DNA of 64,000 nucleotides from an uncultured Candidatus Saccharibacteria bacterium. Lineage in GTDB: Bacteria; Patescibacteriota; Doudnabacteria; UBA920. The stretch is from positions 393 to 64,392 of the forward strand of contig CAYZEI010000001.1 of assembly GCA_964477745.1 (NCBI GenBank), written 5' to 3'. Position numbers and translations under genes: made by a program. A model generated the notes under the pieces. That model was not told where the DNA came from and searched no databases. It saw only the letters and a list, made by a program, of their open reading frames with translations. Shown here piece by piece: positions 1 through 64,000 of this stretch. Positions within the stretch are counted from its first letter, which is position 1, and every line of letters starts with the position of its first letter.

Positions 1-1646
1 CCGCCACCCATACCACTTGGGGCAGGCTCGGCTGTCTTGGCTTCCGGCTTGTCTACCACAATTGCTTCGGTAGTTACTAATGTAGAAGCAATGGATACTG
101 CATTTTCCAAAGCTAGGCGGGTTACTTTTAACGGGTCCACAATTCCGGCTTTCATCATATCTTCCACAACACCGGTCTGCCAGTCAGAACCATCGTACTT
201 GGTAAAGTCATATCCGGCATGACTGCCCTGAGTCTGAATAAAAGTAATAATACCGGTTGGTTCTACTCCGCTGTTTTGGGCAATTTGTCTTAACGGCGCT
301 TCTAGCGCAGCGCGAACAATTTTATAGCCCATAAGTCTTGCGCCTTTTTCTTTGGCCATTTCTTTGTCCAAAATCGGCACAATTTTTACCAAGGCTGCGC
401 CACCACCGGCCACAATTCCTTCTTCCACAGCTGCTTTGGTGGCATTAAGAGCATCTTCAATTTTAAACTTTTTGGCTTTCATTTCCGTTTCCGTAAATGC
501 ACCTACTTTAATAACGCCTATTCCGCCGGCTAAGCGCGCCATACGCTCATGTAATTTTTCTTTATCAAAGTCAGATGTAGAATTTTTAATTTCCGCCTTT
601 ATTTGGCTAACGCGGTCTTCAATATTTTTCTTGTCTCCGGCTCCGTCCACAATGGTGGTATATTCTTTGGTGGCAATGACTTTTCTGGCTTTGCCTAAAT
701 CGGCAATTTCGGTTTTATCCAATTTTAAGCCCAAATCCTCGGAAATAACTGTCCCACCGGTTAACACAGCAATATCTTGCAACATTTCTTTGCGACGGTC
801 GCCAAACCCGGGGGCTTTTACGGCCAAAACATTAAATGTTCCGCGTAATTTATTAACCACAAAAGTAGTTAGTGCTTCGCCTTCCACTTCATCGGCAATT
901 ATCACCAAATCTTTTTTCCCGCTTTGGGCAACCTTTTCCAAAACCGGCAAAATATCTTGAACACTAGAAACTTTTTTATCGGTAATTAAAATATAAGTGT
1001 CTTCCCAAACGGCTTCCATTCTTTCGGTATTGGTGACCATATAAGGATTAACAAATCCTTTGTCAAAACGCATACCCTTAACCACTTCTTTTTGTAAGCC
1101 GGTGGTCTGGCCTTCTTCTACGGTAATAACACCGTCATGGCCTACTTCTTCCATGGCTTCGGAAATTAATTTTCCGACTTCTTCGTCCAAAGAAGCAATG
1201 GTGGCAACTTGCTGAACCTCTTCTTTGTTCTTAACTTCTTTCTTCATTTTGCCGAGCTCTTCAACTACAAACTTTACGGCATTATCCATGCCTTTTTTTA
1301 TTTCATTGGCTTGCGGGCTGGCCAGGGCTGCAGCCTCAAAAGCTTGTTCTATCATTTTCTGAGCCAAAACTGTTGCGGTGGTAGTTCCATCTCCGGCTGC
1401 TTCATTGGTTTTGTTGGCCACTTCCTGAATGAGCGATGCTCCGACATTTTCAAACTTGTCTTCCAATTCAATATCTTTGGCCACAGTCACACCGTCATCT
1501 GTCACCACCGGACTGCCGTAACCTTTATCTAAAATTACCGCCTTACCGGTGGGACCTAAGGTAACTTTTATTGCATTGGCCGCTTTGTCTACCCCGGCCT
1601 TAATTGCTTGCTTGGCTTCAAAGCCGTATTTGATAATTTTTGACAT
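1..1646 (-). CDS. groEL: Chaperonin GroEL (60 kDa), C-terminal end truncated by window edge
   Basis: Minus-strand translation from ATG at 1646 gives [29 protein letters not shown]..., matching the GroEL N-terminus. The window-edge end encodes GGM repeats. It lies immediately downstream of groES on the same strand. The plus-strand ORFs in the track here are antisense artefacts. Confidence 0.9.
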
Positions 1647-1762
1647 AAATTCCTTTAAAAATTCTAATCGCTAAATTCCAAACTCTAAACAAATCCAAAT
1701 ATTAAAATTTAAAAAATTATAAATTTGATATTGTTTAGGATTTAGGCATTCGGATTTAGGAT

Positions 1763-2068
1763 TTATTGTATTAATGCTAAAATGTCGCTGTCATCTTTTT
1801 CTTTTCCGACATATAAAATTTTGTAATCTACTTTTTCTCCGGCTTCATCCACTTCCACTTCTTCACCGGCGTATTTACCAAAGACAACGGTGTCCCCGAC
1901 TTTAAGTCCCAAAGTGGCAATTTCACTGCCATTACCTAATTCTACAATTTTTCCTTGTGCTTTTTTTTCTTTGTCCGCGTTAGCCGGTAAAACAATTCCG
2001 CTTTTGGTTACTTCTTCGCTAGTGAGCTGTTTTACCAGTACCCGGTTTCCCAATGGTCTGACTTTCAT
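1763..2068 (-). CDS. groES: Co-chaperonin GroES (10 kDa)
   Basis: 101 aa starting MKVRPLGNRVLVK...GIVLP..., the classic GroES pattern. Directly upstream of groEL on the same strand. Confidence 0.9.
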   Translation of the reverse strand: MKVRPLGNRVLVKQLTSEEVTKSGIVLPANADKEKKAQGKIVELGNGSEIATLGLKVGDTVVFGKYAGEEVEVDEAGEKVDYKILYVGKEKDDSDILALIQ

Positions 2069-2123
2069 AAGTATTGACTCCTTAACTTAATTTTCAATTT
2101 CTAAACCAATTATATAACTCAAT

Positions 2124-2150
2124 TTATCACTCTGTCAAGTTGAGTGATAA
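2124..2150. promoter_or_regulatory. CIRCE-like HrcA operator (TTATCACTC-N9-GAGTGATAA) upstream of groES
   Basis: Perfect 9-bp inverted repeat with a 9-bp spacer. It is one base per arm away from the canonical CIRCE TTAGCACTC-N9-GAGTGCTAA. It sits in the groES 5' region. Confidence 0.6.
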
Positions 2151-2199
2151 AGGTTACTGTAACCTGTATAAGCCCCCCTTGCCGTGATATAATAACACC

Positions 2200-2943
2200 A
2201 TGTTAAACGCTTATCAAGAAGCAAATTCCGCCATAAAATATCTGGATTTTCTTAATTCCCCAAACGGCCAGATCCAGCAAAATATTTTATGGCAGGCCAT
2301 TTCTGCCCGCTTACCCAAAAATTCAGACTCTAAAATTTTAGATGCCGGATGCGGCCCGGGCTGGTTAACCGCAAAGCTCCATAAACTTTTTCCCGGCACT
2401 CAGGCTTGTGACTCTTCCGAGCTGTTTATTAAGTTTGCCAAAAGTCACAACAAAAATATTGCCTTTACCCAAGCAGGGTTATTGGAACAGCTCCCCTACC
2501 AAACAAATTATTTTGACGCTGTAATTTTAAATATGGTCGGGCCGGATTTGGCGAATTTAGATTTGGCAATAAAAAATATTTCCATGAGTTTAAAACCAGG
2601 TGGAAAATTAATCATGACTGTACCAAACCCAAAATACTCCTTCCCGGCTGGCGTATGGAAACGAGGATTTTTTGATATTTTACTTGGTAAAAAACCAAAA
2701 CTAGTTTTTCAAACCCCGCCCCCGGCCGGACAAAAAATTCAAAGAGAATTCTCTTCGCATAGCTCAATTCAGTCCTTTTATTATACTTTGGAAAATTACC
2801 AAAAAGCGGCCCAAACAGCCGCTTTAACCCAAACACATATGGATGAAATAAGATCACTAACCGACAGCAAAAAATTTGACCTAAACTACCAACTTTATCG
2901 ATACCCGCTCTTGTTGCTTTTGGAATTTAGCAAACTCAGCTAA
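2200..2943 (+). CDS. Class I SAM-dependent methyltransferase
   Basis: Motif I-like ILDAGCGPGWLT and the overall Rossmann-fold MTase pattern. Substrate unknown. Confidence 0.7.
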   Translation: MLNAYQEANSAIKYLDFLNSPNGQIQQNILWQAISARLPKNSDSKILDAGCGPGWLTAKLHKLFPGTQACDSSELFIKFAKSHNKNIAFTQAGLLEQLPYQTNYFDAVILNMVGPDLANLDLAIKNISMSLKPGGKLIMTVPNPKYSFPAGVWKRGFFDILLGKKPKLVFQTPPPAGQKIQREFSSHSSIQSFYYTLENYQKAAQTAALTQTHMDEIRSLTDSKKFDLNYQLYRYPLLLLLEFSKLS

Positions 2944-3831
2944 CAAACTTTGCTGTTTGCTTTCAGGATGAAAAGACAGCTCGTCATCTTCCACCACAAT
3001 AAATTTTTCCGTATTAATCTGCGGTAACTGCCAATTTTTCAACACTCTGTCCAGCCATAAGCCAAACCGGTTGGCTAATAATTTTTCCAAAAAATCCTGC
3101 GCTCTACTGGCCTTCTCAATGTCGGGATGGCTTAATTTAATATTGGGGAAAAATGCCTTTAGCCATGGTTCATTGATTTTTTGAAACTGCCATAAACTGT
3201 GGGGGTAATTTAGCGGCCGCAATTTTAAATACTCGGCCGAGGTATAAAGATTTTTTAAACTGGTGATTTCTTTTGGCCCCATAACATAGTGGTTTAAACA
3301 GAACCTGTCGGTAATATGTCCGCCATAACGTCTTTTGCCCAATACTTGAAAATAGGCGGTAATAATGGTGCGTCCGAGCCACATATAATCCGGGCGCACA
3401 ATTATAAACAAATCAATGTCGGAAGATTCTTTTTGTTGTCCCATAGCCTGACTGCCGGCCAAGCCCACTCCGCGAACGAAAGGCAAATGCTTTAAGCCCG
3501 GTGTGTAACGTTTAATTAATTTTTCCCGTTTTAAACCATAATAATAATTTCGCAATCTTAAATTGACAATTTCTTTTCGAGAAGGTAAATAATAAAATCC
3601 CAAATAATTCTCCACTTGGCCTTGGCACTCATTATCAATGCAAAATAAAATTTCATCTACGCCGACTTGAAGATTCGGTAGATGATTTTCGACTAACTCC
3701 CCTTGCGGATCTGTATATTGCTTTAACTCCGCCCAATCGGCAACTAAAAATTTATGCAACTCCAAAAGCGTCAAGGGATAATCTTGCAGATCAAAAAATT
3801 TCAGAGTTGATAAAATCCGATTTTTTAACAT
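2881..3831 (-). CDS. Nucleotidyltransferase-domain protein (Pol-beta-like NTase fold), function unknown
   Basis: GVGLAGSQAMGQQKESSDIDLFIIV fits the hG[GS]-x(9-13)-Dh[DE]h NTase signature. It overlaps the MTase gene convergently by 63 bp. Confidence 0.5.
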   Translation of the reverse strand: MLKNRILSTLKFFDLQDYPLTLLELHKFLVADWAELKQYTDPQGELVENHLPNLQVGVDEILFCIDNECQGQVENYLGFYYLPSRKEIVNLRLRNYYYGLKREKLIKRYTPGLKHLPFVRGVGLAGSQAMGQQKESSDIDLFIIVRPDYMWLGRTIITAYFQVLGKRRYGGHITDRFCLNHYVMGPKEITSLKNLYTSAEYLKLRPLNYPHSLWQFQKINEPWLKAFFPNIKLSHPDIEKASRAQDFLEKLLANRFGLWLDRVLKNWQLPQINTEKFIVVEDDELSFHPESKQQSLLAEFAKFQKQQERVSIKLVV

Positions 3832-3900
3832 CTTATAGGTCTTATAGGTCTTATAGGTCTTATAGGTCTTATAGGTCTTATAGGTCTTATGTCGCCTATA
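3832..3900. repeat. Tandem 9-bp repeat (CTTATAGGT x6 perfect plus one variant) ending in a short inverted repeat, directly abutting the start codon of the NTase gene
   Basis: Read directly: 3832-3885 holds six perfect CTTATAGGT units. Then CTTATGTCG, then CCTATAAG, which is the reverse complement of CTTATAGG. Plus ORF 3807..4007 is just this repeat translated as SYRSYR.... Confidence 0.85.
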
Positions 3901-4240
3901 AGCCTAGTCTGTCTAATGTTATTTCGTCCCACTCATCAAAATCAATTTCCTTAAAGACCCGAATTTTGTGGGAAAATTCGGTTTCGGAAAATTTATATTG
4001 CGCCTGAGCAGACTGCCCGGCGCGATGGGAAAACAGTTCTTTTTTTTCTAAGACTACAGGTTTATTTTCTCTTATAACTTTAAATTTTCCGGCAGGGTTG
4101 GTAAAAATTAAAATGTCTTGTGTTCCGGAAATAACGGGCCCGTCTTGCGTGTCCATAACCAAATCTTCTTTGGACAGCGTAACAAATTTAAAATGTTTTT
4201 GGGCAGTATTTACTAAATCCTGCCATTTGTCGTCTTGCAT
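3896..4240 (-). CDS. Hypothetical protein (114 aa)
   Basis: ORF only. No recognisable motif. Confidence 0.35.
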   Translation of the reverse strand: MQDDKWQDLVNTAQKHFKFVTLSKEDLVMDTQDGPVISGTQDILIFTNPAGKFKVIRENKPVVLEKKELFSHRAGQSAQAQYKFSETEFSHKIRVFKEIDFDEWDEITLDRLGL

Positions 4241-4341
4241 ATTTTACGAAGTACGAAACTTTACGAACTTACGAATTCTGGGACTACTGTACGTGTGTCT
4301 TTCGTACGTTCGTACCTATTCGTACTTCGTAAAGTCATTAA
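4241..4341. repeat. Nested-hairpin intergenic element, family 1 (TTACGAAGTACGAA ... TTCGTACTTCGTAA), complete copy
   Basis: Outer arms TTTTACGAAGTACGAA / TTCGTACTTCGTAAA and inner arms TTTACGAACTTACGAA / TTTCGTACGTTCGTAC surround a roughly 24-nt loop. The element exactly fills the gap between the stop of 4342..4560 and the start codon of 3896..4240. Homologous copies lie at 33482..33566, 19245..19279 plus 19682..19721, and a degenerate copy near 17230..17290. Confidence 0.8.
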
Positions 4342-4560
4342 TTATTGCAACAACGCCCCGTAGCTACCGGAAATAGAACTAAAGGCTATGGGTAAAATAA
4401 ATAAAGCAGCCAGTATCGGCAACACTACCAAAACAATGGTAATGTACAAAGACCACTTCATATAATTCTTGGTCTTGCGGGTATTCTCTAAAATTTCCGC
4501 CAATACTTCCTCAGTAGATAAAGTTTTTGTTTGCACTTGCTCTGTTTGATTTATTTCCAT
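4342..4560 (-). CDS. Small membrane protein (72 aa, one C-terminal TM helix)
   Basis: Hydrophobic segment LYITIVLVVLPILAALFILPIAF. No homology assignable. Confidence 0.4.
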   Translation of the reverse strand: MEINQTEQVQTKTLSTEEVLAEILENTRKTKNYMKWSLYITIVLVVLPILAALFILPIAFSSISGSYGALLQ

Positions 4561-4582
4561 ATTATGCTTAGTAAAATATTAA

Positions 4583-5452
4583 TTATAATTCATAAACAAA
4601 ATTTAATCCTAATTCTTTTTGCAAGCCTTGTCCTCCTCCAATAAGCCATGTAAAATTTTTCCTTTGGCTTTTAGGCATATTTTCTAAAGCTCTAGCAAAT
4701 TCCTCCGGAGAAGGCCAGTTAATATTGGCTTGAGTGACGGGCTTACTCTGCTGTTCTGCGCTTACTTTAATTAAACCCTCCAATTTTTCATTTTTCTCTT
4801 TTGGAATTTCCCAATTTGCGTCAGCTAAAATTTTAAATATTTCTTCATCTAAACAGCCTTCTGGTTCTTGCATCAGCTTATTAATAAGTTCTTCATTGTC
4901 TAAAATATTTTTTAATATTAAAGCATAATTATAATCAACGGCCTCATAGCAATCTTCTCCAAAATCTAAACAAAGCGTATAGGGGTAACCTCCTCTGCTT
5001 TTGACATCAAGAAGTTTTCTTAAAATAAGATAGCTCCCCCCATTCTTTTTTTTAGCCACCCCATAAGAAATTTTATTTCCACTTCTATCCAAACCCTCCC
5101 TTGTACCAGCAATTCCTGAGTCCATGGGCTGTTCTCCTCGTCTAATACGTTCAATATAGCCTGTTCCACCATAAGCGTATAAACTAAAATCCTTCAAATT
5201 TTTCCAAAATGTTATTATCTTTTCGGCTTGAAATCCTCCAACTATTTCTGCTGGTTGTTTATTATTTATAAGTGCCTCTTCCCACTGGTAAGCCCTCTGG
5301 GCCAACACAGGATCTCCAGATGCCTTAAGCCTGTCTATATGCTCTTGGGGTGTAACAATTCGTCCAGCTTTAAAATCATCAGGATCTGTGGCAGGCAATC
5401 CCAGCTCATCCTCTGGAACATCATTAAACAAATTTTTAGGTTGTTCTTTCAT
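4583..5452 (-). CDS. Hypothetical protein (289 aa)
   Basis: Long ORF in protein-like codon phase on the gene-dense minus strand. No motif recognised. Confidence 0.45.
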   Translation of the reverse strand: MKEQPKNLFNDVPEDELGLPATDPDDFKAGRIVTPQEHIDRLKASGDPVLAQRAYQWEEALINNKQPAEIVGGFQAEKIITFWKNLKDFSLYAYGGTGYIERIRRGEQPMDSGIAGTREGLDRSGNKISYGVAKKKNGGSYLILRKLLDVKSRGGYPYTLCLDFGEDCYEAVDYNYALILKNILDNEELINKLMQEPEGCLDEEIFKILADANWEIPKEKNEKLEGLIKVSAEQQSKPVTQANINWPSPEEFARALENMPKSQRKNFTWLIGGGQGLQKELGLNFVYEL

Positions 5453-5467
5453 TTATTAATATTATTT

Positions 5468-6397
5468 TTACTTCTGGCATTTTGGGCAAAAACTGCCCGT
5501 TCTGCCACCTAATTTAAGGCTTTCTATTATTGTACCGCATTTTTTGCATTTCTGCCCGCCACGGCCGTAGACATAGTGGAATTTGCCCATTTGGCCCCAA
5601 GAGCCGTCGGTTCGCACAAAGTCCCCTACACTGGAGCCTTTAGCTTTTATGGCTATCTTTAAAACCACAAGTATATACTTAAATATATACTTTTTTTCTT
5701 GGGTAGATAATCGGGATACCGGCCTGTTTGGGCGAACACCGGAAAGAAACAATATTTCATCGGAATAAATATTTCCTATTCCCGCTACGAACCTGGGGTC
5801 CATTAACGCCAATTTAATACTTCTTTTCCCCGACACGTTTTGCGCGGCCGCGCAAAACGTGTCATAAGTAAATTTGCCACTTAATGGCTCCGGGCCGTAT
5901 TCGTTTAATTCCTTAACTTGACTGAGTTCATAGTCCCGCACAATTTTTAAATACCCAAATCGGCGCATGTCGTTAAAATAAAGGTGGGAACCGTCGGTAA
6001 ATTCAAAAACAACATGCGTGTGTTTGCCGGGCAGTTGTACCAGTGGCGCGTTAATTTTATTTAACAACCGATACTTGCCTAAAGTTTTTGCCCGCAATGC
6101 TTTATCTTCAAAAATAAATTGTCCGGTCATCTTAAGATGAACAAGCATAGAAAACGGTCCAGATAGATCAAATATTAATAATTTTGCTCTCCGTTTTACA
6201 CTTAAAACTTTTTGTCCCTGCAATAACTTTACAAACTTTATAACTTGAGAACTTTTTGCTTGTCGTCGGTTAGATACAACATCAGGCCCAACGGCAACCA
6301 TTTTTGGCGCGTTAACCTTAACCGATTTTAGTTTGCGGTTTTTTAGCTTGGCATTTAACTCACTAACTACGGTTTGGACTTCTGGAAGTTCGGGCAT
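5468..6397 (-). CDS. fpg: Formamidopyrimidine-DNA glycosylase (Fpg/MutM family)
   Basis: N-terminal MPELPEV (catalytic Pro2/Glu3) and a C-terminal CxxC-x16-CxxC zinc finger (CKKCG...CPKCQ). Confidence 0.85.
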   Translation of the reverse strand: MPELPEVQTVVSELNAKLKNRKLKSVKVNAPKMVAVGPDVVSNRRQAKSSQVIKFVKLLQGQKVLSVKRRAKLLIFDLSGPFSMLVHLKMTGQFIFEDKALRAKTLGKYRLLNKINAPLVQLPGKHTHVVFEFTDGSHLYFNDMRRFGYLKIVRDYELSQVKELNEYGPEPLSGKFTYDTFCAAAQNVSGKRSIKLALMDPRFVAGIGNIYSDEILFLSGVRPNRPVSRLSTQEKKYIFKYILVVLKIAIKAKGSSVGDFVRTDGSWGQMGKFHYVYGRGGQKCKKCGTIIESLKLGGRTGSFCPKCQK

Positions 6398-6502
6398 AAA
6401 GTAATTGCTCAGAATTGATCAAAATTTCAGCCACAAAATTATGACTAATTATGTTAATTTCATTATATCATCATAAGCCCCGGCCATGTTATAATACCTC
6501 TA

Positions 6503-8017
6503 ATGAAAAATTTCCAAAACTTTTTAAACTGTATTCCGCATAAATTCAAGCCCGAAGACGAGGCTTTAATTAAGCGTGCTTATGAATTGGGAATTAACGC
6601 TCATAAGGGCCAAAAGCGCAGAAGTGGCGCAGATTATTTTACCCATGCCTGGGAAGCGGCCATAATTTTGGGTAGCTTATTCCCCGACGCTCCCACCTTA
6701 GCCGCCACCCTACTTCATGATGTCCCGGAAGACACCACTGTAACCATAGACGAGCTGACAAAAAATTTCGGGCCTGAAATTTCCGGACTAATTGACGGCG
6801 TTACCCAATTGGGACGAGTGCGAATGAAAAACAGCAAAGATAAATTTTACGTGGAAAACTTACGTAAATTATTTATCGCCACCAGCCGAGATATTCGGGT
6901 AATTTTAATTAAACTTGCCGACCGTCTGCATAACATGCGGACCATAGAATTTATTCCGGCCGACAAACAAATTAAAGTGGCCACAGAAACTCTGGAAATT
7001 TATGCACCCATAGCTGCCCGTCTGGGTATTTCCAGCTGGAAAGACGAACTGGAAGATTTGTCTTTTAAAATTGTGTTCCCGAAAGAATTTGAAAAAACCA
7101 AAAATCTTTTGGATGCAGAGCTGTCCAGTCGGGAAGAAAGCAACAAAGAAACCCAAAAAAGTTTAACTCATATTTTGCGAACCGAGGGTATAAAGTTTGA
7201 GGAAGTAAACGGCCGGGTCAAACGTTTATATTCCCTATTTCGCAAACTCCAAAAATATGAAGGCGATATTACCAAAATCCATGATTTTATTGCCTTAAGA
7301 ATTATAACCAAATCCACTGCCGACTGCTATGCAGCCTTAGGAGTAATTCACAAACATTTTCAACCCGTGCCGGGACGGATTAAAGATTTTATCGCCAACC
7401 CCAAACCTAACGGCTACCAAAGCATCCACACAACAGTATTCGGCAAAAACGGCAAAACCATTGAAATACAAATTCGTACCGACTTAATGCACGAAGAAGC
7501 GGAACGTGGGGTCGCAGCTCATTGGTTTTATGCCGAGGAAGGTAAACCAGAAGCGGCCGGGAGAGCACAAGCCAGCTGGATAAAAGAATTACAAAGTTGG
7601 CAAGAAGAAACCAACAACCCGGAAGAATTTTTGGAAAGTTTAAAAATAGATTTTTTCCGTGACCGCATTTTTGTCTTTACTCCCAAAGGTGACATTAAAG
7701 ATTTACCCGGCGGGGCTTCGGTCATTGATTTTGCTTTTTCTGTGCATACTGACTTAGGCTACCATATGATGGGCGCCAAAATAAACGGTAAAATGAAGAG
7801 CATCTACGACCAGTTGGAAAACGAAGACGTGGTAGAAATTATTAAAAGTAAAAAGGAAGCTGTCATTTCCCGCGATTGGCTTAAAGCCGCCAAAACCCAC
7901 AGTGCGCGCAATAAAATTCGCCATTATCTAACCGAACACGACACGGGTATTTTAAAACGAATTAAGGAACTTAAACTTAAAGATTTCTCCCTACCCAGAT
8001 TCTTCCGAAAAAAATAA
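6503..8017 (+). CDS. relA: Bifunctional (p)ppGpp synthetase/hydrolase (RelA/SpoT homologue, short form)
   Basis: HD hydrolase motif (HxxxGxxRxSGxPY...H...DV.ED), a synthetase region (RIKDF..ANPKPNGYQSIHTTV) and a TGS-like segment. Confidence 0.85.
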   Translation: MKNFQNFLNCIPHKFKPEDEALIKRAYELGINAHKGQKRRSGADYFTHAWEAAIILGSLFPDAPTLAATLLHDVPEDTTVTIDELTKNFGPEISGLIDGVTQLGRVRMKNSKDKFYVENLRKLFIATSRDIRVILIKLADRLHNMRTIEFIPADKQIKVATETLEIYAPIAARLGISSWKDELEDLSFKIVFPKEFEKTKNLLDAELSSREESNKETQKSLTHILRTEGIKFEEVNGRVKRLYSLFRKLQKYEGDITKIHDFIALRIITKSTADCYAALGVIHKHFQPVPGRIKDFIANPKPNGYQSIHTTVFGKNGKTIEIQIRTDLMHEEAERGVAAHWFYAEEGKPEAAGRAQASWIKELQSWQEETNNPEEFLESLKIDFFRDRIFVFTPKGDIKDLPGGASVIDFAFSVHTDLGYHMMGAKINGKMKSIYDQLENEDVVEIIKSKKEAVISRDWLKAAKTHSARNKIRHYLTEHDTGILKRIKELKLKDFSLPRFFRKK

Positions 8018-8074
8018 CACCAACTTGACTCATCCTCGCTTTGCCCTATATACTCCCTCCTGAAAGGAGGGGTC

Positions 8075-8341
8075 ATGCCAAGCAATACCCCTGATATCTT
8101 TTTGAACTGCATGTGCGGGGGTTCGGGATTTTCTGAACTAAAGCTCCATAAGTTCCTTCAATACCACCTAAAAGCGGGATGGGAGTCGGGGCAAACCAGA
8201 GTAGCCCCCTACAGTGTGATGTTTTGCTTCACCTATGCCTGCAAGTCCTGCAACAAAAAGACCATTGTCCAAATTGAGGCACCAGAAGCAGTTCGCTCGG
8301 CGAACATCGCAGACCACGGCAAAATCAAACAGCCTGACTAG
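8075..8341 (+). CDS. Possible small Cys-containing protein (88 aa), uncertain
   Basis: ATG preceded by AGGAGGGG. Contains CMCGG and CKSCNKK. Followed by two terminator hairpins. Could equally be a non-coding leader/trailer. Confidence 0.25.
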   Translation: MPSNTPDIFLNCMCGGSGFSELKLHKFLQYHLKAGWESGQTRVAPYSVMFCFTYACKSCNKKTIVQIEAPEAVRSANIADHGKIKQPD

Positions 8342-8354
8342 GGTCGTTTCCGTG

Positions 8355-8436
8355 CGGCGGGTTTCCGAAAGGGACCCGCCTCTCTCTTTTTTAAATTAAC
8401 AAAATCCTCCCCGCTCTTTGTCGGGGAGGATTTTTC
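8355..8436. terminator. Two tandem Rho-independent terminator hairpins; the second is bidirectional
   Basis: GCGGGT...ACCCGC followed by CTCTCTCTTTTTT. Then AATCCTCCCC-loop-GGGGAGGATT flanked by an A-run and a T-run. Together they separate the relA side from the convergent ndk. Confidence 0.6.
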
Positions 8437-8463
8437 TATATACTATCTACTAAATACTGGCTA

Positions 8464-8958
8464 CTAGTAAGCAATGGTATGCTTGGTATAATCCGGCTTG
8501 TGATCATGCAATTCTTCCGCGGAAAACCAAACCGGAATTTCCACAGCTGCGTCTTCCAAATTTCCGGAGGCATGGATTAAATTATATACACCAATTTTTT
8601 TACTGTCTGCGTGATTAAAGGAAACGTGAGCGTAGTCACCTCGAATGGTGCCGGGGGCTGCGCTTTTTGGCTCAGTCGTCCCTACCATCTTGCGCACAAT
8701 TTCCACTGCTTCCACCCCTTCTAAAACAATCGCCACAATCGGACCGGAAGTTATCATCTCAATCATTAAATCGCGCACATGCTGACCGCGACGAACAGCC
8801 AAATCTTCGGTGTAATGCTTAGACGCGTGTTCTTTTTTTGGCCAAACTAATTTTAAACCGGCAATTTTCAAGCCCGCTCGTTCAAACCGAGAAATAATTT
8901 CACCAATCAAACCTCGGTTGATTGCGTCAGGTTTTAATAAGACAAGTGATCTTTCCAT
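8464..8958 (-). CDS. ndk: Nucleoside diphosphate kinase
   Basis: MERSLVLLKPDAINRGLIGEIISRFE... and the NIIHGSD-like region (NLIHASGN). Typical Ndk length plus a short C-terminal extension. Confidence 0.9.
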   Translation of the reverse strand: MERSLVLLKPDAINRGLIGEIISRFERAGLKIAGLKLVWPKKEHASKHYTEDLAVRRGQHVRDLMIEMITSGPIVAIVLEGVEAVEIVRKMVGTTEPKSAAPGTIRGDYAHVSFNHADSKKIGVYNLIHASGNLEDAAVEIPVWFSAEELHDHKPDYTKHTIAY

Positions 8959-9053
8959 AAAAGCGATCCTAATCCCCGAATAGCATCCGAATTATCCGAA
9001 TGGGCCCAATTCGGGTCATTCGTGTTTAATTCGTTGTATTCGGATCGGGTTAA

Positions 9054-9839
9054 TTATTTAATAATCTTCACTGTTTCCATAACCACCGGAGTCTTTGGTG
9101 CACCGTCGGTCGGCCCCATTTGGGGAGTAATATCAACTTTTCCGATTTTATCAACCGCATCCAAACCGGCGATAACTTTACCGAAGATTGTATATGCTGG
9201 AGGCAATTGCACGTCATCAAGCATTATAAAAAATTGGCTGGTGTTGGTGTTCGGTCCGCGGTTTGCCATGGCCAGGACACCTTTTTTATATCCGTTTTTA
9301 TACAACGCGGAGGTTGCGTTAACTTCATCGGCAAATTCCCCGCCAAAAGCAGACTGGCCACCACTTCCGGTACCGGTTGGGTCACCACCTTGAATGACAA
9401 AGCCCTTAGCAACGCGATGAAAAGTTAAACAGTCATAGTACCCGGCATTGGTTAACCTCAGGAAATTCTCCACGGTCTTGGGAGCGTCTTTGTCATAAAA
9501 TTCCACGGTAATTTTTCCAAAACCTTTTACATTCATTTCTACTTGCCTATTGGCAATACCGACTTTGTCGTTTTGTAATTTTGTTGTGTCAAACATTCTT
9601 TTGCATCCATTTAATATTTCAGGCTTTACTGCTTCGGCCACCGGAGGGGTTCCGGAAGCGGTTGGCGTTGTGGTGTTTTGTGGCACCGGACTTGGGGCAA
9701 TTGGCGATTGGGTGTCAGATTCGTCTTGCAATGATACATCATTTAATGGCCGATAATTCTGCCAATAGTAGTACCCTGCCACTCCGGTGCCTATTACCAC
9801 AATTCCCGCAATAATAACCACTAACATTTTATTTGTCAT
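9054..9839 (-). CDS. Cyclophilin-type peptidyl-prolyl cis-trans isomerase with N-terminal membrane anchor and Pro/Thr-rich linker
   Basis: FHRV..GFVIQGGDP.GTG.GG and MANRGPNTNTSQFFI match cyclophilin motifs. N-terminal TM MLVVIIAGIVVIGTGVAGYYYW. Confidence 0.85.
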   Translation of the reverse strand: MTNKMLVVIIAGIVVIGTGVAGYYYWQNYRPLNDVSLQDESDTQSPIAPSPVPQNTTTPTASGTPPVAEAVKPEILNGCKRMFDTTKLQNDKVGIANRQVEMNVKGFGKITVEFYDKDAPKTVENFLRLTNAGYYDCLTFHRVAKGFVIQGGDPTGTGSGGQSAFGGEFADEVNATSALYKNGYKKGVLAMANRGPNTNTSQFFIMLDDVQLPPAYTIFGKVIAGLDAVDKIGKVDITPQMGPTDGAPKTPVVMETVKIIK

Positions 9840-9892
9840 GATTCTCTCAGTTCCATTTTAATTTTAAATCTTCCTCCATCCCAACTATTTTA

Positions 9893-11353
9893 TCACAAAG
9901 CGGTGCGGTGTTCAACTGCTTCATGGATACGGTTATTCCAGTGATAAATTATAAGATACAAACCTAAAACTGCTCCCATAAGTAGCCAAAATCCGGCCGT
10001 AGACAAATGGAAATTTAAACTGCTAAATGGCAAGCGCGCAAACCATTCGGTAACTTTTAAAATATACTCCAACAGTAAATTCCCTATAAATGCAAACCCC
10101 GGACCCATGCCGGGCAATAAACTTAAAAACCCAAACAGCATTGTGGCCGGAACAACCGGCAAAACTAATATGTTCACCGGCAGAGCCGACAAACTTAAGC
10201 GTTCAAAATTATACAACACCAAAGGCAGTGTGGCGAAAGTTGCCGACAAGGTGGTCAGTAAAATTGTTTTAGCTCCCCATAATTCCGGCCACCTTCCTGT
10301 GGCTCTATTCAATTCCGGCATAAAATAAATTATTCCCAAAGTTGCGGCAAATGACAACTGGAACCCAATGTCCCAAAACAATATTTTTGGGTTTAGAAGC
10401 ATCATTACCCCGCCGGCAAAAAATAGCGCCGGACCTACGGAATACTGCCTGCCGATATTGGAAGAAACCAAAAGCAAAAATCCCATCACGGCCGCGCGAA
10501 TAACCGAAGCTGAAGCACCGGTAATTAACACAAAAGCAATAATTATTGCGCCGGTAAACCAAAAACTAAATCGCCTGCCCAAAAAACGTGACAATACCGC
10601 CAGGGCCATTATCATAATGGTAATATTATATCCGGATACGGCAATAATATGAGAGGTGCCGGTAATATTAAAATTTTCTATAACCTTAGCCGGCAAAGTT
10701 TTTTTTGCCCCAATTAAAATCCCGAGCAATAAACTGTTTTGTGGCTCGGCATAAACTTGCGCTAAACGTTTAACTAGTGCCGTTTTCACTTTAAACAAAT
10801 TTTCAATAACTGGATTAAGCTGATGACTCTTTAATATAAATACTTTCGGATAAGACATTTGTGCGTAAACATTATGACGCTCCAAATAACCTTTGTAGTC
10901 AAAGTCTTCAAAACTTTTTGGCTCCATTATTTTTCCTTCGGCTAGAATTTTGTCCCCGTAAAAAAATTCTTGTACTAATGAGGTGGTAATTAAAATTCGT
11001 TGGGTTTCCCCATAGGGCAAAAAATACAACAGTTGACGATTCTCCCGGATATCCGGCTCTTGCACAATAAACCCCTCAAGCTTTTGCTTTTGTCCAAACA
11101 ACTCGGAATATTGACTACCTACAGAAACAATTTGCAACCGCAAAACCCCCAGGCCTAAAGTAAATAAAAACAGCGCTAAAATTGCGCCGGTTTGATAACT
11201 CTTTAAATAACAAAATACAAATATTGCAATTACTAAGGCCAGATAAAAATAAACCTGCTCCCGCTCAATTAACAAGGCCGAAGCCGTCAGCACCCCAACG
11301 GCAAAACTAATTACTAACCCAATAAATACGCGAGACTTAGACATCGATTTCAA
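9893..11353 (-). CDS. comEC: ComEC/Rec2-family DNA-uptake channel protein (DUF4131 + competence domain, no metallo-beta-lactamase domain)
   Basis: Polytopic membrane protein. ITGTSHIIAVSGYNITIM...ASVIRAAVMGF...DIGFQLSFAAT matches the ComEC competence domain. Confidence 0.75.
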   Translation of the reverse strand: MKSMSKSRVFIGLVISFAVGVLTASALLIEREQVYFYLALVIAIFVFCYLKSYQTGAILALFLFTLGLGVLRLQIVSVGSQYSELFGQKQKLEGFIVQEPDIRENRQLLYFLPYGETQRILITTSLVQEFFYGDKILAEGKIMEPKSFEDFDYKGYLERHNVYAQMSYPKVFILKSHQLNPVIENLFKVKTALVKRLAQVYAEPQNSLLLGILIGAKKTLPAKVIENFNITGTSHIIAVSGYNITIMIMALAVLSRFLGRRFSFWFTGAIIIAFVLITGASASVIRAAVMGFLLLVSSNIGRQYSVGPALFFAGGVMMLLNPKILFWDIGFQLSFAATLGIIYFMPELNRATGRWPELWGAKTILLTTLSATFATLPLVLYNFERLSLSALPVNILVLPVVPATMLFGFLSLLPGMGPGFAFIGNLLLEYILKVTEWFARLPFSSLNFHLSTAGFWLLMGAVLGLYLIIYHWNNRIHEAVEHRTAL

Positions 11354-11558
11354 AAACTTTTATTTTTGATTTCTCTCCCCGCAATAATTGTACTCTGGAT
11401 TTGCTGACTTTAAAATGCTTAGCCAGCGCCTCTATAACAGCTTTGTTAGCCTTGCCTTCCAATGGGGGCTGGTTAACGTAAATATGCAGGCTACCTAGCA
11501 GATCTTTATCTATACGGGGCTTCTTGCTGTTTGGGTGGACAAATACGGTCGCTCTCAT
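11337..11558 (-). CDS. DUF167 / YggU-family small protein
   Basis: 73 aa with PLEGKANKAVIEALAKHFKVSKSRVQLLRGEKSKIKVFEI, the characteristic YggU pattern. Overlaps its neighbours by a few bases (operon). Confidence 0.7.
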   Translation of the reverse strand: MRATVFVHPNSKKPRIDKDLLGSLHIYVNQPPLEGKANKAVIEALAKHFKVSKSRVQLLRGEKSKIKVFEIDV

Positions 11559-11983
11559 AATTTTCCTTTATATTTCTCTAAAAAAATCGCCAGTTGAGAA
11601 TGCGCTGGAGTCGGCAAATTGGATAAGGTAAACCATCCAACTTTATCAAATTTATCCGGTTCGCCATTTTTGGCCTTGCTTGGATCCACTAAAACTTTAA
11701 AATCTAAAGCAATCCAATGAACCATCTGCCCGTTTTGTTCCCTAAAAACATCGCGATAACCTAAAAGTTCAAAATCTAAAACCTCACAACCATATTCTTC
11801 TTTAATTTCTTTTTTCAAAGTAATTTCCGCGGTGTCACCGAACTCAATTCCCCCGGCGCCAATATCCCACGCGCCATGCTCGTCCCGCGCGTGCTTACTT
11901 CTTTGATGCATTAAAAAATTCCCTTTGCCATCGTGGCAAAAGTAAACTACGCTGTTTCCAATAAAATCTATGCCTTTTTGCAT
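11555..11983 (-). CDS. NUDIX hydrolase
   Basis: Nudix box GGIEFGDTAEITLKKEIKEEYG (Gx5Ex7REuxEExGu). Confidence 0.75.
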   Translation of the reverse strand: MQKGIDFIGNSVVYFCHDGKGNFLMHQRSKHARDEHGAWDIGAGGIEFGDTAEITLKKEIKEEYGCEVLDFELLGYRDVFREQNGQMVHWIALDFKVLVDPSKAKNGEPDKFDKVGWFTLSNLPTPAHSQLAIFLEKYKGKL

Positions 11984-11991
11984 GGGCAGAT

Positions 11992-12504
11992 TTAAGATTT
12001 AGGATGTAATATGTAAGATTTAAATCCAGCGAAATTCTTAGCAATGGCTAAAGCTCCAAACAAGGCAACGGCGTAGCCTACATCCCCTACTATGGTACCG
12101 CGCAGGAAAGGGAGGCCGTTAGCGTAGGCTAACATAATGCCGGCAAAATTATGTGGGTACTCGGCGTAAAGGTAGGCGAAGTTCGTAACCAAAAAAAATA
12201 ACACTGATGTGGACAAGGAAGAAAAAATAATTTTCGCCCAACGGTTATTTGAAGTATGCTTAATCCATAAGCCAAATAAAATCCCAGCTAGGTGGGAAGC
12301 GTAGACCGCCAGCATTAACGGCCAGGCAAAAAAACCTAAAAATATATCGCTCACAAACCGTGCGGCTAAAGTAATCCCAACTGACTTTTTCCAATCCAAA
12401 TTAACAGCAGAAAACATTGCCAGCGCGGTAATTAGCCCCACATTTGGCATATGAGGTATGAAGCGAGAAATTATTGCTAATACAACTATTGCATAAATTA
12501 ACAT
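11992..12504 (-). CDS. Small polytopic membrane protein (about 5-6 TM). Possible ECF-type substrate-capture (S-component-like) transporter; speculatively linked to B12 uptake.
   Basis: 170 aa, almost entirely hydrophobic helices. Lies beside the DUF4430-like lipoprotein and cobO. Confidence 0.5.
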   Translation of the reverse strand: MLIYAIVVLAIISRFIPHMPNVGLITALAMFSAVNLDWKKSVGITLAARFVSDIFLGFFAWPLMLAVYASHLAGILFGLWIKHTSNNRWAKIIFSSLSTSVLFFLVTNFAYLYAEYPHNFAGIMLAYANGLPFLRGTIVGDVGYAVALFGALAIAKNFAGFKSYILHPKS

Positions 12505-12639
12505 AAAACTATTCGGTAATTTTAATTCTTAAAATCCAAAACCCAAATTACAAATGCCAAATAAAATCCTAATGTCCAATTTCAAAACCCCAAACTTTTA
12601 TATCCATTTAGAATTTAGATTTTACTAAGACAGACGGAG

Positions 12640-13104
12640 CTACTGAATAGCATCCAGCTTCCACTCTAACACATCCGAGTCTTTGGTAACATAGCTTCCG
12701 GCGCCGACACTAGCGGATTTACCGTTAATAAAAAATTTCCAAAAATGTTTGGTATCCGGCTTAATCCCATTTATACTTTCCACAAATTCTCCGGCCGAAC
12801 CATAACTTTTTGTTTCCACTGTATATTTGGCCTTTAAAAGTTCCAACGCGTTTTTGCCTTCTTGGCCGTTATATTTAATAGCCGTTTCAACCGGCTTAGC
12901 TTCCACTGTTTTCTCTTTTACCTCTACTTGCGTCTTCGGTTTACTACTTTCTGTTTTACTAGCTGACTCAGCTGACTGCTTACTCGCTTGTTCCAAATTT
13001 GTATCATTCGTCCCCGCATCCCTAACCGGTTCAGTCTTATTACATCCTGCCGCTAAAAATACGACAGCCAAGGCGATTAATATAATTTTTTTATAATTTT
13101 TCAT
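12640..13104 (-). CDS. Lipoprotein with DUF4430-like C-terminal domain (candidate surface cobalamin-binding protein)
   Basis: Lipoprotein signal MKNYKKIILIALAVVFLAAGC. C-terminal ...GEFVESINGIKPDTKHFWKFFINGKSASVGAGSYVTKDSDVLEWKLD resembles the DUF4430 pattern (SING....YW.Y.VNG....GA....L.DGD.I.W.Y). Confidence 0.55.
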   Translation of the reverse strand: MKNYKKIILIALAVVFLAAGCNKTEPVRDAGTNDTNLEQASKQSAESASKTESSKPKTQVEVKEKTVEAKPVETAIKYNGQEGKNALELLKAKYTVETKSYGSAGEFVESINGIKPDTKHFWKFFINGKSASVGAGSYVTKDSDVLEWKLDAIQ

Positions 13105-13136
13105 ATCTTATATCTTACATGCTAAATGTTAAATTC

Positions 13137-13880
13137 TCAATAGTCTATCCCCTTTTGCGCCAAAATGCCTTTGTAATATGGATGCTGGATCATTTTCATT
13201 TCCGTAACCAGATCGCACTGTTTTAAAATTTTCGGGTAATGATTATGTCCGGTAATTACCAAATGTTGGAGCGGGGCTTTTAACTTAATTAAATCCAAAA
13301 TATCCCGCTCTTCCAATATCCCGACCTCAAGCGCGGAAATGATTTCATCTAAAATTACCAAATCGTATTCGCCGGACAAAATTATTTCCCGGGCGCGCTC
13401 CACGCCTTTAAGTGCGGCACGAATATGAATATCTTTTTCTTTTTGGTCGCCCAAGATCCCGACAAAGCCAAGGCCAACCTGTTCGTTATCAATACGACCT
13501 ATGGGACTCTTATAAGACACATTATTAAAAAAATCAATTTCACTGGAAACCGGCCACTCACCCTCGGTAATTTTTTCCGCTGATTTATTGGCCGCTTTGA
13601 CAAACTGTAAAATAAAAACACTCTTGCCGTCCCCGGCTGCCCGCACCGCCATACCCATAGCGGCCGTGGTTTTGCCTTTGCCCGCGCCAATATAACAAAT
13701 CACCAAGCCCTTTGGCTGGTCGGAAAACTTAGTGGGGATTTTAAGTTTTTTCTTTTTTTCAGTCATGGTGATCTTACCATCCCGAGTGCATCCGAGGGAT
13801 CCCTTTCTTTCTGTAATTAAGGGGCTCTTCGCTTCGCTCTCAGTGGCATTTTTTAAGCGGCCGGCTGTTAAGCCGGCCAC
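13137..13880 (-). CDS. cobO: Cob(I)alamin adenosyltransferase (CobO/BtuR/CobA family). The true start is probably the internal ATG at 13766.
   Basis: P-loop GAGKGKTTAAMG, VILDE, ITGHNHYPKILKQCDLVTEMKMIQHPYYKGILAQKGIDY (C-terminal GIDY as in BtuR). The N-terminal 38 residues of the annotated ORF look like an over-extension. Confidence 0.8.
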   Translation of the reverse strand: MAGLTAGRLKNATESEAKSPLITERKGSLGCTRDGKITMTEKKKKLKIPTKFSDQPKGLVICYIGAGKGKTTAAMGMAVRAAGDGKSVFILQFVKAANKSAEKITEGEWPVSSEIDFFNNVSYKSPIGRIDNEQVGLGFVGILGDQKEKDIHIRAALKGVERAREIILSGEYDLVILDEIISALEVGILEERDILDLIKLKAPLQHLVITGHNHYPKILKQCDLVTEMKMIQHPYYKGILAQKGIDY

Positions 13881-13895
13881 ATAATTTAAAAAAAA

Positions 13896-14315
13896 TTACT
13901 TTATTTTTGATTTTAAATCATCACGGTCAACTTCTGAAAGGAGTACAAATATACTTTCTCTTTTTCCACCTGGTGTTTCAAAACTTAATACTACTTGTTT
14001 ATAACCACTAGGCATCAATTCTCTTCTTTGTGCAATATTGTCGGCATAATTGACTTCCACATCTTGAGGTCTGGTAAAACTTTTATTTACTATCATTTCC
14101 CAATGAGCGTTGGTCATCATTCCGTCATACCCTAAGCCACCCAAATCAACATGAACAAAATGTATATCATCTGGCTTTTGCTCGTCCCGAAAAGCAACTG
14201 GCTTATTCTGAGGAGCCTGTTCCACATTTAAGGTAACTTGCTTCAAAATTCCTTTAAAATCTTTACCTTCGCGCATCTCTTTAGAACCAAAAGGGTTTTT
14301 ATATTTATCAGCCAT
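13896..14315 (-). CDS. Hypothetical protein (139 aa) between cobO and nrdJ
   Basis: ORF in operon context. No motif recognised. Confidence 0.4.
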   Translation of the reverse strand: MADKYKNPFGSKEMREGKDFKGILKQVTLNVEQAPQNKPVAFRDEQKPDDIHFVHVDLGGLGYDGMMTNAHWEMIVNKSFTRPQDVEVNYADNIAQRRELMPSGYKQVVLSFETPGGKRESIFVLLSEVDRDDLKSKIK

Positions 14316-14478
14316 AAATATTATTAATTCTTAATATCTTTTTAACTTTATTTCTGGATCCCGGCTCTTTAGATGCTACTGCGACCGGGATGGACACACT
14401 TGGATTTGTAGTCATTCGTAGTGCCCCTAATTCGTTGCTTCGTAGTGATTCGCAGATTAGTCCCATTCATAAATTCGA

Positions 14479-17154
14479 TTATCCACATTTTGAGTAGCCA
14501 CAAGACTCGCATTTCTGACAACCTTCGGCAAACACCAACATATTAGCACAAGAAGGACAAACCGGGGCGTTGCCAAGGTTGGCAATGGAAACTTTTTGCG
14601 TTTTTTTGTAAGTTAATGTGCCGTTAGTTTTTATTTTTTCTTCGGACACGGTTTCTACAATTTTTTCTTCCATTTTAATATCGGTCTCTGTTGTCATTTG
14701 CGCATCGGCTTTGGCTCCCATCCCAGGAAAATCCAAAGTCATTTGTTTGTCCGCACGCTTAATGTGTTTATCTAAAACTTTAGCCACGGCATCCGGCAAA
14801 CTAAATATTACTCCACCGTCCGAGAAAGACACATCAGGCCCACGAATGCCTTTAATCTGCGCAATAATTTCTTCAATAGCCACATTGGAACGCAAAGCCA
14901 AAGAAATTAAACGAGTAATGGCTTCAGTTTGAGCACTGAAGAATCCGCCGGCCTTACCCATTTGGGCAAACACTTCAAACGGCCCTTGGCTGTCTTCATT
15001 TACCGTAACATACAAATTGCCGTAAGCAGTGGTCATTTTGTAGGTAATCCCCTGCATTACATCGGGACGAGTACGCGGAGCAATTTTAATTTGCACTTTA
15101 TCACCTGACACGGACATAACCTCTTTAGGCTGAGATGATTCCTGCAAAGCCACAATTCCGGCGGCCGCATCTTGCTTGGCCTGAACCTGGTCGGAAGCGT
15201 CCTTGCCCAATTTTTTATGATCTGTGGCTAAAATTTGTTCGTCTCTGCTACCGTCACGATAAATGGTTCCACCTTTGCAACCAAGATCATACATTAAAGT
15301 ATAAAGCTCCTTGGTCTGTTCAACTGTATAGTTTTGGGGCGCGTTGCAGGTTTTAGAAATTGCGGAATCAGTCCAGCGCTGCACCGCGGCCTGTACCTTT
15401 ACGTGTTCTTCCGGAGCCAAAGACATGGCAGTGGCAAAATAATCCGGCAAATCTTGACCCGGGTGTTTGTCCAGCCAGTCCTGAGCCAATTTGATTTTTT
15501 CTTCGTGCACTCCAAGACGGGATTTTCTGAAATATGTCCAAGAGAAAAACGGTTCAATCCCGGTGGAAGTTCCCACCATAGTTCCGACAGTTCCGGTTGG
15601 TGCCTGAGTCATAATCGTGACATTGCGAATACCGTATTTGGAAACCAAATCCCGAATATAGTTCGGCATTTTTTTCATAAACCCGCTTTGTAAAAACTTT
15701 TCCGCGTCAAATTTTTCAAACGCGCCTTTTTCTCTGGCCAATTCAATCGAAGTTTCGTACGCAGTTACGGCAATAAATTGATACAGTTTGTCGATAAAAT
15801 CCACAGCCTCGGCACTGCCGTATTTTATTCCTTTGTAAATCATCATCTCGGCTAAACCAATAGTGCCCATACCGACACGGCGCTCGGACATTTGCTGATT
15901 TTTATTTTCATCAAAGAAATATGGCGTGGCATCTATAACATTGTCTTGAAACCGCACGGCATACTGCACGGTAGATTTAAGTTCGTTCCACATTATTTCC
16001 CCGGTATCTTTGTTTATGTGCTTGGACAAATTCACATGACCCAAATTACATACGCCCCAGGCCGGCAGTGGTTGTTCACCACACGGGTTGGTACAAGGCA
16101 AATCCGCATAGTACCAAGAGTTGGAATAATAGTTGGCGCGGTCAATAAAATACATTCCCGGTTCCGCACTGCTCCAAGCCGAAGAAATAATGTTGTCCCA
16201 AATATCCTGGGCGCGCACGGTTTTGTGCTTAATAACTTTTCCGCCAAGTTCGCGCCACTTGTTCATGTTGCCGTCCCATTTCTCGGCATAAAGCGGATCG
16301 GATGTATCCGGGAACACCAAGTCCCACGGCTTGTCTTGTTTGACCGCTTCCATAAAGTCGTCGGTGATGCCTACGGAAATGTTGGCGTTGGTAATTTTGC
16401 CGGCTTCTTTTTTGGAATTTATAAAATCTATTACGTCCGGATGCCAGACATTTAAAATTAACATTAACGCGCCACGCCTGGAACCGCCTTGCTCAATTAG
16501 GCCTGTGACAAAACTATAGAGTGATGCCCAAGACACACTACCACTGGACCTGCCGTTTACCCCTTTAACATACGCGTAGCGCGGACGCAAAGAAGACACA
16601 TTAATTCCCACCCCGCCGCCGCGAGACATAATCTCCGCCATTTGGCCGAGGGTGTTAAAAATTCCATGACGACTGTCTTTGGGTGAAGGCACCACGTAGC
16701 AATTATAAAAAGTTAAATTCTGGCCGGTGCCCGCGCCGGTAAAAATTCTGCCGGCCGGTACATACTTCCAATCGTCCATCAGTTTTCTGAACTTGCCTTC
16801 CCATTCGGTTTTCTTTTCCGCGGTTTTTTCCACGCTGGCAATATGTTTGGCAATCCGGTCAAACATATCTTCCGGGACTAACTCAAGAGGCTTGTCCACG
16901 TGCTCAATGGTGCGGTATTCAATTTCTCCGCCACGCATGCGCACGCTGACTTCGCGAGTTTCGCGATTCACATTCTCTATGGTGCCGATTTCGCGTTGGC
17001 CGGTTTTTGGGTTAACCAAAACCACCACGGTGTCCCCCACCGTTAAAGTTTCGCGCTTTACGTCTTTAACCGCGTAACGGTCTAAGAAGATTTTTTCGCC
17101 GAGCTCAGATAGCCCGTTTACTGCCCTGGTTTGTAAGTTGACTTTGGATTGCAT
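14479..17154 (-). CDS. nrdJ: Class II (adenosylcobalamin-dependent) ribonucleotide reductase
   Basis: NPCGEQPLPAWGVCNLGHVNL active-site motif and an 891-aa RNR-like layout. C-terminal Cys4 zinc ribbon CPSC...CQKCESCG. Confidence 0.9.
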   Translation of the reverse strand: MQSKVNLQTRAVNGLSELGEKIFLDRYAVKDVKRETLTVGDTVVVLVNPKTGQREIGTIENVNRETREVSVRMRGGEIEYRTIEHVDKPLELVPEDMFDRIAKHIASVEKTAEKKTEWEGKFRKLMDDWKYVPAGRIFTGAGTGQNLTFYNCYVVPSPKDSRHGIFNTLGQMAEIMSRGGGVGINVSSLRPRYAYVKGVNGRSSGSVSWASLYSFVTGLIEQGGSRRGALMLILNVWHPDVIDFINSKKEAGKITNANISVGITDDFMEAVKQDKPWDLVFPDTSDPLYAEKWDGNMNKWRELGGKVIKHKTVRAQDIWDNIISSAWSSAEPGMYFIDRANYYSNSWYYADLPCTNPCGEQPLPAWGVCNLGHVNLSKHINKDTGEIMWNELKSTVQYAVRFQDNVIDATPYFFDENKNQQMSERRVGMGTIGLAEMMIYKGIKYGSAEAVDFIDKLYQFIAVTAYETSIELAREKGAFEKFDAEKFLQSGFMKKMPNYIRDLVSKYGIRNVTIMTQAPTGTVGTMVGTSTGIEPFFSWTYFRKSRLGVHEEKIKLAQDWLDKHPGQDLPDYFATAMSLAPEEHVKVQAAVQRWTDSAISKTCNAPQNYTVEQTKELYTLMYDLGCKGGTIYRDGSRDEQILATDHKKLGKDASDQVQAKQDAAAGIVALQESSQPKEVMSVSGDKVQIKIAPRTRPDVMQGITYKMTTAYGNLYVTVNEDSQGPFEVFAQMGKAGGFFSAQTEAITRLISLALRSNVAIEEIIAQIKGIRGPDVSFSDGGVIFSLPDAVAKVLDKHIKRADKQMTLDFPGMGAKADAQMTTETDIKMEEKIVETVSEEKIKTNGTLTYKKTQKVSIANLGNAPVCPSCANMLVFAEGCQKCESCGYSKCG

Positions 17155-17286
17155 AAATTAATTGTCCATAATTGATCAAAATTGACCATGACTGATCAGA
17201 ATTTTGTTTCAACCTTAATTGATATTATTGTTTCGTATGTTCGCCTGCCTGCCGGTAGGCAGGTATGAATTCGTACTTCGTAAAAT

Positions 17287-17733
17287 CTATAACTTCTTCA
17301 ACTCTTCTTTAAACTCGTCCACATCTTCAAACTGTCTGTATACTGCCGCGAACCTGACATATGCTACCTTGTCTGCTTTCTTTAAAGTCTTCATCACTAT
17401 CTCACCAATTTCCGAACTCTTAATTTCTCCGTCCTTAGCTTTACGCTGAATGTCTATTTCTATAGAGGAAAGGAGTTTCCGTCGCTTGTCATCAGTGCAG
17501 GGGCGTTTGTCTAATGGCAGGCGTAAAGCTCGTTCCAGCTTTTCTTTAGAGAATGTTTGCTTACTACCATCCTTTTTAACTACCGACAATCCTAGAATTT
17601 CTATTTCCTCGTAAGTACTAAAGCGGAACTCGCATTTTTCACATTCCCTCCGCCTACGAATCGCATCCCCCTCTTCTACCGGTCGACTGTCTAACACTTT
17701 AGTATCTTCAAACTGGCAATTGGGACAACGCAT
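17287..17733 (-). CDS. nrdR: Transcriptional repressor NrdR
   Basis: MRCPNCQFEDTKVLDSRPVEEGDAIRRRRECEKCEFRFSTYE (zinc ribbon) plus an ATP-cone (KVAYVRFAAVYRQFEDVDEF). Matches NrdR near-colinearly. Confidence 0.9.
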   Translation of the reverse strand: MRCPNCQFEDTKVLDSRPVEEGDAIRRRRECEKCEFRFSTYEEIEILGLSVVKKDGSKQTFSKEKLERALRLPLDKRPCTDDKRRKLLSSIEIDIQRKAKDGEIKSSEIGEIVMKTLKKADKVAYVRFAAVYRQFEDVDEFKEELKKL

Positions 17734-17977
17734 TTTATTTAGAGATTTAGTTGGTTAGAGAATTAGATGGAGTAGTAAGTTGACCAGTATAATGTACTTT
17801 TAATTTAGTATGATAATGGCTAATTAACTGTTGATTTTTCGGTTTTTGAGGGCATTTAATACGACTTGTGTGGCAAGCCCTTACATTTAACCTATTTTAA
17901 AGCCTTTGTTTTTTTATCCGTTTCAGCAAAATGGGCTTTTTGTCTTTTGGTCTTGATTTCCTGTTCCAGTGCTACCT

Positions 17978-18022
17978 ACTAGATATAGTATCTCTAGTAA
18001 TAATTGTAATACTACATATAGT
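17978..18022. promoter_or_regulatory. Candidate tandem NrdR boxes (ACTAGATATAGT and ACTACATATAGT, 33 bp apart) in the nrdR-nrdJ upstream region
   Basis: Each is one mismatch from the NrdR-box core ACTATATATAGT as I recall it. A spacing of about three helical turns is typical of NrdR box pairs. They lie in a 700-bp non-coding stretch upstream of nrdR. Confidence 0.45.
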
Positions 18023-18140
18023 TTTTTACAAGGCCTTGAATTTATTAACAATTTAATATAAAAAAATTATGCGACCTGGAGATATCCACAAAAAATAAAT
18101 AAAACATCCCCTTTTCAATATTAAGGATATTGTATCAAAT

Positions 18141-18175
18141 ACAAAAACCCCCGGGGGCACAGCCGGGGGTTTGAA
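18141..18175. terminator. GC-rich hairpin terminator (AAACCCCCGG-loop-CCGGGGGTTT) flanked by A- and T-runs
   Basis: Seen directly. Likely terminates the 18435..18869 transcript on the minus strand. Confidence 0.6.
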
Positions 18176-18434
18176 ATTATATATTTTTGCCTTTCCTGTT
18201 TTCCTTTATTGGGTCTGTTGCCAAATGTCATTTTTGCCCAAAACGAGCTTGCTTGGTAAAATTTCCAAAAAAATTTATCCGCTTACCTTTCAGGTAAACA
18301 TCAAAATTTGTTTTGCAAATTTTCCACAAGCTATCTCATTTTGTATCAAAAAGCCCATTCGTCAATAGACCCCTCCTACAAATTTCTGCCGTCTGGTTAA
18401 TGAACCGAGGGTAAAAGTATGAGGAGCTTAGAGC

Positions 18435-18869
18435 CTACCTATAAAAGATGCTAAACACTCCGTCTGCGGACGGATAGTATTTACTATAAGCGACTGAGTC
18501 GGAGGCACCGGCCACTTGGCCTTGCTCGGCTAGAGCCACTTGAGTGTTAGCTAGTCCCTGCAGGCCTGCAATTTTTAAGAGGGACGGGCCAGCCTCTTGT
18601 CCAATATACGATGCAGTGTCTGCATAGTATGCGTAGTCTTGTTGAGCCGGAGTGATTAAGTTTGTATATACAAACTCAGAATACACACTGGCCGTGGTGT
18701 CTAACACAGCGACTACGTTTGTCGGGGCAAAGACATCCGGAAACGGGTTTTCTATTCTTTCAAAGCTGGCGTTACTAACAGTAACGGCGAAAAGAAAGAA
18801 CATGGAAGTAAACGCTACTCCCAAAAGCCCTAATATTTTTTCCGGGGTTTCTTCGGTAATGATTTTCAT
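18435..18869 (-). CDS. Hypothetical membrane-anchored/secreted protein (144 aa)
   Basis: N-terminal hydrophobic helix, then an Ala/Tyr-rich domain. No family recognised. Confidence 0.45.
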   Translation of the reverse strand: MKIITEETPEKILGLLGVAFTSMFFLFAVTVSNASFERIENPFPDVFAPTNVVAVLDTTASVYSEFVYTNLITPAQQDYAYYADTASYIGQEAGPSLLKIAGLQGLANTQVALAEQGQVAGASDSVAYSKYYPSADGVFSIFYR

Positions 18870-19244
18870 AAATTTTTAAAGTTCAAAAGCTTAAAGTAGA
18901 AACTTACTTGGCTGTTTTACCCTCTCTGCGCCCAGCTATACACGGGACGAGAAGTGATTGCGCACACACTCCTTAACTAAAACAATCAAAGCAATTTAAG
19001 CTTTTCTATATTAATATTATTTAATTGTATTTTTGTTTTGTCCCGATGTCCATTCACAAATTTTGTGGGAATGGCTACCGGAACAGTTTTTGTTTCAATG
19101 AATCCATCCAAATATTATCGGGATGTATTCAATTATGTTTGATTTCTTTTGCTCCACCACCGGCGAAACAAAATCGACCTTAAGAAATCTTTAACTTATA
19201 TATTATAGCACAGCTACAGAAAAAAAGCAAGTCTTAATTTTCGA

Positions 19245-19279
19245 TTTTACGAAGTACGAAGCCATACGAACTTACGAAT
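19245..19279. repeat. Left half (outer + inner arm) of a family-1 hairpin element
   Basis: TTTTACGAAGTACGAAGCCATACGAACTTACGAAT directly abuts the stop codon of the GxxExxY gene. Confidence 0.75.
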
Positions 19280-19681
19280 CTAAGCGCTTACATTTACTAT
19301 GCGCTTATAATGTAATCCGCTTGGACCAAAATACGCCAATATCCCTAACTGCAATTTTTTTGCCACTAAATAATTATAGACCTGATCAATATGAGCTTTG
19401 GAAAATTTATCCCCTCTTTTCAACTCAACTACAACAATATTTTCAACTAAAAAATCAAAATAATTTTTTCCCACAATCTTACCTTCAAACAATATCGGGG
19501 CATACAACTGTTCTGTGTATTTTAAACCCGCCTTAGTCAACCCTACGGCAACAGCTTTTTGGTAAGTCTTTTCATATAATCCATAACCCAAACTTCCGTA
19601 CACATTTAAAAGGACACCAACGATTCTAAAGCATAGTTCGGGATAAATTAAATCCTGTCGCTTTAAAACATTTGGTGTCAT
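19280..19681 (-). CDS. GxxExxY-family protein (PD-(D/E)xK nuclease superfamily), embedded in a family-1 hairpin element
   Basis: LGYGLYEKTYQKA...GL....Q...P...G......D.LVENIVVVELK......H.DQVYNYL....LQLGILAYFG....KRIV matches the GxxExxY consensus I remember. Start and stop codons abut the two halves of the element. Confidence 0.7.
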   Translation of the reverse strand: MTPNVLKRQDLIYPELCFRIVGVLLNVYGSLGYGLYEKTYQKAVAVGLTKAGLKYTEQLYAPILFEGKIVGKNYFDFLVENIVVVELKRGDKFSKAHIDQVYNYLVAKKLQLGILAYFGPSGLHYKRIVNVSA

Positions 19682-19721
19682 TTTCGTAAGTTCGTACTTT
19701 TTTCGTACTTCGTAAAAACGA
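19682..19721. repeat. Right half (inner + outer arm) of the same family-1 element
   Basis: TTTCGTAAGTTCGTACTTTTTTCGTACTTCGTAAAAAC lies between the GxxExxY start codon and the ftsZ stop codon. Confidence 0.75.
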
Positions 19722-20909
19722 TTATTTCATTTTCTTCCGAATGAACGCCGGGATATCCAGTTCGTCTTCCGGAGTTTCATCCACACTTGGCGTTTCAATT
19801 CTGTCTATCGGTGGAGCTGGTTTTGGATTGAACATTGGCTTGCGAACTTCGGCTACCGGAATCGGATTGTTAAAAATTCTCGGCTCCGGCATTTTAACTT
19901 TCTTTGGTTCGTCATTCATTATTATAGAAGCCGGGGTCGGACGCTTACTGGATTCATCAAAGCCCGTGGCAATTACGGTAATGCGAATTTCATCGCCCAT
20001 GGTGTCGTCTATGACCGCGCCGAATTTCACTTTGGCATCAGGGTCAATGCTTCGGGTAATAACTTTGGCCGCTTCGTCTATTTCAAACATACCCAAAGAG
20101 CTACCACCGGTAATGTTAAACAGCACGCCCTTGGCGCCGTCTATGGTCATCTCTAAAAGAGGAGAATTAATAGCTGCCTTAGCGGCTTCCTGCGCGCGGT
20201 TTTCACCACTCGCTCTGCCAATACCCATAAGTGCGGTACCGGCGTCTTGCATTATGGATTTAATGTCCGCGAAGTCCGCGTTCACAATTCCGTGCGTGGT
20301 AATTAAATCTGAAATTCCGGCAATCCCCTGGCGTAAGACTTCGTCAACGGTTTTGAAAGCGTCTACCAGGGAAGTTTTTTTGTCGATGATTTGTAAAATG
20401 CGATCGTTGTGAATGGAAATAATCGCGTCGACTTTATCTTTTAAATTATCATAAGCGGTTTCGGCAACTTCTTTTCTTTTGCTACCTTCAAAAGTAAAAG
20501 GCTTGGTCACAACACCAACTGTGAGAATACCTTTGTTCTTGGCCAGCTCGGCTACAATCGGCGCTGCTCCACTACCGGTACCACCACCAAGACCGCAGGT
20601 TATAAAAACCATGTCGCCGTTTTCAATAACTTCTTCCAATTCTTCCACACTTTCTTCCGCTGCTTGCCTGCCCAATTCCGGATTCATTCCGCTTCCTAAT
20701 CCTTTAGTGGCACTTTTGCCGATATGAACTTTGCGATCGGCTTGGTTATTATGAAGAGCCTGCGCGTCGGTATTAATAGACACGAATTCCACACCCTTAA
20801 TCCCCAACTGGGTCATTCTGTTGACCGCGTTGGTTCCGGACCCGCCAATGCCAAGAACCTTAATTCTGGCAAAGGTTTCAATTTTTGGTTTGACTTCCAT
20901 TTTTTTCAT
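19722..20909 (-). CDS. ftsZ: Cell division protein FtsZ
   Basis: GGGTGSG tubulin signature, NTDAQAL, and the C-terminal peptide DIPAFIRKK (FtsA-binding tail). Confidence 0.95.
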   Translation of the reverse strand: MKKMEVKPKIETFARIKVLGIGGSGTNAVNRMTQLGIKGVEFVSINTDAQALHNNQADRKVHIGKSATKGLGSGMNPELGRQAAEESVEELEEVIENGDMVFITCGLGGGTGSGAAPIVAELAKNKGILTVGVVTKPFTFEGSKRKEVAETAYDNLKDKVDAIISIHNDRILQIIDKKTSLVDAFKTVDEVLRQGIAGISDLITTHGIVNADFADIKSIMQDAGTALMGIGRASGENRAQEAAKAAINSPLLEMTIDGAKGVLFNITGGSSLGMFEIDEAAKVITRSIDPDAKVKFGAVIDDTMGDEIRITVIATGFDESSKRPTPASIIMNDEPKKVKMPEPRIFNNPIPVAEVRKPMFNPKPAPPIDRIETPSVDETPEDELDIPAFIRKKMK

Positions 20910-21069
20910 GATTGATTACATTTAAACAATAATAGATATAAAAAATAAAATCAAGCGCTGAACAATTTTTAGACTGTTTTTCGCGTTTGATTTTTGTTTT
21001 GGGATATTTAACCGCTATTTTGGCAGTTACTTTTTGCTGTTAAAATTATAGCACACCCGTGGGTTTATG

Positions 21070-21108
21070 CAAAAATTCACCCGCTCTTTAGAATAAAGAG
21101 CGGGGTGA
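21070..21108 (-). terminator. Rho-independent terminator after the giant gene, before ftsZ
   Basis: CACCCGCTCTTTA-GAA-TAAAGAGCGGGGTG hairpin followed on the minus strand by a T-run. Confidence 0.6.
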
Positions 21109-21122
21109 ATAAGGTTTTGCAC

Positions 21123-24100
21123 CTATTTGACAGGTTTAGCGGGTTTTTTAGGATTTCCACCGCCTGCTTCTCTTTCGGCCCTGCGTTCCAACATTCTCTT
21201 ATGGGAGTCTTCCAATGCTTTTTTAATATCTTCAACTTGAGCGTCCGGAGGAATGCGTAAGAAATTTTTTGCCCCAAAGGCGGGCTTAGTCGCGCCGGCC
21301 TCAAAAGATAACAGGACTCCTTTACTTAAATCAGTATCCCGATGTGATGGATTTGTCTTATTCAGCAAACCATCTCTAATATTTTTCGGAAGTTGGTCTA
21401 ATGCAGAGTCAAATGCTTTCAATACTTTAAGCTTGTCACTGTCAGGCATTAATTTCCCGTCCATTATATAGTGCACCCGTTTTCCAGTCTTCTCCAATAG
21501 TTCCTTGCTCGCTGTGCCAAATTCAGTACCACCGGTTTCATTTGTCGATTTGGCGGTTTCTGATTTCGTCTCGACAAGCTTTTCGGATCCGGGTTTAGCA
21601 GTGGTTTCCGAAGCCCCTGGTTTCGGAGGCGCTTCAGAGCCTGGCTTAGGAGCAGCCGCTTTAGCTGCCGCTTCAATTTTTGCTTCCTCTTCCACTACAT
21701 CACCATAAAACTCCTCAACCTGATTTTGCTTTATTATATTCCCGGCAATTAAAGCTTGCTCCATTTGCCAAACAGCTTCTGCCCTCTCGGCTTTAGTAGC
21801 TTTATCCGGCTTTAAAATTTTTCCTTTATGAGCATCTCCCTCAACCACAAACCGAATAGCCTTTTTATCTATTTTTTTCAGGCCGGTATTTTGTCCGTAT
21901 AACTCAAGTAAGGCCGCGGCATATTGTGGGTTTAGGTAGCGCTTTAGAACATCACCTTTAAACTCAGGGGCTTTAGCTTCTGTGGTCTCACCGGCTGCTT
22001 TTTTGGTACCATCTTCTTGGCTTCCTCCTCCCCCACCACCAGACTCATTTCCGCCACTGCTACCTTTATCACCTGCTTTTTGGTCACCAGCTTTCTTTTT
22101 TGCTTCCTTTTCTTCTTGCTCTTTGTCTTTCTTTTCTTTATCCGCTTTTTGCTTGGCTTCTTTTTCTGCTTTTTTCTTTTGCTTCTTTTCTTCTTTTTCA
22201 TTTTCCCCGGGGCGATAGAAAACTTTTCTTTGTGGGGGAACAGTCGGCAAAGCTTGGTCATATTCAACCGGGCCTTTAACAGGCATAAAATCCTGGACGA
22301 CATCCTTTTTCCCAAAATCTATGCCCTGTCCGTTATTTTTTTCACTATTTATCCAAATATAATTTTTACTGCCATCACTTCTAGCCCCAGTTGCTTCCGC
22401 CAAGCCAAAGAACCCGGTGCCCTTTGGCCGTCCTGTGGCCGGGTCAAACAATTTGGCAATATTACTGTCTTTTGGAATTATTACTTCGTGGGTTTTGGAA
22501 TCCACATCTAAAACTATTGCGTCATGGGCATTTTTTCCGTCCGGCACAAATATCATTTTTATTTTTCCGTCCGCAAAAGCCTTTTCTAAATCCGGTTCCT
22601 GAACTTCCTGATTATGTATCATCCACGAACCGTCCTTCTCTACCGGAACTTTAAAATGAAAATTCCCACTACTATCTTTATTTATATAAAACTTCAATTC
22701 ATTGCCATTATGAGTATGTGGGGTTTCCCCAGTCGGGTTGTCGTACCAATTTTGCGTATGAATTTTTTCAATATTTCCTCCCGCAATATGGCCTTTTAAG
22801 CCTTTCATCCATTCCATTGAGGTCTGGTCACGGCTTCCGGTCACCACATGTTCCACCGCTGTTGCCCCGGCCATTACCGGATGCCCATCAAAATTACTTT
22901 GGTAGAACTTTGTACCTTTTACGCCATCTACAATCTTATCAAAAGAAGTATGGTGATTTTTAAAATAACTCCCACCCCATAACTTTTCAACCTGCTCACC
23001 ACCCAAATGTATAGCTTCCTGCGCTAAAATCCCACCGGCAAAACCCATAACCGCACCCTTTAATCCCGACACTAGCATTTCTTTTCGTTTAAAATCACCC
23101 TGTTTTTCGTTGACTTGTTTTATAACATCCAAAATGGCATTTTTTTCTTCATTGGCCATTATTTGCAAATCTTGCTCTTTAATTCCTAATTCTTTTAAGG
23201 CAATCTTTAAGTCGACTTTTGCCGAAACATTAGAACCATAACGTTTACCTTGGTCTTCATCCATACTAAACAAATCTACTTTGGTAAGCTTTTTACTTTG
23301 GTCTGCAATGGCATCTCTCTCTAATTGTAACCGCGCATAAATTTTTGCTAATTGCTGTTTCTCAGCTTCGGTGAAAGTTGTTTTGTCTTTCATAGATGCA
23401 ACTACTGCCATAGCATCTTTGAATGACATAACTACAGCATCATAACTGCGCTCACCTTTTTCACCCAAAACATCACTCCCTTTTCCGCCCAAAGTTTTTT
23501 GGCGCAATTCCTGAGCAGTATCATATTCCGTATCTTTACCGCGTTTAATCGCGCGATATACTCCCCCAACAGCTGCGCCAACTCCCAAAGGAACCCAAAA
23601 CCCGCCACCCGTTGCTACAGTGGCGCCACCAACCGCTGCCCATTTAATTGCACGCTGAACTCCTTGAGTGGCCACTGTTGTGGCGACACCCATAACAAAT
23701 GGGTTTAGTAGTATTTTGCCTAAAACCTTATTATTTTCACCCCAATTAACTGCTCTCTCAGATAAATTTAAAATGCCTTTCGGACGATTATTTACAATAT
23801 CCCTATCCTTAAAGCCCAATTGCAAATTCAAACCCCGGACACCTTCTACCTGCTTGCTTATAGCATCACGGATTGTTTCAATATTAGCTTCAGGATTCTT
23901 ATCCATAACTTCTTTAACCACCGCATCAATCTCTGATTTGTTTTCCTTATCTATAGATTCTAAAATTTCATAAAAATTGCTCGCATACAAAAGACCCTTG
24001 GTTTCATTTGTCCTGTCATTATTTGTGGTCCATTTCCCAGCCGATCTCCTGTTAATATAACCCGCAATGTTTTCTTTTACAAACAATTCTACAGCCGCAC

Positions 24101-26015
24101 GCTTATCTAATCCCTTATAGGCATCGCCGTCCCATTTATTGGTTCTATACCTATGCAACAGTTCTGAAAATCTGTCTTGAACTTCGGGATCATTATTCAT
24201 ACTGTCTCCAACCTCCCGCTGAGTGTCTACTAACTCTTTTTTATATTCCAAAACAACCTTATCCAACATTTCCAAGTATTCGCTGGATACAAGAGCTCCT
24301 GCTCCCGGCACTTCTACGCCAGATACCCGCTCAGAAATTGCCTTCATCAAATTATTATCTTTTTTAATTTCTTCTCTGGCCTCGGTAATAAGATTACGGC
24401 GGGTGGCAGCCTCTGTCATTCCCTTCCAAGCATTTTTTATAACCTTGCCAAAAAACCCGCCCTTGTGGTCAAAATGTTTTCTTAATTTTTCTTCAGCCTT
24501 TGTTTCCGCCATACGCTCAGCAATTGCGGAAATATCTATTAAGAAAAGCTTTTTGTCAGTTTTTTCTGGAGCAGGTACTTCTTTTACTGGAATTACGTCA
24601 AGTTTATTTTCCCAATCATAAGGCTTTTCATCATTTTCCAATTTATGTTTTGCTGGAGTTGGAGTTGGCTTTAAAGTAACAACAGGAGACTCTTCAGGAA
24701 TAATCTTTGTTGTAGATTCTGTGGTAGTAATAGGCGTTAGTTCTGGAGTTTTTTTAATAACCGGAGTGGATACAACTTCCGATTCCAATTCCTCTTTTGG
24801 CACCTGCTGTTCTTGTGGCAATACCAAAACCCGCCTGCTTTCCAACGCAAGCATGGCTAATTCATAATTCTGTCGCAACTCGTCCATTTTATCAAAATCT
24901 TGAGGCAACTTATTTTCTCCAACAAATCTTTCCAAAAGCATAGCCTTGTACTCTTCGTCTTTTGCAATAAGGTTGGCCTCGCGTTCGGTATAAAGATGTT
25001 GCTCCCTCTTTTGGCCTTCACCTAAGGGACTAACCGCCTCGCCGTCCTTTTTATAATTTTTTGGGTAATGAAAAGCAAAATACGGCAAGGAACTTTCTGA
25101 AAGCACCTTAACCAAATTATGATATTTGCCTAACGTTTTAGTACGGACATCCAGTTGTTCTTTTAGTTTTTTGTCGTCAATTTTTAAATATTTTTCCACC
25201 CGCTGGCGTAAAGCTTCGCCCAATTGCTGTTTTTTAAACTCTTCGTCATAACCGCCAAATACTTTCCCTTCCGCTTCGGCCTTTTTCCTGTCCGCTTCTT
25301 CCCAAGCTTCCACTTCTTTATACGCTTCTTCTTTAAGTTTATCTTTAACCGGCAACTTGTTTAACACTTCAAACCAAGCCATTTTCTTTTTGGCCTCTTC
25401 CCCACTAATATTTGCTCTAACGGATGCTAACTCATATTTTTCTTTAACTTTCCTGCTACCTTCTATACCCGCTTCTGTTCGGTGGGCTTGTCTGACCTGT
25501 TTTTCTGTTAATGCTCTTAACCTTTGGACTACTGTAATAAGCTCATCTACCGGTAAACCCTCCAACCGATGCGCATTAACTTTACCATTATTGTCCAGCA
25601 CTTCCACGGAATAGTTTTCTCCGTCTACAATTTTACTTTTCGCACCCTCCACGCTTTTTTGGATCCACTGTAGACGCGCTCTATCTTTAGCGGAAAGACT
25701 TGGTTCTGACAAAGCATTGGAAATTAAACGCAAAGAACCGTCTACGGACTCTTTAATTTCCGCTCGTTCCCGCGAAACTCTTTCGTTCTGTTCTTTAACT
25801 CTGTCAATTTCTGCCTGATTTTTTACCTTTTTTGTTTCCGGATTATCTTTTTTTACTGGCTGTTCTTTTTTTGCACCACTGTCAACAACGGGTTTACCAT
25901 TTTCCGGTTTATGTCCGCCATTGCCGTTATGCTCGGAGATTTGCTGTTCCCAGGTTTTACCGGCAAGTCTCTCGCTTGCTAATCTGACAGTGTCAAAACC
26001 ATTTTTTTTCGCCAT
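21123..26015 (-). CDS. Giant (1630 aa) K/E-rich coiled-coil protein with central glycine-zipper hydrophobic hairpin(s) and a C-terminal presumably extracytoplasmic domain; function unknown
   Basis: No signal peptide. About 790 N-terminal residues are charged and helical. Hydrophobic Gly-rich segments: ILLNPFVMGVATTVATQGV...AAVGGATVATGGGFWVPLGVGAAVGGVY and LKGAVMGFAGGILAQEAIHLGG. A KE-rich low-complexity block (EKEEKKQKKKAEKEAKQK...GGGGGGS). Pro-rich KPGSE repeats near the C-terminus. Confidence 0.7.
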   Translation of the reverse strand: MAKKNGFDTVRLASERLAGKTWEQQISEHNGNGGHKPENGKPVVDSGAKKEQPVKKDNPETKKVKNQAEIDRVKEQNERVSRERAEIKESVDGSLRLISNALSEPSLSAKDRARLQWIQKSVEGAKSKIVDGENYSVEVLDNNGKVNAHRLEGLPVDELITVVQRLRALTEKQVRQAHRTEAGIEGSRKVKEKYELASVRANISGEEAKKKMAWFEVLNKLPVKDKLKEEAYKEVEAWEEADRKKAEAEGKVFGGYDEEFKKQQLGEALRQRVEKYLKIDDKKLKEQLDVRTKTLGKYHNLVKVLSESSLPYFAFHYPKNYKKDGEAVSPLGEGQKREQHLYTEREANLIAKDEEYKAMLLERFVGENKLPQDFDKMDELRQNYELAMLALESRRVLVLPQEQQVPKEELESEVVSTPVIKKTPELTPITTTESTTKIIPEESPVVTLKPTPTPAKHKLENDEKPYDWENKLDVIPVKEVPAPEKTDKKLFLIDISAIAERMAETKAEEKLRKHFDHKGGFFGKVIKNAWKGMTEAATRRNLITEAREEIKKDNNLMKAISERVSGVEVPGAGALVSSEYLEMLDKVVLEYKKELVDTQREVGDSMNNDPEVQDRFSELLHRYRTNKWDGDAYKGLDKRAAVELFVKENIAGYINRRSAGKWTTNNDRTNETKGLLYASNFYEILESIDKENKSEIDAVVKEVMDKNPEANIETIRDAISKQVEGVRGLNLQLGFKDRDIVNNRPKGILNLSERAVNWGENNKVLGKILLNPFVMGVATTVATQGVQRAIKWAAVGGATVATGGGFWVPLGVGAAVGGVYRAIKRGKDTEYDTAQELRQKTLGGKGSDVLGEKGERSYDAVVMSFKDAMAVVASMKDKTTFTEAEKQQLAKIYARLQLERDAIADQSKKLTKVDLFSMDEDQGKRYGSNVSAKVDLKIALKELGIKEQDLQIMANEEKNAILDVIKQVNEKQGDFKRKEMLVSGLKGAVMGFAGGILAQEAIHLGGEQVEKLWGGSYFKNHHTSFDKIVDGVKGTKFYQSNFDGHPVMAGATAVEHVVTGSRDQTSMEWMKGLKGHIAGGNIEKIHTQNWYDNPTGETPHTHNGNELKFYINKDSSGNFHFKVPVEKDGSWMIHNQEVQEPDLEKAFADGKIKMIFVPDGKNAHDAIVLDVDSKTHEVIIPKDSNIAKLFDPATGRPKGTGFFGLAEATGARSDGSKNYIWINSEKNNGQGIDFGKKDVVQDFMPVKGPVEYDQALPTVPPQRKVFYRPGENEKEEKKQKKKAEKEAKQKADKEKKDKEQEEKEAKKKAGDQKAGDKGSSGGNESGGGGGGSQEDGTKKAAGETTEAKAPEFKGDVLKRYLNPQYAAALLELYGQNTGLKKIDKKAIRFVVEGDAHKGKILKPDKATKAERAEAVWQMEQALIAGNIIKQNQVEEFYGDVVEEEAKIEAAAKAAAPKPGSEAPPKPGASETTAKPGSEKLVETKSETAKSTNETGGTEFGTASKELLEKTGKRVHYIMDGKLMPDSDKLKVLKAFDSALDQLPKNIRDGLLNKTNPSHRDTDLSKGVLLSFEAGATKPAFGAKNFLRIPPDAQVEDIKKALEDSHKRMLERRAEREAGGGNPKKPAKPVK

Positions 26016-26019
26016 AGAA

Positions 26020-26349
26020 TTATTGTCCTAAATAAGCTTGTTTAAATTTCACCATCTCATCTTTAAAAATTTCGCTGATGTTTGGAATTTGCGTTCCAAC
26101 AAAAGCCATAATTTCTTCCTGGCTTGGACTGGTTGCCAGTAATTTTTCCATTTCCGGCGCAGCGGATTCCGGCAAGTGCTGAAAAATAGATTGCATTAAC
26201 CACTGTTGCAAACGGTCCGCTAGATCTTTTATCATTTGCTCTTTTAAACTTTCCGGAATGTCTTTAATTCCTTTGTCATAAAGACAAGAATCTAAAAAAG
26301 CGTACAAAGGAGGAGTTATTAAATTGTCTTGGGTATTTTGTGTGTCCAT
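26020..26349 (-). CDS. Small acidic protein (109 aa), co-operonic with the giant protein
   Basis: 4-bp gap to the giant ORF. Acidic and helical. No family recognised. Confidence 0.5.
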   Translation of the reverse strand: MDTQNTQDNLITPPLYAFLDSCLYDKGIKDIPESLKEQMIKDLADRLQQWLMQSIFQHLPESAAPEMEKLLATSPSQEEIMAFVGTQIPNISEIFKDEMVKFKQAYLGQ

Positions 26350-26370
26350 AAAAAAATTTAAATTTTGAGT

Positions 26371-28089
26371 TTAGGACAAGGCCTTAGAAATTCTGTCCAA
26401 AGCTTCGTCACTTAATGAGCCAAAAAGACCATCTTCATCACTGCCAATTTCTTCAGTTCCGAATATTTCTGCCACATATTTTAATTCTTTTTTTGCAGGC
26501 TTAACTACAACCGGCTCCGCTTCCCGAATTGGTTCTTCAGTTACAGGATCAAGTACTACTTTTGTAACTTCCGGAGCATCAACTATTTCAGGCTTTGTTT
26601 CTACAACTTTTTTAACGTGCCATAAGTCTGTTGGTAGAGGTTTGGCTCGCACATAACCTAATAGCGAATATTTTAAAACTTTCGCTTTGGTCATAGTTTC
26701 GTTTTCCGGCGCTTCCGCAAGAGGGTGGTCTTTTAAATACTCTTTTAACCCATCCATAGAAAGATTGTACAACTTCTGAAACTCCTTTAAAAATTCTTGT
26801 CTTGCGCCGACAAGAGTTTCTTTTCCCAATAAATAAAGCGCTTCAGTGCCTTTAAGCCCGGCATTTTGGGACAATTCAGATAAAATACTTTTGTATCCCA
26901 ACGCCTTTTCCAAAGATTCAAAGCGTGTCTTTAATAACTCCATAAAAGCTTTGGCCTTGGCTTGAAACTCTGGACTATTAAAATGCTCCTCGTCGGTACT
27001 CCAACGATTAATATTTCTTTCCGGCTGTGCGGGTAAAGGCGTTTGTACTAATTTTTCAAATCTTTTCTCACCAATAGCTTCAATCCATGTGTCCAAAACT
27101 GCCTTACTTTGGATTGATTCCTTAAAAGATGTTGTCTTAGTAAAATCTGGGAATTGAATTTGGGATCTATTTAAAACATCTTCAAAATCACCGCGCTCCT
27201 TTTTTTCGGAATCGGTTAAACTAATAAATTTTTTTCTTCGTAAAGCCAAATATTTTTCCACTTCAGGTTTTGACTTTTTGGTAATATTAACCAATTCTTC
27301 CACAGAAAAAGCATCTATTTCCTGCCAGTTATCAATTCTCCCATTCGGTCCCACGCCCACAACCAGATCACCTTTTTCTACGGCAAATCTAGGGTAAAAT
27401 TTTCCATTTGTCTCTACTAAAACTTGTCTGCAGGCTTCCACATATTTTTTTAACTCTTCCGGGCTTGCCACTTGTGCTACCGGAGACAAATAAATATAAT
27501 ATGGGGTCTTTTCTTTCCCCGCAATAACCGCCTTTAATTTATAAGGCAATCTGCTTTCGTCTATGGTTATTGATTCGGCCTTAAGTTCAGTTTCAGGATT
27601 TTCTGCCACTGCTGGAGCAACTACTTCCTGAACTTCAGCGCTGTCCTCGGGGATTACCGGCTCTACTTCAGGCTCGAGCATATAACCCAAGTATTCATCA
27701 CATTGGCGCTGATATTCTTCGTTATCAACTTGATGCGTTTTCCATCCTTTAACCACAGTCTTTATTTCATCATCAGACATTTCTTCCAAATAATTCTGCG
27801 GGGTAAGGGCAATGCTTTGTAAAAAATCCAACATCTCCGGTTGAGATTCTTCTATGCTAGTCGCAATGGATTTTAAATAACTGTTCAAATCAACCACACC
27901 CAGGCTTTCATCGTTGACTTCTTCAGGATGCTGACGATAATTAAATCCTACGGCAAAAGCCAAACGCGATTTTTTGGAAATACTTTTAGGCAAATCTTTA
28001 ATTTCTGAAATTTCAGGAACATCTGGAACATTAGGGGCACCTTCTAGCCCCTTTAAGTCTGATAATTTAGTATATTTAGATTCGTCCAT
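26371..28089 (-). CDS. Acidic soluble protein (572 aa), first gene of the giant-protein operon
   Basis: 21-bp gap to the next gene. No TM. E/D-rich. No family recognised. Confidence 0.6.
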   Translation of the reverse strand: MDESKYTKLSDLKGLEGAPNVPDVPEISEIKDLPKSISKKSRLAFAVGFNYRQHPEEVNDESLGVVDLNSYLKSIATSIEESQPEMLDFLQSIALTPQNYLEEMSDDEIKTVVKGWKTHQVDNEEYQRQCDEYLGYMLEPEVEPVIPEDSAEVQEVVAPAVAENPETELKAESITIDESRLPYKLKAVIAGKEKTPYYIYLSPVAQVASPEELKKYVEACRQVLVETNGKFYPRFAVEKGDLVVGVGPNGRIDNWQEIDAFSVEELVNITKKSKPEVEKYLALRRKKFISLTDSEKKERGDFEDVLNRSQIQFPDFTKTTSFKESIQSKAVLDTWIEAIGEKRFEKLVQTPLPAQPERNINRWSTDEEHFNSPEFQAKAKAFMELLKTRFESLEKALGYKSILSELSQNAGLKGTEALYLLGKETLVGARQEFLKEFQKLYNLSMDGLKEYLKDHPLAEAPENETMTKAKVLKYSLLGYVRAKPLPTDLWHVKKVVETKPEIVDAPEVTKVVLDPVTEEPIREAEPVVVKPAKKELKYVAEIFGTEEIGSDEDGLFGSLSDEALDRISKALS

Positions 28090-28154
28090 AAAGATGTCTA
28101 AATGAATATATTTTTGTTTCTTTTTTATATAATAACTTACCTTTATTAAAGCAT

Positions 28155-28198
28155 AAAAATGATAAAAAGAAAAGCGCCAGAATCATGAGATTCTGGCG
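28155..28198 (-). terminator. Rho-independent terminator (CGCCAGAATC-ATGA-GATTCTGGCG + T-run on minus strand)
   Basis: Perfect 10-bp stem. Separates the Pro-rich gene trio from the giant-protein operon. Confidence 0.65.
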
Positions 28199-28248
28199 GC
28201 AGTAGAAATAAAGCCGCTACTAGCTTCGGCGCATCTTCACGCGAACTC

Positions 28249-28980
28249 TTACGGGGTAATAACCCCGAGTACAGGCACAATCTTGTGCCCAACAGTAGCT
28301 GCCGGTCCGGAGACCGGCCACAGCCACCATGCCAAGAATGCTTCAGCGGGGCAAAAGCCGATTTTCTCGGCAGTTCCCCACTTGGACCAATCGCGGATAC
28401 CAACGGTGTACGCATACACGCAGTGGATAACCGGTAACTTGGTCCACAAAGGCCGACCCTTCTTGTCCCAAGTCAAGGTGACCTGGTACTGTCCGGTTTC
28501 CGGCCAATCGGGCGGGGGCGGAAGCTCGTTGAGCTCCACCGGCGGTTCGGCCGGTGGTAAAGTTACTTCCGGTTCCGCAGGTGGCGGAGGTGGTGGTGGC
28601 TCGGGAGCCGGTGGCGGAGGTGGTGGTGGAACAGGAACGTACTCAAGAGAATACACCTTATTCCCGCAATCATACCGCACCATTACTGAACTTCCGGAGA
28701 AGATGAACTTCTCGCCGGCTGCTTGGGGAACAAACCCCTTGCCACCAACGATATCCATCTCTACGCACGCACGCTCCTCAAGAGCGCGAATTTCTTCACC
28801 AACCGCCGGTTCGCGGTGACGGTTAAGGAAAGACGGGGTGTAATTTGAAAACTCCCCACTCTCCACCGCCGAGACGCACGCGGCCATTGTTGCAAAACGC
28901 GTTTTGCCGGTTTCCGCTCCGAAGAGCATCATCCCGGCGAAGATTGAAAGACACAAGAGTTTCAACATAGCCACCAACAA
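28249..28980 (-). CDS. Secreted poly-proline protein (243 aa) with Trp-rich C-terminal domain
   Basis: Signal peptide MLVAMLKLLCLSIFAGMMLFGA. PVPPPPPPPAPEPPPPPPPAEPE tract. Local GC well above the window average. Confidence 0.55.
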   Translation of the reverse strand: MLVAMLKLLCLSIFAGMMLFGAETGKTRFATMAACVSAVESGEFSNYTPSFLNRHREPAVGEEIRALEERACVEMDIVGGKGFVPQAAGEKFIFSGSSVMVRYDCGNKVYSLEYVPVPPPPPPPAPEPPPPPPPAEPEVTLPPAEPPVELNELPPPPDWPETGQYQVTLTWDKKGRPLWTKLPVIHCVYAYTVGIRDWSKWGTAEKIGFCPAEAFLAWWLWPVSGPAATVGHKIVPVLGVITP

Positions 28981-29195
28981 ACTTTTGGTTCACCTAATAG
29001 CTATAAGCTAAAACCAAAAAGCTAACTGGTCGCTATGTTGAAATCTACAATTTCCTCCTTATATTATTTTAGACAAATTTTGCCTAATGTTTTTTACCAA
29101 AATATTTTTAGTATAAAACATCAAACAAAATTTTTAAAAGTGGTGGTAGAAGTGCGGGCCGATTGGGTCCGCACTTCTACCTTGCTTATAAAGCG

Positions 29196-30443
29196 TTACT
29201 GGGCTTTGCAGCCCTTGGGGGGCCGTGCCCCCTCATTCAGCATTCCGAGCGACATGAGTCGCTTGAATGCTGAACACTTGTTGCTCTTGCTGTCGGTGAT
29301 GGCGGCTGCGCCAACCACCGCCAGCGTCTCGTGATCCGAGTTCTGGTTATCCCGAAGGGTAACCATCCGCTCCTCCGCGGTTGTAAGACGACTGCCCAAC
29401 TCTACCTGTCGGCTCGCCAACAAATTCTGGCGACCTTCAACCGCAACGAGCCGGTCGACGACCTGCTGGCCGAGGCCAGAAGGAGCAGGAGCCGAGTTGT
29501 TGGGTGTTGCCGACATCATTGTCGGCGGATTGATGACCGGAGCCGGTGGGGCCGGAGGAGTGCTGGGCATTGCTGCCTTCACACCCTCCATCACCGCACG
29601 CTTGATATCATCCGCCGTGAGTTGCGAAACCACAGGCCGAGGGGCCGGTGGGGCAACGTGGCGACGAACAGGAGAAGGCGCGGGTGCAGAAACGGCCGGC
29701 TTGGGAGCCGGAGTAACTGCCGGAGCAGGCGTCGGATTGACGATCTGACTCAACCAGCCCTGGATACCGTTCACCTTTCCCCAAACCCAAACCTCGTTAG
29801 CGGTCTGTGCGGTTGCCGTCTGACCCAATGCTCCGAAGAGCAAGAGGGCAAACAGTATCATGGGCAGAACGTTTCCACAATTCGCGCAAAACCGATCGAA
29901 TTGAGTCGGCTTCGGCACATTGCAATTGGGACACGGTGTCCCAGCAGGCGCAAGATGCGCCGGCGTTGGATTCCTCAAACTCGCTGCCAGATCAATGTTG
30001 ATTGGAGGTGGCGGATTGAGTTGAACCGTAACCGGAACAGTCATCTGATTTCCCGTTGCCGGATGATGACCGTTGGTACGGTTCCTTCGAACCAGCGCCA
30101 AAATCACACCGCCGACAATGAGCAAGGCCAAGAGAGCCAAGAACCACTGGCCGTATCCCCAATCCGTTGAGGGAATGGGGCTGACAGTGGCGTCCTTGTG
30201 GCTGTACTTGTTCATGACCGCCACAACCTTTTCGCCCTTTGCCATGGCCTGTTGGATCTCCTGATCCAGAGGTGTGGCAGGAGCAGTTGGGGTCGTGGTC
30301 GGAGCAAGCCCTTCAGGCTTCGGGCAGAACGTCTGCCCGCCTTCGATTTTGAAACATCCAGCGGGAACGGTCTGGGCGTTGACAGTGGTCACCAGCGCGC
30401 AGCTGGCGACGAGAACGGTGAGAGCGAACAATGTGTTACGCAT
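29196..30443 (-). CDS. Pro-rich membrane protein with cytoplasmic Cys4 zinc ribbon (416 aa from ATG 30443; the track ORF extends to 30569)
   Basis: The ATG at 30443 has AAGGAG 10 nt upstream and starts a signal peptide MRNTLFALTVLVASCALVTTVNA. TM WFLALLALLIVGGVILALV. Zinc ribbon CPNC...CANC. Second hydrophobic segment, then Pro/Ala-rich ectodomain. Confidence 0.55.
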   Translation of the reverse strand: MRNTLFALTVLVASCALVTTVNAQTVPAGCFKIEGGQTFCPKPEGLAPTTTPTAPATPLDQEIQQAMAKGEKVVAVMNKYSHKDATVSPIPSTDWGYGQWFLALLALLIVGGVILALVRRNRTNGHHPATGNQMTVPVTVQLNPPPPINIDLAASLRNPTPAHLAPAGTPCPNCNVPKPTQFDRFCANCGNVLPMILFALLLFGALGQTATAQTANEVWVWGKVNGIQGWLSQIVNPTPAPAVTPAPKPAVSAPAPSPVRRHVAPPAPRPVVSQLTADDIKRAVMEGVKAAMPSTPPAPPAPVINPPTMMSATPNNSAPAPSGLGQQVVDRLVAVEGRQNLLASRQVELGSRLTTAEERMVTLRDNQNSDHETLAVVGAAAITDSKSNKCSAFKRLMSLGMLNEGARPPKGCKAQ

Positions 30444-30974
30444 GGAAATGGACTCCTTAGATTTCCGGCGCTCGCCGGTTTTTTTGCAAGAATAGCGAGC
30501 GCCTCTTGCAGACAGTAGAGAATTAACTTCCCTATTCTCCGCAAAAGGCGTAACCATTCCTTGCAACAATCCAATTTCTCCATTCTATTCCCTATTCGCT
30601 AATCGCTATTTACTAAACTAAAAGTAACGCTTTATAACTTAAACCTCCGTTTAAGTTTTTATTAAAGAACTTGCCTATTTAATGTAGAGACAATCTCCCA
30701 TTAAGTAGACCTTATATTATACTCTTTTTTCAGTATTTTGTCAAGTCCTAATCTAAATACTAATTAACTAATAAAATGCCTTATTTAAGCCAAAAAAATC
30801 AAAAAGAGGTATCGGCGAGCAAATATGCTCAAGCGCGACACCTCTGACGAATAAATCTTGCGTTTTGTTGGGTTCGCTACCCAAGCGTAATCAGTCAATT
30901 TGGACACAACTGACTACTACTTCCTCCTACTAAATTCTTTCTTCAAAAATGCTGAATCTGGATCGTCCAAAATT

Positions 30975-32024
30975 CTACATCCCCGAAGATTCCCTCCGCT
31001 CGGCCCTTTCGGCAATCTGCTTGATATCCTCCGAAAGAGGACGAGGAACTATCGACAGCTTTCGAGGAGACTGAACCGGCCCAATTGGTTCATGAGCCTC
31101 TGGAACCGCTTTCACGATCTGCGGAGGCTTTTCCGTACTGATGCGACGCCGGCGAATCGTCTTCCGTAGGCTTTTCATTTGCCTATCGACCCATACGGGA
31201 TTAGACTGAAGGGCCAAATAGGTTAACAAAAATACCGCCAGAAATACCATAAGGGTAATAAAGCGGAGGAAGTAAGGCTTCGTCTCCGCGCGCCTTTGGG
31301 ATTCCTGCTTCGCTGGTTCTTCTTCGGTTGTCTGAGAGGGCGCCGGAGCAGGAGCAGAAGCCACCTGAGGGGCCTCGTCAACCACTTTCCCAACTAGCAT
31401 TGTTATGCCACTGGGGTCTTGATTGACTTGATCCTTTGTAGCAACCGCCAACTTCTTTTCAGTTGCCGGCGGAATTTCCAGTGGCGCTTGCTTGGCAACA
31501 ACTTTCGCTGGTACCGGAACTGTCGGAATCACCTTCACAGGCGTTGGCGCCGTAGTGGCAACCTTGGCCACTACGGGTGTTGGGGTTGCTTTTGGCGCCG
31601 GTGTTGGAGTCGTTTTTGCAACGACCTTAGCCGGAGAAGTCTTCGGCGTTGGCGCCGGAGCGACGACGACTGCCACCACTTTTTTCGTGGTTGCTGTCGA
31701 GCTCAATATTTCAACCTCACCGAACTTTGCGTTTTCAGCCGCCAAGTATTCTGCCAGGCTAACCTGGTTAATCTTGGTGCCCTTGATCAACCAAAGCTGG
31801 TCGCCCGGGTGGAAGGAGCGAACTTCGTCCTTCCCGACCTTCTCGCCAGTTGCGGTGCCTTTGCGCAACTCAGTGTAGAGTCGCGCATTGTAGCCGACCG
31901 ATTCAACTGCTTCCATTAGTCCCTGGCCAGGAGCCAGGGTAATTTGTACGTCACGGTCTGGAATGGCCTGCGCCATTGCCATAACCGTGAAAAGCAGAGC
32001 TAAAACAAACCTTGTGGGGTTCAT
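30975..32024 (-). CDS. Bitopic envelope protein: signal peptide, LysM-like N-domain (tentative), Pro/Thr/Ala/Val-rich linker, TM helix, basic cytoplasmic tail
   Basis: MNPTRFVLALLFTVMAMAQA signal. TPTPAPKATPTPVVAKVATTAPTPVKVIPTVPVPAKV linker. TM YFLRFITLMVFLAVFLLTYLAL. The LysM call is a weak pattern match only. Confidence 0.6.
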   Translation of the reverse strand: MNPTRFVLALLFTVMAMAQAIPDRDVQITLAPGQGLMEAVESVGYNARLYTELRKGTATGEKVGKDEVRSFHPGDQLWLIKGTKINQVSLAEYLAAENAKFGEVEILSSTATTKKVVAVVVAPAPTPKTSPAKVVAKTTPTPAPKATPTPVVAKVATTAPTPVKVIPTVPVPAKVVAKQAPLEIPPATEKKLAVATKDQVNQDPSGITMLVGKVVDEAPQVASAPAPAPSQTTEEEPAKQESQRRAETKPYFLRFITLMVFLAVFLLTYLALQSNPVWVDRQMKSLRKTIRRRRISTEKPPQIVKAVPEAHEPIGPVQSPRKLSIVPRPLSEDIKQIAERAERRESSGM

Positions 32025-32178
32025 ATTGCCCTCCCTTTCTCTTTTTTAACTTCAAACTTCCAAGACCCTGTGGTCTTGTATTTATTTACGTCCAACTGAC
32101 GCGAATAAATACAAGACCGCTATGAGTTTAAGAATCATTATACTAAAAAAACACCTGTTAGTCAATGCTAAATAGGCA

Positions 32179-32208
32179 ACAAAAAAACCTCTATTTTTAG
32201 AGGTTTCT
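32179..32208 (-). terminator. Rho-independent terminator after ftsA (AACCTCTA-TTTTT-TAGAGGTT + T-run on minus strand)
   Basis: Perfect 8-bp stem. An A7 run on the plus strand gives a U-tract on the minus transcript. Confidence 0.65.
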
Positions 32209-32230
32209 TAGCTTTAAAAACAAAATATTC

Positions 32231-33481
32231 CTACGGCAAAAAGGATTTAAACCATTTTCTTAATTTGGCCACGCCTTCGTTACTCATAATATTTTTTACC
32301 ATTCCGCCCAGTTCAGCCGCGGAATTTTTGGCGGAAAATTTCCCGCCCCACAAAACCAAACCAACCGCTGTGGCAAATGAGGGATCATCTACCCGGTCTA
32401 TAACTGTACTGACGTTTTGCGGTTTGCCTAAAACAGTAGGCAGGCGCAAATTCTTTTTGGCAAATTCCACCATTCCGGGCATTTTACTACCTCCACCGGT
32501 TAAGACTATTCCGGCCGGCAATTTACCGTCGCGCTGGATTTTTTTTAGCTCCGAAACCACCATTCGGAAAATTTCTTCCAAACGGGCTTCAATAATTTCT
32601 ACTACATACTGTCTGGATGTGGCCTGGTCTTCGCTTTTATCTAACTTGGATAAATCTATTTCTTCTTCTTTGGAAATTTCTCCCGGGTTACAATGCCCGT
32701 AAAGTACTTTTACTTTCTCCGCGGTTTCAATTCCACAACGCAAACCAATCGCTACGTCATTGGTAATATGCATACTACCCAAAGGTAAAACCGAAGTGTG
32801 GAGTAGATCCCCTTCTTCATAAACGGCAATGCTAGTGGTGCCGGCGCCTAAGTCTACCAAACACACGCCCAAATCTTTCTGGCGTTTGCTTAACACACTT
32901 TCGGCCGCTGCACATGGAGCCAAAACCAAATCTTCTATTTCCAAACCCGCCTGCATAACCGCACGGGTTAAATTTTTAATAAACGGCAAGCCCGCTTGGA
33001 CAATAATTGTATCTACCTCTAAACGAATCCCGCTCATACCGGCCGGATCCTTAATTCCGGTCTGTCCGTCCAACGTAAAAGTTTTGGGGAAAACATGCAA
33101 GACTTCTTTATTTTGCGGAATGGAAATGGCTTGACTGGCATCTATGCAACGGATAATATCATTTTCCGTAATTTCGCCGTCTGCTCGGGAAACGGCAATA
33201 ACGCCATGGGAAGAAACCGAGGAAATATGATTTCCACCCACCGAAACATTAGCCGCCGAGACCGGCACGCCGGTCATGCGTTCAACTTTTTCCAAAGCGG
33301 AAGAAATGGAAGAAACTGCTTCTTCAATATCTACAATAACCCCACGTCGAAGACCCGTAGAAGGCACTTCGCTGGCGCCAATAATATTAAAAGACCCGGT
33401 TTGCGAGTCCAACTTTGCCTGCACCGCGCGAACATTGGCTGTTCCAACATCTACGCCAACAATGTATTGTTCTTTAGCCAT
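32231..33481 (-). CDS. ftsA: Cell division protein FtsA
   Basis: Actin-fold ATPase motifs (VGVDVGT..., DLGAGTTSIAV, GGGS). Length and pattern match FtsA. Confidence 0.9.
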   Translation of the reverse strand: MAKEQYIVGVDVGTANVRAVQAKLDSQTGSFNIIGASEVPSTGLRRGVIVDIEEAVSSISSALEKVERMTGVPVSAANVSVGGNHISSVSSHGVIAVSRADGEITENDIIRCIDASQAISIPQNKEVLHVFPKTFTLDGQTGIKDPAGMSGIRLEVDTIIVQAGLPFIKNLTRAVMQAGLEIEDLVLAPCAAAESVLSKRQKDLGVCLVDLGAGTTSIAVYEEGDLLHTSVLPLGSMHITNDVAIGLRCGIETAEKVKVLYGHCNPGEISKEEEIDLSKLDKSEDQATSRQYVVEIIEARLEEIFRMVVSELKKIQRDGKLPAGIVLTGGGSKMPGMVEFAKKNLRLPTVLGKPQNVSTVIDRVDDPSFATAVGLVLWGGKFSAKNSAAELGGMVKNIMSNEGVAKLRKWFKSFLP

Positions 33482-33566
33482 TTTTTACGAAGTACGAATT
33501 CTTACGAACGTACGAACTTAGGGACAGAACTTTTCGTAAGTTCGTACCCTTTTCGTACTTCGTAAA
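33482..33566. repeat. Family-1 nested-hairpin element, complete copy, filling the yqeY-ftsA gap
   Basis: TTTTTACGAAGTACGAA TTC TTACGAACGTACGAA ... TTTTCGTAAGTTCGTAC CC TTTTCGTACTTCGTAAA. The arm mismatch pattern differs from copy 4241..4341. Confidence 0.8.
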
Positions 33567-34007
33567 TTACTTTAGTTTTTCTTTCAAAATTTTTGCCAAG
33601 GTACTGCCGTCGGCCGAATCTTTTAAAGTAGCCTTAAGTTTTCCCATAGCTGCGCCAAAATCTTTGGCGGTAAAATTGTTTTCTGTAATGGTTTTTTCAA
33701 TAATCGCTACCAGTTCCGCTTCCGGCATCCCGGCTGGCAAGTACTTTTCTAAAATTACGGCCTCGGCCAATTCTTTTTCTGCTAACTCGGTGCGACTGCC
33801 GGAACTAAAACTTTGAGCTGCTTCTTTGCGTCTTTTTACTTCACTGCGAATTAGCGCCAAAATATCGCTTTCCGATAAATCCTTCATTTTGGAGATCTTT
33901 TCGTTCTGGATTCTGGTTTTTAGCCCGCGCAAAACCTCTACTGCCAATTGCTCTTTAGCCTTCATGGCCACGGTTAAATCTTTTTCAATTTGAGAGAGTT
34001 CCAACAT
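33567..34007 (-). CDS. yqeY: GatB/YqeY-domain protein
   Basis: Pattern matches YqeY (AMKAKEQLAVEVLRGLKTRIQNEKI...GAAMGKLKATL.GKADGS). Adjacent to rpsU, as in Bacillus. Confidence 0.7.
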   Translation of the reverse strand: MLELSQIEKDLTVAMKAKEQLAVEVLRGLKTRIQNEKISKMKDLSESDILALIRSEVKRRKEAAQSFSSGSRTELAEKELAEAVILEKYLPAGMPEAELVAIIEKTITENNFTAKDFGAAMGKLKATLKDSADGSTLAKILKEKLK

Positions 34008-34097
34008 AGTTTGTCAGGTTATAAAGTTTGTAAAGCTCATCAAGCAATTTTACTTTTTACACTTGATGAACTTGATAACATTATAAATTTTAGCTTC
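34008..34097. repeat. Family-2 intergenic inverted-repeat element (TTATAAAGTT ... CTTGATGAACTTGATAAC)
   Basis: Fills the stop-to-start gap exactly. Copies at 34832..34929 and 36235..36332 share GTTATCAAGTTATAAAGTT / AACTTGATAAC arms. Confidence 0.75.
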
Positions 34098-34337
34098 CTA
34101 TCTTCTGCCAAAACGCTTGGGGGCGACAGGTTTGCCCATTTTTTTCAATTCTTCTTTTTGGGCTTTAATTTGACTGCGTCTGCGAGCCGCAACTTTCTGT
34201 AAATTTCTGGACTTCGGAGGTTCAAAAAATCTGGTTCTGCGGGCACGAATAAGAACACCGCTTTGTTGAATTTTGCGGTTAAAACGTCTCAGTAAGCTAT
34301 CAAACGATTCATTATCTTTTTTCTTCACTTCTACCAA
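34098..34337 (-). CDS. rpsU: 30S ribosomal protein S21; start is probably TTG at 34337, with a GGAGAG RBS, rather than the upstream ATG of the track ORF
   Basis: VEVKKKDNESFDSLLRRFNRKIQQSGVLIRARRTRFFEPPKSRNLQ matches S21. AAAGGAGAG-N7-TTG lies upstream. The N-terminal 30 aa of the track ORF are not S21-like. Confidence 0.75.
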   Translation of the reverse strand: MVEVKKKDNESFDSLLRRFNRKIQQSGVLIRARRTRFFEPPKSRNLQKVAARRRSQIKAQKEELKKMGKPVAPKRFGRR

Positions 34338-34495
34338 AGTACTCACTCTCCTTTCAAATTTAGATGGCCTTATTATAACAAAGTCCGACAAATTAAGCAA
34401 CCGGATAAAAAAAGAATTATGAATCAAGAATCACGAATTAAGTCTTTGCGACTTAAATTCCTAAATCTTAAATCATAATTCCTAAATCTTACGGG

Positions 34496-34831
34496 CTATT
34501 CCCCCATTTGCTTACCGCCCATCAGATGCAAATGTAAGTGCGGGATTACTTGGCCACCGTCTCTGCCGACATTGAATATTAACTTATAACCGGTTTCGCC
34601 CACACCATACTTAATTCCCATTTCTTTAGCCACAAAAATCATTTCCCCTACCACCGGCTCATCTTCGGCTTCCACATGGGTAATGCTCAAAATATGTTTT
34701 TTTGGAATAACCAACAAATGCACCGGGGCTTTAGGTAGAATGTCTTTAATTACCACCAACCGCTCGTTTTCAAACAAAATTTGAGCGTCAATGGTTTTAT
34801 TGATGATGTTACAAAATACGCAATCGTCCAT
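34496..34831 (-). CDS. HIT-family (histidine triad) hydrolase
   Basis: C-terminal HLHLHLMGG histidine triad. Confidence 0.8.
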   Translation of the reverse strand: MDDCVFCNIINKTIDAQILFENERLVVIKDILPKAPVHLLVIPKKHILSITHVEAEDEPVVGEMIFVAKEMGIKYGVGETGYKLIFNVGRDGGQVIPHLHLHLMGGKQMGE

Positions 34832-34929
34832 GGGAATAAGTTATAAGGTTTATAAAGTCTATCAAGTTATAAAGTTATTGCCTCCACTTGATGGACTTGA
34901 TAACTTTATAAACTTTTTACTTGCTTGGA
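34832..34929. repeat. Family-2 intergenic inverted-repeat element
   Basis: AAGTTATAAGGTTTATAAAGTCTATCAAGTTATAAAGTT ... CACTTGATGGACTTGATAACTTTATAAAC. Confidence 0.75.
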
Positions 34930-36234
34930 CTAGCGGCCAAGCCGTTTCTTCACTTCTTGTACTATCTTATCATAAGAAATGATTTCTTGCATCCCGGATT
35001 TTACATCCCGCAAAATTACCATCTCATCCATAGCTTCTTTCTGTCCCATAATCAGCGCAATTGGTGCATGGAAAGCCTCGGCGGCTTTTAGCTGGTTCTT
35101 TACTCCCATATTCCCGAAATGGTCGTAAACGGAAATTTTCTCCGTGGTTAAATCCCGGAATAACCGTAAGGAACGTTTGGCCGCCAACTCCCCCAGGGGC
35201 ACTAAAAAGACATCATTTTTCTGTTCTCTGGCAGCGGCTACCTTGTTAGCCTCTAAAATTTTTCGCAAAACCGACAAACTCCCGCTAAAACCAAAGCAAC
35301 AATGACTTTTACCGCACAAATTTTGCATTAACGATTCATGATAGCCACCCTCACCCAACACCACATTCTCCCCTTTTACTTTATATTTAATAACTAAGTT
35401 GGTCTTACTGCTACCGGTCGGTCCGGCATAAAGCGGATTTAACTGATAAGGAATTCCAAGTTCGTCCAAAGCTTCTAGAATATTGGTAAAGTGCTTGCGG
35501 GACTCTTCGGAAAGAAAATCCAACACCGCAGGAGCCTCTGACAACAGCCCTTGGCAATCTAAATTACTGCAACGAAAAACATTTAAAATTCTACCCTGCA
35601 AATGTTCGTTGCAATCATCGCAAAGCTGATATTTTTTACTGGACAAAAAGTCCTGCAGAGTACGGCTATAAGCCTCCTGGCAGTCATCTTGGCCGATATG
35701 ATTAATTTCCAATACACAATCTTCTAAACCTAAACCTTTAAGCAATTCCCAGACCCCACCGATTACTTGAGCCTCTGTTAAATGGTTAAAACTTCCGAAG
35801 ACTTCAAAACCAAATACATAATCGGAAATCGCTTTGCCTTCTAAATCTTGTTTAACAGTATAACCGCTATACTGCCATTTACTGAATGGGGAGGTTTCGT
35901 AAACTTTATGTTGATAATAGGCGCGCAACACCCCCGGTAAAAAATCCCCGCGTAAAATCACTGGTCGGCCGGCGACATCCATTTGGAAAAAAGTTTTTAA
36001 AGCACCGGGATGATTTTTGTAAAAATACTCGTAAAGTCGCAAATCTTCCAAAAGCGGAACCTCTATTCGTTCAAAACCGTAAGTGCGAGACAATTTCGCC
36101 AATCGGCGCAAAAGCAAAGACCACAATCCGTCGGCCTCTGTTGATATATCTTCAAAATCCGGCAACGCCTGAATTTTCTTTGGCACATAGCCGGCAGAAG
36201 CCTGCTCTTTGGAATTTTTTTTTGGACGACCCAT
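34930..36234 (-). CDS. hisS: Histidyl-tRNA synthetase-like class II aaRS (HisS; HisZ-like paralogue not excluded) with a Cys-rich insertion
   Basis: Class II catalytic core pattern (FERIEVPLLEDLRLYE...) and a C-terminal anticodon-binding-like domain (VFLVPLGELAAKRSLRLFRDL). Insertion CDDCNEHLQGRILNVFRCSNLDCQG. Confidence 0.65.
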   Translation of the reverse strand: MGRPKKNSKEQASAGYVPKKIQALPDFEDISTEADGLWSLLLRRLAKLSRTYGFERIEVPLLEDLRLYEYFYKNHPGALKTFFQMDVAGRPVILRGDFLPGVLRAYYQHKVYETSPFSKWQYSGYTVKQDLEGKAISDYVFGFEVFGSFNHLTEAQVIGGVWELLKGLGLEDCVLEINHIGQDDCQEAYSRTLQDFLSSKKYQLCDDCNEHLQGRILNVFRCSNLDCQGLLSEAPAVLDFLSEESRKHFTNILEALDELGIPYQLNPLYAGPTGSSKTNLVIKYKVKGENVVLGEGGYHESLMQNLCGKSHCCFGFSGSLSVLRKILEANKVAAAREQKNDVFLVPLGELAAKRSLRLFRDLTTEKISVYDHFGNMGVKNQLKAAEAFHAPIALIMGQKEAMDEMVILRDVKSGMQEIISYDKIVQEVKKRLGR

Positions 36235-36332
36235 AATATAAATAAGTTATCAAGTTATAAAGTTTTGCAAGTTATAAAGTTTCCGGTTCAACTTGATGAA
36301 CTTGATAACTTTAAAAACTTTCTACTTTTGTA
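36235..36332. repeat. Family-2 intergenic inverted-repeat element
   Basis: AAGTTATCAAGTTATAAAGTTTTGCAAGTTATAAAGTT ... TTCAACTTGATGAACTTGATAACTTTAAAAACTTT. Confidence 0.75.
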
Positions 36333-36935
36333 TTAGTAATTTGGGGCTTGGAAAAACCCGGCGGACGACAGCGGATAAACCCTGGCCCAAAGCTTACCGA
36401 CAATGTCATCGGCAGGCAAGATTCCCCACACTCGGGAATCTGAGCTGGCGGTTCGGTTGTCACCTAAAACAAAATATTCTCCGGTTCCCAAACGAACTTC
36501 TTCCGTGCGTCCAAAGGTTTCGGACTGGTTCGGCAAATAGCTTTCAGTAAGCCTGAACCCTTGAGGGTGCTCAGTGTTTATAATAGTGACAAAACCCTGC
36601 CCGATTTTTACAGTCTCCCCCGGTAAACCGATAATCCTTTTAATAAAAAATTGAGAGGTATCTTTCGGAAATTTTAATACTATTACATCCCCTCTTTGCG
36701 GCAAACCCTTAATATAAGAGAAGCGGTCGATAATTAAATAATCATGGTTTTTAAAATTCGGTTGCATAGATGAGCCGGAGACCACAAACGGCTCGGCAAC
36801 AAACATTCTAAAAGGAACTATTATAATTAGAGCAATTACCAAAATTTTTACCAAATCCCAAACAAAAGAACCTACTGTATTCATAACAGAAGGAGATTTT
36901 TGCTCAACAGGATTGTCATTTTTGTTTTGTTCCAT
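36333..36935 (-). CDS. lepB: Signal peptidase I (S26 family)
   Basis: N-terminal TM, catalytic SGSSMQP, GDNRTASSDSR box. Confidence 0.85.
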   Translation of the reverse strand: MEQNKNDNPVEQKSPSVMNTVGSFVWDLVKILVIALIIIVPFRMFVAEPFVVSGSSMQPNFKNHDYLIIDRFSYIKGLPQRGDVIVLKFPKDTSQFFIKRIIGLPGETVKIGQGFVTIINTEHPQGFRLTESYLPNQSETFGRTEEVRLGTGEYFVLGDNRTASSDSRVWGILPADDIVGKLWARVYPLSSAGFFQAPNY

Positions 36936-37197
36936 AAATTTATAAGGTTAAAGTATTGTGATTATAAAGTAGTGGGTCAAATAGTGCAAGAAAAGCAAAG
37001 CCCTTATACTTTTTGCCCCTCGACTTTGCTCGGGACATTCGACTTCGTTTCTCGTTTCAGAATAAACATTACCTCTCACACTGGTCGAAGACCATGAGCG
37101 GATCCCGATTTATCGGGAGAAGTTTAAATAGTGGACGCGACCCCGATTGCAACATCGGGATGACCTTTCTAAACCCGCCTGCCTGGACTTTGAAAAA

Positions 37198-37274
37198 TGG
37201 TGGACGCGACAGGATTCGAACCTGTGACCTTTCGAATGTGAATCGAACGCTCTAACCAGCTGAGCTACGCATCC
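37198..37274 (-). tRNA. tRNA-Val (anticodon CAC), CCA encoded
   Basis: Reverse complement GGATGCGTAGCTCAGCTGGTTAGAGCGTTCGATTCACATTCGAAAGGTCACAGGTTCGAATCCTGTCGCGTCCACCA folds as a cloverleaf. Anticodon loop UUCACAU. Confidence 0.85.
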
Positions 37275-37468
37275 AAATACCAAATTATTTTAAAACTGTA
37301 TGACCAATTCTTTTTACCCAAAGAATGGCTAATAAAATTCTCTTTTTTTCTAATCTGGTGGAAATATAACATTGTTTCCAGGCCGAATGCAAGTGTCGGG
37401 TCAGGCCTTACCTAATTGCCAGTTTTTCGGTATAATTAGCTAATTGAGATATAGAAAAAAACTGTCCT

Positions 37469-38965
37469 ATGAATGAACCCACCCCTAACAGCAAACTCCC
37501 TCATACAAGCGGAAAAAACTTTGATTCTATCAATTCAAAGCCCCACCTAAAAATTGCACCTAAAATTACGGTATCATCTTCACCACTTCCGCCGGTTTCA
37601 AAAACACCGGCTCAACTTAATTATTTAACCGCTCGGGGTAATCGGGGAAAAAAATCTTTTGTAAAAAAAGCCCTAATTATCATTGGGCTGATTATTTTGG
37701 TATTACTTGGAGCCATAACTTTACGGGCAGCAAACCTTTCCGACAAAATTTTTGTAGGGACCAAAACCACTTTTTTTGAGAAAGTTCGTGACTTTATTCG
37801 TGGTGGTGGGGACAATGCCAAACTGGAAGGTGAAGATTTAGGCCAAATTAATATTTTACTGCTCGGCATTGGAGGAGAAGGCCATGACGGACCATATCTT
37901 TCCGACACTATGATCTTGGCGGAAATCCGACCTGACCTTGGCCAAGTTTCGCTTGTCTCAATTCCGCGAGATTATTTAACCACCTTACCAAAAAATTTCG
38001 GCGACAGAAAAATTAACGCTGCCTTTGCCGAAGGCTACAACCTGCACAAAGACTGGGACGAAGGGGGTTTATGGGCCAGACAAGCGGTAGAAAAATTGTC
38101 CGGACAAAAAATTCCTTATTTTGCGGTTATTGATTTTGCCGGATTTGAAAAAGCCATTGACCAAGTTGGTGGCGTTGATATTCAAATTGACCGAACATTT
38201 ACCGACTACAGCTACCCGGACAGCAACCTTGGATATTTGGCGCCGATTACTTTTACCCAAGGACTTGAACACATGAACAGCGTTAGAGCTTTGCAGTTTT
38301 CCCGCTCTCGTCATGCAGCCGGTCCCGAAGGCTCGGATTTTTCCCGCTCCACTCGACAACAAAAAATTATATCCGCGTTTAAAGCCAAGGTGCTGAGTTT
38401 AAATTTAATTTCCAATGCAACCACAATAAATTCTTTACTGGATACTTTTGCCAATCATTTTCATACCAACATTACCCCGGGCGGGATGTTCCATTTATTT
38501 AATCTAATAAAAGAAAATAATGTTAATTCCTTTATTTCCTTAAGCCTTGACCCGTCCACCTCCTTAGTCTGTCCGAAAATTATGGAAGACACCGGAGCTT
38601 ATGTTCTCATTCCCTGTGAAGGAAAAAGCGAAATCGACATTAAAAACTTTTTCAAAAATGTTTTTTCCTTAGGGAAAATGGTGGAAGAAAAAAGTGTAAT
38701 TTGGCTGAGCAGTTCTTCCGGTAACCGCACCGCCTACCAAAAGGCCGATCAAAAACTCAAAGAAGCCGGACTAACGGTTTGGGAATTAACTTACAAAGGT
38801 GAACCGCTTGCCAAAAATATTTTCTACCAAGTTAATCCGAAAAACGCTACCGCGGAATTTATAAAATCGAACCTTTCAGCGACAGAAGTAACTCTGCCCC
38901 CACCGGGCGTAAATATTAATAAAGACAAAGTAGATGTAATAGTAATTTTGGGGGCAGATAATTAA
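37469..38965 (+). CDS. LytR-CpsA-Psr (LCP) family cell-envelope polymer transferase
   Basis: N-terminal TM. LLLGIGGEG....DTMILAEIRP....VSLVSIPRD LCP core. Confidence 0.8.
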   Translation: MNEPTPNSKLPHTSGKNFDSINSKPHLKIAPKITVSSSPLPPVSKTPAQLNYLTARGNRGKKSFVKKALIIIGLIILVLLGAITLRAANLSDKIFVGTKTTFFEKVRDFIRGGGDNAKLEGEDLGQINILLLGIGGEGHDGPYLSDTMILAEIRPDLGQVSLVSIPRDYLTTLPKNFGDRKINAAFAEGYNLHKDWDEGGLWARQAVEKLSGQKIPYFAVIDFAGFEKAIDQVGGVDIQIDRTFTDYSYPDSNLGYLAPITFTQGLEHMNSVRALQFSRSRHAAGPEGSDFSRSTRQQKIISAFKAKVLSLNLISNATTINSLLDTFANHFHTNITPGGMFHLFNLIKENNVNSFISLSLDPSTSLVCPKIMEDTGAYVLIPCEGKSEIDIKNFFKNVFSLGKMVEEKSVIWLSSSSGNRTAYQKADQKLKEAGLTVWELTYKGEPLAKNIFYQVNPKNATAEFIKSNLSATEVTLPPPGVNINKDKVDVIVILGADN

Positions 38966-39082
38966 AATCCAAAATCCAAAGACCAATTTTGATATTTGAA
39001 TTTCATTGGAAATTTGAAATTAGAAATTTGGCATTAAATTATAATCCATACTTAATAACCCAATCAACTAACCCGTATATCC

Positions 39083-40486
39083 ATGAACAAAAAAAACTCT
39101 CTCCCCTTAGTTGCCATTGTCGGCCAACCGAATGCCGGCAAATCCACCTTGCTGAATAAAATTTCCGGTCGGCAATCTGCCATTACATCGGAACTTGCCG
39201 GTACCACCCGTGACCGCCAATACATAGACACCGCCTGGAACGGCGTGGAGTTTACTTTGGTGGACACTGCGGGTCTCGCCTTGGATGGCGACCAAGCCTT
39301 AGAACTTAGCCTACTAAAACAAATTGATATTGCCGTAGAGCAAGCCGACGTGGTTATGTTCATTGCCGACGGCAAAGAACCCGTAGGCGCGGTTAACAAG
39401 CAAGCGTTAAAAAAATTCCGCAACAGCAAAAAACCCATGCTGTTGGTGGTAAACAAATTGGATTCCCCGAAAACTCGAGACGAAAAAGTCGGGCCCTTTA
39501 CCCGCCTTGGTATAAAACCAATCTTTGCCGTTTCCGCGGTTAGCGGTTTGGGTATGGGTGATATGCTGGACTTTGTCGTGGAAGCCGCAGCCAAAGCTTA
39601 CCCGCAAAAAGAAAAAGACGAAAATGCAGTTGCCGCGCCGATGCCGATTGCCGTATCCATTGTCGGTAAACCGAATGTGGGCAAGAGCAGTATTTTTAAT
39701 GCCATCTTAAAAGAAGAACGCGTGGTCGTATCCCCCATTCCCGGCACCACCCGCACAGCGATTGATAGTGAAATCCAAATTGACGGGGTAGATTATACCT
39801 TTATTGATACCGCCGGTTTAAAGAAAAAAGAACACCGCCAAGCTAGGCCGGATATTTTTGCCGGCTTTCAAACCTTTAAAGCCATTCGCCGAAGCGACAT
39901 TTGTTTTTTTGTTATTGATGCCAATGAAGAAATTACCAAACAAGATCAACGCGTGGCCAATGAGATTTTTGCCATGGACAAAGGTTGTATTATTTTGGTA
40001 AATAAAATGGATAAATATACCAAGGACAACCGCGGAAAAAAAGGCGGAAATTTTGACGACCGGAGCAAAAGCGATGACCAGTACCAAACTCTGCGCGATT
40101 ATATTTCCCACCACTTCTCCTTTTTGTGGATGTGTCCGGCGTTCTTTGTTTCCGCCACCACCGGCGAAGGTTTGGAGGAAGCGCTTTCGGCTATAAAAAA
40201 GATTTTTGAAGACCGTCATAAAGTAATTGACGACGAAACGCTAAAAACTTTCTTGGCCAAAAAAATGAAAATCAATCCGCCGAAACTGCTTCGTGACCAA
40301 AGAGAACCTAAAGTTTATGCTTTGCGCCAACTAGATACTAACCCACCGCTGTTTGAACTATACGTTAATCGCCCCGGCGCTATATCCACCCAATTCCGCA
40401 AATTTTTAGAAAACGCCATTATAAAAGACTTAGACTTCTGGGGTTCCCCAATAACCTTAAAACTCCGGGGTAAAGACAAGACGTAA
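39083..40486 (+). CDS. der: GTPase Der (EngA), tandem GTP-binding domains + KH-like domain
   Basis: Two P-loops GQPNAGKSTL and GKPNVGKSSI, each followed by DTAG and NKxD motifs. Confidence 0.9.
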   Translation: MNKKNSLPLVAIVGQPNAGKSTLLNKISGRQSAITSELAGTTRDRQYIDTAWNGVEFTLVDTAGLALDGDQALELSLLKQIDIAVEQADVVMFIADGKEPVGAVNKQALKKFRNSKKPMLLVVNKLDSPKTRDEKVGPFTRLGIKPIFAVSAVSGLGMGDMLDFVVEAAAKAYPQKEKDENAVAAPMPIAVSIVGKPNVGKSSIFNAILKEERVVVSPIPGTTRTAIDSEIQIDGVDYTFIDTAGLKKKEHRQARPDIFAGFQTFKAIRRSDICFFVIDANEEITKQDQRVANEIFAMDKGCIILVNKMDKYTKDNRGKKGGNFDDRSKSDDQYQTLRDYISHHFSFLWMCPAFFVSATTGEGLEEALSAIKKIFEDRHKVIDDETLKTFLAKKMKINPPKLLRDQREPKVYALRQLDTNPPLFELYVNRPGAISTQFRKFLENAIIKDLDFWGSPITLKLRGKDKT

Positions 40487-40565
40487 GGTAGCTGTTAGCT
40501 TATAGCTTTTGGCTTATAGGATATAACAATAGACCGCTTAGGCGGTTTTTTGTTATACTATCTGC

Positions 40566-41105
40566 ATGAAGTTAATTATCGGTCTAGGCAATCCGGGAAC
40601 GAAATATTCTGCCACTCGCCACAACGCGGGGTTTTTAGCCATAGATTATTTTTTAAAAAATATTCAGGCCATAAACTGCCAAAGCAGTTTTCAGGCGCAA
40701 ATTTGCGAATTGCATTTTGGCGCGCAAAAAGTCTTCTTTGTTAAACCGCAAACTTTTATGAACCTGTCCGGGGAAGCGGTAAGAGCTATTGGGGATTTTT
40801 ACAAAATAAATTACTCAACCGACTTGCTGGTAATTCATGACGATGTTGATTTACCGTTTGGGGAAATCAAAAATACTACCTCGTCTTCTGCCGCCGGGCA
40901 CAATGGAGTACAAAATATTATTGATTTACTGGGAACTAAAGACTTTCACCGCATCCGTCTGGGAGTGGAAAATCGCCTCGACAAAAAAATCCCGCCCACC
41001 GAAGCTTTTGTGTTGCAAAACTTTAATGCAGAAGAGATTACCAAACTTGAAGCCGAAGTACTTCCCGAAGTTAAATTGGCTATTGAAAAATTTATTGGCA
41101 AATAA
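40566..41105 (+). CDS. pth: Peptidyl-tRNA hydrolase
   Basis: MKLIIGLGNPGTKYSATRHNAGF... canonical Pth N-terminus. Confidence 0.9.
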   Translation: MKLIIGLGNPGTKYSATRHNAGFLAIDYFLKNIQAINCQSSFQAQICELHFGAQKVFFVKPQTFMNLSGEAVRAIGDFYKINYSTDLLVIHDDVDLPFGEIKNTTSSSAAGHNGVQNIIDLLGTKDFHRIRLGVENRLDKKIPPTEAFVLQNFNAEEITKLEAEVLPEVKLAIEKFIGK

Positions 41106-41132
41106 AAAACCGCACTAGTGCGGTTTTTTATT
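41104..41132 (+). terminator. Rho-independent terminator after pth (AACCGCAC-TAG-TGCGGTT + T-run)
   Basis: Seen directly. Confidence 0.65.
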
Positions 41133-41338
41133 TACATTCATTACCCTACCTGCAAGTGAAAGGTAGCAAACAATCGTCTACAAACCTTTACTTGATGTTC
41201 GAACCAGTAATAGGAGGGATGATACTAGTTCTTACGACTTGCAAATAGGGCAACAAATATAAATAGATACTTAAATATTATTATACTCCTTATTGGCCAT
41301 TTTGTCAAGGGTAAAGCCAAAAAACCCTTTAAAACCTT

Positions 41339-42436
41339 ATGTTTTTAGACGATTCCCTTTATTTGCACGGGTTAAATTTAATGCCCCAATTTGGACCGGC
41401 CCGCCTTTTGCAAATTACCAAAAATATTAAAACTTTTCAAGAAGCCTTTTTCTTAAAGAAAGATGCCTTGCTCAAGTTAGGCCTGGATGAAAAGTTAGCC
41501 GATGATTTTTTGACCCTGAGACAAAAAATTAACTTAGAACAAGAAGCCGAGCGACTAAATAAGGAACAAATTAAGCTGTTAACATTTCGGGATATTAATT
41601 ACCCCAAACTTCTGTTACAAATTCCCAAGAACCCCCCGCTCCTCTACTTTAAAGGGGCAATGACTGAACCGGAAGAATTATGCATTGCCGTAGTTGGCAC
41701 ACGCCAAATCACCGGTTACGGCCGGGTGGTCGTTCCCCAGTTAGTAGAACCACTGGTTGATGCCGGTGCCGTAATTGTCTCCGGGATGGCTTTTGGCGTA
41801 GACTCCACGGCGCATGAAATTGCGGTCAAAAAGAATCGACGGACTATTGCAGTGCTTGGTGGCGGTTTAGATGAAAAAAGTTTATACCCCAAGCATCATG
41901 CTTTACTGGCCCAGCAGATTCTTCATGCCGGCGGAGCACTCTTAAGTGAATACCCAATTGGCACGCCAAACTTTAAGCAAAACTTTGTAGCACGCAACCG
42001 AATTATTTCCGGGCTATCTGTGGCCACTTTGGTAGTAGAGTGTGATTTAAAAAGTGGCACACTAATTACAGCCAACCACGCGCTGGACCAAAACCGCACC
42101 TTGTTTGCAGTTCCCGGTCCCGTATATTCCCCGCAAAGCCAAGGACCGAATAATCTGTTAAAAATGGGTGCCAAGCCGGCAACCACCGCAGCGGATATTT
42201 TAAACGATTTAAATTTACAAACCTTGCCCGAACAAAAACAAACCTCGGCAAGCTTTGGCGATACCAAAGAAGAAACAGTACTCCTCAAACTTTTAAGTTT
42301 TGAACCAATAATTATAAACGAACTTATAAAACAATCGGGCTTAGAGGCGGGTGCAGTAATTACCGCCTTGACTTTTTTGGAAATGAAAGGGAAGATAAGG
42401 AATATGGGAGGACAACAGTACATTTTATCCCGCTAG
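41339..42436 (+). CDS. dprA: DNA-processing protein DprA (Smf)
   Basis: Rossmann-like DprA core (VVSGMAFGVDSTAHE...VLGGGLD...VVECDLKSGTLITANHALDQNRTLFAVPG). Confidence 0.85.
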   Translation: MFLDDSLYLHGLNLMPQFGPARLLQITKNIKTFQEAFFLKKDALLKLGLDEKLADDFLTLRQKINLEQEAERLNKEQIKLLTFRDINYPKLLLQIPKNPPLLYFKGAMTEPEELCIAVVGTRQITGYGRVVVPQLVEPLVDAGAVIVSGMAFGVDSTAHEIAVKKNRRTIAVLGGGLDEKSLYPKHHALLAQQILHAGGALLSEYPIGTPNFKQNFVARNRIISGLSVATLVVECDLKSGTLITANHALDQNRTLFAVPGPVYSPQSQGPNNLLKMGAKPATTAADILNDLNLQTLPEQKQTSASFGDTKEETVLLKLLSFEPIIINELIKQSGLEAGAVITALTFLEMKGKIRNMGGQQYILSR

Positions 42437-42553
42437 CGGGATAAAATAATTCCTAATATCTAATGTCTAATTTCTAATGGGTGCATCCATTAGGCATTTA
42501 TTCATTTGGGCTTGATTAGAAATTAGAAATTGAAAATTAGAAATTAATTCACT
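42437..42553. repeat. Inverted arrangement of short tandem repeats (4 x CTAATNN ... central hairpin CTAATGG-GTGCAT-CCATTAG ... 4 x ATTAGAAA/ATTGAAAA) in the dprA-capA intergenic region
   Basis: Read directly. The left array has period 7 and the right array period 8 (its complement). Family-3-like low-complexity fillers recur at 1647..1762, 12505..12639, 34428..34495 and 38966..39082. Confidence 0.7.
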
Positions 42554-43807
42554 ATGCATCGTTTAACATTAGCAAAAATTTTTATTGGTATTCTTTTTAC
42601 CCTTGGCCTTATCCTTGGGATTCTTCAGCACAATAACGATCCTTACTTTGGCTCAACCAAAACCAGCTACAACTTTGCTGCGAGCGACAAGTCTTTAAGT
42701 ACCTATTTCAAACAAGCCGAGGATCTGGCGAAAAAAACCGACACTAAAGCCAATGTGAGTTTTTTGGCGGTTGGTGATATTATGCTCAGCCGGAATGTGG
42801 CCGGGGAAATCCAAAAAGCTAAAAATATAAATTTGCCATACGAGAAGATGGCGGAAATTTTAAAATCCACAGATTTTAATTTTGGCAATTTTGAAAGCCC
42901 GTTTTATAAAATTTCCAAAAATTGCCTGGCCTCAGAAGCGGTCGGTATTATTGGCGGACACTCTCTGGTCTTTGGCTCTCCCTGTTTATATGTTAAAGGG
43001 TTAAGAGATTATAATTTTCAGATTCTTAACTTGGCAAATAATCATGCGCTTGATCAAGGACTTGTGGGCTTAAAATTTACAACCTCATTACTTTCTGACC
43101 CTAACGTCGCAATCCAACATATTGGCGTTGGAGAAAATTTGGATGATGCCTGGAAACCGGCAATTGTGGAAGCCAAGGGTATGAAGATTTGTTTTATAGG
43201 CGCATCTTACTCCTCTATAAATGATGGCGGGAAAGCCACAAATGAGTATGTGGCGCGCATTGAAGACGCTGAAAATCTTAAATCTTCAATCCTAAATCTA
43301 AAATCTAAGTGCGACTTTGTCGTGGTAACTATGCATGCGGGAACGGAATATGTACGCAAGCCGAATCAGGCGCAAATTACTTTTGCCCACGCCGCGATTG
43401 ACGCGGGGGCAGATATGATAATCGGCGCACATCCGCATTGGGTACAAACAATAGAGCGGTACGCACCAAATTGCCCCTCCCCAATTCATGGGGAGGGCGG
43501 CTCGAGTGCATCCGAGGAGCAGGAGAGTTTAAAATGTGGCGATCCAAAGTACATTTTCTACTCCTTAGGCAACTTTATTTTTGACCAAATGTGGAGCCAA
43601 GACACTCGTGAAGGCTTGACCTTAAAAATTAACCTTTCTAAAAGCATTGCCCCCAACCTGCAAGGCAATCACCAACCAGCCAAATTGGAGTCCGTGGAAT
43701 TAATTCCCATTATTATTGACAACTACTCCACTCCCCGCCCCGCAACAGAAACCGAAAGCAAAAAAATCCTGGAAAAAATTGGAGAAAAAGAAAAAATATT
43801 ATACTAA
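42554..43807 (+). CDS. CapA/PGA_cap-family metallophosphoesterase-like protein (capsule/poly-gamma-glutamate-type biosynthesis family), membrane-anchored
   Basis: N-terminal TM. LAVGDIMLSRNV..., NLANNHALD, MHAGTEY...GAHPHWVQ metallophosphatase-like motifs typical of CapA. Confidence 0.75.
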   Translation: MHRLTLAKIFIGILFTLGLILGILQHNNDPYFGSTKTSYNFAASDKSLSTYFKQAEDLAKKTDTKANVSFLAVGDIMLSRNVAGEIQKAKNINLPYEKMAEILKSTDFNFGNFESPFYKISKNCLASEAVGIIGGHSLVFGSPCLYVKGLRDYNFQILNLANNHALDQGLVGLKFTTSLLSDPNVAIQHIGVGENLDDAWKPAIVEAKGMKICFIGASYSSINDGGKATNEYVARIEDAENLKSSILNLKSKCDFVVVTMHAGTEYVRKPNQAQITFAHAAIDAGADMIIGAHPHWVQTIERYAPNCPSPIHGEGGSSASEEQESLKCGDPKYIFYSLGNFIFDQMWSQDTREGLTLKINLSKSIAPNLQGNHQPAKLESVELIPIIIDNYSTPRPATETESKKILEKIGEKEKILY

Positions 43808-43864
43808 TAAAAAATTACGGCGGTCATGGGTGTTATTCCACGACCGCCGAGCTGCCTGCGTTAT

Positions 43865-44080
43865 TCATCGAGCCGTCTTTCGCCAGCTAAAAACCCAGAA
43901 CAGGAAAGCTATCGCGCTGAACACTCCGCCGAAGAAGACGAAGTCGCCCAACGCCCTTCCTGCAAAAAAGCGCGTAGCCTCTGATGCGGTTGGGTCGAGG
44001 ACCGTGTTAACACAGGCGCGGAGTTCCCACAAAACAAAAGCGCCAAAAACTGCCGCTAACATCTTATCCCATCTGTCCAT
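43865..44080 (-). CDS. Small two-TM membrane protein (71 aa) in a GC-rich islet
   Basis: Strong RBS GGAGGTG before the ATG. Two hydrophobic helices. Local GC about 50-55% against an AT-rich background. Confidence 0.35.
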   Translation of the reverse strand: MDRWDKMLAAVFGAFVLWELRACVNTVLDPTASEATRFFAGRALGDFVFFGGVFSAIAFLFWVFSWRKTAR

Positions 44081-44110
44081 TTCATCACCTCCTTCCAGAT
44101 GAAACTTGGC

Positions 44111-44335
44111 CTAATGAGATTCGTTGCGATAAACCCGCATGAGCACCTTCAGAAGGGACAAATAGCCACCAAATGTAATCAGCAAAATAATCGGGATCGA
44201 GTATTCATCCCCCGGTTGCGGACGGGGAGAATGGAAAATACTCCATGACATTTTCCAGATGCACAGCTCCAGGATTGTCGCTACCCCTACACTCATGCCG
44301 AGAATAGCCAACGTCTCTTTCTTTGCTTTATCCAT
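44111..44335 (-). CDS. Small two-TM membrane protein (74 aa) in a GC-rich islet
   Basis: RBS AGGAGGA before the ATG. Two hydrophobic helices. Tandem with the 71-aa gene. Confidence 0.35.
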   Translation of the reverse strand: MDKAKKETLAILGMSVGVATILELCIWKMSWSIFHSPRPQPGDEYSIPIILLITFGGYLSLLKVLMRVYRNESH

Positions 44336-44462
44336 GAATCCTCCTACAAACTTTCAAGCCTTAATATATTATCTTTTTCTTACATAATTATCAACTTATG
44401 ATTTTTATGAGTAGATTTGACAATTTGAAACATCATTGCGATAATTAAATTAGGCTTAATGA

Positions 44463-45470
44463 TTGTCGAATTATTTTATGTATTTTAACGAGTGGAATAA
44501 AGAAGAAATAAATAAGTTAAAAAAACTTTACCCTATTATGCGCGTCAAAGACTTGACCAAATTCTTTCCTAAACGAAATAGGTATACAATAGCGGCCAAA
44601 GCACTTGCGTTAAAGCTGCCATCAGCAAAACTATGGCAGGATGAGCAAAACAAACAACTCCAAGAAAAATTTGCTAAATCTTCTAAAGAAGAACTACTAA
44701 AATTATTTCCCAATCGCACCTGGTTGGCAATTGTAGCTCAAGGGGAGAGATTAGGTATAGAAAGAAATAGAAACAAACCAAGGCTTAGAGTGAATGAAGA
44801 CTATTTTAAAAAATGGTCTCCAAATATGGCTTATGTTCTTGGTTTTATATTGTCAGATGGCTGTATTATTAAGGGAAGCCATAAAGGATATAGTGACGCC
44901 TTAAAATTCGGGGTGCAGTTAAAAGACATTGATATTCTGGAAAAAATCAAAAAGCAGTTATCATCAGCTCATTCTATATCAGTAGTCAGAAATGCCGCCT
45001 ATTTATCCATCTCCAGTCAAAAATTAGTAAATTGTCTCAAAACTTTAGGAATAACATATAAAAAAAGTTTAAAGGAGACTGTCCCACGCGTCCCTAAAAA
45101 ATACGTAAAAGATTTTGTTCGCGGGTTAATTGATGGCGATGGTGGAATTTCTATTGATTCTAATAACTACCCCACCTTAAGATTTTATGGAGGAATTAAT
45201 ACTGTAAACTTTGTCAGAAACTACTTTTGGAATAAATTTAAAGCACTCTCAAAGATTGGTAAAAAACAATCCAAGCTTGCACCAAAAATTTATCTCTGCT
45301 ATATTGCATATCGTACAAATACTGCAAAAAAGTTAATTGACCATTTGTATAAGGGTGCTGAAATATTTTTAGACAGGAAGTATAATCTTGCCTTACGGTG
45401 CGAACACATTCAAATTAGAAAAAGAAGTAACCCATCAGTCACTTATGAAAAAACAATTAATTATCGTTGA
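44463..45470 (+). CDS. Free-standing double-motif LAGLIDADG homing endonuclease with N-terminal tandem helix-turn-helix-like repeats
   Basis: LAGLIDADG motifs AYVLGFILSDGCI and FVRGLIDGDGGI about 100 aa apart. The N-terminus has two repeated modules (W..E....L..L.P.......L...FP.R.), each about 40 aa. Its 3' end overlaps the topA start by 26 bp. Confidence 0.8.
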   Translation: MSNYFMYFNEWNKEEINKLKKLYPIMRVKDLTKFFPKRNRYTIAAKALALKLPSAKLWQDEQNKQLQEKFAKSSKEELLKLFPNRTWLAIVAQGERLGIERNRNKPRLRVNEDYFKKWSPNMAYVLGFILSDGCIIKGSHKGYSDALKFGVQLKDIDILEKIKKQLSSAHSISVVRNAAYLSISSQKLVNCLKTLGITYKKSLKETVPRVPKKYVKDFVRGLIDGDGGISIDSNNYPTLRFYGGINTVNFVRNYFWNKFKALSKIGKKQSKLAPKIYLCYIAYRTNTAKKLIDHLYKGAEIFLDRKYNLALRCEHIQIRKRSNPSVTYEKTINYR

Positions 45471-47829
45471 GAGCCCCACAAAATCTAAAACCATCCAAAG
45501 ATTTTTAGGTTCCGAATATCAAGTCGAGGCCAGTATTGGTCATGTGCGAGATTTACCGAAAAGCAAAATTTCCATTGACGTAGAACATGACTTTGAACCA
45601 ACCTATATTATTCCGCTAAAAGCCAAGGAAACCGTAGCCAAACTGAAAAAACTGGCCAAGGACGCCTCCTCTATTATATTAGCGACTGATGAAGACCGCG
45701 AAGGAGAGGCTATTTCCTGGCATTTAGTGCAAGCTTTGGGTCTGGGAGACGAAGCGGAGATTGCCAAAGGCAAGGAAGACAAGCGCATAAAACGCATTGT
45801 TTTTCACGAAATTACCAAAACTGCCATTGAACAGGCGTTAAAGAACCCGCGCGATATAGACTTAAATTTAGTGGATGCCCAACAAGCCAGGCGCGTGTTG
45901 GACAGGTTGGTGGGTTATGAACTCTCGCCGTTTTTGTGGCGCAAAATCCGTTATGGTCTTTCCGCCGGTCGAGTACAATCGGTCGCGGTCCGTTTAGTAG
46001 TGGAACGGGAACGAGAAATTAAAAATTTCCAACAAGAAGAATATTGGAGTATAGAAGCTCAGCTTTCTAAACAGACCTCCGACAAAACTTTTACGGCTCG
46101 GTTGCAAAAAATCGGCGACAAGGTTGTAGGCAAAATGGACATTAATAAAGAAGTTGAGGCCAAAAAAATTGTTACAGATTTAGCCGGTGCCCAATACCAA
46201 ATTCAAGATATTTCTACCAAAGAAGTAAAAAGAAATCCGTCGGCTCCATTTACCACTTCTACCCTGCAACAAGAAGCGGCGCGCAAATTCGGTATGTCCG
46301 CCAAGCAAACCATGGTCATTGCTCAACAGCTGTATGAAGGCGTAAAATTGGGCGAAGAGGGTCATCAAGGTTTGATTACTTACATGAGAACCGACAGTTT
46401 AAATTTAGCGCAGTCAGCCTTACAGGCTATTAAGCAAGTAGTGAGCGCAGAATTTGGCAAAGAGTATTCACTTTCTGAACCGCGACATTTTACCAACAAA
46501 TCCAAAGGCGCGCAGGAAGCACACGAAGCTATTCGTCCAACCGATGTGTTAAGAAAACCTAGTGACATTAAAGAGCACCTAGACAAAGGTCAATACAAAG
46601 TTTACGACCTAATTTGGAAACGCACTATCGCCTGCCAAATGGCGCCGGCCGTGCTGGAACAAACTGCAGTAGACATTGTAGCAAGTAGCAAGAATCAAAT
46701 ATCAAGCGAATACATTTTCCGCGCCAACGGACAAACTATAAAATTTGACGGTTTTATTCGTGCTTACACCGAAGGACAAGACGAAAAAGCCGAAGACGAA
46801 ATCGAAGGCGTTTTGCCGGAACTGACTTTGGAAGAAATATTAAAATTACACGAACTCTTGCCGTTGCAACACTTTACCGAACCGCCGGCCAGATACTCTG
46901 ACGCCACTTTAATTAAAGCCTTAGAAGCCCATGGCGTCGGCCGTCCTTCCACTTATGCTCCAACTCTCTCCACTATTCAAGACCGAGGCTATGTAGACAA
47001 AGTAGATAAAAAATATAGCCCGACCGAAGAAGGTTTTTTGGTTAATGATATGCTGGTAGAAAATTTTCCGGAAATTGTAGATATTAATTTTACTTCCCAT
47101 ATTGAAGAAGGTTTTGACAATATTGCGGAAGGTAAAATCAAATGGGTAGAGGTCATGAAAGAATTTTACGGCCCGTTTAAAAAACATTTAATCGAAAAAG
47201 AAGCCAGTGTTCAAAAAGAAATAGAAGTTTCCACTACCCCCTGCCAGCACTGCGGTAAAATGATGTTGATAAAATACGGGCGTATGGGAAAATTCTTAGC
47301 CTGCCCGGATCCGGAAAGTAAAATTACTCAGCCAATGCCGGAGGAAGCGGCTAAAATAAAAGCCCTGGAAGAAAAAACCAAAGGGGAAATCTGCCCGATA
47401 TGCGGAAAGTTAATGCAAGTAAAACGCGGACGGTTTGGATTTTTCCTGGGTTGCCAAGACTACCCAAAATGCAAAGGAATCAGTAAAATTTGGAACAAAA
47501 CCGGCTATAAATGCCCTGCCTGTCTTGCGAAGCAAGAGGGTGAGCGAAGTCGAATCCCTAATGACCCCGCCCATTCGGCAAGCTCAGGACAATCAGATAA
47601 ACTGATTGGCGATGTAGTAGAGCGAAAATCTCGCGGTCGCGGTAAGGCCTTCTTTGGCTGTACCCGGTTCCCGGACTGTACCTTTGTAATGAACGTGAAA
47701 CCGGAAAACCAAACTGAGCTGGACGAAGCCTACAAAAATTGGAAAGCCAATCCTCCAAAGCCAAAAAAAGTTTGGAAAAAGTCCGCCAAAGGCGGATCCG
47801 CCTCAGGCGGGAAAAAAACCTCGGAATAG
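45445..47829 (+). CDS. topA: DNA topoisomerase I with C-terminal Cys4 zinc ribbons (start taken at MKKQLIIVESPTKSKTIQRFLG; the track ORF begins 57 nt upstream)
   Basis: TOPRIM N-terminus IIVESPTKSKTI, active-site region, three C-terminal CxxC...CxxC zinc ribbons. Confidence 0.9.
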   Translation: MKKQLIIVESPTKSKTIQRFLGSEYQVEASIGHVRDLPKSKISIDVEHDFEPTYIIPLKAKETVAKLKKLAKDASSIILATDEDREGEAISWHLVQALGLGDEAEIAKGKEDKRIKRIVFHEITKTAIEQALKNPRDIDLNLVDAQQARRVLDRLVGYELSPFLWRKIRYGLSAGRVQSVAVRLVVEREREIKNFQQEEYWSIEAQLSKQTSDKTFTARLQKIGDKVVGKMDINKEVEAKKIVTDLAGAQYQIQDISTKEVKRNPSAPFTTSTLQQEAARKFGMSAKQTMVIAQQLYEGVKLGEEGHQGLITYMRTDSLNLAQSALQAIKQVVSAEFGKEYSLSEPRHFTNKSKGAQEAHEAIRPTDVLRKPSDIKEHLDKGQYKVYDLIWKRTIACQMAPAVLEQTAVDIVASSKNQISSEYIFRANGQTIKFDGFIRAYTEGQDEKAEDEIEGVLPELTLEEILKLHELLPLQHFTEPPARYSDATLIKALEAHGVGRPSTYAPTLSTIQDRGYVDKVDKKYSPTEEGFLVNDMLVENFPEIVDINFTSHIEEGFDNIAEGKIKWVEVMKEFYGPFKKHLIEKEASVQKEIEVSTTPCQHCGKMMLIKYGRMGKFLACPDPESKITQPMPEEAAKIKALEEKTKGEICPICGKLMQVKRGRFGFFLGCQDYPKCKGISKIWNKTGYKCPACLAKQEGERSRIPNDPAHSASSGQSDKLIGDVVERKSRGRGKAFFGCTRFPDCTFVMNVKPENQTELDEAYKNWKANPPKPKKVWKKSAKGGSASGGKKTSE

Positions 47830-47863
47830 TCCGAGGTTTTTTAAATCTTAAATCTTATTTATT

Positions 47864-49099
47864 CTAGTCGTTCCGAGAATAAAGTTCGGCATCAAACCAG
47901 GTTAGCTTTATAGCTTTGATTATGCCGATTAACGAGGCAAAATATCGAAGGTGGGCTAAAACGCCAGCCACATAGGCAAAGTAGCCGGTAACATAAAAAT
48001 TGTTATAATCTAAAATCGCCCACTTCCCGCCCAGAGAAAGAATATATCCATGCGGTTTATTTTTATAAGGCAAGGGCGGTTTTTTATTTTTCATTAAGTA
48101 CGGTAAGGCCTGGGCCACATACTTACCTTGATCTACGGCATCTTGCGCAGTTCCGGGAACAAGTTTACCGTTTTTGGCAAATACACAAGCCGCGTCACCA
48201 ATAACCATAATATTTTCCATTGCCCCGACCTGTAAAAATTCATTTACACTAATGCGATCTTTACGGTCTTGAGCAAAAATGCCGTCATTGTTTAAAACTG
48301 AGGCCTTAACTCCGGTGGTCCAAATTAACGCATCGTAAGCTAATTTTTCTCCGGACATTAGTTCAATAAAATTTTGGTCCACTTTAGAAATTCGACTGGA
48401 GATGCGTACATGCACACCTAGCTCTTGCAGACGATTATAAGTATCATGACTTAACCGATCATCAAAACCTTCCACTAATTTACTTGATGCCTCCACCACT
48501 AAAATTTCAATCTTTTCGCGCGGGTATTGATATTTCCAGGCAAGAAAATCCAAAAACCCTTTAAGCTCCCCTGCCACTTCCGTACCCGTATAACCACCGC
48601 CGGCAATAATAAAACTTAAATTCTTTTTGTTAAAATCCATGGCCTTAGCTTGAAATGCAAACTCAATCTTATTACGAATCCGCAAAGCATCTGGCAATGT
48701 TTTTAACGGTAGCCCAAATTCCTTTGCGCCTAAAATACCATAATAGTCACTTTCGCTTCCGGAGGATAAAATTAAAAAATCATAAGGCAAAGTTCTACCT
48801 TGTAATAAAACTTTTTTTTGAGCGCTATCAATACTTAGGCACTCTCCCTGCACAAATTGAATTTTTTTACCGGCTAAAATTTCCGCAAACGGCAAAGTAA
48901 TACTTTTTTTAATTTGTTTTATGGTGGTGAGTTCTTCATCTGCCGTGGCCACTTCAAAAAGATTCGGGGTAAATAAATGGTAATCCCGTTTATCAACTAA
49001 AACAATTTGGATGCTCGGATCTTTTTGAAACTGTTTTTCCAAATCCAGAGCCGTGCGTAGCCCCCCAAAACCTCCACCAATAATTACAATTTTTGTCAT
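47864..49099 (-). CDS. ndh: Type II NADH dehydrogenase / FAD-dependent pyridine nucleotide-disulfide oxidoreductase
   Basis: Two GxGxxG dinucleotide-binding motifs (IVIIGGGFGG..., IIAGGGYTG...). Confidence 0.8.
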   Translation of the reverse strand: MTKIVIIGGGFGGLRTALDLEKQFQKDPSIQIVLVDKRDYHLFTPNLFEVATADEELTTIKQIKKSITLPFAEILAGKKIQFVQGECLSIDSAQKKVLLQGRTLPYDFLILSSGSESDYYGILGAKEFGLPLKTLPDALRIRNKIEFAFQAKAMDFNKKNLSFIIAGGGYTGTEVAGELKGFLDFLAWKYQYPREKIEILVVEASSKLVEGFDDRLSHDTYNRLQELGVHVRISSRISKVDQNFIELMSGEKLAYDALIWTTGVKASVLNNDGIFAQDRKDRISVNEFLQVGAMENIMVIGDAACVFAKNGKLVPGTAQDAVDQGKYVAQALPYLMKNKKPPLPYKNKPHGYILSLGGKWAILDYNNFYVTGYFAYVAGVLAHLRYFASLIGIIKAIKLTWFDAELYSRND

Positions 49100-49228
49100 T
49101 TTTGTTTCAAGCCAATTACTATCTAACCTAATTATATCATAAAAGAAGGCCTCCCATTTGGGAAGCCTTCTTTTATGTTTGCATACTTACAGACTTATGT
49201 ACTTACTAGCTTATGAGCTTACTTTTGC

Positions 49229-50485
49229 TTACTCGTATTGAAGGGCTTGGATCGGATCGAGTTTGGAGGCCTGGCGGGCAGGCAAAACCCCAAAAAGGAT
49301 GCCAATGGTCGCCGAGACACCAAAAGCAATCACTATGGCGTAAATTGGCACACTAAAGGCCCACTCCAGACCGCTGGCCTTGGCAATAAGTGACACTACC
49401 CAGCCTAAGCCCGCACCAAAAATAATACCGAAAACTCCGCCAATGACGGTAACTAATATTGATTCAATTAAAAATTCTGCTAATATATCCGCCGGCTTGG
49501 CGCCTAAGGCTTTTTTAAGTCCAATCTCTGAAGTCCGCTCGGTAACCACCACGTACATAATATTCATAATTCCCACACCACCGACAATTAAAGAAATAGC
49601 GGCTATGGCAATAAGTAAAATCGTAATCCCATTAAAAATGGTATTAAATGTTTCCAAAGTCTGCGCTTGAGTTTGAACCATAAAATCATCCTTAAACGGA
49701 TCGGAAATATTATGGTTCCGACGCAAAACCGCGCGTATATCTTCGGCCGTGGCATCGCCTAAATTAGTGTCGTTAATTTGTACCACGGAAAACAGTAAAT
49801 AATCTATCCCAAGAATTTTTTTCTGGGCAGTATTCAGGGGCATATATAATGTGCCGTCTTCGTCACCGCCAAGTCCCCCGCGGGAATTATAGACTCCAAT
49901 GACTTCAAAATTAATATCACCCACTCGAACAAACTTGCCTATGGGATCATTCTGTAAAAATAAATCTTCCGCTAGCTTGCTCCCCAAAATTACCACCTGG
50001 GCAGCACCCAAATTTTCTCCGGAAGTATAAAACCTACCTGCTTTGAGCGTTCCTTTATCTATATCAAACCGCTCCGGCGAAGCGCCATAGAACATAACGC
50101 TTTTGGCCACGTCCTGAAAACTAACGACTTTTAAACCAACCACCACGCCATAATCATTCCCTACGTTTGGCAAACGTTTAATATCTTCTAAATCACGATT
50201 TTTTAAAGTTGTCACAGCGACCGCACTTCCGGCTCTTCCGGTATCTGCCGAAGCCGCACCAGAGTTGGCACGGTTTTTTGTGGTTGGTGGAACTCGAGTT
50301 TCCACAAATAAAGTATTGGTCCCAAAGGCCTGAACTTGAGCATTTATTAAACTTCGAAAACCCTCTCCGGCGGAAAGCACTAAAATTACCGTGGCAATAC
50401 CGATAATAATGCCTAAAGTCGTCAGTCCGGTTCTGGCCGGATTGGCAAATAAAGCTTTGGTAGATTGTTTGAAAGCGTTTAACAT
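49229..50485 (-). CDS. ABC transporter permease, FtsX/MacB-like (4 TM + large periplasmic domain)
   Basis: N-terminal TM, large extracytoplasmic domain, C-terminal three-TM FtsX-like bundle ending ...PIQALQYE. Confidence 0.75.
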   Translation of the reverse strand: MLNAFKQSTKALFANPARTGLTTLGIIIGIATVILVLSAGEGFRSLINAQVQAFGTNTLFVETRVPPTTKNRANSGAASADTGRAGSAVAVTTLKNRDLEDIKRLPNVGNDYGVVVGLKVVSFQDVAKSVMFYGASPERFDIDKGTLKAGRFYTSGENLGAAQVVILGSKLAEDLFLQNDPIGKFVRVGDINFEVIGVYNSRGGLGGDEDGTLYMPLNTAQKKILGIDYLLFSVVQINDTNLGDATAEDIRAVLRRNHNISDPFKDDFMVQTQAQTLETFNTIFNGITILLIAIAAISLIVGGVGIMNIMYVVVTERTSEIGLKKALGAKPADILAEFLIESILVTVIGGVFGIIFGAGLGWVVSLIAKASGLEWAFSVPIYAIVIAFGVSATIGILFGVLPARQASKLDPIQALQYE

Positions 50486-50574
50486 AGATAACTATTTAGG
50501 ATTTAAGATATAAGATGTAAGATATTCAATTCAGTCTAAAATCATTAATCTTATATCTGACATCTTACTTTACA

Positions 50575-51846
50575 TTATTCGTATCTAAGGGCGTCAATCG
50601 GATTTAATTTAGAAGCTTTATATGCCGGATACGAACCAAAAATTACACCGGTTAAAATAGAAACGCCAACAGCCAGCACAACAGAGGTTATGGAAATAAC
50701 AAAAGCCCAATCATAACCCAATTTTTTCATTAGCAAGGAAACCAAATAAGCTACAACAATACCAACTACAATTCCTATTAACCCGCCTAAAGTAGTCAGA
50801 GCTCCGGCCTCCAGTAAAAATTGATTCCGCACCGCGGCATTTTTTGCACCGACCGCTTTTCGCAAACCAATTTCTCTGGTTCGTTCGGCCACGGTAACCA
50901 TCATAATATTTAAAATCCCAATCCCTCCGACCACTAAAGCAATCGCTGCCATAGCGGTTAAAAAGAGTGTTAAGGCATCGGTAATAGTACTAAGAATTTT
51001 TACCGCATCCGCAATATTTCGTACCGTAAAATCCGCATCCACATCTTTTTTTATTCGATGACGTTGCATCAATACCGACTTCACGTCTGCAAGGGTTTGG
51101 TCTACATTATCAGCGGAGTCCACTTTAACATTTATGGACTGGACATAATGAATGCCCAATAATTGTTTTTGCCCGATAGTTAAAGGTAAAAATATTTGGT
51201 CGTCCTGGTTTTGAAAAAATGCACTTCCACGAGGAGAGATGACCCCAATAACCCGCAAAGGAATTCCACCGGCTTCGGTTTGAGAAGCACTTTTTACTTT
51301 AATAACTTGACCCAACGGGTCAACACCGCTCTCGGTAAATAACTCATCGGCCACGGCCGAGCCTAAAACAACCACATTGGCATTTCCCTGTTCTTCCTGC
51401 TGGCTCATAAACCTGCCCTCTTTCATTGTAATTGAAACTACCTGCGGATAAGTATAATCCGTGCCGACAAAATTTGTGTCTATTTCTTTATTCTGCCAAA
51501 TTACTGTAGCACCGCTACGAACAGCGGAAGCTACTGCCGTAGCATGCGGAACCTGAGCGGTATCACGCAAGGCAGCTGCATCTTCTTGCACAAGTGAAGT
51601 AATGACAATACCAAATATTTGAGCGGGTGGGCCTTTTTCATTACTCTTACCCGGCTGAACCGAAAGTAAATTGGTTCCTAATTTTGTGACTTGTCCCAAA
51701 ACCAAACTTTGAGCACCGGCTCCAAGAGCAATAATAATTATTACTCCGGCAACACCAATAACAATTCCCAGAATCGTTAAAAACGATCGGCCTTTCCTGG
51801 CCAACAGGGTTCTAAATACTAATTTGATGGTACCTATAAAGTTCAT
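50575..51846 (-). CDS. ABC transporter permease, FtsX/MacB-like (second paralogue)
   Basis: Same architecture as the neighbouring permease. Ends ...PIDALRYE. Confidence 0.75.
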   Translation of the reverse strand: MNFIGTIKLVFRTLLARKGRSFLTILGIVIGVAGVIIIIALGAGAQSLVLGQVTKLGTNLLSVQPGKSNEKGPPAQIFGIVITSLVQEDAAALRDTAQVPHATAVASAVRSGATVIWQNKEIDTNFVGTDYTYPQVVSITMKEGRFMSQQEEQGNANVVVLGSAVADELFTESGVDPLGQVIKVKSASQTEAGGIPLRVIGVISPRGSAFFQNQDDQIFLPLTIGQKQLLGIHYVQSINVKVDSADNVDQTLADVKSVLMQRHRIKKDVDADFTVRNIADAVKILSTITDALTLFLTAMAAIALVVGGIGILNIMMVTVAERTREIGLRKAVGAKNAAVRNQFLLEAGALTTLGGLIGIVVGIVVAYLVSLLMKKLGYDWAFVISITSVVLAVGVSILTGVIFGSYPAYKASKLNPIDALRYE

Positions 51847-51911
51847 ATTTAGCTTATAGCTGTTAGCTTATAGCTGTTAGGCCTAAAACCTAGAAGCTAG
51901 TAGCTAAAAGC

Positions 51912-52628
51912 TTATTTAACCAATTCTTTTCCGACCGAGGCAATTGTTCTGGTAACTACTTTTTCATCGCCGACAATGTTCCCGTCTTTCACCCGGATAA
52001 TTCTTTTGGCATGATTGGCCGTATCCATTTCGTGGGTAACCAAAATAATTGTCCTGCCTTCATTGTTTAATCTTTGCAAAATTTCCATTACCGTATTTCC
52101 GCTCTTGCTGTCTAGGTTTCCGGTCGGTTCATCGGCAAAAATTACCGCCGGATTATTTACCAAAGCGCGGGCAATGGCCACACGTTGCTTCTCACCACCG
52201 GAAATTTGATTGGTATAATACTCTAACCGATGTGACAAACCGACACTGTCTAAAGCTTTCTTTGCCAACTCGTCGTGATTCTTTTTGGTGCTGTAAATTA
52301 ACGGTAACTTAACGTTATCCAACACTGAGGTACGAGCCAATAAGTTAAATGATTGAAAAACAAAACCAATTTCCTCATTGCGCAAGGTGGCCAAATAATC
52401 GTCGTCAAAATTTTTAATATCTTGACCTTTAAACTCGTATAAACCTCCGGTGGAACGATCCAGAAAACTTAAAATGTGCATCAGTGTGGACTTTCCACTC
52501 CCAGACGGACCCATAATTGCCACAAACTCCCCCGGCTCAATGCTAAAAGATAAGCCGTGCAGTACCGAAGTGACTACGTCTTCATTAATATAATCTTTAC
52601 TTAAATTTTGAACTTTGATTAAAGACAT
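51912..52628 (-). CDS. ABC transporter ATP-binding protein (MacB/LolD-type)
   Basis: Walker [10 protein letters not shown], signature [15 protein letters not shown], Walker [13 protein letters not shown]. Confidence 0.85.
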
Positions 52629-52715
52629 TTTATCATCCTAGCATGCTAACATTTTATCATTTACATATGCTAATCAGAATTATTAGCTTGTTAAAATGAT
52701 AAAATGTTTAAATGA

Positions 52716-54242
52716 TTATTGTTTTATATAAGTAACTATTTCCTGACCTAAATTCAAACCGGAAACAACTTCAACCAAACCTTCGTCTGCTTCCAGGCCG
52801 GTTTTTATTTCCACTTCAGAATATGTTTTCTTTTTGGTATCTGTAACTTTACGAGCATATTTTTTGCCGTCTTTTGAAATTACCCCACGTAACGGCATTG
52901 CCAATACGTCATCTTTTTTCTCTACTAAAATTGTCATGTTCGCGGTCATCCCAGGCTTCACCTCAGGAATATTGTCTACACTGGCTGTAACTTTATAATT
53001 TACCACACCGGATACTACGGTAGCGCCCGGGTTTACGGTTTGAACCTTACCGACAAAATGTCTGTCGGCTCCAAGAGCGTCTAATGTAATGTCTACATCT
53101 TGTCCGGTTTTTAAAGCGGCAATGTTTGCTTCACTAATATTGGCTTCCACATGAAGATTGCCGACATCTTGTAAAATCACAACCGTCTTTAAAGCCGAAG
53201 CAAGTTCTCCGACCTTAGTATCAACTGTGGTAATTGTTCCGTCTGCCGGAGCTTTAATCATTGTGTTATCGTAAGCCGATTGTGCAGCCAATACCTGACC
53301 CTGACCACTAAGAATTTGCGCCTGAGCCGCTTCTAGATCTGCCGGCCTGGCCTGAGCCTTTTTTAAATCCAAGGCTGCCTGAGCGGAAGCCACAGCATTC
53401 TGGGCTGCAGTGAGTGCGCTTCTCTGGGTCTCTAATGCGGAATTATAGGCATTAAAATAAGTTACGTAAGTTGCAGATTGAGTATTTGGGATTGTAACAG
53501 TCCACACGTTATTAGTTGGGACGCTTGTAGAAGAAAATTGAATATACAAACCCTTTACCCCGACCGGCTGTGGAGTTACATCTACAATACCATCGCCACT
53601 TTCTAATCCATTTACCTGAAATCGCAACCCATTACCGGTAGAATAAATACTAATTTTATAGACTCCAAGTTCTGTGCCGGTATAAGTTCCGGAAATGGTG
53701 GCGGTAACCGAACCGGTGTTCCCGCTGGCAGCAATTGCTGACAGGCCGGAATTCAACAAAGCTTTTCGAGCGCTTTCTACTAATACTTCCTGTTGCTTGA
53801 TTGTATTTTCCAAGGCACTTTTGGCATTATCTAAAGTTACTTGAGAAACGGTCACTTCTTCACTGCTGGCGCCGGATAAAACTTTATTATAATTTGCCTG
53901 AGCCGAAGCCAAAGCTCCACGAGCGGAGGTTAAATTAGCCAACTGATCTTTTTGATCCAAACTGGCCAGTACCTGTCCGGCTTTGACTTTATCCCCTTCT
54001 TTTACTCTGACGCTTTGAACAATACCGCTGGTTTTAAAACTTAAATTTAAATCGGTTTCGGAAACCACCTGTCCGGTGGCTAAAACGGTATATTTAATAT
54101 TCTGCTTTTTTACTGTGTCGGTTAAAATATTTGCACTGTTGTCCTTTGGCTTAAAAATTGAGTAAGCAATCGGCAAAACCACCAGTAAAATTACTACTGT
54201 CCAAATTATTTTCTTCTTTGTAAAAAATCCTTTAATATTCAT
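52716..54242 (-). CDS. Efflux periplasmic adaptor (HlyD/MacA-like membrane fusion protein)
   Basis: N-terminal TM. Coiled-coil hairpin, lipoyl-like and beta-barrel segments typical of MFPs (e.g. LASLDQKDQLANLTSARGALASAQA). Confidence 0.7.
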   Translation of the reverse strand: MNIKGFFTKKKIIWTVVILLVVLPIAYSIFKPKDNSANILTDTVKKQNIKYTVLATGQVVSETDLNLSFKTSGIVQSVRVKEGDKVKAGQVLASLDQKDQLANLTSARGALASAQANYNKVLSGASSEEVTVSQVTLDNAKSALENTIKQQEVLVESARKALLNSGLSAIAASGNTGSVTATISGTYTGTELGVYKISIYSTGNGLRFQVNGLESGDGIVDVTPQPVGVKGLYIQFSSTSVPTNNVWTVTIPNTQSATYVTYFNAYNSALETQRSALTAAQNAVASAQAALDLKKAQARPADLEAAQAQILSGQGQVLAAQSAYDNTMIKAPADGTITTVDTKVGELASALKTVVILQDVGNLHVEANISEANIAALKTGQDVDITLDALGADRHFVGKVQTVNPGATVVSGVVNYKVTASVDNIPEVKPGMTANMTILVEKKDDVLAMPLRGVISKDGKKYARKVTDTKKKTYSEVEIKTGLEADEGLVEVVSGLNLGQEIVTYIKQ

Positions 54243-54261
54243 AAATGTTATTTTAGAAAAC

Positions 54262-54561
54262 TTAATTATTTATAACTTTTGAACCAATAACTTTTTCCAT
54301 ATGTTTTTTAATTTCTTTTTTCCACTCTTTACTGTCCACACTTTCCATAATAGTATCTATAACCTCGGAAAGCTGTTCAGCCTTCATAAGTCCAAGTACT
54401 TTGCCAAACTTCCCCATAACCATTAGTTGGTCGCCGGGTTTTAGCCCCAGGTCTTTCCGGGCTTGGGCCGGAATTACCACTTGGCCACGTGCCCCCATTG
54501 TGGTGGTTCCGTACATTTTGTCATGCTTATGCATGTCTGAATTAACTAAGTATTTTACCAT
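54262..54561 (-). CDS. AbrB/MazE/SpoVT-type swapped-hairpin DNA-binding protein (putative regulator of the efflux operon)
   Basis: GTTTMGARGQVVIPAQARKDLGLKPGDQLMVMG matches the SpoVT/AbrB N-domain. It is the first gene of the adaptor-ATPase-permease string. Confidence 0.6.
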   Translation of the reverse strand: MVKYLVNSDMHKHDKMYGTTTMGARGQVVIPAQARKDLGLKPGDQLMVMGKFGKVLGLMKAEQLSEVIDTIMESVDSKEWKKEIKKHMEKVIGSKVINN

Positions 54562-54580
54562 TTGGACCTCTTTTTAAATT

Positions 54581-54609
54581 ATGTATGATAATACATACTT
54601 ATCATACAT
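54581..54609. promoter_or_regulatory. Perfect 11-bp inverted repeat ATGTATGATAA-N7-TTATCATACAT, 20-48 bp upstream of the AbrB-like gene (candidate operator)
   Basis: Read directly. It overlaps the probable promoter of the regulator/efflux operon. Confidence 0.4.
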
Positions 54610-54824
54610 GAAAATTTACAAGCTGTCAATAAAGAAAAGAGCCGGTTGCAAAAGATAGCAACCGGCTGCCGAAATAGTATTTGCCCTGTTTCGGCTCAGG
54701 GACTTAAAACCAGACTTTGTCCATTTTCGACCCCCCTTATAGAGTAACTGCATTGGCCCCCAAGAGGGCCAGGAAAATACTCCCTAGCAGGATTAAATTC
54801 CTCGCCCGCTTGGAACAGGGATGA

Positions 54825-55025
54825 CTAATAGCCAAGCTCCCGTCCTTTTGGGCTTCTGTCGATATGAACTTTTTCTGGAATTTCAGCGGGTCTTGGGTTA
54901 TCCGCATCAAATCCATAAACACTCTTCGCCACGGACTTCGAAATCGAAAATCCGCAACTGGAGCAAGTCAGCAAGTCACCCTTAACCGTGAGTCTTGTCT
55001 GGCACCCAGAATTTTTGCACTTCAT
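54825..55025 (-). CDS. Small zinc-ribbon protein (66 aa), uncertain
   Basis: C-x4-C ... C-x2-C (KNSGCQTRL...CSSCG). Flanked by terminator hairpins on both sides. Confidence 0.35.
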   Translation of the reverse strand: MKCKNSGCQTRLTVKGDLLTCSSCGFSISKSVAKSVYGFDADNPRPAEIPEKVHIDRSPKGRELGY

Positions 55026-55240
55026 GATGTCCTCCCCTGGCGTAATTAACGCTCATTTCGATTGTACACACTAGCTTGCCCGTTTTCAGGGCAAACAAAA
55101 AATCCCGAGGCTCCGTTGAGCTCGGGAATAATAAGTTGAAGTGATTTACATTTTTTTCAACTCAAAATTTCCGGTCTCAACGATCGGGGTAAAATAAAAG
55201 TACCAAAAATTTTGAGCAATTCTTTTCATATGTAAAAGTA

Positions 55241-56662
55241 TTATAGCAAACCCAATATCTTTGTCAAACCGTTTTTCCCTGCTATTTGGGTTGGGGTAAT
55301 GGCAGACAAATTGGCCAAACGGTCTGCTTGAGGTACGGCAATTTTGTATATTTCCGGCAGTTCGGTTTCCAAACTTTGAGCCAGTGTTATTTTTTGCGCC
55401 CGATTCTTTAAATCCTCATAATTCACATTATTTAAATATAAATCGAGCAATGACGACTTAGTTAAAGTGCCATTAACTTGCTCAAAAGCCAATGGGGTTT
55501 CCGCAAAATTATCTGTGACCACTTTATTTACTTGCCCAACCAGTCCGCTCTCCCCCATTTCCGTAAGCAGGGCAATAAATTTTTCTTTAGTTTCAGTAAG
55601 CCAAGTGGTCTGATTAAAACCACCTAAACAATTAAAATTGTAAGTTAGCATTACCAAAAAGCACACTAAACTGGTGGGGTAAACAGTCCTATTTCCAAGG
55701 ACTTTACTAATAATCTCTGACGTTAGATGATATTCAACTTTTAATCCTAAATCTTTAATCTTTAATCCTTTACGATGCAGAGCCACTCGCCTGTCTTCTC
55801 CGTCCACGCCCCAAAACAAAAAACTACCACGCCCTAAGCCAAAAGCACCTCTAAGCCCCAAAAAGTATTTTTCGGTTAATTGCCACCCTTCTGGAGTAAA
55901 AAATAATTTATGTAAAATGTGGTCAGGGTTTATGGCGATATCTTTAATTATAATTTGTGAAGCTATATCTTCAAGTGGTAAATAAATTAATTTTGGAGCA
56001 GATGGAAAAACTTCCTGCCACAGCATTTGGCTAATTACACAAGCCTGGTCGGAAAAATTACTTTGTCCCAATACCGGGGCCGATAAAAAGATCTTTTGAA
56101 CCAGCTGGGTTAATTTTTCTTTCTGGCTACCATTTAAAAAACTTAAATTCTTAATCTGTTGTAAAACTCTTGATACTTCCTCTAGCCCAATTTTATTTGC
56201 ACCAAACACGGTTTTTGTTTTATGACCATCGTGAAAAAAAGATAGTCTCTCTAAAAAACCGGTCTTGGGGTTAGTCAGAACTAAACAACCCGGCCAAGAA
56301 GAGTTATTTAAAGAAACACCGCTGGTGGGAAACACCGGTAAATACTCTAACTCTTTTCGTAAAGAAAAAAGTAAATTGGCATTTAAAAAGAAGGGGTGAC
56401 CAAAAATACCGTGATGGTCCACTGTGGAAACCAAAGGACAACTATGAACTTGAGACAACAATTCTTTCGCCTGATCCTGGTTCATGCTCTTTCCAACCAA
56501 ATCTTGAATTATGGAAGTCACCGACTTATGAACCGAACCGGAACCTGTTTTCCACCCCCCAACATAATCAAAAAGCGACGTCGAACCCTGCTGAGCGTAG
56601 ATTTGTGCTAAGACTTTTTGCCTGCCAAACACTGATGATTTTAAAAGATTAATATCGTTCAT
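55241..56662 (-). CDS. Hypothetical protein (473 aa)
   Basis: Long ORF with protein-like composition and its own terminator (TCCCGAG...CTCGGGA + T-run) downstream. No family recognised. Confidence 0.5.
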   Translation of the reverse strand: MNDINLLKSSVFGRQKVLAQIYAQQGSTSLFDYVGGWKTGSGSVHKSVTSIIQDLVGKSMNQDQAKELLSQVHSCPLVSTVDHHGIFGHPFFLNANLLFSLRKELEYLPVFPTSGVSLNNSSWPGCLVLTNPKTGFLERLSFFHDGHKTKTVFGANKIGLEEVSRVLQQIKNLSFLNGSQKEKLTQLVQKIFLSAPVLGQSNFSDQACVISQMLWQEVFPSAPKLIYLPLEDIASQIIIKDIAINPDHILHKLFFTPEGWQLTEKYFLGLRGAFGLGRGSFLFWGVDGEDRRVALHRKGLKIKDLGLKVEYHLTSEIISKVLGNRTVYPTSLVCFLVMLTYNFNCLGGFNQTTWLTETKEKFIALLTEMGESGLVGQVNKVVTDNFAETPLAFEQVNGTLTKSSLLDLYLNNVNYEDLKNRAQKITLAQSLETELPEIYKIAVPQADRLANLSAITPTQIAGKNGLTKILGLL

Positions 56663-56689
56663 ACCGATTGTATTATAACCTGCGTCGGA

Positions 56690-56730
56690 TAAATAAAAAA
56701 CCCCTCACGGCCCTTTAGCTGTGAGGGGTT
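56690..56730 (-). terminator. Rho-independent terminator after the pilin gene (CCCCTCAC-loop-GTGAGGGG + T-run on minus strand)
   Basis: Seen directly. Confidence 0.65.
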
Positions 56731-56742
56731 TGAATAAACAAT

Positions 56743-57243
56743 TTATCTAACGCCTCTAGGAGTCACTTTATGCATGCCTTCAGGAAAATTTCCGGTCTGC
56801 TTTCCAAGACAGAAATAATACGAATAGTCCGAATAGAGGGTATTCCCATTAATAACATAGGATATTCCGCTCGGATAGTAATAGTAAGTATTCCCAAGTA
56901 TTCCTGCAGGAGCTCCGGAATCAAAAGAGTCGTAACTGACAGTGGCACAAGTACCATCCGCAGGCAGTGGAGAAGAAGGCAAAGTCGCTGCAAAAGTTGG
57001 ACTAACCCCGCCAGGAATTCCTAAAGTCGGCGAAGATGGATATCCTTTATTATAGGAATAGTAAAGCTCCAACGCCGTATTCATTTGGGTCATATCGCCC
57101 AAACGTTTGGCGTCTCTGGCTTTTTGTCTGGCAGACAAAAAAGCAATCAAAGCAACAGAAGATAATAGAGCAATAATTGCAACCACAACCAAAAGCTCTA
57201 TTAAAGTAAAGCCGGAATTATTTTGTTGATTTTTATTTTTCAT
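56743..57243 (-). CDS. Type IV pilin / pseudopilin (class III signal peptide)
   Basis: Prepilin motif NSG/FTLIELLVVVAIIALL (G-F-T-L-I-E) with a hydrophobic N-terminal helix. Confidence 0.8.
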   Translation of the reverse strand: MKNKNQQNNSGFTLIELLVVVAIIALLSSVALIAFLSARQKARDAKRLGDMTQMNTALELYYSYNKGYPSSPTLGIPGGVSPTFAATLPSSPLPADGTCATVSYDSFDSGAPAGILGNTYYYYPSGISYVINGNTLYSDYSYYFCLGKQTGNFPEGMHKVTPRGVR

Positions 57244-57430
57244 GACTTTTTATACATTTATTATACAACTACTTGATTTAAAAAACAATGTGGATAAACT
57301 TAGGGGAAATTGGAAGCCCTTGATAAAATCTGTTAAATATTGTAGAATATCAAAGAATCCTTATAAGTTACATAGTCTTTGCTTCCTAAATCTTCCGGAT
57401 AGTAAAGGATTACATATAGGATACGATTGT

Positions 57431-57506
57431 GGGTCTGTAGCTCAGTTGGTAGAGCAGCGGCCTTTTAAGCCGTTTGTCGAGGGTTCGATCCCCTCCGGAC
57501 CCACCA
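57431..57506 (+). tRNA. tRNA-Lys (anticodon TTT), CCA encoded
   Basis: GGGTCTGTAGCTCAGTTGGTAGAGCAGCGGCCTTTTAAGCCGTTTGTCGAGGGTTCGATCCCCTCCGGACCCACCA folds as a cloverleaf with anticodon loop CUUUUAA. A terminator hairpin + T-run follows. Confidence 0.9.
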
Positions 57507-57658
57507 TAAAGAAAATGCCTCATCCTGCCTTGCGCGGATGGGGCAGTTTCTTTTATAGATGACAGCGGGGCTCGAACCCACCACGAAAAAGCACCGAATT
57601 ACTTGGGTGCTTTTTTTTAAAAGTGATATAATTAAGTCAATTAACTTTAATCAATTAT

Positions 57659-58429
57659 ATGAGCATGCATGAAATTGAGGGTCTTGTAGAAAGTTCCATA
57701 AGATTACTAGATAAATCACCCGAGGGCTCATCGTTAGATCTTCGTTCTGTATTTTGGAACTTATTTAGATACCAAGAAAAGTTTGATACAGGCGGTACTC
57801 TATTTCGGGCAATAGATATTTTAATCAAAAATCATTACGTATATGTTTTCCCTGTCACAGAACATCCTAATTATGAAAAATATAAAAGCTATTTTGACAG
57901 CCTTAAAGAACACTCATATATTCTTAGAAACCCTATAGAAGAATGGGATCGCGAAAACAATCCAGAGACTGGTTGTGAATTTTGTGATATTAAAGAAGAA
58001 TGGGGTGAAAAGTTTGCTCAAGAAAGAGGAACAACCGGCCCAAGCCTTTATATCCAAGCAGGCCTTGAATGTTGGCAAAAATTGGTAGAGCAAGGAAAGT
58101 TCACGGGCAAAGATGCGGAACCGCCCAAAAAAATGGAAATGATAGATTTGGCAACAGAAATAATTAATATTGCACTAAAAAATAACGACACAGGATTAGC
58201 TGCCTGGTGGTATAAAGTCGGTTTGCCTTATGAAATAACCTGGTCAGATTATGAGTTTGCAAGTTTGTCAAAAGATACCAGGTTGCTCGGTCTTAGAAAA
58301 ATCGCCGAGGAAAACAAGCTAATGGAAGTTGATGTATATGGTTACGACGAGGATAGTGTAGCTGATATAGATGATGGTCCAAATGAAGAAACTAATAAAT
58401 TTCTTAGATGGTGGTTTTTCTTAAGTTAA
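57659..58429 (+). CDS. Hypothetical protein (256 aa), cargo between direct repeats AACCCACCACGAAAAA
   Basis: ORF bracketed by identical 16-bp repeats at 57575..57590 and 58445..58460. No family recognised. Confidence 0.5.
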   Translation: MSMHEIEGLVESSIRLLDKSPEGSSLDLRSVFWNLFRYQEKFDTGGTLFRAIDILIKNHYVYVFPVTEHPNYEKYKSYFDSLKEHSYILRNPIEEWDRENNPETGCEFCDIKEEWGEKFAQERGTTGPSLYIQAGLECWQKLVEQGKFTGKDAEPPKKMEMIDLATEIINIALKNNDTGLAAWWYKVGLPYEITWSDYEFASLSKDTRLLGLRKIAEENKLMEVDVYGYDEDSVADIDDGPNEETNKFLRWWFFLS

Positions 58430-58483
58430 AACTGATTCTGGGAAACCCACCACGAAAAAACATTAAGTCCTAAATTATTATTT

Positions 58484-58978
58484 ATGACAAAATCAGGGAG
58501 AACTCTAAAGGTAGATTCTATATTAGAAACATTGTTCATTGATATTGAAAAGGGCAATAACGATAAAGTTATAGAGGTATTGAAAGAAAAAGGAGTAGAT
58601 GCTTTTGATAATTACAAAAGAACGGTCTTGATTAACAGCGCCTTCTACGGGAACATTTCCTTATTAAAGTGGTGCATACAAAATGGAGCAGACGTCAATT
58701 TTCAAGATCGCGGTGGATGGTCAGCATTACAATTTTCAGCGCAAGAAGGAAGGTTCGATGTTGCTGATATTCTAATTCAAAATAAGGCCAATACCAATCT
58801 TAAAGACGAAAATGGTAATAGCCCAATTATGACCGCCTTAACCAATTGGAAAGGCGGGAAAAATTTAGACATTATAAAATTGCTTGCAAAAAATGGCGCA
58901 GATATTCATCAAAAGAACAATTACGGCGTTTGTGCTAATGAGATGCTAACAGAAGACTTAAGAAAACAACTACAGTAA
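58484..58978 (+). CDS. Ankyrin-repeat protein (164 aa, about 3-4 ANK repeats)
   Basis: Repeats of the G-TPL..A...G....V..LL..GAD.N type (TVLINSAFYGNISLLKWCIQNGADVNFQD; GWSALQFSAQEGRFDVADILIQNKANTNLKD; NGNSPIMTAL...KLLAKNGADIHQKN). Confidence 0.75.
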   Translation: MTKSGRTLKVDSILETLFIDIEKGNNDKVIEVLKEKGVDAFDNYKRTVLINSAFYGNISLLKWCIQNGADVNFQDRGGWSALQFSAQEGRFDVADILIQNKANTNLKDENGNSPIMTALTNWKGGKNLDIIKLLAKNGADIHQKNNYGVCANEMLTEDLRKQLQ

Positions 58979-59052
58979 ACTTTAAATGTTCGCCTTTCAG
59001 ATAAATATTTCACGCTCAATCATTGGTGGTTTAGCCACATGAGTTAATAGCG

Positions 59053-59093
59053 CCCCCGGACCCACCATAAAACCTCCAAATATTTGGAGGTTT
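59053..59093. repeat. Direct repeat of the tRNA-Lys 3' end (CCGGACCCACCATAAA) followed by a terminator hairpin; candidate attR of an integrated islet
   Basis: 59056..59071 is identical to tRNA positions 57495..57510. Then CCTCCAAA-TA-TTTGGAGG + TTTTAT. Confidence 0.65.
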
Positions 59094-59165
59094 TATAATT
59101 TCAAGCCCCCTCTTTACAAAAAACTAAAAAAGGGCGACACTAAGGGTATTATTAACCATAACTTT

Positions 59166-59546
59166 ATGGATAAAAAAACAAAGCAAATTATCGCTTGGGT
59201 TGGTGCTATTATAATTGTTATAGCTATTGTTTGGGTCATTCGCGTAAAACAAACCAATGACAATAAAGATAGCCAGGCCAATGAACAACAAAATACCAAC
59301 ACTTCCCAGCAAGAGCAAAAAACCATAGCCCCGGCGAAAACCAATTCCGATGTGTGGGTAGGCAATCTAAAAGCCTCTGACACACCAAGCAAAGGCAACT
59401 TAATGTTAGTAACAGCCGAACGGACTATTTATATTAAAACCAATCGCGATTACAGCTCCTTGGTGGGTAAAAAAGTTCGGGTATCTTATTCCGGATCATG
59501 GCAAAATTTTGTTTTAGGGGATATTACTGTAGCCGAACAGGAATAA
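59166..59546 (+). CDS. Small membrane-anchored protein (126 aa)
   Basis: N-terminal TM IIAWVGAIIIVIAIVWVI, Q/N-rich linker, small C-terminal domain. The overlapping minus ORF looks like an antisense artefact. Confidence 0.4.
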   Translation: MDKKTKQIIAWVGAIIIVIAIVWVIRVKQTNDNKDSQANEQQNTNTSQQEQKTIAPAKTNSDVWVGNLKASDTPSKGNLMLVTAERTIYIKTNRDYSSLVGKKVRVSYSGSWQNFVLGDITVAEQE

Positions 59547-59618
59547 AAAACAAGCTTATAAGTGCTAGCTACTAGCTTATAGTTCCCAAGCTAACAGCCA
59601 TAAGCTAAAAACTAAACT

Positions 59619-60518
59619 ATGATACTAGAAACATTTAAACATTTCCCGGACTTTGAGTTATTAGATTCCGGTGAAGGGTTTCGTTTGGAACGCTGGGGCA
59701 AAGTAATTTTGCAACGTCCCGACCCACAAATTATTTGGCCAAGGTCTCTGCCTCCCGAAGAATGGCAAAAGGCCTGGGCAATTTTTCAGTCCCCTTCCGG
59801 CGGAGACAAAGGCCGATGGGAATTTAACCAAGCCATTCCAAAACTTTGGACATTAACTTTTAATGAAGTTAAGTTTTTACTAAAACTTTCCCCTTTTAAG
59901 CACACCGGGATTTTTGCCGAACAGTCAGCCAACTGGGAGTGGATGCTAGATAGATTACAGATTAAAGATGCTGGATTAAAGTCAGTTGCAAATAACATAA
60001 ATCCTAAATCTAAAATCCTAAATCTATTTGCCTACACCGGTGGGGCGACTGTTGTTTTAGCCAAAGCCGGAGCATTAGTTACACACGTAGATGCATCCAA
60101 ACCTGCCATTACCTGGGCAAATGAGAACTTTAAATTAAACAACCTACCAAAAGATTCCGTGCGTTGGATTTTGGATGATGCAGTAAAATTTGTAAATCGG
60201 GAAGTAAAACGAGGTTCGCTTTACGACGGCATAATTATGGATCCGCCCGCCTTTGGACATTCCCCGACAGGTAAAACCTGGAAATTTAACGACGATTTGC
60301 CCGGACTCTTGGAATCCTGCGTAAAACTTCTTTCACCAAATGCAAAGTTTTTACTCATCAATGGTTACGCCACCAACTCTTCGTCCCTGGCTTTAAATAA
60401 CTTACTGGAAGATGCGGGGAAAAATTTGGGTGGTAAAATTGAATGTGGAGAGTTATGTTTGAAACAAAAATCCGGCCGAATGATTTCTACCGGAATATTC
60501 GCCAGGTGGAGCAAATGA
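59619..60518 (+). CDS. SAM-dependent RNA methyltransferase, RlmI/RlmK-like C-terminal MTase domain
   Basis: LNLFAYTGGATVVLAKAGA.VTHVDASK (motif I) and IIMDPPAFG (motif IV DPPxF), typical of the YccW/RlmI family. Confidence 0.65.
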   Translation: MILETFKHFPDFELLDSGEGFRLERWGKVILQRPDPQIIWPRSLPPEEWQKAWAIFQSPSGGDKGRWEFNQAIPKLWTLTFNEVKFLLKLSPFKHTGIFAEQSANWEWMLDRLQIKDAGLKSVANNINPKSKILNLFAYTGGATVVLAKAGALVTHVDASKPAITWANENFKLNNLPKDSVRWILDDAVKFVNREVKRGSLYDGIIMDPPAFGHSPTGKTWKFNDDLPGLLESCVKLLSPNAKFLLINGYATNSSSLALNNLLEDAGKNLGGKIECGELCLKQKSGRMISTGIFARWSK

Positions 60519-60593
60519 ATTGACCAAAATTGACCATAATTTAAAATTGACAAAAATAGACTGCAAACTGCAGTCTATTTTTGTTAATTATGG

Positions 60594-60977
60594 TCAATTC
60601 TTAGCCGGTTCCAAATAACTCAACACCTTATTATACAAATCATCCAAAGTCATGCTCCCTTTAATTAGATACTCCTTTACCCCCTGAGAAAGCAACATTT
60701 GCTTTAATTCCGGCTTATCTAAATTTGTCAGGACAATTACCGGGACATCTTGCAATTGAGGAAGGCTGTGCATGTAATCCAATACTCCCGAGGATCCATC
60801 ATCCTTTGTCAACAACAAATCCAACACGACTATTTCCGGAATAATTTTAGCTAAAACTTTTTTTGCTTCTTCTGAATTAGTGGCCGTATAAACATCTGTT
60901 TCCCAAGTAGCAAAACGTTTTTGCAAGGTATTTAAAATTAACGGGTCATCATCAACCATTAAAATTGTATGCTTCAT
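60594..60977 (-). CDS. Stand-alone response-regulator receiver domain protein (CheY-like)
   Basis: ILMVDDDP...VVLDLLL...PVIVLTN...K receiver motifs. No output domain. Confidence 0.8.
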   Translation of the reverse strand: MKHTILMVDDDPLILNTLQKRFATWETDVYTATNSEEAKKVLAKIIPEIVVLDLLLTKDDGSSGVLDYMHSLPQLQDVPVIVLTNLDKPELKQMLLSQGVKEYLIKGSMTLDDLYNKVLSYLEPAKN

Positions 60978-61026
60978 ATACTAGATAATAGCTACTAGCT
61001 TTTGGCTTGTAGCTTGTAATTAATTT

Positions 61027-61392
61027 TTAAGCTAGTGACTGGGTCATCTTATTTAACATTTTCATGACTTCCAGTAATAAACCATCTACTTTTTCAAACT
61101 CTACAATTCCAGCATGCTTTAAGCGTTTGGCGATTTCTATTTGGGTTTCCAGCTCTGCACCAGAAGCAAAGGCAATGATCAAAAATTGTCTAAAATCTTT
61201 TCTGCTATTTCTGGTTCTTCCTTCGGCAATATTTGATGGAATAGAAACTGCACTTCTTCTTGTTTGTGAGGTTAAACCATATATTTCAGATTTTGGATAC
61301 TTGTTTGTTAACAAATAAACTTCGGTCACTAGTTCCATTGACCGCTGCCAAACCACCAGCTCCTTATACGATGTAATGATTCCGTGGGTCAT
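61027..61392 (-). CDS. Four-helix-bundle protein (TIGR02436; so-called 23S rRNA intervening-sequence protein family)
   Basis: SYKELVVWQRSMELVTEVY..T..YPKSEIYGLTSQTRRSAVSIPSNIAEGRTRNSRKDFRQFLIIAFASGAELETQ matches the family consensus closely. Confidence 0.8.
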   Translation of the reverse strand: MTHGIITSYKELVVWQRSMELVTEVYLLTNKYPKSEIYGLTSQTRRSAVSIPSNIAEGRTRNSRKDFRQFLIIAFASGAELETQIEIAKRLKHAGIVEFEKVDGLLLEVMKMLNKMTQSLA

Positions 61393-61429
61393 TAAGCTAT
61401 AAGTTATTACCTAACATCTATAAGCTAGG

Positions 61430-61975
61430 CTAAAGTTCATTACGATCGGCAATTGACCGACCTAAAATAATTAAGAATATTAAAGGTAAAATTAGCCAAA
61501 TAAAACTACTGGAGCTAGATAAAAATACCAGGGTAACCAGCGGTGAAAAACTCTTGCCGGAAACTGCCAAATACCCTAAGACCGTGTTAATTAACAACCC
61601 AATTTGCAATACTGCAAACACCAATACAAATGGAATAGAACCAAAATGTCGTCCATCCACGGAGGTGCGAAAGGCATAGCGGGACAGTAATACAAACAGA
61701 ATAACAAGAATAATTAAAAAGCTTACCAGCTGTTGTAAGGAAGCAAGGGAGCTGGGTAATTTTTGGTTTATTGCATTACTTAACCACGGTGCCTGTAAAA
61801 CCAAAAGTTTGGCAATATACAAACTCATAAGCAAACTAATAATCCGTCCCCTGCCGGCGGAAAATGCATAAAACACCGAGGCAACGCCCCAAAATAAAAT
61901 AATAAACAAGTCCCAACTTGGCGTGTGCCAATTGAAACTTTGAATTAATTGATTTGCATCAGCGGCAGATAACAT
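61430..61975 (-). CDS. Four-TM membrane protein, possibly CvpA-like
   Basis: 181 aa. Hydrophobic helices with a CvpA-like size and topology. Weak call. Confidence 0.45.
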   Translation of the reverse strand: MLSAADANQLIQSFNWHTPSWDLFIILFWGVASVFYAFSAGRGRIISLLMSLYIAKLLVLQAPWLSNAINQKLPSSLASLQQLVSFLIILVILFVLLSRYAFRTSVDGRHFGSIPFVLVFAVLQIGLLINTVLGYLAVSGKSFSPLVTLVFLSSSSSFIWLILPLIFLIILGRSIADRNEL

Positions 61976-62129
61976 TTATTTTGTATTGATTTCTAACGTG
62001 TAATTTTAATTATTATAGCATAAAACTGCTAAAAAAGCATTCCGTAAAAAAAGCGAGGTGCCAAAGTCGAACGCGTGTGCGTCTTTCTCTGGCACCTGTT
62101 GAGAGAAGCCCTCTGTTGGGAGGCCGTCT

Positions 62130-62405
62130 CTACGTGGTATGTTTCTTGATGGCTTCATCGTCCTCAGGACCCTTGTAAATCTTCCAGGAAACGCCCGGGA
62201 ACAATGCCACCATCTGGTTAGAGAGTTCTTCAAAAACCCTCCATCCCTCACCGGCAACAATGAGCTTAGTCTTGCCTTGCTTGATAAAAGAATCACACGT
62301 CCCGGGGACTATGGGACGAACTTTTGTGTCGAAGATGTGTCCTTCCCACTTTGTCCAACCTGGGGGGAGATCAAACACAATTGCTGTTTCGTATCTCGCC
62401 AACAT
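62130..62405 (-). CDS. Small hypothetical protein (91 aa) in a GC-enriched patch with its own RBS and terminator
   Basis: AAGGAGG 5 nt upstream of the ATG. Downstream hairpin AGGTGCCA...TGGCACCT + T-run. The overlapping ORFs 62006..62296 and 62139..62426 are rejected as alternatives. Confidence 0.4.
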   Translation of the reverse strand: MLARYETAIVFDLPPGWTKWEGHIFDTKVRPIVPGTCDSFIKQGKTKLIVAGEGWRVFEELSNQMVALFPGVSWKIYKGPEDDEAIKKHTT

Positions 62406-62558
62406 CGGGAACCTCCTTATTCATAACTCTATTCGAACCTACTTACAGCAAATTATAAGGTTAATAGCCGGCTTAGTCAACAGTTAGTTCATTGAGTTTG
62501 GAAGAGGTGTCCCCTCTTCCAAACTGATTTTATGTTATAATATTATTTTTTCAATCCC

Positions 62559-62601
62559 AAAAGAGCACTTTTTGACGGCCGTCAAAAAGTGCTCTTTTTT
62601 T
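62559..62601. terminator. Strong bidirectional terminator: perfect 21-bp palindrome AAAAGAGCACTTTTTGACGGC|GCCGTCAAAAAGTGCTCTTTT
   Basis: Read directly. Immediately downstream of dnaJ on the minus strand. Preceded by a second hairpin TTTGGAAGAGG-TGTCC-CCTCTTCCAAA. Confidence 0.7.
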
Positions 62602-62612
62602 AAACTATGAAT

Positions 62613-63779
62613 TTATGATTTAAAACTGTCTTTTATACTATCCCATAAGCTTTCGTCTATATGAACCACTTCGCCTCGCTCTTCAGCTATTTCTTTAAGT
62701 AGGTCTTTTTCTTTTTTGGAAAGTTTTTTTGGAATTACCACATGAGTGGTTATCATTAAATCTCCCCGACGGTTATGCTCGTTTATGTAAGGCACGCCTT
62801 TCCCTTTTATGCGGAATACTGTACCACTTTGTGTGCCGGCCGGAATTTTTAGTTCAATATCTCCGTCTAAAGTTTTCACTATTATTTTTGCGCCCAAAGC
62901 CGCTTGAGTAAAACTAATTGGCAACTCTTTAAGCAAGGTTACGCCGTCGCGGGAAAAATTTTTGGCCTGGCTGACACTGACAACCAAATACAAATCTCCG
63001 GCACTGGATCCTCGGTAGCCCGCTTCTCCTTCCCCGCTAATCCGAATTCTCTGACCATTATCTATCCCGGCCGGAATTTTTACGGAAATAGTTTTTTGCT
63101 GACGTAACACTCCATTACCACTGCAAGTCTTGCAAGGATTTTCCGGAATTTTTCCCATACCATTACAACGGTCACAGGCAATGGAAGAGGCTACCTGGCC
63201 AAAAATAGTGCGCCTGGTGGTGCGAATCTGCCCCTGGCCGTGGCACTTTGGACAAGTAACTATCTTACTACCCGAAGCTGCTCCATTACCTCCACAAGTT
63301 TTACAGGTATCTTGTTTTTCTAAAGTAACATTTTTTTCTACGCCAAAAACTGCTTCTTCAAAAGTTATGGCAATGCGCATTTCTAAATCTATCCCCCGAT
63401 TACGCCTACTTGCCTGCTGTTGTCCACCACCAAAAATATCGCCAAAAATATCGCCCAAGTCTGAACCAAAATCAAAGCCCGAGGCCTGACCGCCTTGGTT
63501 ACCGAAACCGCTAAAGTCAAACCCGCTAAAAGGATTACCTTGTCCACCACCACCAAAACCGCCGGCTTGCTCAAAATTTGAACCGTACTGGTCATAGCGC
63601 CCGCGCTTGTTCTGGTCGGATAAGACTTGGTAGGCTTCGTTAACTTCTTTAAATTTTTCGGTGTTGCCGTTGCCTTTATCCGGATGAAATTCGTGAGCTT
63701 TTTTTCGAAAAGCTTTTTTAATTTCGTCGGCCGAAGCGGACTTTGCGACACCTAAAGTTTCGTAGTAATCTTTGTTCAT
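62613..63779 (-). CDS. dnaJ: Molecular chaperone DnaJ
   Basis: J-domain DYYETLGV...HPDK, G/F-rich linker, four CxxCxGxG zinc-finger repeats. Confidence 0.9.
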
Positions 63780-63848
63780 GAAAACGTTTTAACATTCTAT
63801 CATTCTAACAAAATAACAAATGCTAGTATTATCATTCTGTCTTAAACC

Positions 63849-64000
63849 CAATCTTCTGCTCCGGCACCGTTGTCGAAGAAATAGTGCCGAATTGTTTTTC
63901 AAAACGACTGACATTGTCCTGCAGTGCTACAATTAATCGCTTGGCATGCGCCGGAGAAACAATGACCCGCGCCACTAAGCTACCGGATGGTGGGGTTATA
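63849..64000 (-). CDS. 3' end of an upstream gene running off the window (C-terminus ...STTVPEQKIGFKTE), identity unknown
   Basis: Open minus-strand frame to the window edge, stop at 63849. Too short and unrecognisable to name (dnaK, grpE or hrcA are possible by context only). Confidence 0.3.

Follow-up and report, generated by a model that had tools for sequence, protein, structure and literature searches.

The closest described counterparts of the locus reported here are the ftsA-ftsZ end of the canonical dcw cluster, chromosomal accessory-gene hotspots, the type IV secretion systems (T4SS) of Patescibacteria and, for single proteins, SpoIIE of Bacillus, a membrane PP2C that binds FtsZ, and the FtsZ-like and TubZ-like families, which are divergent FtsZ/tubulin paralogues. 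T4SS are widespread in Patescibacteria and of an MPF-FATA-like type (PMC12102498). The window, that is, the whole stretch of 64,000 nucleotides that was analyzed, was placed in Candidatus Doudnabacteria (Patescibacteria) by comparison with 80 related species. As in the canonical dcw cluster, the locus has both ftsA and ftsZ, on one strand and in canonical order, and in most of the Doudnabacteria sampled they are adjacent; unlike in that cluster, ftsA is preceded by yqeY, with no ftsQ upstream, and the spacer of one clade is expanded. In the window, 11.3 kb separates ftsA from ftsZ, and six ORFs, all on the same strand as these two genes, occupy positions 21123..32024:

32231..33481, minus strand: ftsA, upstream boundary of the island
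30975..32024, minus strand: p349, with signal peptide, small N-terminal domain, stalk, TM helix and tail
29196..30443, minus strand: p457, 415 aa from the probable start ATG 30443
28249..28968, minus strand: p243, 239 aa from the probable start ATG 28968
26371..28089, minus strand: p572, acidic protein, first gene of the operon
26020..26349, minus strand: DUF5663 protein, 109 aa, five-helix bundle
21123..26015, minus strand: giant protein, 1630 aa, dN/dS 0.14 versus strain L001
19722..20909, minus strand: ftsZ, downstream boundary of the island

The original prediction had taken the two flanking genes for genuine, co-directional ftsA and ftsZ, and Pfam analysis bore this out. The ftsA product matches FtsA (1.8e-36, 125.7 bits) and SHS2_FTSA (5.8e-28, 97.5 bits), i.e., an actin-fold domain with the inserted SHS2 (1C) domain, and the protein is 100% identical across strains L001-L004. 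The ftsZ product matches Tubulin (9e-47, 160 bits) and FtsZ_C (2.7e-36, 124 bits), and its C terminus, ...DELDIPAFIRKKMK, carries the FtsA-binding peptide DIPAFIRKK that it had been said to keep (last residues ...DIPAFIRKKMK). The same gene order was found in the independent assemblies L001, L002, L003, and L097-L099, so the split is not an assembly artefact. When the window was compared with the near-identical strain L001, third-codon-position changes were found to dominate in the island ORFs, with dN/dS values of 0.09-0.35 in the five genes divergent enough for scoring, while p243 differs at one site only. The six co-directional ORFs between ftsA and ftsZ are real genes, all under purifying selection, and not pseudogenes.

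Gene-family maps were made of 80 loci, and the gap states of the tips were mapped onto a weak phylogeny, a neighbour-joining tree built from FtsZ alone. Outside one FtsZ clade, the ancestral order yqeY-ftsA-ftsZ is kept by about 38 Doudnabacteria species, whose gaps do not exceed 208 bp, in agreement with the earlier view that adjacency is the normal state and the insertion is lineage-specific. Within the clade (about 30 informative members, about 75-97% FtsZ identity to the window protein), the ftsA-ftsZ spacer measures at least 2.5 kb, can exceed 14 kb, and houses 2-9 unrelated genes, at the same site and almost always co-directional with ftsA and ftsZ. The gap is back to 184-412 bp in three clade members (L009, L026, and L045), which look like secondary losses of the island, and the spacer of L086 retains just two small genes. 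The notion of one fixed six-gene insertion had to be abandoned, as the cargo varies even between the closest species: L007 (97% FtsZ identity) has an additional ~7 kb in which PP2C, kinase, and toxin-antitoxin genes are located. Elsewhere in the clade, the cargo comprises MNT/HepT toxin-antitoxin pairs directly upstream of ftsZ (L007, L015, L017, L022, and L033), opposite-strand T4SS_pilin-domain proteins (at least 11 species), a SpoIIE/PP2C protein (L031), a PEP-CTERM protein (L079), a PaaX-like protein (L058), and many genes present in single species. Divergent FtsZ/tubulin paralogues lie inside the islands of L088, L041, and L008, and these proteins resemble the known paralogue families in being weakly but consistently similar to the Tubulin/FtsZ GTPase domain (Pfam Tubulin 26-29 bits for L088 and L041; BLASTP of the 608-aa L088 protein to FtsZ, 3e-6); all three score below the Pfam gathering cut-off, and no divergent FtsZ paralogue was found in the window. 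Relatives of the island genes are routinely present at the site in other species, which agrees with one part of what the original prediction had named as its refutation, but none of them has an annotated function.

With its conserved flanks and differing cargo, the site is a chromosomal accessory-gene hotspot, and it shares with such hotspots the toxin-antitoxin modules in relatives, an atypical composition, and mosaic alleles. The flanks are 99-100% identical to those of the same-species strain L001 (dS 0.03), whereas five island genes out of six show dS values of 0.07-0.52, patches of p457, p572, and the giant gene fall to 75-88% identity (dS 0.17-0.52), and a sharp identity boundary is seen at the 3′ end of p457. 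The island alleles are, then, recombination mosaics. GC3 equals 0.55-0.63 in the p349-p457-p243 trio and 0.32-0.35 in the operon, against 0.40-0.48 in housekeeping genes, and this contrast persists outside Pro/Ala codons and recurs in relatives; both composition and recombination are signs of horizontal exchange at the hotspot. It departs from described hotspots in splitting the division cluster's most conserved gene pair, in having no integrase, tRNA, or flanking repeats, and in a core architecture that recurs despite the turnover: the order p457 - p243/F33 - p572-like - DUF5663 - giant - ftsZ is found in L027, L012, L088, and L098 (F33 being the p243 family in relatives) and is partly kept in L005 and L099, while a DUF5663-like gene is often the last one before ftsZ (L029, L030, L079, and L011).

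The gap was originally thought to contain two terminator-bounded transcription units. All three terminators named at that time were found, together with further predicted signals:

32180..32206, minus strand: intrinsic terminator of ftsA, AAACCUCU...AGAGGUUU then U7 (fold -12.7 kcal/mol, z = -5.4)
32137..32165, minus strand: promoter-like site 5′ of p349, TTGACT-17-TATAAT (11/12 consensus positions)
30792..30846, minus strand: terminator-like hairpin after p349 (hairpin 30846-30805, then T-run; fold -25.2 kcal/mol, z = -5.2)
30716..30744, minus strand: promoter 5′ of p457, TTGACA-17-TATAAT (perfect consensus, 12/12 positions)
29145..29181, minus strand: hairpin after p457, 16-bp stem (fold -27.4 kcal/mol, z = -6.9)
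28170..28199, minus strand: intrinsic terminator after p243, hairpin/T-run (fold -17.4 kcal/mol, z = -5.7)
21070..21108, minus strand: intrinsic terminator after the giant gene, hairpin/T-run (fold -20.7 kcal/mol, z = -7.5)
21045..21073, minus strand: ftsZ's own promoter, extended -10, TTTGCA-17-TGTGCTATAAT

Since additional hairpins follow p349 and p457, and promoters are predicted at 32165-32137 and 30744-30716, the trio would form three monocistronic units, and the gap would therefore hold four units, not two, set apart by three consensus-like promoters and by five stable hairpins, each with a U-run. The TGTGCTATAAT element of the ftsZ promoter is conserved in species with the island as well as in those without it. 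Judged by these signals, the island is transcriptionally insulated from both ftsA and ftsZ: ftsA and the giant gene are each followed by a predicted strong terminator, and the putative promoter of ftsZ is its own, which argues against the co-transcription or co-regulation with ftsA and ftsZ that would characterize a divisome module.

The six island proteins gave no match in NCBIfam, PHROGs, PADLOC, or PDB apart from the weak ones given here. Pfam searches at E up to 0.01 returned only DUF5663, the sole match above a curated cut-off, and a sub-threshold zinc ribbon, and NCBIfam returned nothing better than E = 0.13; FtsQ/DivIB, FtsL/FtsB, ZapA, SepF, EzrA, DivIVA, and SpoIIE were not matched by any of the six in Pfam or NCBIfam. 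Five proteins had no match in PHROGs, p572 matched weakly (E 0.038) a family with no assigned function, and none of the six matched the PADLOC defence models, so the locus does not qualify as an anti-phage defence island by these models. The original prediction, which was aware of no described equivalent, agrees with this outcome.

The trio had been described as Pro-rich envelope proteins, and the three Pro/Ala/Thr-rich products do look secreted or membrane-anchored, bearing predicted signal peptides, TM helices, and Pro-rich stalks (TM assignments for island proteins are based on hydropathy). In p349 (dN/dS 0.35 versus L001, GC3 0.55, no Pfam match), the stalk is rich in Pro/Thr/Ala/Val/Lys and is followed by a TM helix at aa 248-279 and an Arg-rich tail. 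For the 457-aa ORF, the most probable start is ATG 30443, which is preceded by an AAGGAG ribosome-binding site and gives a protein of 415 aa with a signal peptide, a TM helix, a zinc-ribbon-like CxxC...CxxC motif, a second TM helix, and a Pro/Ala-rich C-terminal region; it is the most divergent cassette among strains (dS 0.52, dN/dS 0.24 versus L001; GC3 0.63), and three homologue clusters were found in all. Similarly, ATG 28968 is the most probable start of the 243-aa ORF, and the resulting 239-aa protein (GC3 0.59) comprises an N-terminal signal/TM segment, a Cys-containing domain, a poly-Pro tract, and a Trp-rich C-terminal domain.

In the operon, p572 (dN/dS 0.25 versus L001, GC3 0.32) has neither a TM segment nor a signal peptide, and its family ranges from 389 to 1089 aa in relatives. 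The 109-aa protein scores 24.9 bits against Pfam PF18908 (gathering cut-off 23.7), which places it in DUF5663, and all 23 of its 23 homologues had already been annotated with PF18908. It is the best-conserved product of the island (dN/dS 0.09 versus L001; mean column identity 75% over 22 homologues; AlphaFold2 pLDDT 81), and its family has no function assigned and no mention in the literature searched. The giant gene begins 4 bp past the DUF5663 stop codon. Its product consists of a variable charged N terminus (aa 1-480), a conserved core (approximately aa 480-1270), and a variable Lys/Glu-rich C terminus, and the core combines one helical and one beta-rich domain with a Gly-zipper hydrophobic hairpin (~aa 765-830) and a third hydrophobic segment (~aa 982-1005); its structure model (pLDDT 50.7) had no significant fold match. 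On the Kyte-Doolittle scale, the hydrophobic segments reach no more than about 1.57, and in one homologue (P0107) a PP2C phosphatase domain lies C-terminal to them. The claim of a membrane-spanning giant protein may be retained in part: the Gly-zipper hairpin could hold it in the membrane, but most of the chain may be cytoplasmic, as the PP2C-bearing homologue suggests, and not surface-exposed.

Clustering at 50% identity sorts homologues of the giant core into at least 181 groups. In each of five distant contexts, the gene immediately upstream of the giant gene is DUF5663-like, a strict pairing that is, as far as we found, undescribed, and ftsZ is never adjacent; together with the three clade members that have no island at the site, these contexts show that the cassette is not linked to ftsZ at every place where it occurs. 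Beside the distant cassettes lie genes for T4SS pilins, for a type IV coupling protein, for an LCP-family or a HopA1-domain protein, or for housekeeping functions. L090 has an operon-like arrangement in which the DUF5663 and giant genes are followed by a 111-aa ORF and then by the type IV coupling protein gene, and the last product matches TrwB_AAD_bind (45 bits, gathering cut-off 20.5) as well as T4SS-DNA_transf and TraG-D_C. Four T4SS_pilin genes directly adjoin the L089 cassette. Three of the five contexts have no T4SS gene nearby.

The original prediction saw in the locus a possible divisome or envelope/attachment module. Its envelope part is in keeping with the features of the trio, whereas its divisome part is at odds with the predicted insulation and with the cassettes unlinked to ftsZ. 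Were the position functional, the giant, DUF5663, and p572 proteins would act at the septum as a scaffold or regulator on FtsZ/FtsA in a lineage-specific divisome or cytoskeletal module, and the envelope proteins would remodel the wall there. Such a role would suit a site and orientation kept across about 30 species, the strong conservation of DUF5663, the DUF5663-like genes directly upstream of ftsZ in four of them, and the FtsZ/tubulin paralogues in three; PP2C or SpoIIE-type phosphatase domains occur, moreover, in the L031 and L007 islands, and a giant homologue carries a fused domain of this kind. The likeness to SpoIIE extends to a large, putatively membrane-anchored protein encoded beside division genes, to the C-terminal PP2C of P0107, and to the L031 protein in the same spacer, but the giant protein of the window has no PP2C domain, no sequence similarity to SpoIIE, and a different type of membrane anchor; its island lacks both PP2C domains and FtsZ paralogues, and known divisome families were not matched in Pfam. 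The gene complement changes even at 97% FtsZ identity, ftsA and ftsZ are adjacent again in three clade members, L086 has just two small genes left between them, and, as the cassette exists elsewhere away from ftsZ, position alone is weak evidence for a divisome role, which we regard as unlikely. More doubtful still is its extended form, in which DUF5663, the giant protein, and a p572-like partner would be an unrecognised membrane-anchored scaffold of the division/shape machinery of Patescibacteria, recruited into the ftsA-ftsZ locus, with the Pro-rich proteins as septal wall or attachment factors. Some species would, on that reading, add a divergent FtsZ paralogue and PP2C signalling proteins.

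Equally doubtful is an accessory part of the type IV secretion/pilus-like machinery, with the giant protein as a membrane component that DUF5663 would partner or chaperone, and with the Pro-rich proteins as surface components or substrates. The prevalence of T4SS in the phylum (PMC12102498), the coupling protein and pilins beside the L090 and L089 cassettes, and the pilin-domain proteins in sister-species islands point this way. In at least 11 species of Doudnabacteria, proteins of families F26 and F58, whose T4SS_pilin domain scores above the gathering cut-off, are encoded either between giant gene and ftsZ or at another place within the island. However, T4SS_pilin-domain genes are scattered widely in these genomes, and therefore their proximity to the island may be coincidental; the 64-kb window itself contains no pilin detectable with the family HMM in six-frame ORFs at E up to 10 and no tblastn homologue of the L090 coupling protein, none of the Pfam models for VirB6, VirB8, and VirB4 fits the giant protein, and most of the distant contexts have no T4SS gene nearby. 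A decayed prophage or integrative element, with the giant protein as a tape-measure-like or conjugation protein, is highly improbable and has been largely refuted. It would account for the three GC3 classes, the toxin-antitoxin modules of relatives, and a long, helical protein with central Gly-rich hydrophobic segments, whose resemblance to tape-measure proteins we take to be superficial, yet no integrase, recombinase, capsid, terminase, or relaxase, no other phage structural or conjugation gene, and no direct repeats flanking the island were found, PHROGs gave nothing beyond the weak p572 match, pattern-based detection in IMG/VR viral contigs revealed no relatives of DUF5663 or the giant core, and the island persists vertically across the whole clade.

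We consider it somewhat probable (roughly 0.55) that the locus is a lineage-specific, high-turnover accessory envelope island in a safe-harbour site. The ftsA-ftsZ spacer of one Candidatus Doudnabacteria clade hosts this island exactly between the predicted intrinsic terminator of ftsA and the predicted promoter of ftsZ, so that genes could be gained, swapped, or lost without disturbing either division gene; in that sense the spacer would be a "safe harbour". The island of this genome is composed of two parts that differ in composition, namely three predicted monocistronic high-GC3 genes for the putative envelope proteins p349, p457, and p243, and the low-GC3 operon p572 - DUF5663 - giant protein, the last two genes of which form the cassette that recurs in other genomes and encode a small helical protein and one longer than 1,200 aa with a glycine-zipper hairpin as its putative anchor. 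Its alleles are swapped within the population by homologous recombination. The position next to ftsZ most likely reflects the landing place of the island and not its function. Its role is most likely that of a cell-envelope or cell-surface apparatus and, because cultivated Patescibacteria are epibionts, this apparatus may plausibly serve in contact with the host cell.

In the window, ftsA and ftsZ are both canonical genes:

32231..33481, minus strand: ftsA, with the Pfam domains FtsA and SHS2_FTSA
19722..20909, minus strand: ftsZ, with the Pfam domains Tubulin and FtsZ_C

The C-terminal end of the encoded FtsZ is ...DELDIPAFIRKKMK. The original prediction that the pair is split by six genes was borne out, since 21123..32024 is filled with six ORFs, all of them co-directional: the Pro-rich trio p349, p457 and p243 (named by length in aa), p572, a 109-aa DUF5663 protein (PF18908) and a giant protein of 1630 aa. 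Two of the starts were corrected. Based on a reading of the intergenic DNA, ATG 30443, with an AAGGAG site upstream, is the most likely start of the "457-aa" ORF, which gives a protein of 415 aa that starts with its signal peptide. For the "243-aa" ORF, the most likely start is ATG 28968 (239 aa), and a sister assembly has the same call. The three terminators that had been proposed were verified as stable hairpins followed by T-runs (32206-32180, 28199-28170 and 21108-21070; folding z -5.4, -5.7 and -7.5, respectively). However, the accompanying claim of two transcription units had to be revised: because hairpins also follow p349 (z -5.2) and p457 (z -6.9), and near-consensus promoters precede both of these genes, the gap is divided into four units, namely p349, p457, p243 and the operon p572-DUF5663-giant, with spacings of 21 bp and 4 bp. 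With an extended -10 promoter upstream of ftsZ, both ftsA and ftsZ are insulated from the island by predicted terminators and promoters.

The island genes were compared with those of L001, a conspecific strain that is 99-100% identical in the flanking genes. The differences fell mainly at third codon positions and dN/dS was 0.09-0.35, p243 being unscorable with its one differing site. These values exclude pseudogenes, which had been named beforehand as a possible objection; together with the conserved homologues they also rule out wrong reading frames in the GC-rich stretch, and the codon-position differences and dN/dS likewise dismiss the overlapping plus-strand ORFs of that stretch as true genes. 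Furthermore, the identical gene order was found in independent assemblies, hence it is not a chimera, and 4 more loci from a scan of metagenome contigs share this order.

The age of the insertion was approached by using the window FtsZ as a query and taking one genome per species, which yielded 80 loci in which ORFs were called, clustered into families and mapped. Specifically named records among them were mostly Candidatus Doudnabacteria or "Patescibacteria group", and we took "uncultured Candidatus Saccharibacteria", which stands on many TPA assemblies, to be a generic label. The order sigpep-hisS-HIT-S21-yqeY-ftsA-ftsZ, with an ftsA-ftsZ gap of 0-208 bp, is shared by about 38 species that lie outside one FtsZ clade. 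According to a neighbour-joining tree, which was built on a single protein (FtsZ) and is only indicative, about 30 informative members of that one clade, the window included, have a wider gap, which ranges from 2.5 kb (L086) to more than 10 kb and is 14 kb long in L088, a complete example. In L009, L026 and L045, which belong to the same clade, the gap is only 184-412 bp, and secondary loss is the best explanation.

When the 260 bp upstream of ftsZ were aligned, the extended -10 promoter TGTGCTATAAT was seen in island-bearing and adjacent-type species alike. Since the ftsZ promoter is kept with and without the island, the latter lies between the ftsA terminator and the own promoter of ftsZ, and insertions at this point would not need to disturb either gene. 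Island-bearing species also have a second, proximal motif (CTTGATTTTATTTT...TATCTATTAT) upstream of ftsZ. The motif CTTGATTTTATTTT(T)TATATCTATTAT, observed at 20930-20975 of the window and in the equivalent region of 10 relatives, is conserved in island-bearing species some 15-40 bp ahead of the start of ftsZ. It was not seen in L009, L026 and L045, whose ftsA and ftsZ are adjacent, and may act as a second promoter or regulatory site.

The window and L001 are 99-100% identical in the flanks but only 75-88% identical in three patches:

29100-30300: low-identity patch in p457
27000-27600: low-identity patch in p572
23400-24600: low-identity patch in the giant gene

There, dS is 0.17-0.52 vs 0.03 in ftsA and hisS, and identity changes abruptly at the 3' end of p457. 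Judged from the sequence comparison, this pattern is that of allele import through homologous recombination. A perfect 15-nt inverted repeat (TTATAAAGCGTTACT / AGTAACGCTTTATAA; 29186-29200 and 30623-30637) flanks p457, with one arm in its 5' leader and the other overlapping its stop codon; none is expected in the window by chance (0 of 100 shuffles), and both arms are exactly kept in L001, though p457 between them is only about 80% identical. The repeat could serve 5'-3' pairing of the mRNA or mark a cassette boundary.

Codon usage also differs within the island, with GC3 of 0.55-0.63 in the trio, 0.32-0.35 in the operon and 0.40-0.48 in housekeeping genes. Pro and Ala codons alone were rejected as the source of the high GC of the trio, as the GC3 excess persists at other codons. 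The excess is found again in p457- and p243-like genes of low-GC relatives, as in L012, where their GC3 is 0.65 vs 0.23-0.29 for the giant gene and ftsZ, and, more broadly, Pro-rich envelope genes (28249-32024 of the window; L005, L012, L027, L068 and L088) have GC3 of about 0.55-0.75, the other genes of the relatives 0.25-0.45. This persistence may come from selection on composition or from genes imported repeatedly out of high-GC lineages.

The cargo of the gap in relatives is highly variable and includes many single-species genes, yet a backbone recurs: p457-like, p243/F33-like, p572-like (389-1089 aa), DUF5663 or DUF5663-like (about 100-120 aa), giant (1300-1780 aa) and ftsZ. Iterated HMM searches united the giant proteins and the ORF families F67 and F40 in a single superfamily. 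MNT (nucleotidyltransferase)/HepT (HEPN RNase) toxin-antitoxin pairs (families F35/F36) lie just upstream of ftsZ in L007, L015, L017, L022 and L033, and opposite-strand proteins of 300-560 aa with a C-terminal T4SS_pilin domain above the Pfam cut-off occur in the islands of relatives. L007, the closest other species (FtsZ identity 97%), encodes a PP2C phosphatase and a kinase-like protein and has about 7 kb of extra cargo between the giant gene and ftsZ. Among the other extras, L031 has a SpoIIE/PP2C protein and L058 one that is PaaX-like. The ftsA-ftsZ island of three sister species (L088, L041 and L008) encodes divergent paralogues of the FtsZ/tubulin superfamily, 560-608 aa in length. The positions of these genes are as follows:

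L007 9222-9966: MNT/HepT pair, immediately upstream of ftsZ
L088 3153-4979: FtsZ/tubulin paralogue
L041 1-1680: FtsZ/tubulin paralogue
L008 1681-3423: FtsZ/tubulin paralogue

Pfam Tubulin scores of the paralogues were 26-29 bits (L088, L041) and 18 bits (L008), all under the cut-off of 33; the L088 protein matched genuine FtsZ in BLASTP at 3e-6, and the signature loops are altered, e.g. GYGKGTGEG in L088. No divergent FtsZ paralogue was found in the window.

The PEP-CTERM sorting signal is normally linked with exosortase systems of diderm bacteria. For this reason, horizontal acquisition is possible for a PEP-CTERM-motif protein of the L079 island (3789-5186, minus strand; Pfam 4e-15), whose GC3 is 0.69 in a low-GC Patescibacteria genome. 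On the other side of ftsZ, 40 bp downstream of it, the window carries a PD-(D/E)XK nuclease-family gene (p144; 19280-19681; PF13366, 1.5e-26). As such a gene occupies this position in only a few relatives (L012, L016 and L018), the junction of ftsZ and p144 forms another variable spot, of smaller size. Around p144, 17734-18434 (about 700 bp) and 18870-19279 (about 400 bp) hold no ORF of at least 80 aa and gave no Rfam match at gathering thresholds; in relatives, the p144-nrdR junction is occupied by extra genes, some with high GC3.

The features of four of the six island proteins are as follows:

p349: signal peptide and small domain, then a stalk rich in Pro/Thr/Ala, a single TM helix and a basic tail
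p457: signal peptide and TM helix, then a zinc-ribbon-like CxxC...CxxC, another TM helix and a C-terminal part rich in Pro/Ala
p243: hydrophobic segment at the N-terminus, then a domain with Cys residues, a poly-Pro tract and a C-terminal domain rich in Trp
giant protein: first 480 aa charged and variable, core (about aa 480-1270) conserved, C-terminus Lys/Glu-rich and variable

Hydrophobic segments rich in Gly/Ala, at about aa 765-830 and 982-1005, are invariant in the giant core, and a beta-rich domain comes after them; p572 and the DUF5663 protein are without hydrophobic segments. Comparison of the six proteins with Pfam yielded DUF5663, the zinc ribbon of p457 (E = 0.002, under the cut-off) and nothing else; NCBIfam and PADLOC gave no useful match, and the sole match in PHROGs was a weak one of p572 (E 0.038) to a family of unknown function. 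The giant protein matched no PDB sequence, and its core, modelled with AlphaFold2 from a 9-sequence alignment (pLDDT 50.7), gave no Foldseek match in the PDB at E up to 0.001. The idea that p572 is a detached N-terminus of the giant protein was rejected, as they share no similarity. Word-indexed searches returned homologues from close relatives only: the giant protein had 8 clusters, p457 had 3 and DUF5663 had 23.

An exhaustive profile search with the giant core retrieved 181 clusters at 50% identity (E up to 1e-3), or 93 at E up to 1e-30. Nearly all matches are 1200-2575 aa long, and their common part is mainly the helical domain with the hydrophobic segments. Five distant contexts were examined, and a DUF5663-like gene (100-128 aa) was present directly upstream of the giant gene in every one, with an extra gene of about 60 aa between them in two. 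Three contexts tested by tblastn against the window DUF5663 (L089, L090 and L091) gave E of 1e-17 to 3e-9. None of the five has ftsZ beside the cassette; instead, the surroundings are:

L089: four T4SS_pilin genes adjoin the cassette
L090: apparent operon with a type IV coupling protein (TrwB_AAD_bind, 45 bits)
L091/L092: between rplA and thrS, giant protein with a fused C-terminal PP2C domain
L093/L094: HopA1-domain protein after the cassette
L095/L096: LCP-family protein after the cassette

The PP2C domain of the 2105-aa giant homologue P0107 (L091 8001-14318) scored 35.7 bits vs a cut-off of 24, and this fusion hints at signalling. Together with the highly charged C-terminus, it suggests that the part following the hydrophobic segments may be cytoplasmic in this family, so the giant protein would lie in the cytoplasm, anchored by a hairpin, instead of at the surface. 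We found no paper mentioning DUF5663, and a study of the Patescibacteria T4SS (PMC12102498) makes no mention of these proteins.

These findings led us to favour, with a probability of roughly 0.55, the reading that the gap holds a lineage-specific, recombining accessory island in a safe-harbour spacer, carrying envelope and surface proteins together with a membrane-protein cassette that distant genomes have as well. The long retention of the island at one position, the FtsZ paralogues and PP2C proteins of sister islands and the strongly conserved DUF5663 adjoining ftsZ would also fit a true divisome or cytoskeletal module, which we consider unlikely. It is rather doubtful that the island is an accessory of the Patescibacteria T4SS, to which the pilin and coupling-protein neighbours of the cassette point, but searches of the window for a pilin and for the coupling protein turned up no T4SS gene. 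A decayed mobile element is highly improbable, given that there was no integrase, no flanking direct repeats, no clear phage-family match and, by pattern-based detection, no relatives in viral contigs.

Variable islands between conserved genes are of a known kind; the location inside the ftsA-ftsZ pair and the cargo are new. The DUF5663-giant cassette, in which a predicted glycine-zipper hairpin anchors the giant protein, is present in diverse metagenomic and genome contigs (at least 181 clusters at 50% identity) and is a target for structural or genetic work in tractable Patescibacteria. The division machinery of this phylum is poorly known, and if the link with division were true, the island would provide a new divisome component. 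The site is also a defined place, simple to find, at which to follow the rapidly evolving accessory genes of a group that is uncultured and probably depends on hosts. Furthermore, ftsA and ftsZ form one of the most stable gene pairs of bacteria. That a whole clade can accommodate a recombining island of 2.5 to >14 kb exactly between them implies transcriptional independence of ftsA and ftsZ in this lineage.

Follow-up and report, generated by a model that had tools for sequence, protein, structure and literature searches.

The ftsA–ftsZ insert and its GC-rich genes

Three minus-strand genes, each with its own promoter and terminator, lie between ftsA and ftsZ in the genome of an uncultured Candidatus Doudnabacteria (CPR) bacterium. 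We analysed them within a stretch of 64,000 nucleotides, hereafter the window, and refer to them as g1, g2 and g3. They are three monocistronic genes that encode lineage-restricted cell-envelope proteins. Their coordinates, and those of the surrounding features, are collected in Table 1.

Table 1. Features of the insert between ftsA and ftsZ, by position in the window.
Feature	Position	Strand	Description
ftsZ	19722-20909	-	far boundary of the insert
Remaining insert and far boundary	19722-28089	-	p572, DUF5663, 1630-aa protein, ftsZ
1630-aa protein ("giant")	21123-26015	-	
DUF5663 gene	26020-26349	-	
p572	26371-28089	-	AT-rich
g1 terminator	28155-28198	-	
g1	28249-28968	-	239-aa protein; GC 0.57, GC3 0.59
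g1 leader	28960-29060	-	SD-like GGAGGAAA (29051-29060), then 84-nt hairpin (28960-29043); inverted repeat I1
g2 intrinsic terminator	29127-29181	-	16-bp stem and T-run; inverted repeat I5
Duplex 3' arm	29186-29200	-	AGTAACGCTTTATAA, includes stop codon TAA
g2	29196-30443	-	415-aa membrane protein; GC 0.58, GC3 ~0.62-0.63
Cys4 zinc-ribbon motif	29874-29933	-	CPNC-x11-CANC, from sequence
g2 structured 5' leader	30444-30711	-	~270 nt
Leader stem P3	30500-30550	-	CGCCTTTTGCGGAG...CTGCAAGAGGCG, 18-bp stem
Duplex 5' arm	30623-30637	-	TTATAAAGCGTTACT, perfect 15-nt complement of 29186-29200
Hairpin presenting SD-like GGAGG	30637-30656	-	STAB-SD-like, ~200 nt upstream of g2 start
g2 promoter-like site	30716-30744	-	TTGACA-17-TATAAT, 12/12 consensus
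g3 terminator	30792-30845	-	hairpin and T-run, read from sequence
g3	30975-32024	-	349-aa type-I membrane protein; GC 0.54, GC3 0.55
g3 leader hairpin	32072-32118	-	21-nt arms, 5-nt loop; inverted repeat I2, 90% complementary
g3 promoter-like site	32137-32165	-	TTGACT-17-TATAAT, 11/12 vs consensus
ftsA	32231-33481	-	upstream boundary of the insert; Pfam FtsA and SHS2_FTSA

The g3 product is composed of a signal peptide, an N-terminal ectodomain of ~100 aa, a PT/PA-rich stalk, a TM helix and a basic cytoplasmic tail. It has no match in Pfam, PHROG or PDB, and its relatives are few, with weak homologues at the equivalent position in two loci (L010 and L015). In the g2 product, a signal peptide is followed by ectodomain 1, TM1, a cytoplasmic loop with a Cys4 zinc ribbon, and TM2; a PA-rich stalk, a long C-terminal helix and a Cx21C loop ending in PPKGCKAQ follow TM2. 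The AF2 model places helices at residues 323-383 and 386-398, with pLDDT values of 85-94 across residues 330-410. The zinc ribbon scores 18 bits against Pfam Zn_ribbon_3, under the cut-off of 27. Its motif is kept in P0002, P0016, P0017 and P0018 and missing from P0003, P0014 and P0015, while the architecture of the whole protein is kept in P0016-P0018. The g2 family has ~12 credible cluster representatives among 1.84e9 proteins. The g1 product, for which the AF2 model is poor, contains an N-terminal hydrophobic signal or anchor, a Cys-containing domain, a polyproline stalk and a Trp-rich hydrophobic C-terminal domain.

These features agree with an earlier sequence-only reading, which had described a distinctive module of three envelope proteins beside ftsA. 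All three have N-terminal signal-like segments, of which VNA/Q and AQA/I fit the -3/-1 rule by eye. The poly-proline tracts reported there (PVPPPPPPPAPEPPPPPPPAEPE) belong to g1, the PT/PA-rich linker is located in g3, and the zinc-ribbon motif lies between two hydrophobic segments of g2.

In distant relatives (ftsA identity <=67%) ftsA and ftsZ are adjacent, and the split is absent from deeper Doudnabacteria. In most closer relatives the two genes are separated by an insert of 2.6-11 kb, measured at loci containing both boundaries. As read from this comparison of gene order, a variable insert has split the ancestral ftsA–ftsZ pair in one Ca. Doudnabacteria clade. The insert nearly always holds GC-rich secreted-protein genes in a kept order, and GC-rich blocks (0.50-0.66) occur downstream of ftsA in nearly all clade members. 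The order g3-position, g2, g1, p572-like, DUF5663, giant, ftsZ is common to L002 and L075 and partly kept in L003, L012, L071-L073 and L199; g1 orthologues are always directly upstream of (p572)-DUF5663-giant-ftsZ. No credible homologue of the trio family was found outside Doudnabacteria in an exhaustive search of 1.84e9 cluster representatives and a further search of 5.8e9 clusters. All family members with a readable locus fall within Doudnabacteria ftsA loci. Neither an integrase nor a tRNA nor direct repeats flanking the trio were found.

GC content and codon usage

The trio has a GC content of 54-59%, against 42% in the other coding sequence of the window and 34% in its spacers. Between 28 and 32 kb, 1-kb windows have GC contents of 0.51, 0.55, 0.46 and 0.54, compared with ~0.36-0.46 elsewhere and 0.49 in a single window. 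A 200-nt profile resolves three GC-rich blocks (0.52-0.65), which are the three ORFs, separated by troughs of 0.26-0.38. Every other ORF of 120 aa or more in the window has a GC3 of 0.26-0.48. The contrast with an AT-rich remainder, first noticed by eye, is thus reproduced by both windowed GC and per-gene GC3, and the GGTGGCGGAGGTGGTGGTGG runs that had been taken as its sign are present at 28577-28636. The trio spacers were likewise correctly described as AT-rich and host-like, with a GC content of 0.33-0.37 that equals the intergenic mean of the window (0.34).

Expected GC3 values were obtained by applying host codon usage with the amino-acid composition held fixed. For the trio they amount to 0.42-0.45, whereas the observed values are 0.55-0.63 (z = 4.9 for g1, 7.7 for g2 and 5.0 for g3); the excess in any other gene is +0.10 at most. 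The residual in overall GC (observed minus expected) is +0.049 to +0.072; the background has an SD of 0.021 and a maximum of 0.039. Amino-acid composition accounts for ~58-62% of the GC excess, in line with the earlier suggestion that the skew is partly amino-acid driven: Pro makes up 12.2% of residues vs 4.0% and Ala 11.7% vs 7.7%, while Lys, Ile, Asn, Phe and Tyr are depleted. The remaining ~40% is synonymous, through avoidance of AAA, TTT, ATT, TTA and AGA. Relative to the background, AAG is used at 75% vs 25%, TTC at 63% vs 16%, ATC at 47% vs 10%, TTA at 5% vs 38% and AGA at 0% vs 21%. The shift sits in the AT-rich two-fold codon families and not in those of Pro, Ala and Thr.

The codon bias also explains two long ORFs that had been described as Arg-rich and antisense, both of which are by-products of it. 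The ORF at 29331-30170 is indeed Arg-rich, but the one at 28283-28819 is Gly/Ser-rich. The former is codon-aligned with the sense frame, in which only TTA, CTA and TCA, all avoided, would give antisense stops.

Orthologues of the trio are GC-rich in all genomes examined, over a genome GC range of 38% to 55%. Those of g1 have GC3 values of 0.55-0.66 across lineages despite dS values of 1.6 to >3, and the flanking ftsZ and DUF5663 have GC3 values of 0.13-0.45. The sequence-only reading had named vertical conservation, together with a GC3 like that of the genome after amino-acid control, as speaking against an unusual module. Vertical conservation is found, but GC3 is still distinct. The composition of the trio is therefore a genuine trait, specific to these genes and long-lived, that still needs explanation. 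As judged from the genomes compared, the high GC is a stable, gene-specific property, old in the lineage and not a mark of recent import. GroES and S21 of the window, presumably highly expressed, have GC3 values of 0.32 and 0.36 and lack the codon shift, so that any selection would be specific to the trio mRNAs.

Leaders and the g2 leader–stop-codon duplex

Terminators follow the trio genes, in agreement with the host-like terminators noted earlier, and the promoter-like sites match the consensus at 12/12 and 11/12 positions. Structured leaders and the leader–stop-codon duplex had not been noted. The g3 leader hairpin is placed between the promoter and a GGGAGGG SD (32022-32035). The 84-nt hairpin of the g1 leader buries the g1 start codon, and covariation between its 5' arm and codons 1-4 is seen in L073, L075 and L020. 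For g2, re-examination of the ORF at 29196-30569 confirms ATG 30443 with AAGGAG (30441-30458) as the start. The extension at 30444-30569 is leader RNA, whose nucleotide sequence is conserved also in cases where the N-terminal coding part is different.

Shuffles of the g2 leader give a minimum free energy of -61.7 +/- 4.3 kcal/mol, whereas the leader itself is predicted at -96.7 (z = -8.2); no Rfam family reaches threshold on it. Other species also keep the promoter-like site ahead of the leader, and 15 or more keep the blocks GTTCTTTAA, AGGAGG, AAA(G)CGTTACT and GYCCTTTGCGR. Stem P3 shows covariation across 12 species, with 91.7% of cells paired vs 43-49% when slid, and changes on both sides in 12/18 pairs. 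In a set of 14 arm-bearing loci, 13 place the upstream GGAGG, which is not the translational SD of g2, 2-15 nt 5' of the duplex arm; in L075 it is farther upstream. L027, L058, L197 and L198 show the same placement, and L021 has GGGGG in place of GGAGG.

The predicted duplex pairs this leader with the stop-codon region of g2, with both arms inside the single g2 transcription unit and ~1.4 kb apart in the window. Its length is 10-17 bp across species. The window duplex has an energy of -19.8 kcal/mol, against -6.0 +/- 2.0 for shuffles; across species it ranges from -15 to -24 kcal/mol, with shuffles at -4 to -12. The duplex was defined from 13 species, and all three species added later conform. 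Over the 16 species, the paired fraction of cells is 88.5% vs 36-47% when slid, 8/13 pairs change on both sides, and none of 500 shuffles reaches the observed values. The non-Watson-Crick cells comprise 11 sense-strand G·U against 2 of A·C type (p = 0.011). The structured leader and the leader–stop-codon duplex, as predicted here, are previously undescribed.

Interpretation and comparison with known systems

We favour, as somewhat likelier right than wrong, a reading of the trio as lineage-specific and probably abundant envelope proteins whose mRNAs would be under strong RNA-level selection. A Pro/Ala/Thr-rich stalk is present in each protein, along with an export signal and an anchor of membrane or hydrophobic type; so arranged, the proteins would project from the cell surface. 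Codon bias and RNA structures may be two sides of one selection on mRNA. Its purpose could be resistance to 5' exonuclease and AU-directed endonucleases or, alternatively, the coupling of mRNA fate to translation. Either would imply high or tightly controlled output and abundant surface components, possibly S-layer-like. We looked for known S-layer or cell-wall-binding domains in the trio proteins and found none. Cryo-TEM of a host-attached groundwater CPR cell revealed an S-layer and no outer membrane (10.1101/2020.05.14.094862).

Strain-level allele replacement is evident at g2, where the window and L002 have recombined heavily (dS 0.52, locally to 1.23, with flanks at 0-0.15), and the composition may accordingly be linked to recombination. 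In one such reading, which is unlikely but deserves weight, the clade acquired the genes long ago, at its base, and alleles have since been exchanged continually within Doudnabacteria; the pool would include lineages of 50-55% GC, and the genes would carry the composition of that shared pool and not of their present genome. Deeper Doudnabacteria lack the insert, some clade members have 50-55% GC and their homologues are not outliers there (L020), the N-terminal domain is swapped in the g1 of P0008, and g1 divergence is out of step with that of ftsZ. Between species, however, island genes always diverge more than housekeeping genes, with no recent inter-species transfer seen. A composition of ~0.52-0.63 in genomes of 0.38-0.55 GC would demand very frequent exchange or selection, and p572 and the giant gene are comparably mosaic yet AT-rich. 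The GC3 of these two genes (0.32 and 0.35), among the lowest in the window, likewise makes it improbable that GC-biased gene conversion at a recombination hot spot has lifted silent-site GC. The mosaic identity pattern, the locally very high dS and the contigs of close relatives that break within the island (L001, L007 and L008) would suit such a repair bias. But GC is back at intergenic values no more than ~100 nt from each start or stop codon, the GC-rich g1 is nearly identical between the window and L002 (one nonsynonymous difference), and the shift falls mainly on A/U-rich codon families instead of being even over silent sites.

The g2 inverted repeat might also act as DNA, forming no RNA duplex, either as a site-specific inversion (phase-variation) switch or as a cassette boundary. 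We doubt this strongly; it would produce an inverted junction reading GGAGGTTTAAGTTATAAAGCGTTACT then GGGCTTTGCAGCCC. Inverted repeats do bound a hypervariable surface-protein gene, their CGTTAC/GTAACG core is highly conserved, and a title cited in PMC3666127 describes S-layer gene switching in Lactobacillus acidophilus through inversion of a segment of the chromosome. Yet the gene is in promoter-sense orientation at 16/16 loci, the arms share one transcription unit, and the scanned window genes, a subset of the ORFs, include no recombinase. In L020 and L026 the core carries T:G mismatches that retain RNA pairing, in keeping with the 11:2 bias toward sense-strand G·U, and the block divergent between the window and L002 ends elsewhere than the repeats.

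Recent transfer from a high-GC donor such as an actinobacterial host, raised by the sequence-only reading, would make the trio a new genomic island at a pre-drift stage; it draws on the atypical GC and codon usage and on the location in a variable region. We consider it highly implausible, as it is contradicted by the identical gene order in many clade species, all GC-rich, by the unchanged GC3 at saturated synonymous sites, by spacers of host composition bearing clade-conserved leader motifs, and by the lack of outside homologues and of the mobility marks searched for. A GC excess arising wholly from Pro/Ala/Gly/Thr-rich protein sequences is refuted as a complete explanation by the GC residual, the GC3 z-scores and the shifted synonymous choice, although amino-acid composition supplies the larger share.

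Like horizontally acquired genomic islands, the trio is atypical in composition and occupies a variable region with conserved genes on either side. Unlike them, it keeps its position and order clade-wide, its composition has held steady while synonymous divergence reached saturation, no mobility genes were found and there is no known donor. S-layer genes such as slpA of L. acidophilus have long structured leaders and stable mRNA, going by titles cited in PMC3666127. They share with the trio a consensus promoter, a long structured untranslated leader, a monocistronic layout, a strong terminator, a secreted surface product and strain-level variability. The slpA type is one large lattice protein, whereas the trio encodes three small proteins that differ from one another, contain stalk-like regions of low complexity and have no detected S-layer/SLH-type domain.

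In cry3A of B. thuringiensis, the STAB-SD, a far-upstream SD-like element, stabilises the mRNA against RNase J1 (Agaisse and Lereclus 1996, reviewed in PMC4113751). Like cry3A, g2 has a non-initiating GGAGG in its 5' UTR, >100 nt from the start, and strong expression is expected. In g2 this GGAGG is in or next to a hairpin, directly 5' of the pairing arm, and 30S binding with protection from RNase J would be putative there. In icaR of S. aureus, initiation is blocked when a motif in the 3' UTR base-pairs with the functional SD (PMC3868564). Both cases pair the two ends of one mRNA, with post-transcriptional control established in icaR; the 5' arm of g2 differs in lying ~190 nt upstream of the real SD, beside a second, non-initiating GGAGG.

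The hbs mRNA of B. subtilis carries a 14-bp 5'/3'-UTR interaction that modulates RNase Y cleavage (Braun, Durand and Condon 2017, PMC5737220). The hbs product is a nucleoid protein and that of g2 a membrane or surface protein. The 3' arm of g2 includes the stop codon, whereas that of hbs lies in the 3' UTR, and the predicted g2 arms are 0.9-2.4 kb apart. In both, a long-range duplex of ~14 bp would link a structured leader to the 3' end of its own mRNA; both transcripts are short and monocistronic, have a strong SD and a terminator, and come from a Gram-positive-type organism.

Base composition and codon usage of the three genes

GC content in 1-kb windows is 0.51, 0.55, 0.46, and 0.54 over 28–32 kb and ~0.36–0.46 elsewhere, with one value at 0.49. 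At 200-nt resolution, three blocks with a GC of 0.52–0.65 coincide with the three minus-strand ORFs g3, g2, and g1 (in order from ftsA), separated by troughs of 0.26–0.38. GC3 is 0.26–0.48 in all remaining window ORFs of at least 120 aa. The four spacers around the trio have a GC of 0.33–0.37, against an intergenic mean of 0.34 for the window. The profiles, GC3, and the z-scores below bear out the GC-rich region described in the sequence-only reading, and its AT-rich spacers are likewise found.

Coordinates of the trio, its RNA elements, and other features of the window
Feature	Position	Strand	Remarks
g3	30975–32024	minus	349 aa, GC3 0.55
g2	29196–30443	minus	415 aa, GC3 0.62
g1	28249–28968	minus	239 aa, GC3 0.59
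5' arm of duplex	30623–30637		in g2 leader
3' arm of duplex	29186–29200		includes g2 stop codon TAA
GGAGG of g2 leader	30637–30656		just 5' of the arm
AGUAA(G) element	30600–30625		just 3' of the arm
TTTAAAAATTTTGTTTRATGYTTTAWACT	29100–29140		immediately past g2 terminator
Hairpin of g1, 84 nt	28960–29060 region		contains g1 start codon (ATG 28968)
p572	26371–28089		AT-rich part of insert
DUF5663 gene	26020–26349		AT-rich part of insert
Giant gene	21123–26015		AT-rich part of insert; 1630 aa
~87-nt repeat	36241–36327; 34835–34922; 34011–34091		
Ankyrin-repeat protein	58484–58978		
23S-rRNA-IVP/bAvd-like protein	61027–61392		
Type IV pilin	56743–57243		
ComEC	9893–11353		
DprA	41339–42436		

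The skew had been suspected to be partly amino-acid driven, and amino-acid composition indeed accounts for 58–62% of the total GC excess of the trio. To obtain the expected GC3, codons were sampled from the usage of the other 44 genes while the protein sequence was left unchanged. The expected values are 0.42–0.45, and the observed excess corresponds to z = 4.9–7.7. The GC excess left over, +0.049 to +0.072, is beyond the background spread (SD 0.021, maximum 0.039). Compared with the other window genes, the composition thus remains atypical even after amino-acid control.

Codons for Pro, Ala, Thr, Ser, and Val have the same GC3 in the trio as in the host. The shift sits in the A/U-rich codon families, indicating that the trio avoids A/U-rich triplets. 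We regard the long antisense ORFs of the region as a side effect of the rarity with which TTA, CTA, and TCA are used; they had been described as Arg-rich, which does not hold for the ORF at 28283–28819, where Gly and Ser prevail instead. Translational selection for high expression is an unlikely cause of the bias, since GroES (GC3 0.32) and S21 (GC3 0.36), presumably highly expressed genes of the window, do not share it.

Codon usage in the trio and in the rest of the window
Codon	Trio	Rest of window
AAG	75%	25%
TTC	63%	16%
ATC	47%	10%
CAG	72%	34%
TAC	71%	33%
TTA	5%	38%
CTC	23%	3%
AGA	0%	21%

Distribution and origin of the insert between ftsA and ftsZ

The window ftsA shares 95% identity with that of a Ca. 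Doudnabacteria MAG. For comparison, 63 related ftsA loci (L-numbers) were retrieved. In relatives with an ftsA identity of ≤67%, ftsZ begins ~20–250 nt from ftsA. In the clade of the window, the two genes are usually split by an insert of 2.6–11 kb (loci containing both boundaries), and L017 is one member in which they are still adjacent. Nearly every clade member has 500-nt bins with a GC of 0.50–0.66 downstream of ftsA, against backgrounds of 0.38–0.51, and the GC-rich ORFs (GC 0.52–0.63, GC3 0.54–0.69) encode AxA|Q-type signal peptides.

The full order ftsA, g3-position gene, g2, g1, p572-like gene, DUF5663 gene, giant gene, ftsZ is found in L002, a strain-level relative, and in L075, a separate species; parts of it are found in L003, L012, L071, L072, L073, and L199. 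Trio genes are present in the same order, wholly or partly, in L002, L003, L012, L071–L073, L075, and L197–L199. An assembly chimera was rejected, as the same arrangement occurs in more than 20 independent assemblies. The AT-rich part of the insert (window 19722–33481; loci L008–L070) comprises p572, the DUF5663 gene, and the giant gene, whose product has central hydrophobic segments. Additional GC-rich genes lie past the giant gene in L003 (10287–12560; minus-strand ORFs of 613 and 406 aa), and in L014 (16855–19998) such genes are located several kilobases downstream of ftsA, past unrelated genes. The slot directly beside ftsA may therefore not be the sole location of this gene class.

Atypical base composition is commonly taken as a sign of horizontal transfer, and acquisition from a high-GC donor had been raised as a possibility for the trio. 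Its base composition and codon usage are indeed atypical, as expected of a recent genomic island. However, the gene order is kept across the listed loci, in place of the patchiness among close relatives expected of such an island. Furthermore, g1 orthologues (29–70% amino-acid identity) have saturated silent sites, with dS from 1.6 to >3, and yet a GC3 of 0.55–0.66 is retained at conserved residues in both partners, with no decay toward the host. In the same genomes, the GC3 of ftsZ and the DUF5663 gene is 0.13–0.45, and this contrast recurs gene by gene in L071–L073, L003, and L075. No integrase or recombinase was found among the window proteins scanned (a subset of the ORFs; Pfam and other scans), no direct repeats were found flanking the trio, and no tRNA stands beside it, the only tRNAs of the window being at 37201 and 57431.

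Homology searches revealed three relatives of g2, one of g3, and seven of g1. An exhaustive HMMER search of 1.84 billion representatives with the g2 C-terminal domain gave 14 matches, two of which are low-complexity repeat proteins that we take as spurious. Neither approach found homologues in a plausible donor lineage, and all family members with a readable locus lie either next to an ftsA of Doudnabacteria or within the DUF5663–giant block. The reading as a recent transfer thus fails. Saturated silent sites with a maintained GC3, readable loci confined to Doudnabacteria, and the lack of mobility marks point instead to a long-lived, gene-specific state. The trio very probably represents native, clade-restricted envelope-protein genes that have held their GC-rich state over long evolutionary time and carry conserved structured leaders, including a leader–stop-codon duplex. 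For the composition itself, biased gene conversion and an ongoing exchange of alleles inside the phylum are live alternatives. Because the composition is conserved, stable, and native, composition-based calls of horizontal transfer in CPR genomes can be wrong.

In the comparison with L002 (28862–30442 region), stretches of 100% identity alternate with stretches of 60–90% identity in a mosaic pattern. For g2, dS is 0.52, rising to 1.23 in the part encoding the TM–Zn loop, with a dN/dS of 0.24, whereas dS is 0 for g1 and 0.03 for ftsA and hisS. This contrast points to allele replacement via recombination and not to positive selection. A comparable mosaic is seen in the AT-rich p572 and giant genes. 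The contigs of the close relatives L001, L007, and L008 stop inside or beside the island, as expected of a strain-variable locus.

Elsewhere in the window, at least three copies of an intergenic repeat lie downstream of housekeeping genes; the repeat is ~87 nt long and contains a hairpin (AAGTTATCAAGT...ACTTGATAACTT). The ankyrin-repeat, IVP/bAvd-like, type IV pilin, ComEC, and DprA genes are gene content usual for CPR.

Architecture of the encoded proteins

The g2 family has few members, which share a conserved plan. A signal peptide is followed by an ectodomain that bears a CxxxxGGxxFC motif. Next come TM1 and TM2, joined by a basic cytoplasmic loop, and then a stalk rich in Pro and Ala. A long helix and a Cx21C loop, which ends in PPKGC, complete the protein. 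Only some members have a CxxC-x11-CxxC motif in the cytoplasmic loop. In g2, the two CxxC knuckles of this motif are CPNC(171–174)-x11-CANC(186–189), and the Cys4 motif is kept in the related proteins P0002 and P0016–P0018; the match to Pfam Zn_ribbon_3/DZR (18.0 bits) is under the gathering cut-off of 27. The AlphaFold2 model of g2 has a pLDDT of 85–94 for residues ~330–410 (helices 323–383 and 386–398) and for TM1, with low confidence outside these regions. In one family member, P0014 (L199 270–1292), the ectodomain contains GPxGPx repeats resembling collagen.

The g1 protein starts with a hydrophobic segment, which is followed by a domain containing Cys; a polyproline stalk then leads to a hydrophobic tail rich in Trp. 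AlphaFold2 prediction from seven sequences gave an unusable model (mean pLDDT 41). In its relative P0008, a wholly different N-terminal domain is fused to an identical C-terminal half, indicating domain swapping. The g3 product, a type-I membrane protein, has few relatives. All the protein features listed for the trio in the sequence-only reading were found.

For none of the three proteins did searches of Pfam, PHROGs, and PDB sequences, or a Foldseek search using the model of g2, yield a match above threshold; neither a PDB match to the g2 sequence or fold nor a recognized S-layer or cell-wall-anchoring domain was found. From their domain features, we infer that all three proteins are likely to be surface-exposed. 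The trio thus offers concrete candidates for surface components in a CPR lineage, located in a hot spot by which ftsA and ftsZ have been split.

The g2 leader and its predicted pairing with the stop codon

Upstream of g2 is a promoter with a 12/12 consensus match, and downstream is a 16-bp terminator. The leader of ~270 nt folds with −96.7 kcal/mol, compared with −61.7 ± 4.3 kcal/mol for shuffles, and has no match in Rfam. Its 18-bp stem P3 is backed by 12 pairs changed on both sides. A GGAGG stands ~200 nt upstream of the g2 ATG and is kept beside the arm in most of 16 loci as well as in L027 and L058 (L021 has GGGGG, and in L075 it lies further upstream). [quoted passage not shown] A metagenome scan with an overly loose leader pattern returned 120 chance matches, none of which passed a stricter filter.

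A perfect 15-nt inverted repeat connects the leader with the stop-codon region. In 15 other species, the gene at the equivalent position is likewise bracketed by complementary stretches of 9–17 bp. Both arms lie inside the promoter–terminator unit, and in the core CGUUAC pairs with GUAACG; this also holds for genes whose products have unrelated C-termini. The helix was defined on 13 species, and L197, L198, and L199, fetched afterwards, all obey it (3/3). Across the 16 species, 88.5% of cells are paired (36–47% when the partner is slid), 8/13 pairs show both-sided changes, and the central eight pairs are formed in 128/128 cells; 0/500 shuffles matched the observed pairing values. Duplex energies range from −14.6 to −24.4 kcal/mol. 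Two sequence hallmarks of hbs/icaR-type interactions, leader–3'-end complementarity of at least ~10 bp and compensatory change, are thus present. No comparable 5'/3' complementarity was found around g1, g3, ftsA, or p572.

Inverted repeats do flank the g2 segment, as they would in an invertible DNA segment (inverton), whose flipped junction would read ...TAAAGCGTTACT|GGGCTTTGCAGCCC. However, a single orientation is found in 16/16 assemblies, no recombinase was detected among the window proteins scanned (part of the ORFs), and the non-Watson–Crick cells of 13 species are skewed toward sense-strand G·U (11, versus 2 of A·C type; p = 0.011). In L020, moreover, pairing survives only via three U·G wobbles. 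Together, these observations fit a duplex in RNA better than a site of DNA recombination. Transposon terminal repeats were rejected because the arms co-vary between species, target-site duplications are absent, and the repeat does not enclose the promoter. GC-rich opposite-strand genes in other loci were likewise rejected as inverted g2 cassettes, as none has a flanking repeat.

The leader arm GUUACU is often followed closely on its 3' side by a short AGUAA(G) (also in L026 and L058) that could pair with it locally, which hints at competition with the stop codon for this arm. Past the g2 terminator, TTTAAAAATTTTGTTTRATGYTTTAWACT is conserved across species (L003, L075, L199) and is probably the g1 promoter region. 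An 84-nt hairpin encloses the g1 start codon, and its opposite arm shows covariation with codons 1–4; the sole strong SD-like sequence nearby (GGAGGAAA) stands upstream of the hairpin. Both arrangement and covariation recur in L073, L075, and L020.

The g2 leader and its kilobase-range duplex including the stop codon constitute a new structured RNA that is comparatively well supported. The codon bias and the RNA structures may both result from selection acting on the stability of the mRNA or on its coupling to translation, a reading that we hold with rather low confidence. A more specific scheme is, in our estimate, improbable: mRNAs of the g2 slot throughout the clade would form a closed loop, with the stop codon paired to the leader beside the non-initiating GGAGG. 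Every terminating ribosome would have to melt the duplex, coupling completed translation to mRNA survival or to the return of the 30S subunit to the leader. RNA-level selection would then keep these few surface-protein genes at ~57% GC while the genome elsewhere drifts between 38 and 55%. Such a loop, if true, would be a bacterial counterpart of mRNA circularization.

To our knowledge, very few 5'–3' interactions are known in bacterial mRNAs, and none involves a stop codon. [quoted passage not shown] Unlike in these precedents, the putative g2 duplex encloses the stop codon, and its 5' arm is located far from the working SD.

Follow-up and report, generated by a model that had tools for sequence, protein, structure and literature searches.

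A free-standing LAGLIDADG gene at the 5' end of topA in Patescibacteria, probably a homing element

Intronless homing is known from the free-standing endonuclease genes of T-even phages, such as the seg genes (GIY-YIG) and the mob genes (HNH). In mitochondria, the Allomyces atp6 element is an endonuclease gene tied to a partial duplication of its host exon, and in bacteria WhiA is a LAGLIDADG-derived transcription factor known to have lost the catalytic residues, to carry a C-terminal HTH and to be universal in its clades. In addition, nuclease genes have been documented at the boundaries of genetic exchange (PMC10448857), LAGLIDADG and GIY-YIG genes have been linked to partial host-exon duplications in atp6 and nad3 of Ophiostomatales (PMC7902536, PMC12308204), and the intron-like insertions in 16S and 23S rRNA genes of CPR bacteria embed LAGLIDADG genes (PMC11270868), in a report that mentions neither a topoisomerase nor free-standing copies. 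In this study, we have explored a 64,000-nt stretch of a Doudnabacteria genome (the window), in which a LAGLIDADG gene lies directly upstream of topA; the metagenome SRR32414321 contains an identical contig. Our literature searches returned no description of this gene, nor of any association between a LAGLIDADG gene and topA, and its roughly 150 close homologs are all annotated as hypothetical. Based on our results, we consider it likely that this free-standing gene encodes a homing endonuclease, is active or was so until recently, and has the topA 5' end of Patescibacteria (CPR) as its target.

The locus resembles the phage seg and mob genes in being a stand-alone nuclease gene at a conserved gene, present or absent among close relatives, with a co-converted host flank and extra modular DNA-binding domains on the nuclease, and the distant relatives of the window protein are mostly phage genes. 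There are clear differences. The phage genes have GIY-YIG or HNH cores, and here the core is LAGLIDADG; the gene belongs to the chromosome of cellular CPR bacteria; its site is the same one in several candidate phyla; and it does not lie in a spacer but takes the place of the host promoter and first codons. With the mitochondrial cases it shares a homing endonuclease gene tied to a duplicated or replaced piece of adjoining coding sequence, the host gene being left intact, but here the piece is the 5' end of a bacterial gene and no intron is involved. The rRNA insertions of CPR bacteria involve the same enzyme superfamily, the same group of organisms and likewise a highly conserved target sequence, whereas the topA-linked gene is free-standing at a protein-coding gene.

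The gene, its protein and its place beside topA

The gene, the domains that it encodes and its host gene are laid out as follows in the window:
44463..45470, plus strand: endonuclease ORF, 335 aa, start TTG
44493..44759, plus strand: two Myb/GcrA-DBD-like HTH repeats of three helices each, aa 11-52 and 58-99
44817..45407, plus strand: pseudo-dimeric LAGLIDADG nuclease core, aa ~119-315, with D132 and D226
45445..47829, plus strand: topA, the host gene, 794 aa, with Pfam Toprim, Topoisom_bac and Zn_ribbon_Top1

An alternative ATG at 44478 corresponds to the start called in relatives. The topA ATG is placed at 45445, so that the endonuclease ORF runs 26 nt into topA, as an earlier note on this DNA had stated. 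That note also described a two-motif LAGLIDADG gene standing free of introns and inteins, and we agree: Pfam found no Hint or intein domain in the region of the gene, Rfam returned no intron match at E<=1 across 43000-46500, and promoter and start are the gene's own, with a complete topA downstream, which is not the arrangement of an intein- or intron-encoded enzyme.

The first LAGLIDADG motif, YVLGFILSDGCI (LGFILSDG), holds the catalytic D132 at nt 44856-44858, and the second, FVRGLIDGDGGI (RGLIDGDG), holds D226 at nt 45138-45140. In an alignment of 54 homologs D132 is invariant and D226 is kept in at least 90%; the catalytic acidic residues, which the earlier note had proposed to check, are thus intact in both motifs. 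The AlphaFold (AF2) model (pLDDT 88.9) shows tandem alpha-beta-beta-alpha-beta-beta-alpha domains forming a pseudo-dimer, and Foldseek matched it to monomeric LAGLIDADG enzymes only, for example I-OnuI, PI-PfuI, I-Tsp061I and I-AniI. There were 134 structural matches in the PDB at E<=1e-3, and all 50 of those listed are LAGLIDADG proteins (homing endonucleases or meganucleases, intein endonuclease domains and the bI3 maturase). At the level of sequence, the Pfam LAGLIDADG_3 match is marginal (23.0 bits against a cut-off of 22.5), that to LAGLIDADG_1 falls under its cut-off, NCBIfam gives no match for the protein, and the sole match in a PDB sequence search is PI-PfuI (E 0.04); PHROG 4645, 'endonuclease', matches at E 1.1e-41, and the superfamily is abundant as free-standing phage genes (at least 357 viral matches). 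Taken together, sequence and model point to a monomeric two-domain LAGLIDADG protein that probably acts as a nuclease. It shares the fold and the pair of motif-terminal acidic residues with I-OnuI, I-AniI, I-Tsp061I and the PI-PfuI domain, and is unlike such meganucleases in its low sequence identity to them (10-21%), in having no intron or intein host and in its two (in some homologs three) HTH repeats.

In the model the helices of repeat 1 span residues 13-22, 28-31 and 40-49, and those of repeat 2 residues 60-69, 75-81 and 87-96. The repeat is conserved, with a third, C-terminal copy in some homologs. The window protein itself has no Pfam Myb match; relatives with repeat arrays that match its repeat region hit Myb_DNA-binding (PF00249, PF13921) at up to 9e-44. 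Structurally, the closest proteins are c-Myb R2R3, the SNAPc Myb and the GcrA DBD, but every one of these matches is weak (E>0.6); the GcrA DBD superposes with an rmsd of 1.5 A over 44 aa. The earlier note was right that two HTH repeats precede the core. It took them to be foreign to homing endonucleases and a sign of domestication; however, the architecture is common to hundreds of protein clusters, many of them phage, and Myb/GcrA-like repeats are also fused to HNH nucleases. As standard modules of the superfamily, they give no argument for domestication. The two repeats ahead of the core would lengthen the DNA footprint of the nuclease.

In all 16 scanned loci with readable downstream DNA, the gene immediately precedes topA in the same orientation, with a gap of -53 to +63 nt save in two exceptions, L007, in which the endonuclease copy is truncated by a stop codon, and L011, in which two small ORFs separate the genes. 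The topA 5' end is the insertion site of the gene and presumably its target. The gene usually adjoins dprA.

The placement upstream of topA is common to Doudna-, Wolfe-, Staskawicz-, Nealson- and Gribaldobacteria, and such constancy also suits a rival reading, in which the protein is a domesticated, WhiA-like LAGLIDADG regulator or accessory factor of a dprA-topA operon, inherited vertically and beneficial to the host, for instance in topA expression or supercoiling. The extra HTH repeats could be counted in its favour, as could the present reliance of topA on the element promoter and its overlap with the endonuclease ORF. What it has in common with WhiA is the pairing of LAGLIDADG scaffold and HTH modules in a protein encoded on a bacterial chromosome. 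Unlike WhiA, the topA-linked protein keeps both catalytic Asp, has its HTH modules at the N-terminus and is patchily distributed, being absent from the nearest relatives.

Empty sites, element borders and a mosaic topA

The two nearest genomes, L175 and L176, whose topA is about 90% identical to that of the window at the nucleotide level, are both without the endonuclease gene; the locus reads capA-topA in L176 and capA-two small ORFs-topA in L175. The gene is likewise missing from the other four of the six nearest Doudnabacteria relatives (L171-L174). Direct adjacency of capA and topA, without the endonuclease gene or the small ORFs, which the earlier note had suggested looking for, was found in L171-L174 and L176. 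Other element-bearing Doudnabacteria are more distant from the window in pth, dprA, capA and ndh than these empty relatives are, and empty dprA-topA or capA-topA sites are interleaved with occupied ones in the TopA tree. The gene is thus polymorphic for presence and absence at one homologous site, as homing elements are. In all six empty relatives topA has the same native promoter (TTGACA-N17-TAAACT), and its 5'UTR is long and its 5' codons canonical.

Between capA and the endonuclease gene lies a second group of features:
43818..43849, minus strand: terminator-like hairpin closing the small-ORF operon
43865-44080, minus strand: sm1, 71 aa, two hydrophobic segments
44111-44335, minus strand: sm2, 74 aa, two hydrophobic segments

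These are the tiny, GC-rich two-TM genes with strong Shine-Dalgarno sites of the earlier note, and that description held: the sites read AAGGAGGTGAT-N5-ATG and TAGGAGGA-N4-ATG, and GC3 is 0.61 for sm1 and 0.55 for sm2 (z +2.8 and +2.1 against 57 window genes). Its proposal that they entered together with the endonuclease gene fared worse. A composite islet of both parts, inserted between capA and topA, would agree with their adjacency and divergent transcription, with the outlying composition of both and with the absence of both from L176 and L171-L173. We nevertheless regard it as very improbable, since L175 has the small-ORF pair and its 65-nt intergenic stretch (~97% identical) without the endonuclease gene, unrelated ORFs occupy that position in other element-bearing Doudnabacteria, and the small ORFs are GC-rich outliers where the endonuclease gene is a GC-poor one. 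Compared with L175, sm1 is 76% identical (dN/dS 0.18) and sm2 35% identical (dN/dS 0.55). Because L175 has the one without the other, small ORFs and endonuclease gene are two independent events, and the pair is, judging from these comparisons, a separate and earlier insertion between capA and topA, outside the endonuclease element.

Against the nearest element-free relative, the element can be delimited as follows:
44401..45513, plus strand: mobile element, comprising promoter, leader, endonuclease ORF and topA codons 1-23
44417..44445, plus strand: sigma-70-type promoter of the element, TTGACA-N17-(TG)cGATAAT, 11/12, extended -10
44456..44477, plus strand: conserved leader TTAATGATTGTCGAATTATTTT, directly 5' of the ATG at 44478
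45445..45513, plus strand: topA codons 1-23, the co-converted flank, of which the first 26 nt are shared with the endonuclease ORF

Collinearity with L175 (blastn) stops at window position ~44397-44400 and restarts at 45514, and 1.1 kb in the window stands in for 248 bp of L175 (4822-5069), namely its native topA promoter, 5'UTR and first 23 codons. No clear homology arm is seen at the left junction. The element promoter is the best-scoring site of the region, and its layout recurs in all six element-bearing Doudnabacteria loci.

The right border falls inside topA. Over the first 69 nt of the gene, identity to L175 and L176 is 57-62%, as compared with 86-92% over the remainder (Fisher p 3e-10 and 8e-10, respectively, phylogenetic non-independence being ignored), and identity to other element-bearing alleles is 75-81%; with the latter this stretch shares the element-type signature K-S-K-T-I-Q-R-F-L-G-S. 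The window topA is therefore a mosaic of two parts that meet abruptly at nt 69: its codons 1-23 are foreign and came with the element, by co-conversion. An informative-site breakpoint test against L171-L174 had suggested a tract of up to ~540 nt; the closer L175 and L176 put the break at nt 69.

Over the wider set, the canonical motif ESP[TA]KA[KR]T is present in 2 of 17 element-bearing and 12 of 14 element-free CPR alleles (Fisher p 5e-5, again ignoring phylogenetic non-independence), and in 46 of 58 other bacteria. As a possible mark of immunity we also considered the Ser codon of VESP, AGY in bearing and TCN in free alleles; it was rejected, as element-bearing L170 has TCA and several empty alleles use AGY.

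Age, selection and two vertical readings

The endonuclease gene is under purifying selection (dN/dS 0.12-0.18). At fourfold sites it is less diverged than its flanks in three clades: 0.31-0.40 against 0.57-0.74 for TopA/DprA in one, 0.39 against 0.59 and 0.49 against 0.72-0.76 in the two others. In the window's own clade, the Doudnabacteria, synonymous divergence is 0.50 for the endonuclease gene and 0.57 for topA, so the window copy is not demonstrably recent. Its GC content of 0.331 (z -1.96) is below that of every one of the 57 window genes, and in most genomes compared its GC3 lies under that of the host flanks. Two copies carry nonsense codons (TGA at codon 233 in L007, TAA at codon 145 in L011). 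For the product of a selfish gene the protein is remarkably conserved, with a mean pairwise identity of 56.5% against 57.6% for TopA, and is more conserved than DprA in one clade; its distances correlate with those of TopA (r 0.54, Mantel p 2e-4) and also of DprA. Since the distances track TopA, much of the history of the gene has been vertical.

The TopA-like conservation, together with the synteny with topA, led us for a time to favour domestication. We dropped it on the evidence of the empty nearest sites and the mosaic topA and now judge it unlikely: the six nearest relatives do without the gene and keep their common native topA promoter, bearers and non-bearers are interleaved in the topA tree, both catalytic Asp are conserved, synonymous divergence is below that of the flanks in a gene of atypical, AT-rich composition, nonsense alleles exist, and topA codons 1-23 are foreign. 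The earlier note had left the choice between a selfish gene and a domesticated regulator undecided; the empty nearest sites and the foreign codons favour the former, a selfish and mobile gene.

The correlation with TopA and DprA distances, and the similar synonymous divergence of endonuclease gene and topA in Doudnabacteria, would also be expected of one ancient insertion, inherited vertically since then and cleanly lost on repeated occasions, with no horizontal movement and perhaps an inert gene today. Direct repeats of the topA 5' end around the gene could even mediate precise excision. Deletion between repeats, however, would not recreate the native promoter, long 5'UTR and canonical codons of the empty alleles; nor does this history account for the break at nt 69 of the window topA, or for an endonuclease gene much younger than its flanks at synonymous sites in three clades. 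We hold it to be improbable, and continue with a mobile homing endonuclease gene.

A model of homing into topA, and topA-like sequence ahead of the gene

In the homing model, the nuclease would most likely recognise element-free topA DNA encoding the TOPRIM motif L-I-I-V-E-S-P-T-K-A-K-T-I and make a double-strand break within the element-free topA 5' end. Repair from an element-bearing copy would then install the gene with its flanks, as in intronless homing with co-conversion. The host would tolerate the element because topA receives from it a promoter and substitutes for its start codon and first codons; with its own promoter and a copy of the topA 5' end on board, it would also be the source of topA transcription. 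Element-bearing alleles would likely escape cutting via substitutions at codons 12-13 and nearby. As a bearing allele still encodes the full TOPRIM motif, immunity would have to rest on a few substitutions, whose relation to element status is one of correlation. The earlier note had remarked that the target is often the uninterrupted allele of the insertion locus, and this allele is the likely target here; the exact recognition site, like the route of DNA transfer, is one that we infer, in the former case from insertion-site comparisons only.

The mechanism of intronless homing is already established, and what we add is a variant of it, no fresh principle. The variant, recognised from sequence alone, would be a family of homing endonucleases in uncultivated CPR bacteria that is specific to the start of one essential housekeeping gene, with its element boundaries mapped and its co-converted flank identified. 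It would imply homologous DNA exchange among ultra-small, host-dependent CPR cells. Furthermore, it would offer an unusual way for a free-standing homing endonuclease gene to sit harmlessly inside a coding region, by bringing a promoter and a replacement 5' end, and the family would provide a naturally HTH-extended LAGLIDADG scaffold with a testable target prediction in the topA sequence that encodes the TOPRIM motif.

A further reading, which we think unlikely, is that of a half-domesticated nuclease-regulator that controls topA expression, or of a gene that drives and marks transformation-mediated gene flow between CPR bacteria. As a regulator, the Myb-LAGLIDADG protein might bind at two places, the topA-like sequence at the 5' end of its own gene and the start of topA, and conservation equal to that of TopA would reflect selection at the level of the host; if so, the element would be more than a parasite: having taken over the topA promoter, 5'UTR and first codons, and with the topA start inside its own final 26 nt, it would be a controller of topoisomerase I expression in its carriers. 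The gene-flow version is a possibility raised by the frequent proximity to dprA.

The homing reading is also supported by remnants of the topA 5' end ahead of the gene in several lineages. In the six Doudnabacteria loci the leader TTAATGATTGTCGAATTATTTT is nearly invariant, while the proteins there are only ~70% identical. By hand alignment it matches window topA 45457-45471 at ~11/15 positions; a 27-nt PWM scan of the window gave no significant topA remnant, and we tentatively regard the leader as a possible relic of topA codons L-I-I-V-E. The support is statistical in other loci and not in the window itself: in 9-10 of 18, 27 nt that copy topA codons (LVIVESPT-like) are located 35-45 nt 5' of the gene and score 12-29 bits, a value matched by 0-1 of 9,000-34,000 background positions per locus. 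A search upstream of the archaeal HTH-LAGLIDADG genes beside metK found no similar 5' remnant. In Paceibacteria-type loci the remnant seems, by eye, to hold the element promoter, with the -35 inside the old V-E codons and the extended -10 located 6-8 nt ahead of the ATG.

The endonuclease gene and its product

The gene at the 5' end of topA encodes a protein with two LAGLIDADG motifs (the first YVLGFILSDGCI, the second FVRGLIDGDGGI). Its features in the window are:

44417-44445, element promoter, TTGACA-17-TGcGATAAT
44456-44476, conserved 21-nt leader, TTAATGATTGTCGAATTATTTT
44463-45470, + strand, endonuclease gene, 335 aa (alternative ATG at 44478, the start used by the nearest homologues)
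45445, topA ATG, 26 nt within the endonuclease reading frame

An earlier note, made from sequence alone, had described a free-standing two-motif gene overlapping the topA start, and this description holds. A Pfam search for a Hint domain and an Rfam search for an intron at the gene both found nothing. The endonuclease gene has a lower GC content than all 57 of the window genes with which it was compared. The Pfam LAGLIDADG_3 match is marginal (23.0 bits, cut-off 22.5) and an NCBIfam search gave no match; PHROG 4645 ("endonuclease") matches residues 74-312 with E 1.1e-41. An AlphaFold model built with 54 homologues as input reached a pLDDT of 88.9, and its top PDB matches were all monomeric LAGLIDADG enzymes (I-OnuI, PI-PfuI, I-Tsp061I and I-AniI). 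In the alignment of 54 homologues the motif-terminal acidic residues are intact in both motifs, D132 being invariant and D226 kept in at least 90%. WhiA lacks catalytic residues, unlike the topA-linked protein, which keeps them.

The two N-terminal HTH-like repeats that had also been noticed were recovered in both alignment and model, the first 100 residues consisting of two copies of a ~45-aa three-helix module. Relatives with arrays of this module, fused to either LAGLIDADG or HNH nucleases, match Pfam Myb_DNA-binding (up to 9e-44); the repeats themselves come structurally nearest to c-Myb R2R3 and the GcrA DNA-binding domain, with weak statistics. Judged from LAGLIDADG enzymes whose structures are solved, the window protein would bind an asymmetric site of ~22 bp through its two beta-sheet saddles, with the Myb-like repeats touching flanking DNA and D132 and D226 binding the catalytic metals. 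About one third of the homologues (365-390 aa; in our alignment P0018, P0024, P0028, P0038, P0085, P0087 and P0109) have a third, C-terminal Myb-like repeat, which the window protein does not.

Empty alleles and the replaced 5' end of topA

A protein search returned 156 homologues, all from Patescibacteria, full-length and 50-75% identical. Scanning one genome per species, we found a full-length homologue in 16 loci from Doudna-, Staskawicz-, Wolfe-, Nealson- and Gribaldobacteria and unclassified Patescibacteria; wherever the downstream DNA was readable, the gene lay directly upstream of topA on the same strand (gap -53 to +63 nt; exceptions L007 and L011), usually with dprA upstream of it. 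All genomes compared were metagenome-assembled and all trees were neighbour-joining. At 50% clustering, a single full-length representative (547 bits) stands for the whole topA-linked clade, and the superfamily around it (430 clusters at E<1e-30, 17,820 at E<1e-10) is abundant in phage genomes.

In a metagenome scan with TopA, the ordinary bacterial order was topA directly after dprA, and element-bearing and element-free loci interleave in the CPR part of the TopA tree. Nearest relatives of the window, recovered by a TopA protein search followed by a look-up of genomic context, included six close ones without the endonuclease gene: L171-L174, with TopA 83-85% identical to that of the window, and L175 and L176, which belong to its 90% TopA cluster and are 87-92% identical in nucleotides over topA. 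The order in L176 is pth-dprA-capA-topA, so that capA and topA do stand side by side in a relative, as an insertion between them would predict; in L175 it is capA-two small ORFs-topA. Element-bearing Doudnabacteria (L007, L021, L167, L168 and L170) are more distant from the window in pth, dprA, capA and ndh, and the window nests among empty alleles in a TopA tree made without the N-terminus.

Collinearity between the window and L175 (blastn) extends up to ~44397-44400 and resumes at 45514, 1.1 kb of the window standing in place of 248 bp of L175 that hold the native topA promoter, a long 5'UTR and codons 1-23. This native promoter (TTGACA-N17-TAAACT) is common to L175, L176 and L171-L174. No clear homology arm was found at the left junction of the element. 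Over nucleotides 1-69, window topA is only 57-62% identical to L175 and L176, against 86-92% over the remainder (Fisher p 3e-10 and 8e-10, respectively, computed without modelling kinship), and 75-81% identical to other element-bearing alleles. The window shares with these alleles the signature K-S-[KR]-T-I-Q-[KR]-F-L-G-S, the empty-allele counterpart being K-[AG]-[KR]-T-I-S-R-F-L-G-G. Therefore, the first 23 topA codons arrived with the element and are, judged from sequence, the co-conversion signature expected of homing. We read the gene as most likely belonging to a chromosomal family of Myb-repeat LAGLIDADG homing endonuclease genes (HEGs) that is specific to the 5' end of topA in CPR bacteria and provides its host gene with a promoter and new 5' codons.

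In the mechanism that we propose, the endonuclease would cleave an empty topA allele, and repair from an element-bearing copy would bring in the element with ~70 nt of topA, natural transformation or phage being candidate routes of transfer. The element promoter would drive the endonuclease gene and, because the native promoter was replaced, probably topA too; since the topA start falls in the final 26 nt of the endonuclease ORF, topA may be translated in coupling with the endonuclease gene.

In element-free Doudnabacteria (L171-L174, about 4800-5000, capA-topA spacer), the native topA 5'UTR of ~100-150 nt is full of short repeats, e.g. ATCTGTA and AATCTTA/AATCTG. These may act as a regulatory element, and loci that bear the endonuclease element no longer have the region. 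L175, the nearest element-free relative, also has an IS200/IS605-type Y1 transposase gene (7642-8286) just downstream of topA, not in the window.

Age, decay and putative target remnants

Mean pairwise identity is 56.5% for the endonuclease protein and 57.6% for TopA, and pairwise distances in the one protein correlate with those in the other (r 0.54, Mantel p 2e-4). Taken alone, synteny with topA and this TopA-level conservation looked like those of a domesticated gene, and a protein so strongly conserved, with a history largely congruent with that of its hosts, would suit an acquired host function, an explanation to which we nevertheless give little credence. The endonuclease gene is under purifying-range dN/dS (0.12-0.18), its GC3 is below that of the host flanks in most genomes compared, and at fourfold-degenerate sites it is clearly less diverged than the adjacent genes in three of the comparisons below, and close to them in the window-L021 pair:

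Divergence at fourfold-degenerate sites (loci; endonuclease gene; adjacent TopA/DprA)
L015/L017/L019/L020; 0.31-0.40; 0.57-0.74
L016-L009; 0.39; 0.59
L002-L112; 0.49; 0.72-0.76
Window-L021; 0.50; 0.57

Two otherwise conserved copies carry single nonsense mutations, L007 (TGA, codon 233) and L011 (TAA, codon 145). This pattern of selection, age and decay fits a homing cycle, with functional copies passing between related lineages, persisting for long periods and now and then decaying or being absent.

A short duplicate of the topA start precedes the endonuclease gene by 35-45 nt in 9-10 of the 18 non-redundant element-bearing loci; most of these 9-10 belong to the Paceibacteria type, in which dprA abuts the endonuclease gene. 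The duplicate comprises the ATG and ~8-12 codons (M-N-L-V-I-V-E-S-P-T) before a stop or divergence, similarity to topA ending after the P-T-K codons. With a 27-nt weight matrix derived from the starts of functional topA genes, these remnants score 12-29 bits, as do 0-1 of 9,000-34,000 background positions per locus. By eye, an extended -10 box follows the remnant, 6-8 nt before the endonuclease ATG, with a -35-like TTGAAA or TTGTAG within the old V-E codons. The Doudnabacteria-type element, including that of the window, has only the leader TTAATGATTGTCGAATTATTTT, which resembles topA codons L-I-I-V-E and is statistically unsupported as a remnant by the same matrix. In functional topA, the canonical ESP[TA]KA[KR]T is present in 2 of 17 element-bearing alleles, compared with 12 of 14 empty CPR alleles (Fisher p 5e-5, uncorrected for phylogeny) and 46 of 58 from other bacteria, and the substitutions differ by clade (S, G, AA, AN, AL). 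From the remnants and the altered motif, we infer that the recognition site would lie in the DNA encoding the TOPRIM motif, with a putative break or insertion point near codons 11-12.

Small genes, known systems and related loci

The higher-GC patch upstream of the endonuclease gene indeed holds two small genes, each with a strong Shine-Dalgarno site:

43865-44080, - strand, sm1, 71 aa, two hydrophobic segments, GC3 z +2.8
44111-44335, - strand, sm2, 74 aa, two hydrophobic segments, GC3 z +2.1

The earlier note had placed them with the endonuclease in one inserted ensemble. This part has to be abandoned: L175 carries the pair without the endonuclease gene, and the pair is thus an independent insertion. 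Compared with their L175 counterparts, sm1 is 76% identical (dN/dS 0.18) and sm2 35% (dN/dS 0.55); ORFs at this position in other element-bearing Doudnabacteria are unrelated. The 65 nt upstream of sm2 (44336-44400) are ~97% identical to L175, though the sm2 protein is only 35% identical, and this strongly conserved non-coding stretch probably serves the small-ORF operon as promoter or leader.

The window element behaves like free-standing phage HEGs (intronless homing), and it resembles mitochondrial HEGs linked to partial exon duplications (PMC7902536, PMC12308204) in using a duplicated or replaced host-gene end. It differs from the LAGLIDADG genes already known in rRNA introns of CPR bacteria (PMC11270868). 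Our literature searches found no description of a topA-linked endonuclease family or of a LAGLIDADG-topA association.

Several further loci were noted:

L030 4482-6552, L038 7851-9839, L045 7836-9857: distant HTH-LAGLIDADG relative directly upstream of an S-adenosylmethionine synthetase gene
L024 7980-8651, L031 7947-8636, L086 5987-6682: LAGLIDADG relatives of ~225 aa without HTH repeats, within 1-2 kb of gyrB
L017 ~7590-7766, L020 ~1560-1740, L015 ~300-423: 57-aa HTH_17 (excisionase/MerR-like) gene
Window 28249-32024, - strand: three adjacent ORFs (243, 457 and 349 aa)

The synthetase-linked relative occurs in Methanosarcinales, an uncultured archaeon and a Nanoarchaeia MAG, three archaea unrelated to one another, and the synthetase ORF there does not start until position 17 of the Pfam N-terminal domain model, the Cys of ...CD[KQ][VI]SD. 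An upstream remnant was looked for at these loci and not found; they may represent a further HEG lodged in a housekeeping gene at its 5' end, the second after topA. The gyrB-linked genes come from three CPR genomes, and the GyrB of L086 (1130 aa) has an intein within its Toprim domain. The HTH_17 gene has its own promoter and, in one clade, separates dprA from the endonuclease gene. Being 84-88% identical in nucleotides between loci whose DprA proteins share only 61-69%, it may be carried along with the element. Finally, the three adjacent window ORFs, which have no Pfam match, have a GC content of 0.54-0.58 against 0.42 elsewhere and may be another foreign block.
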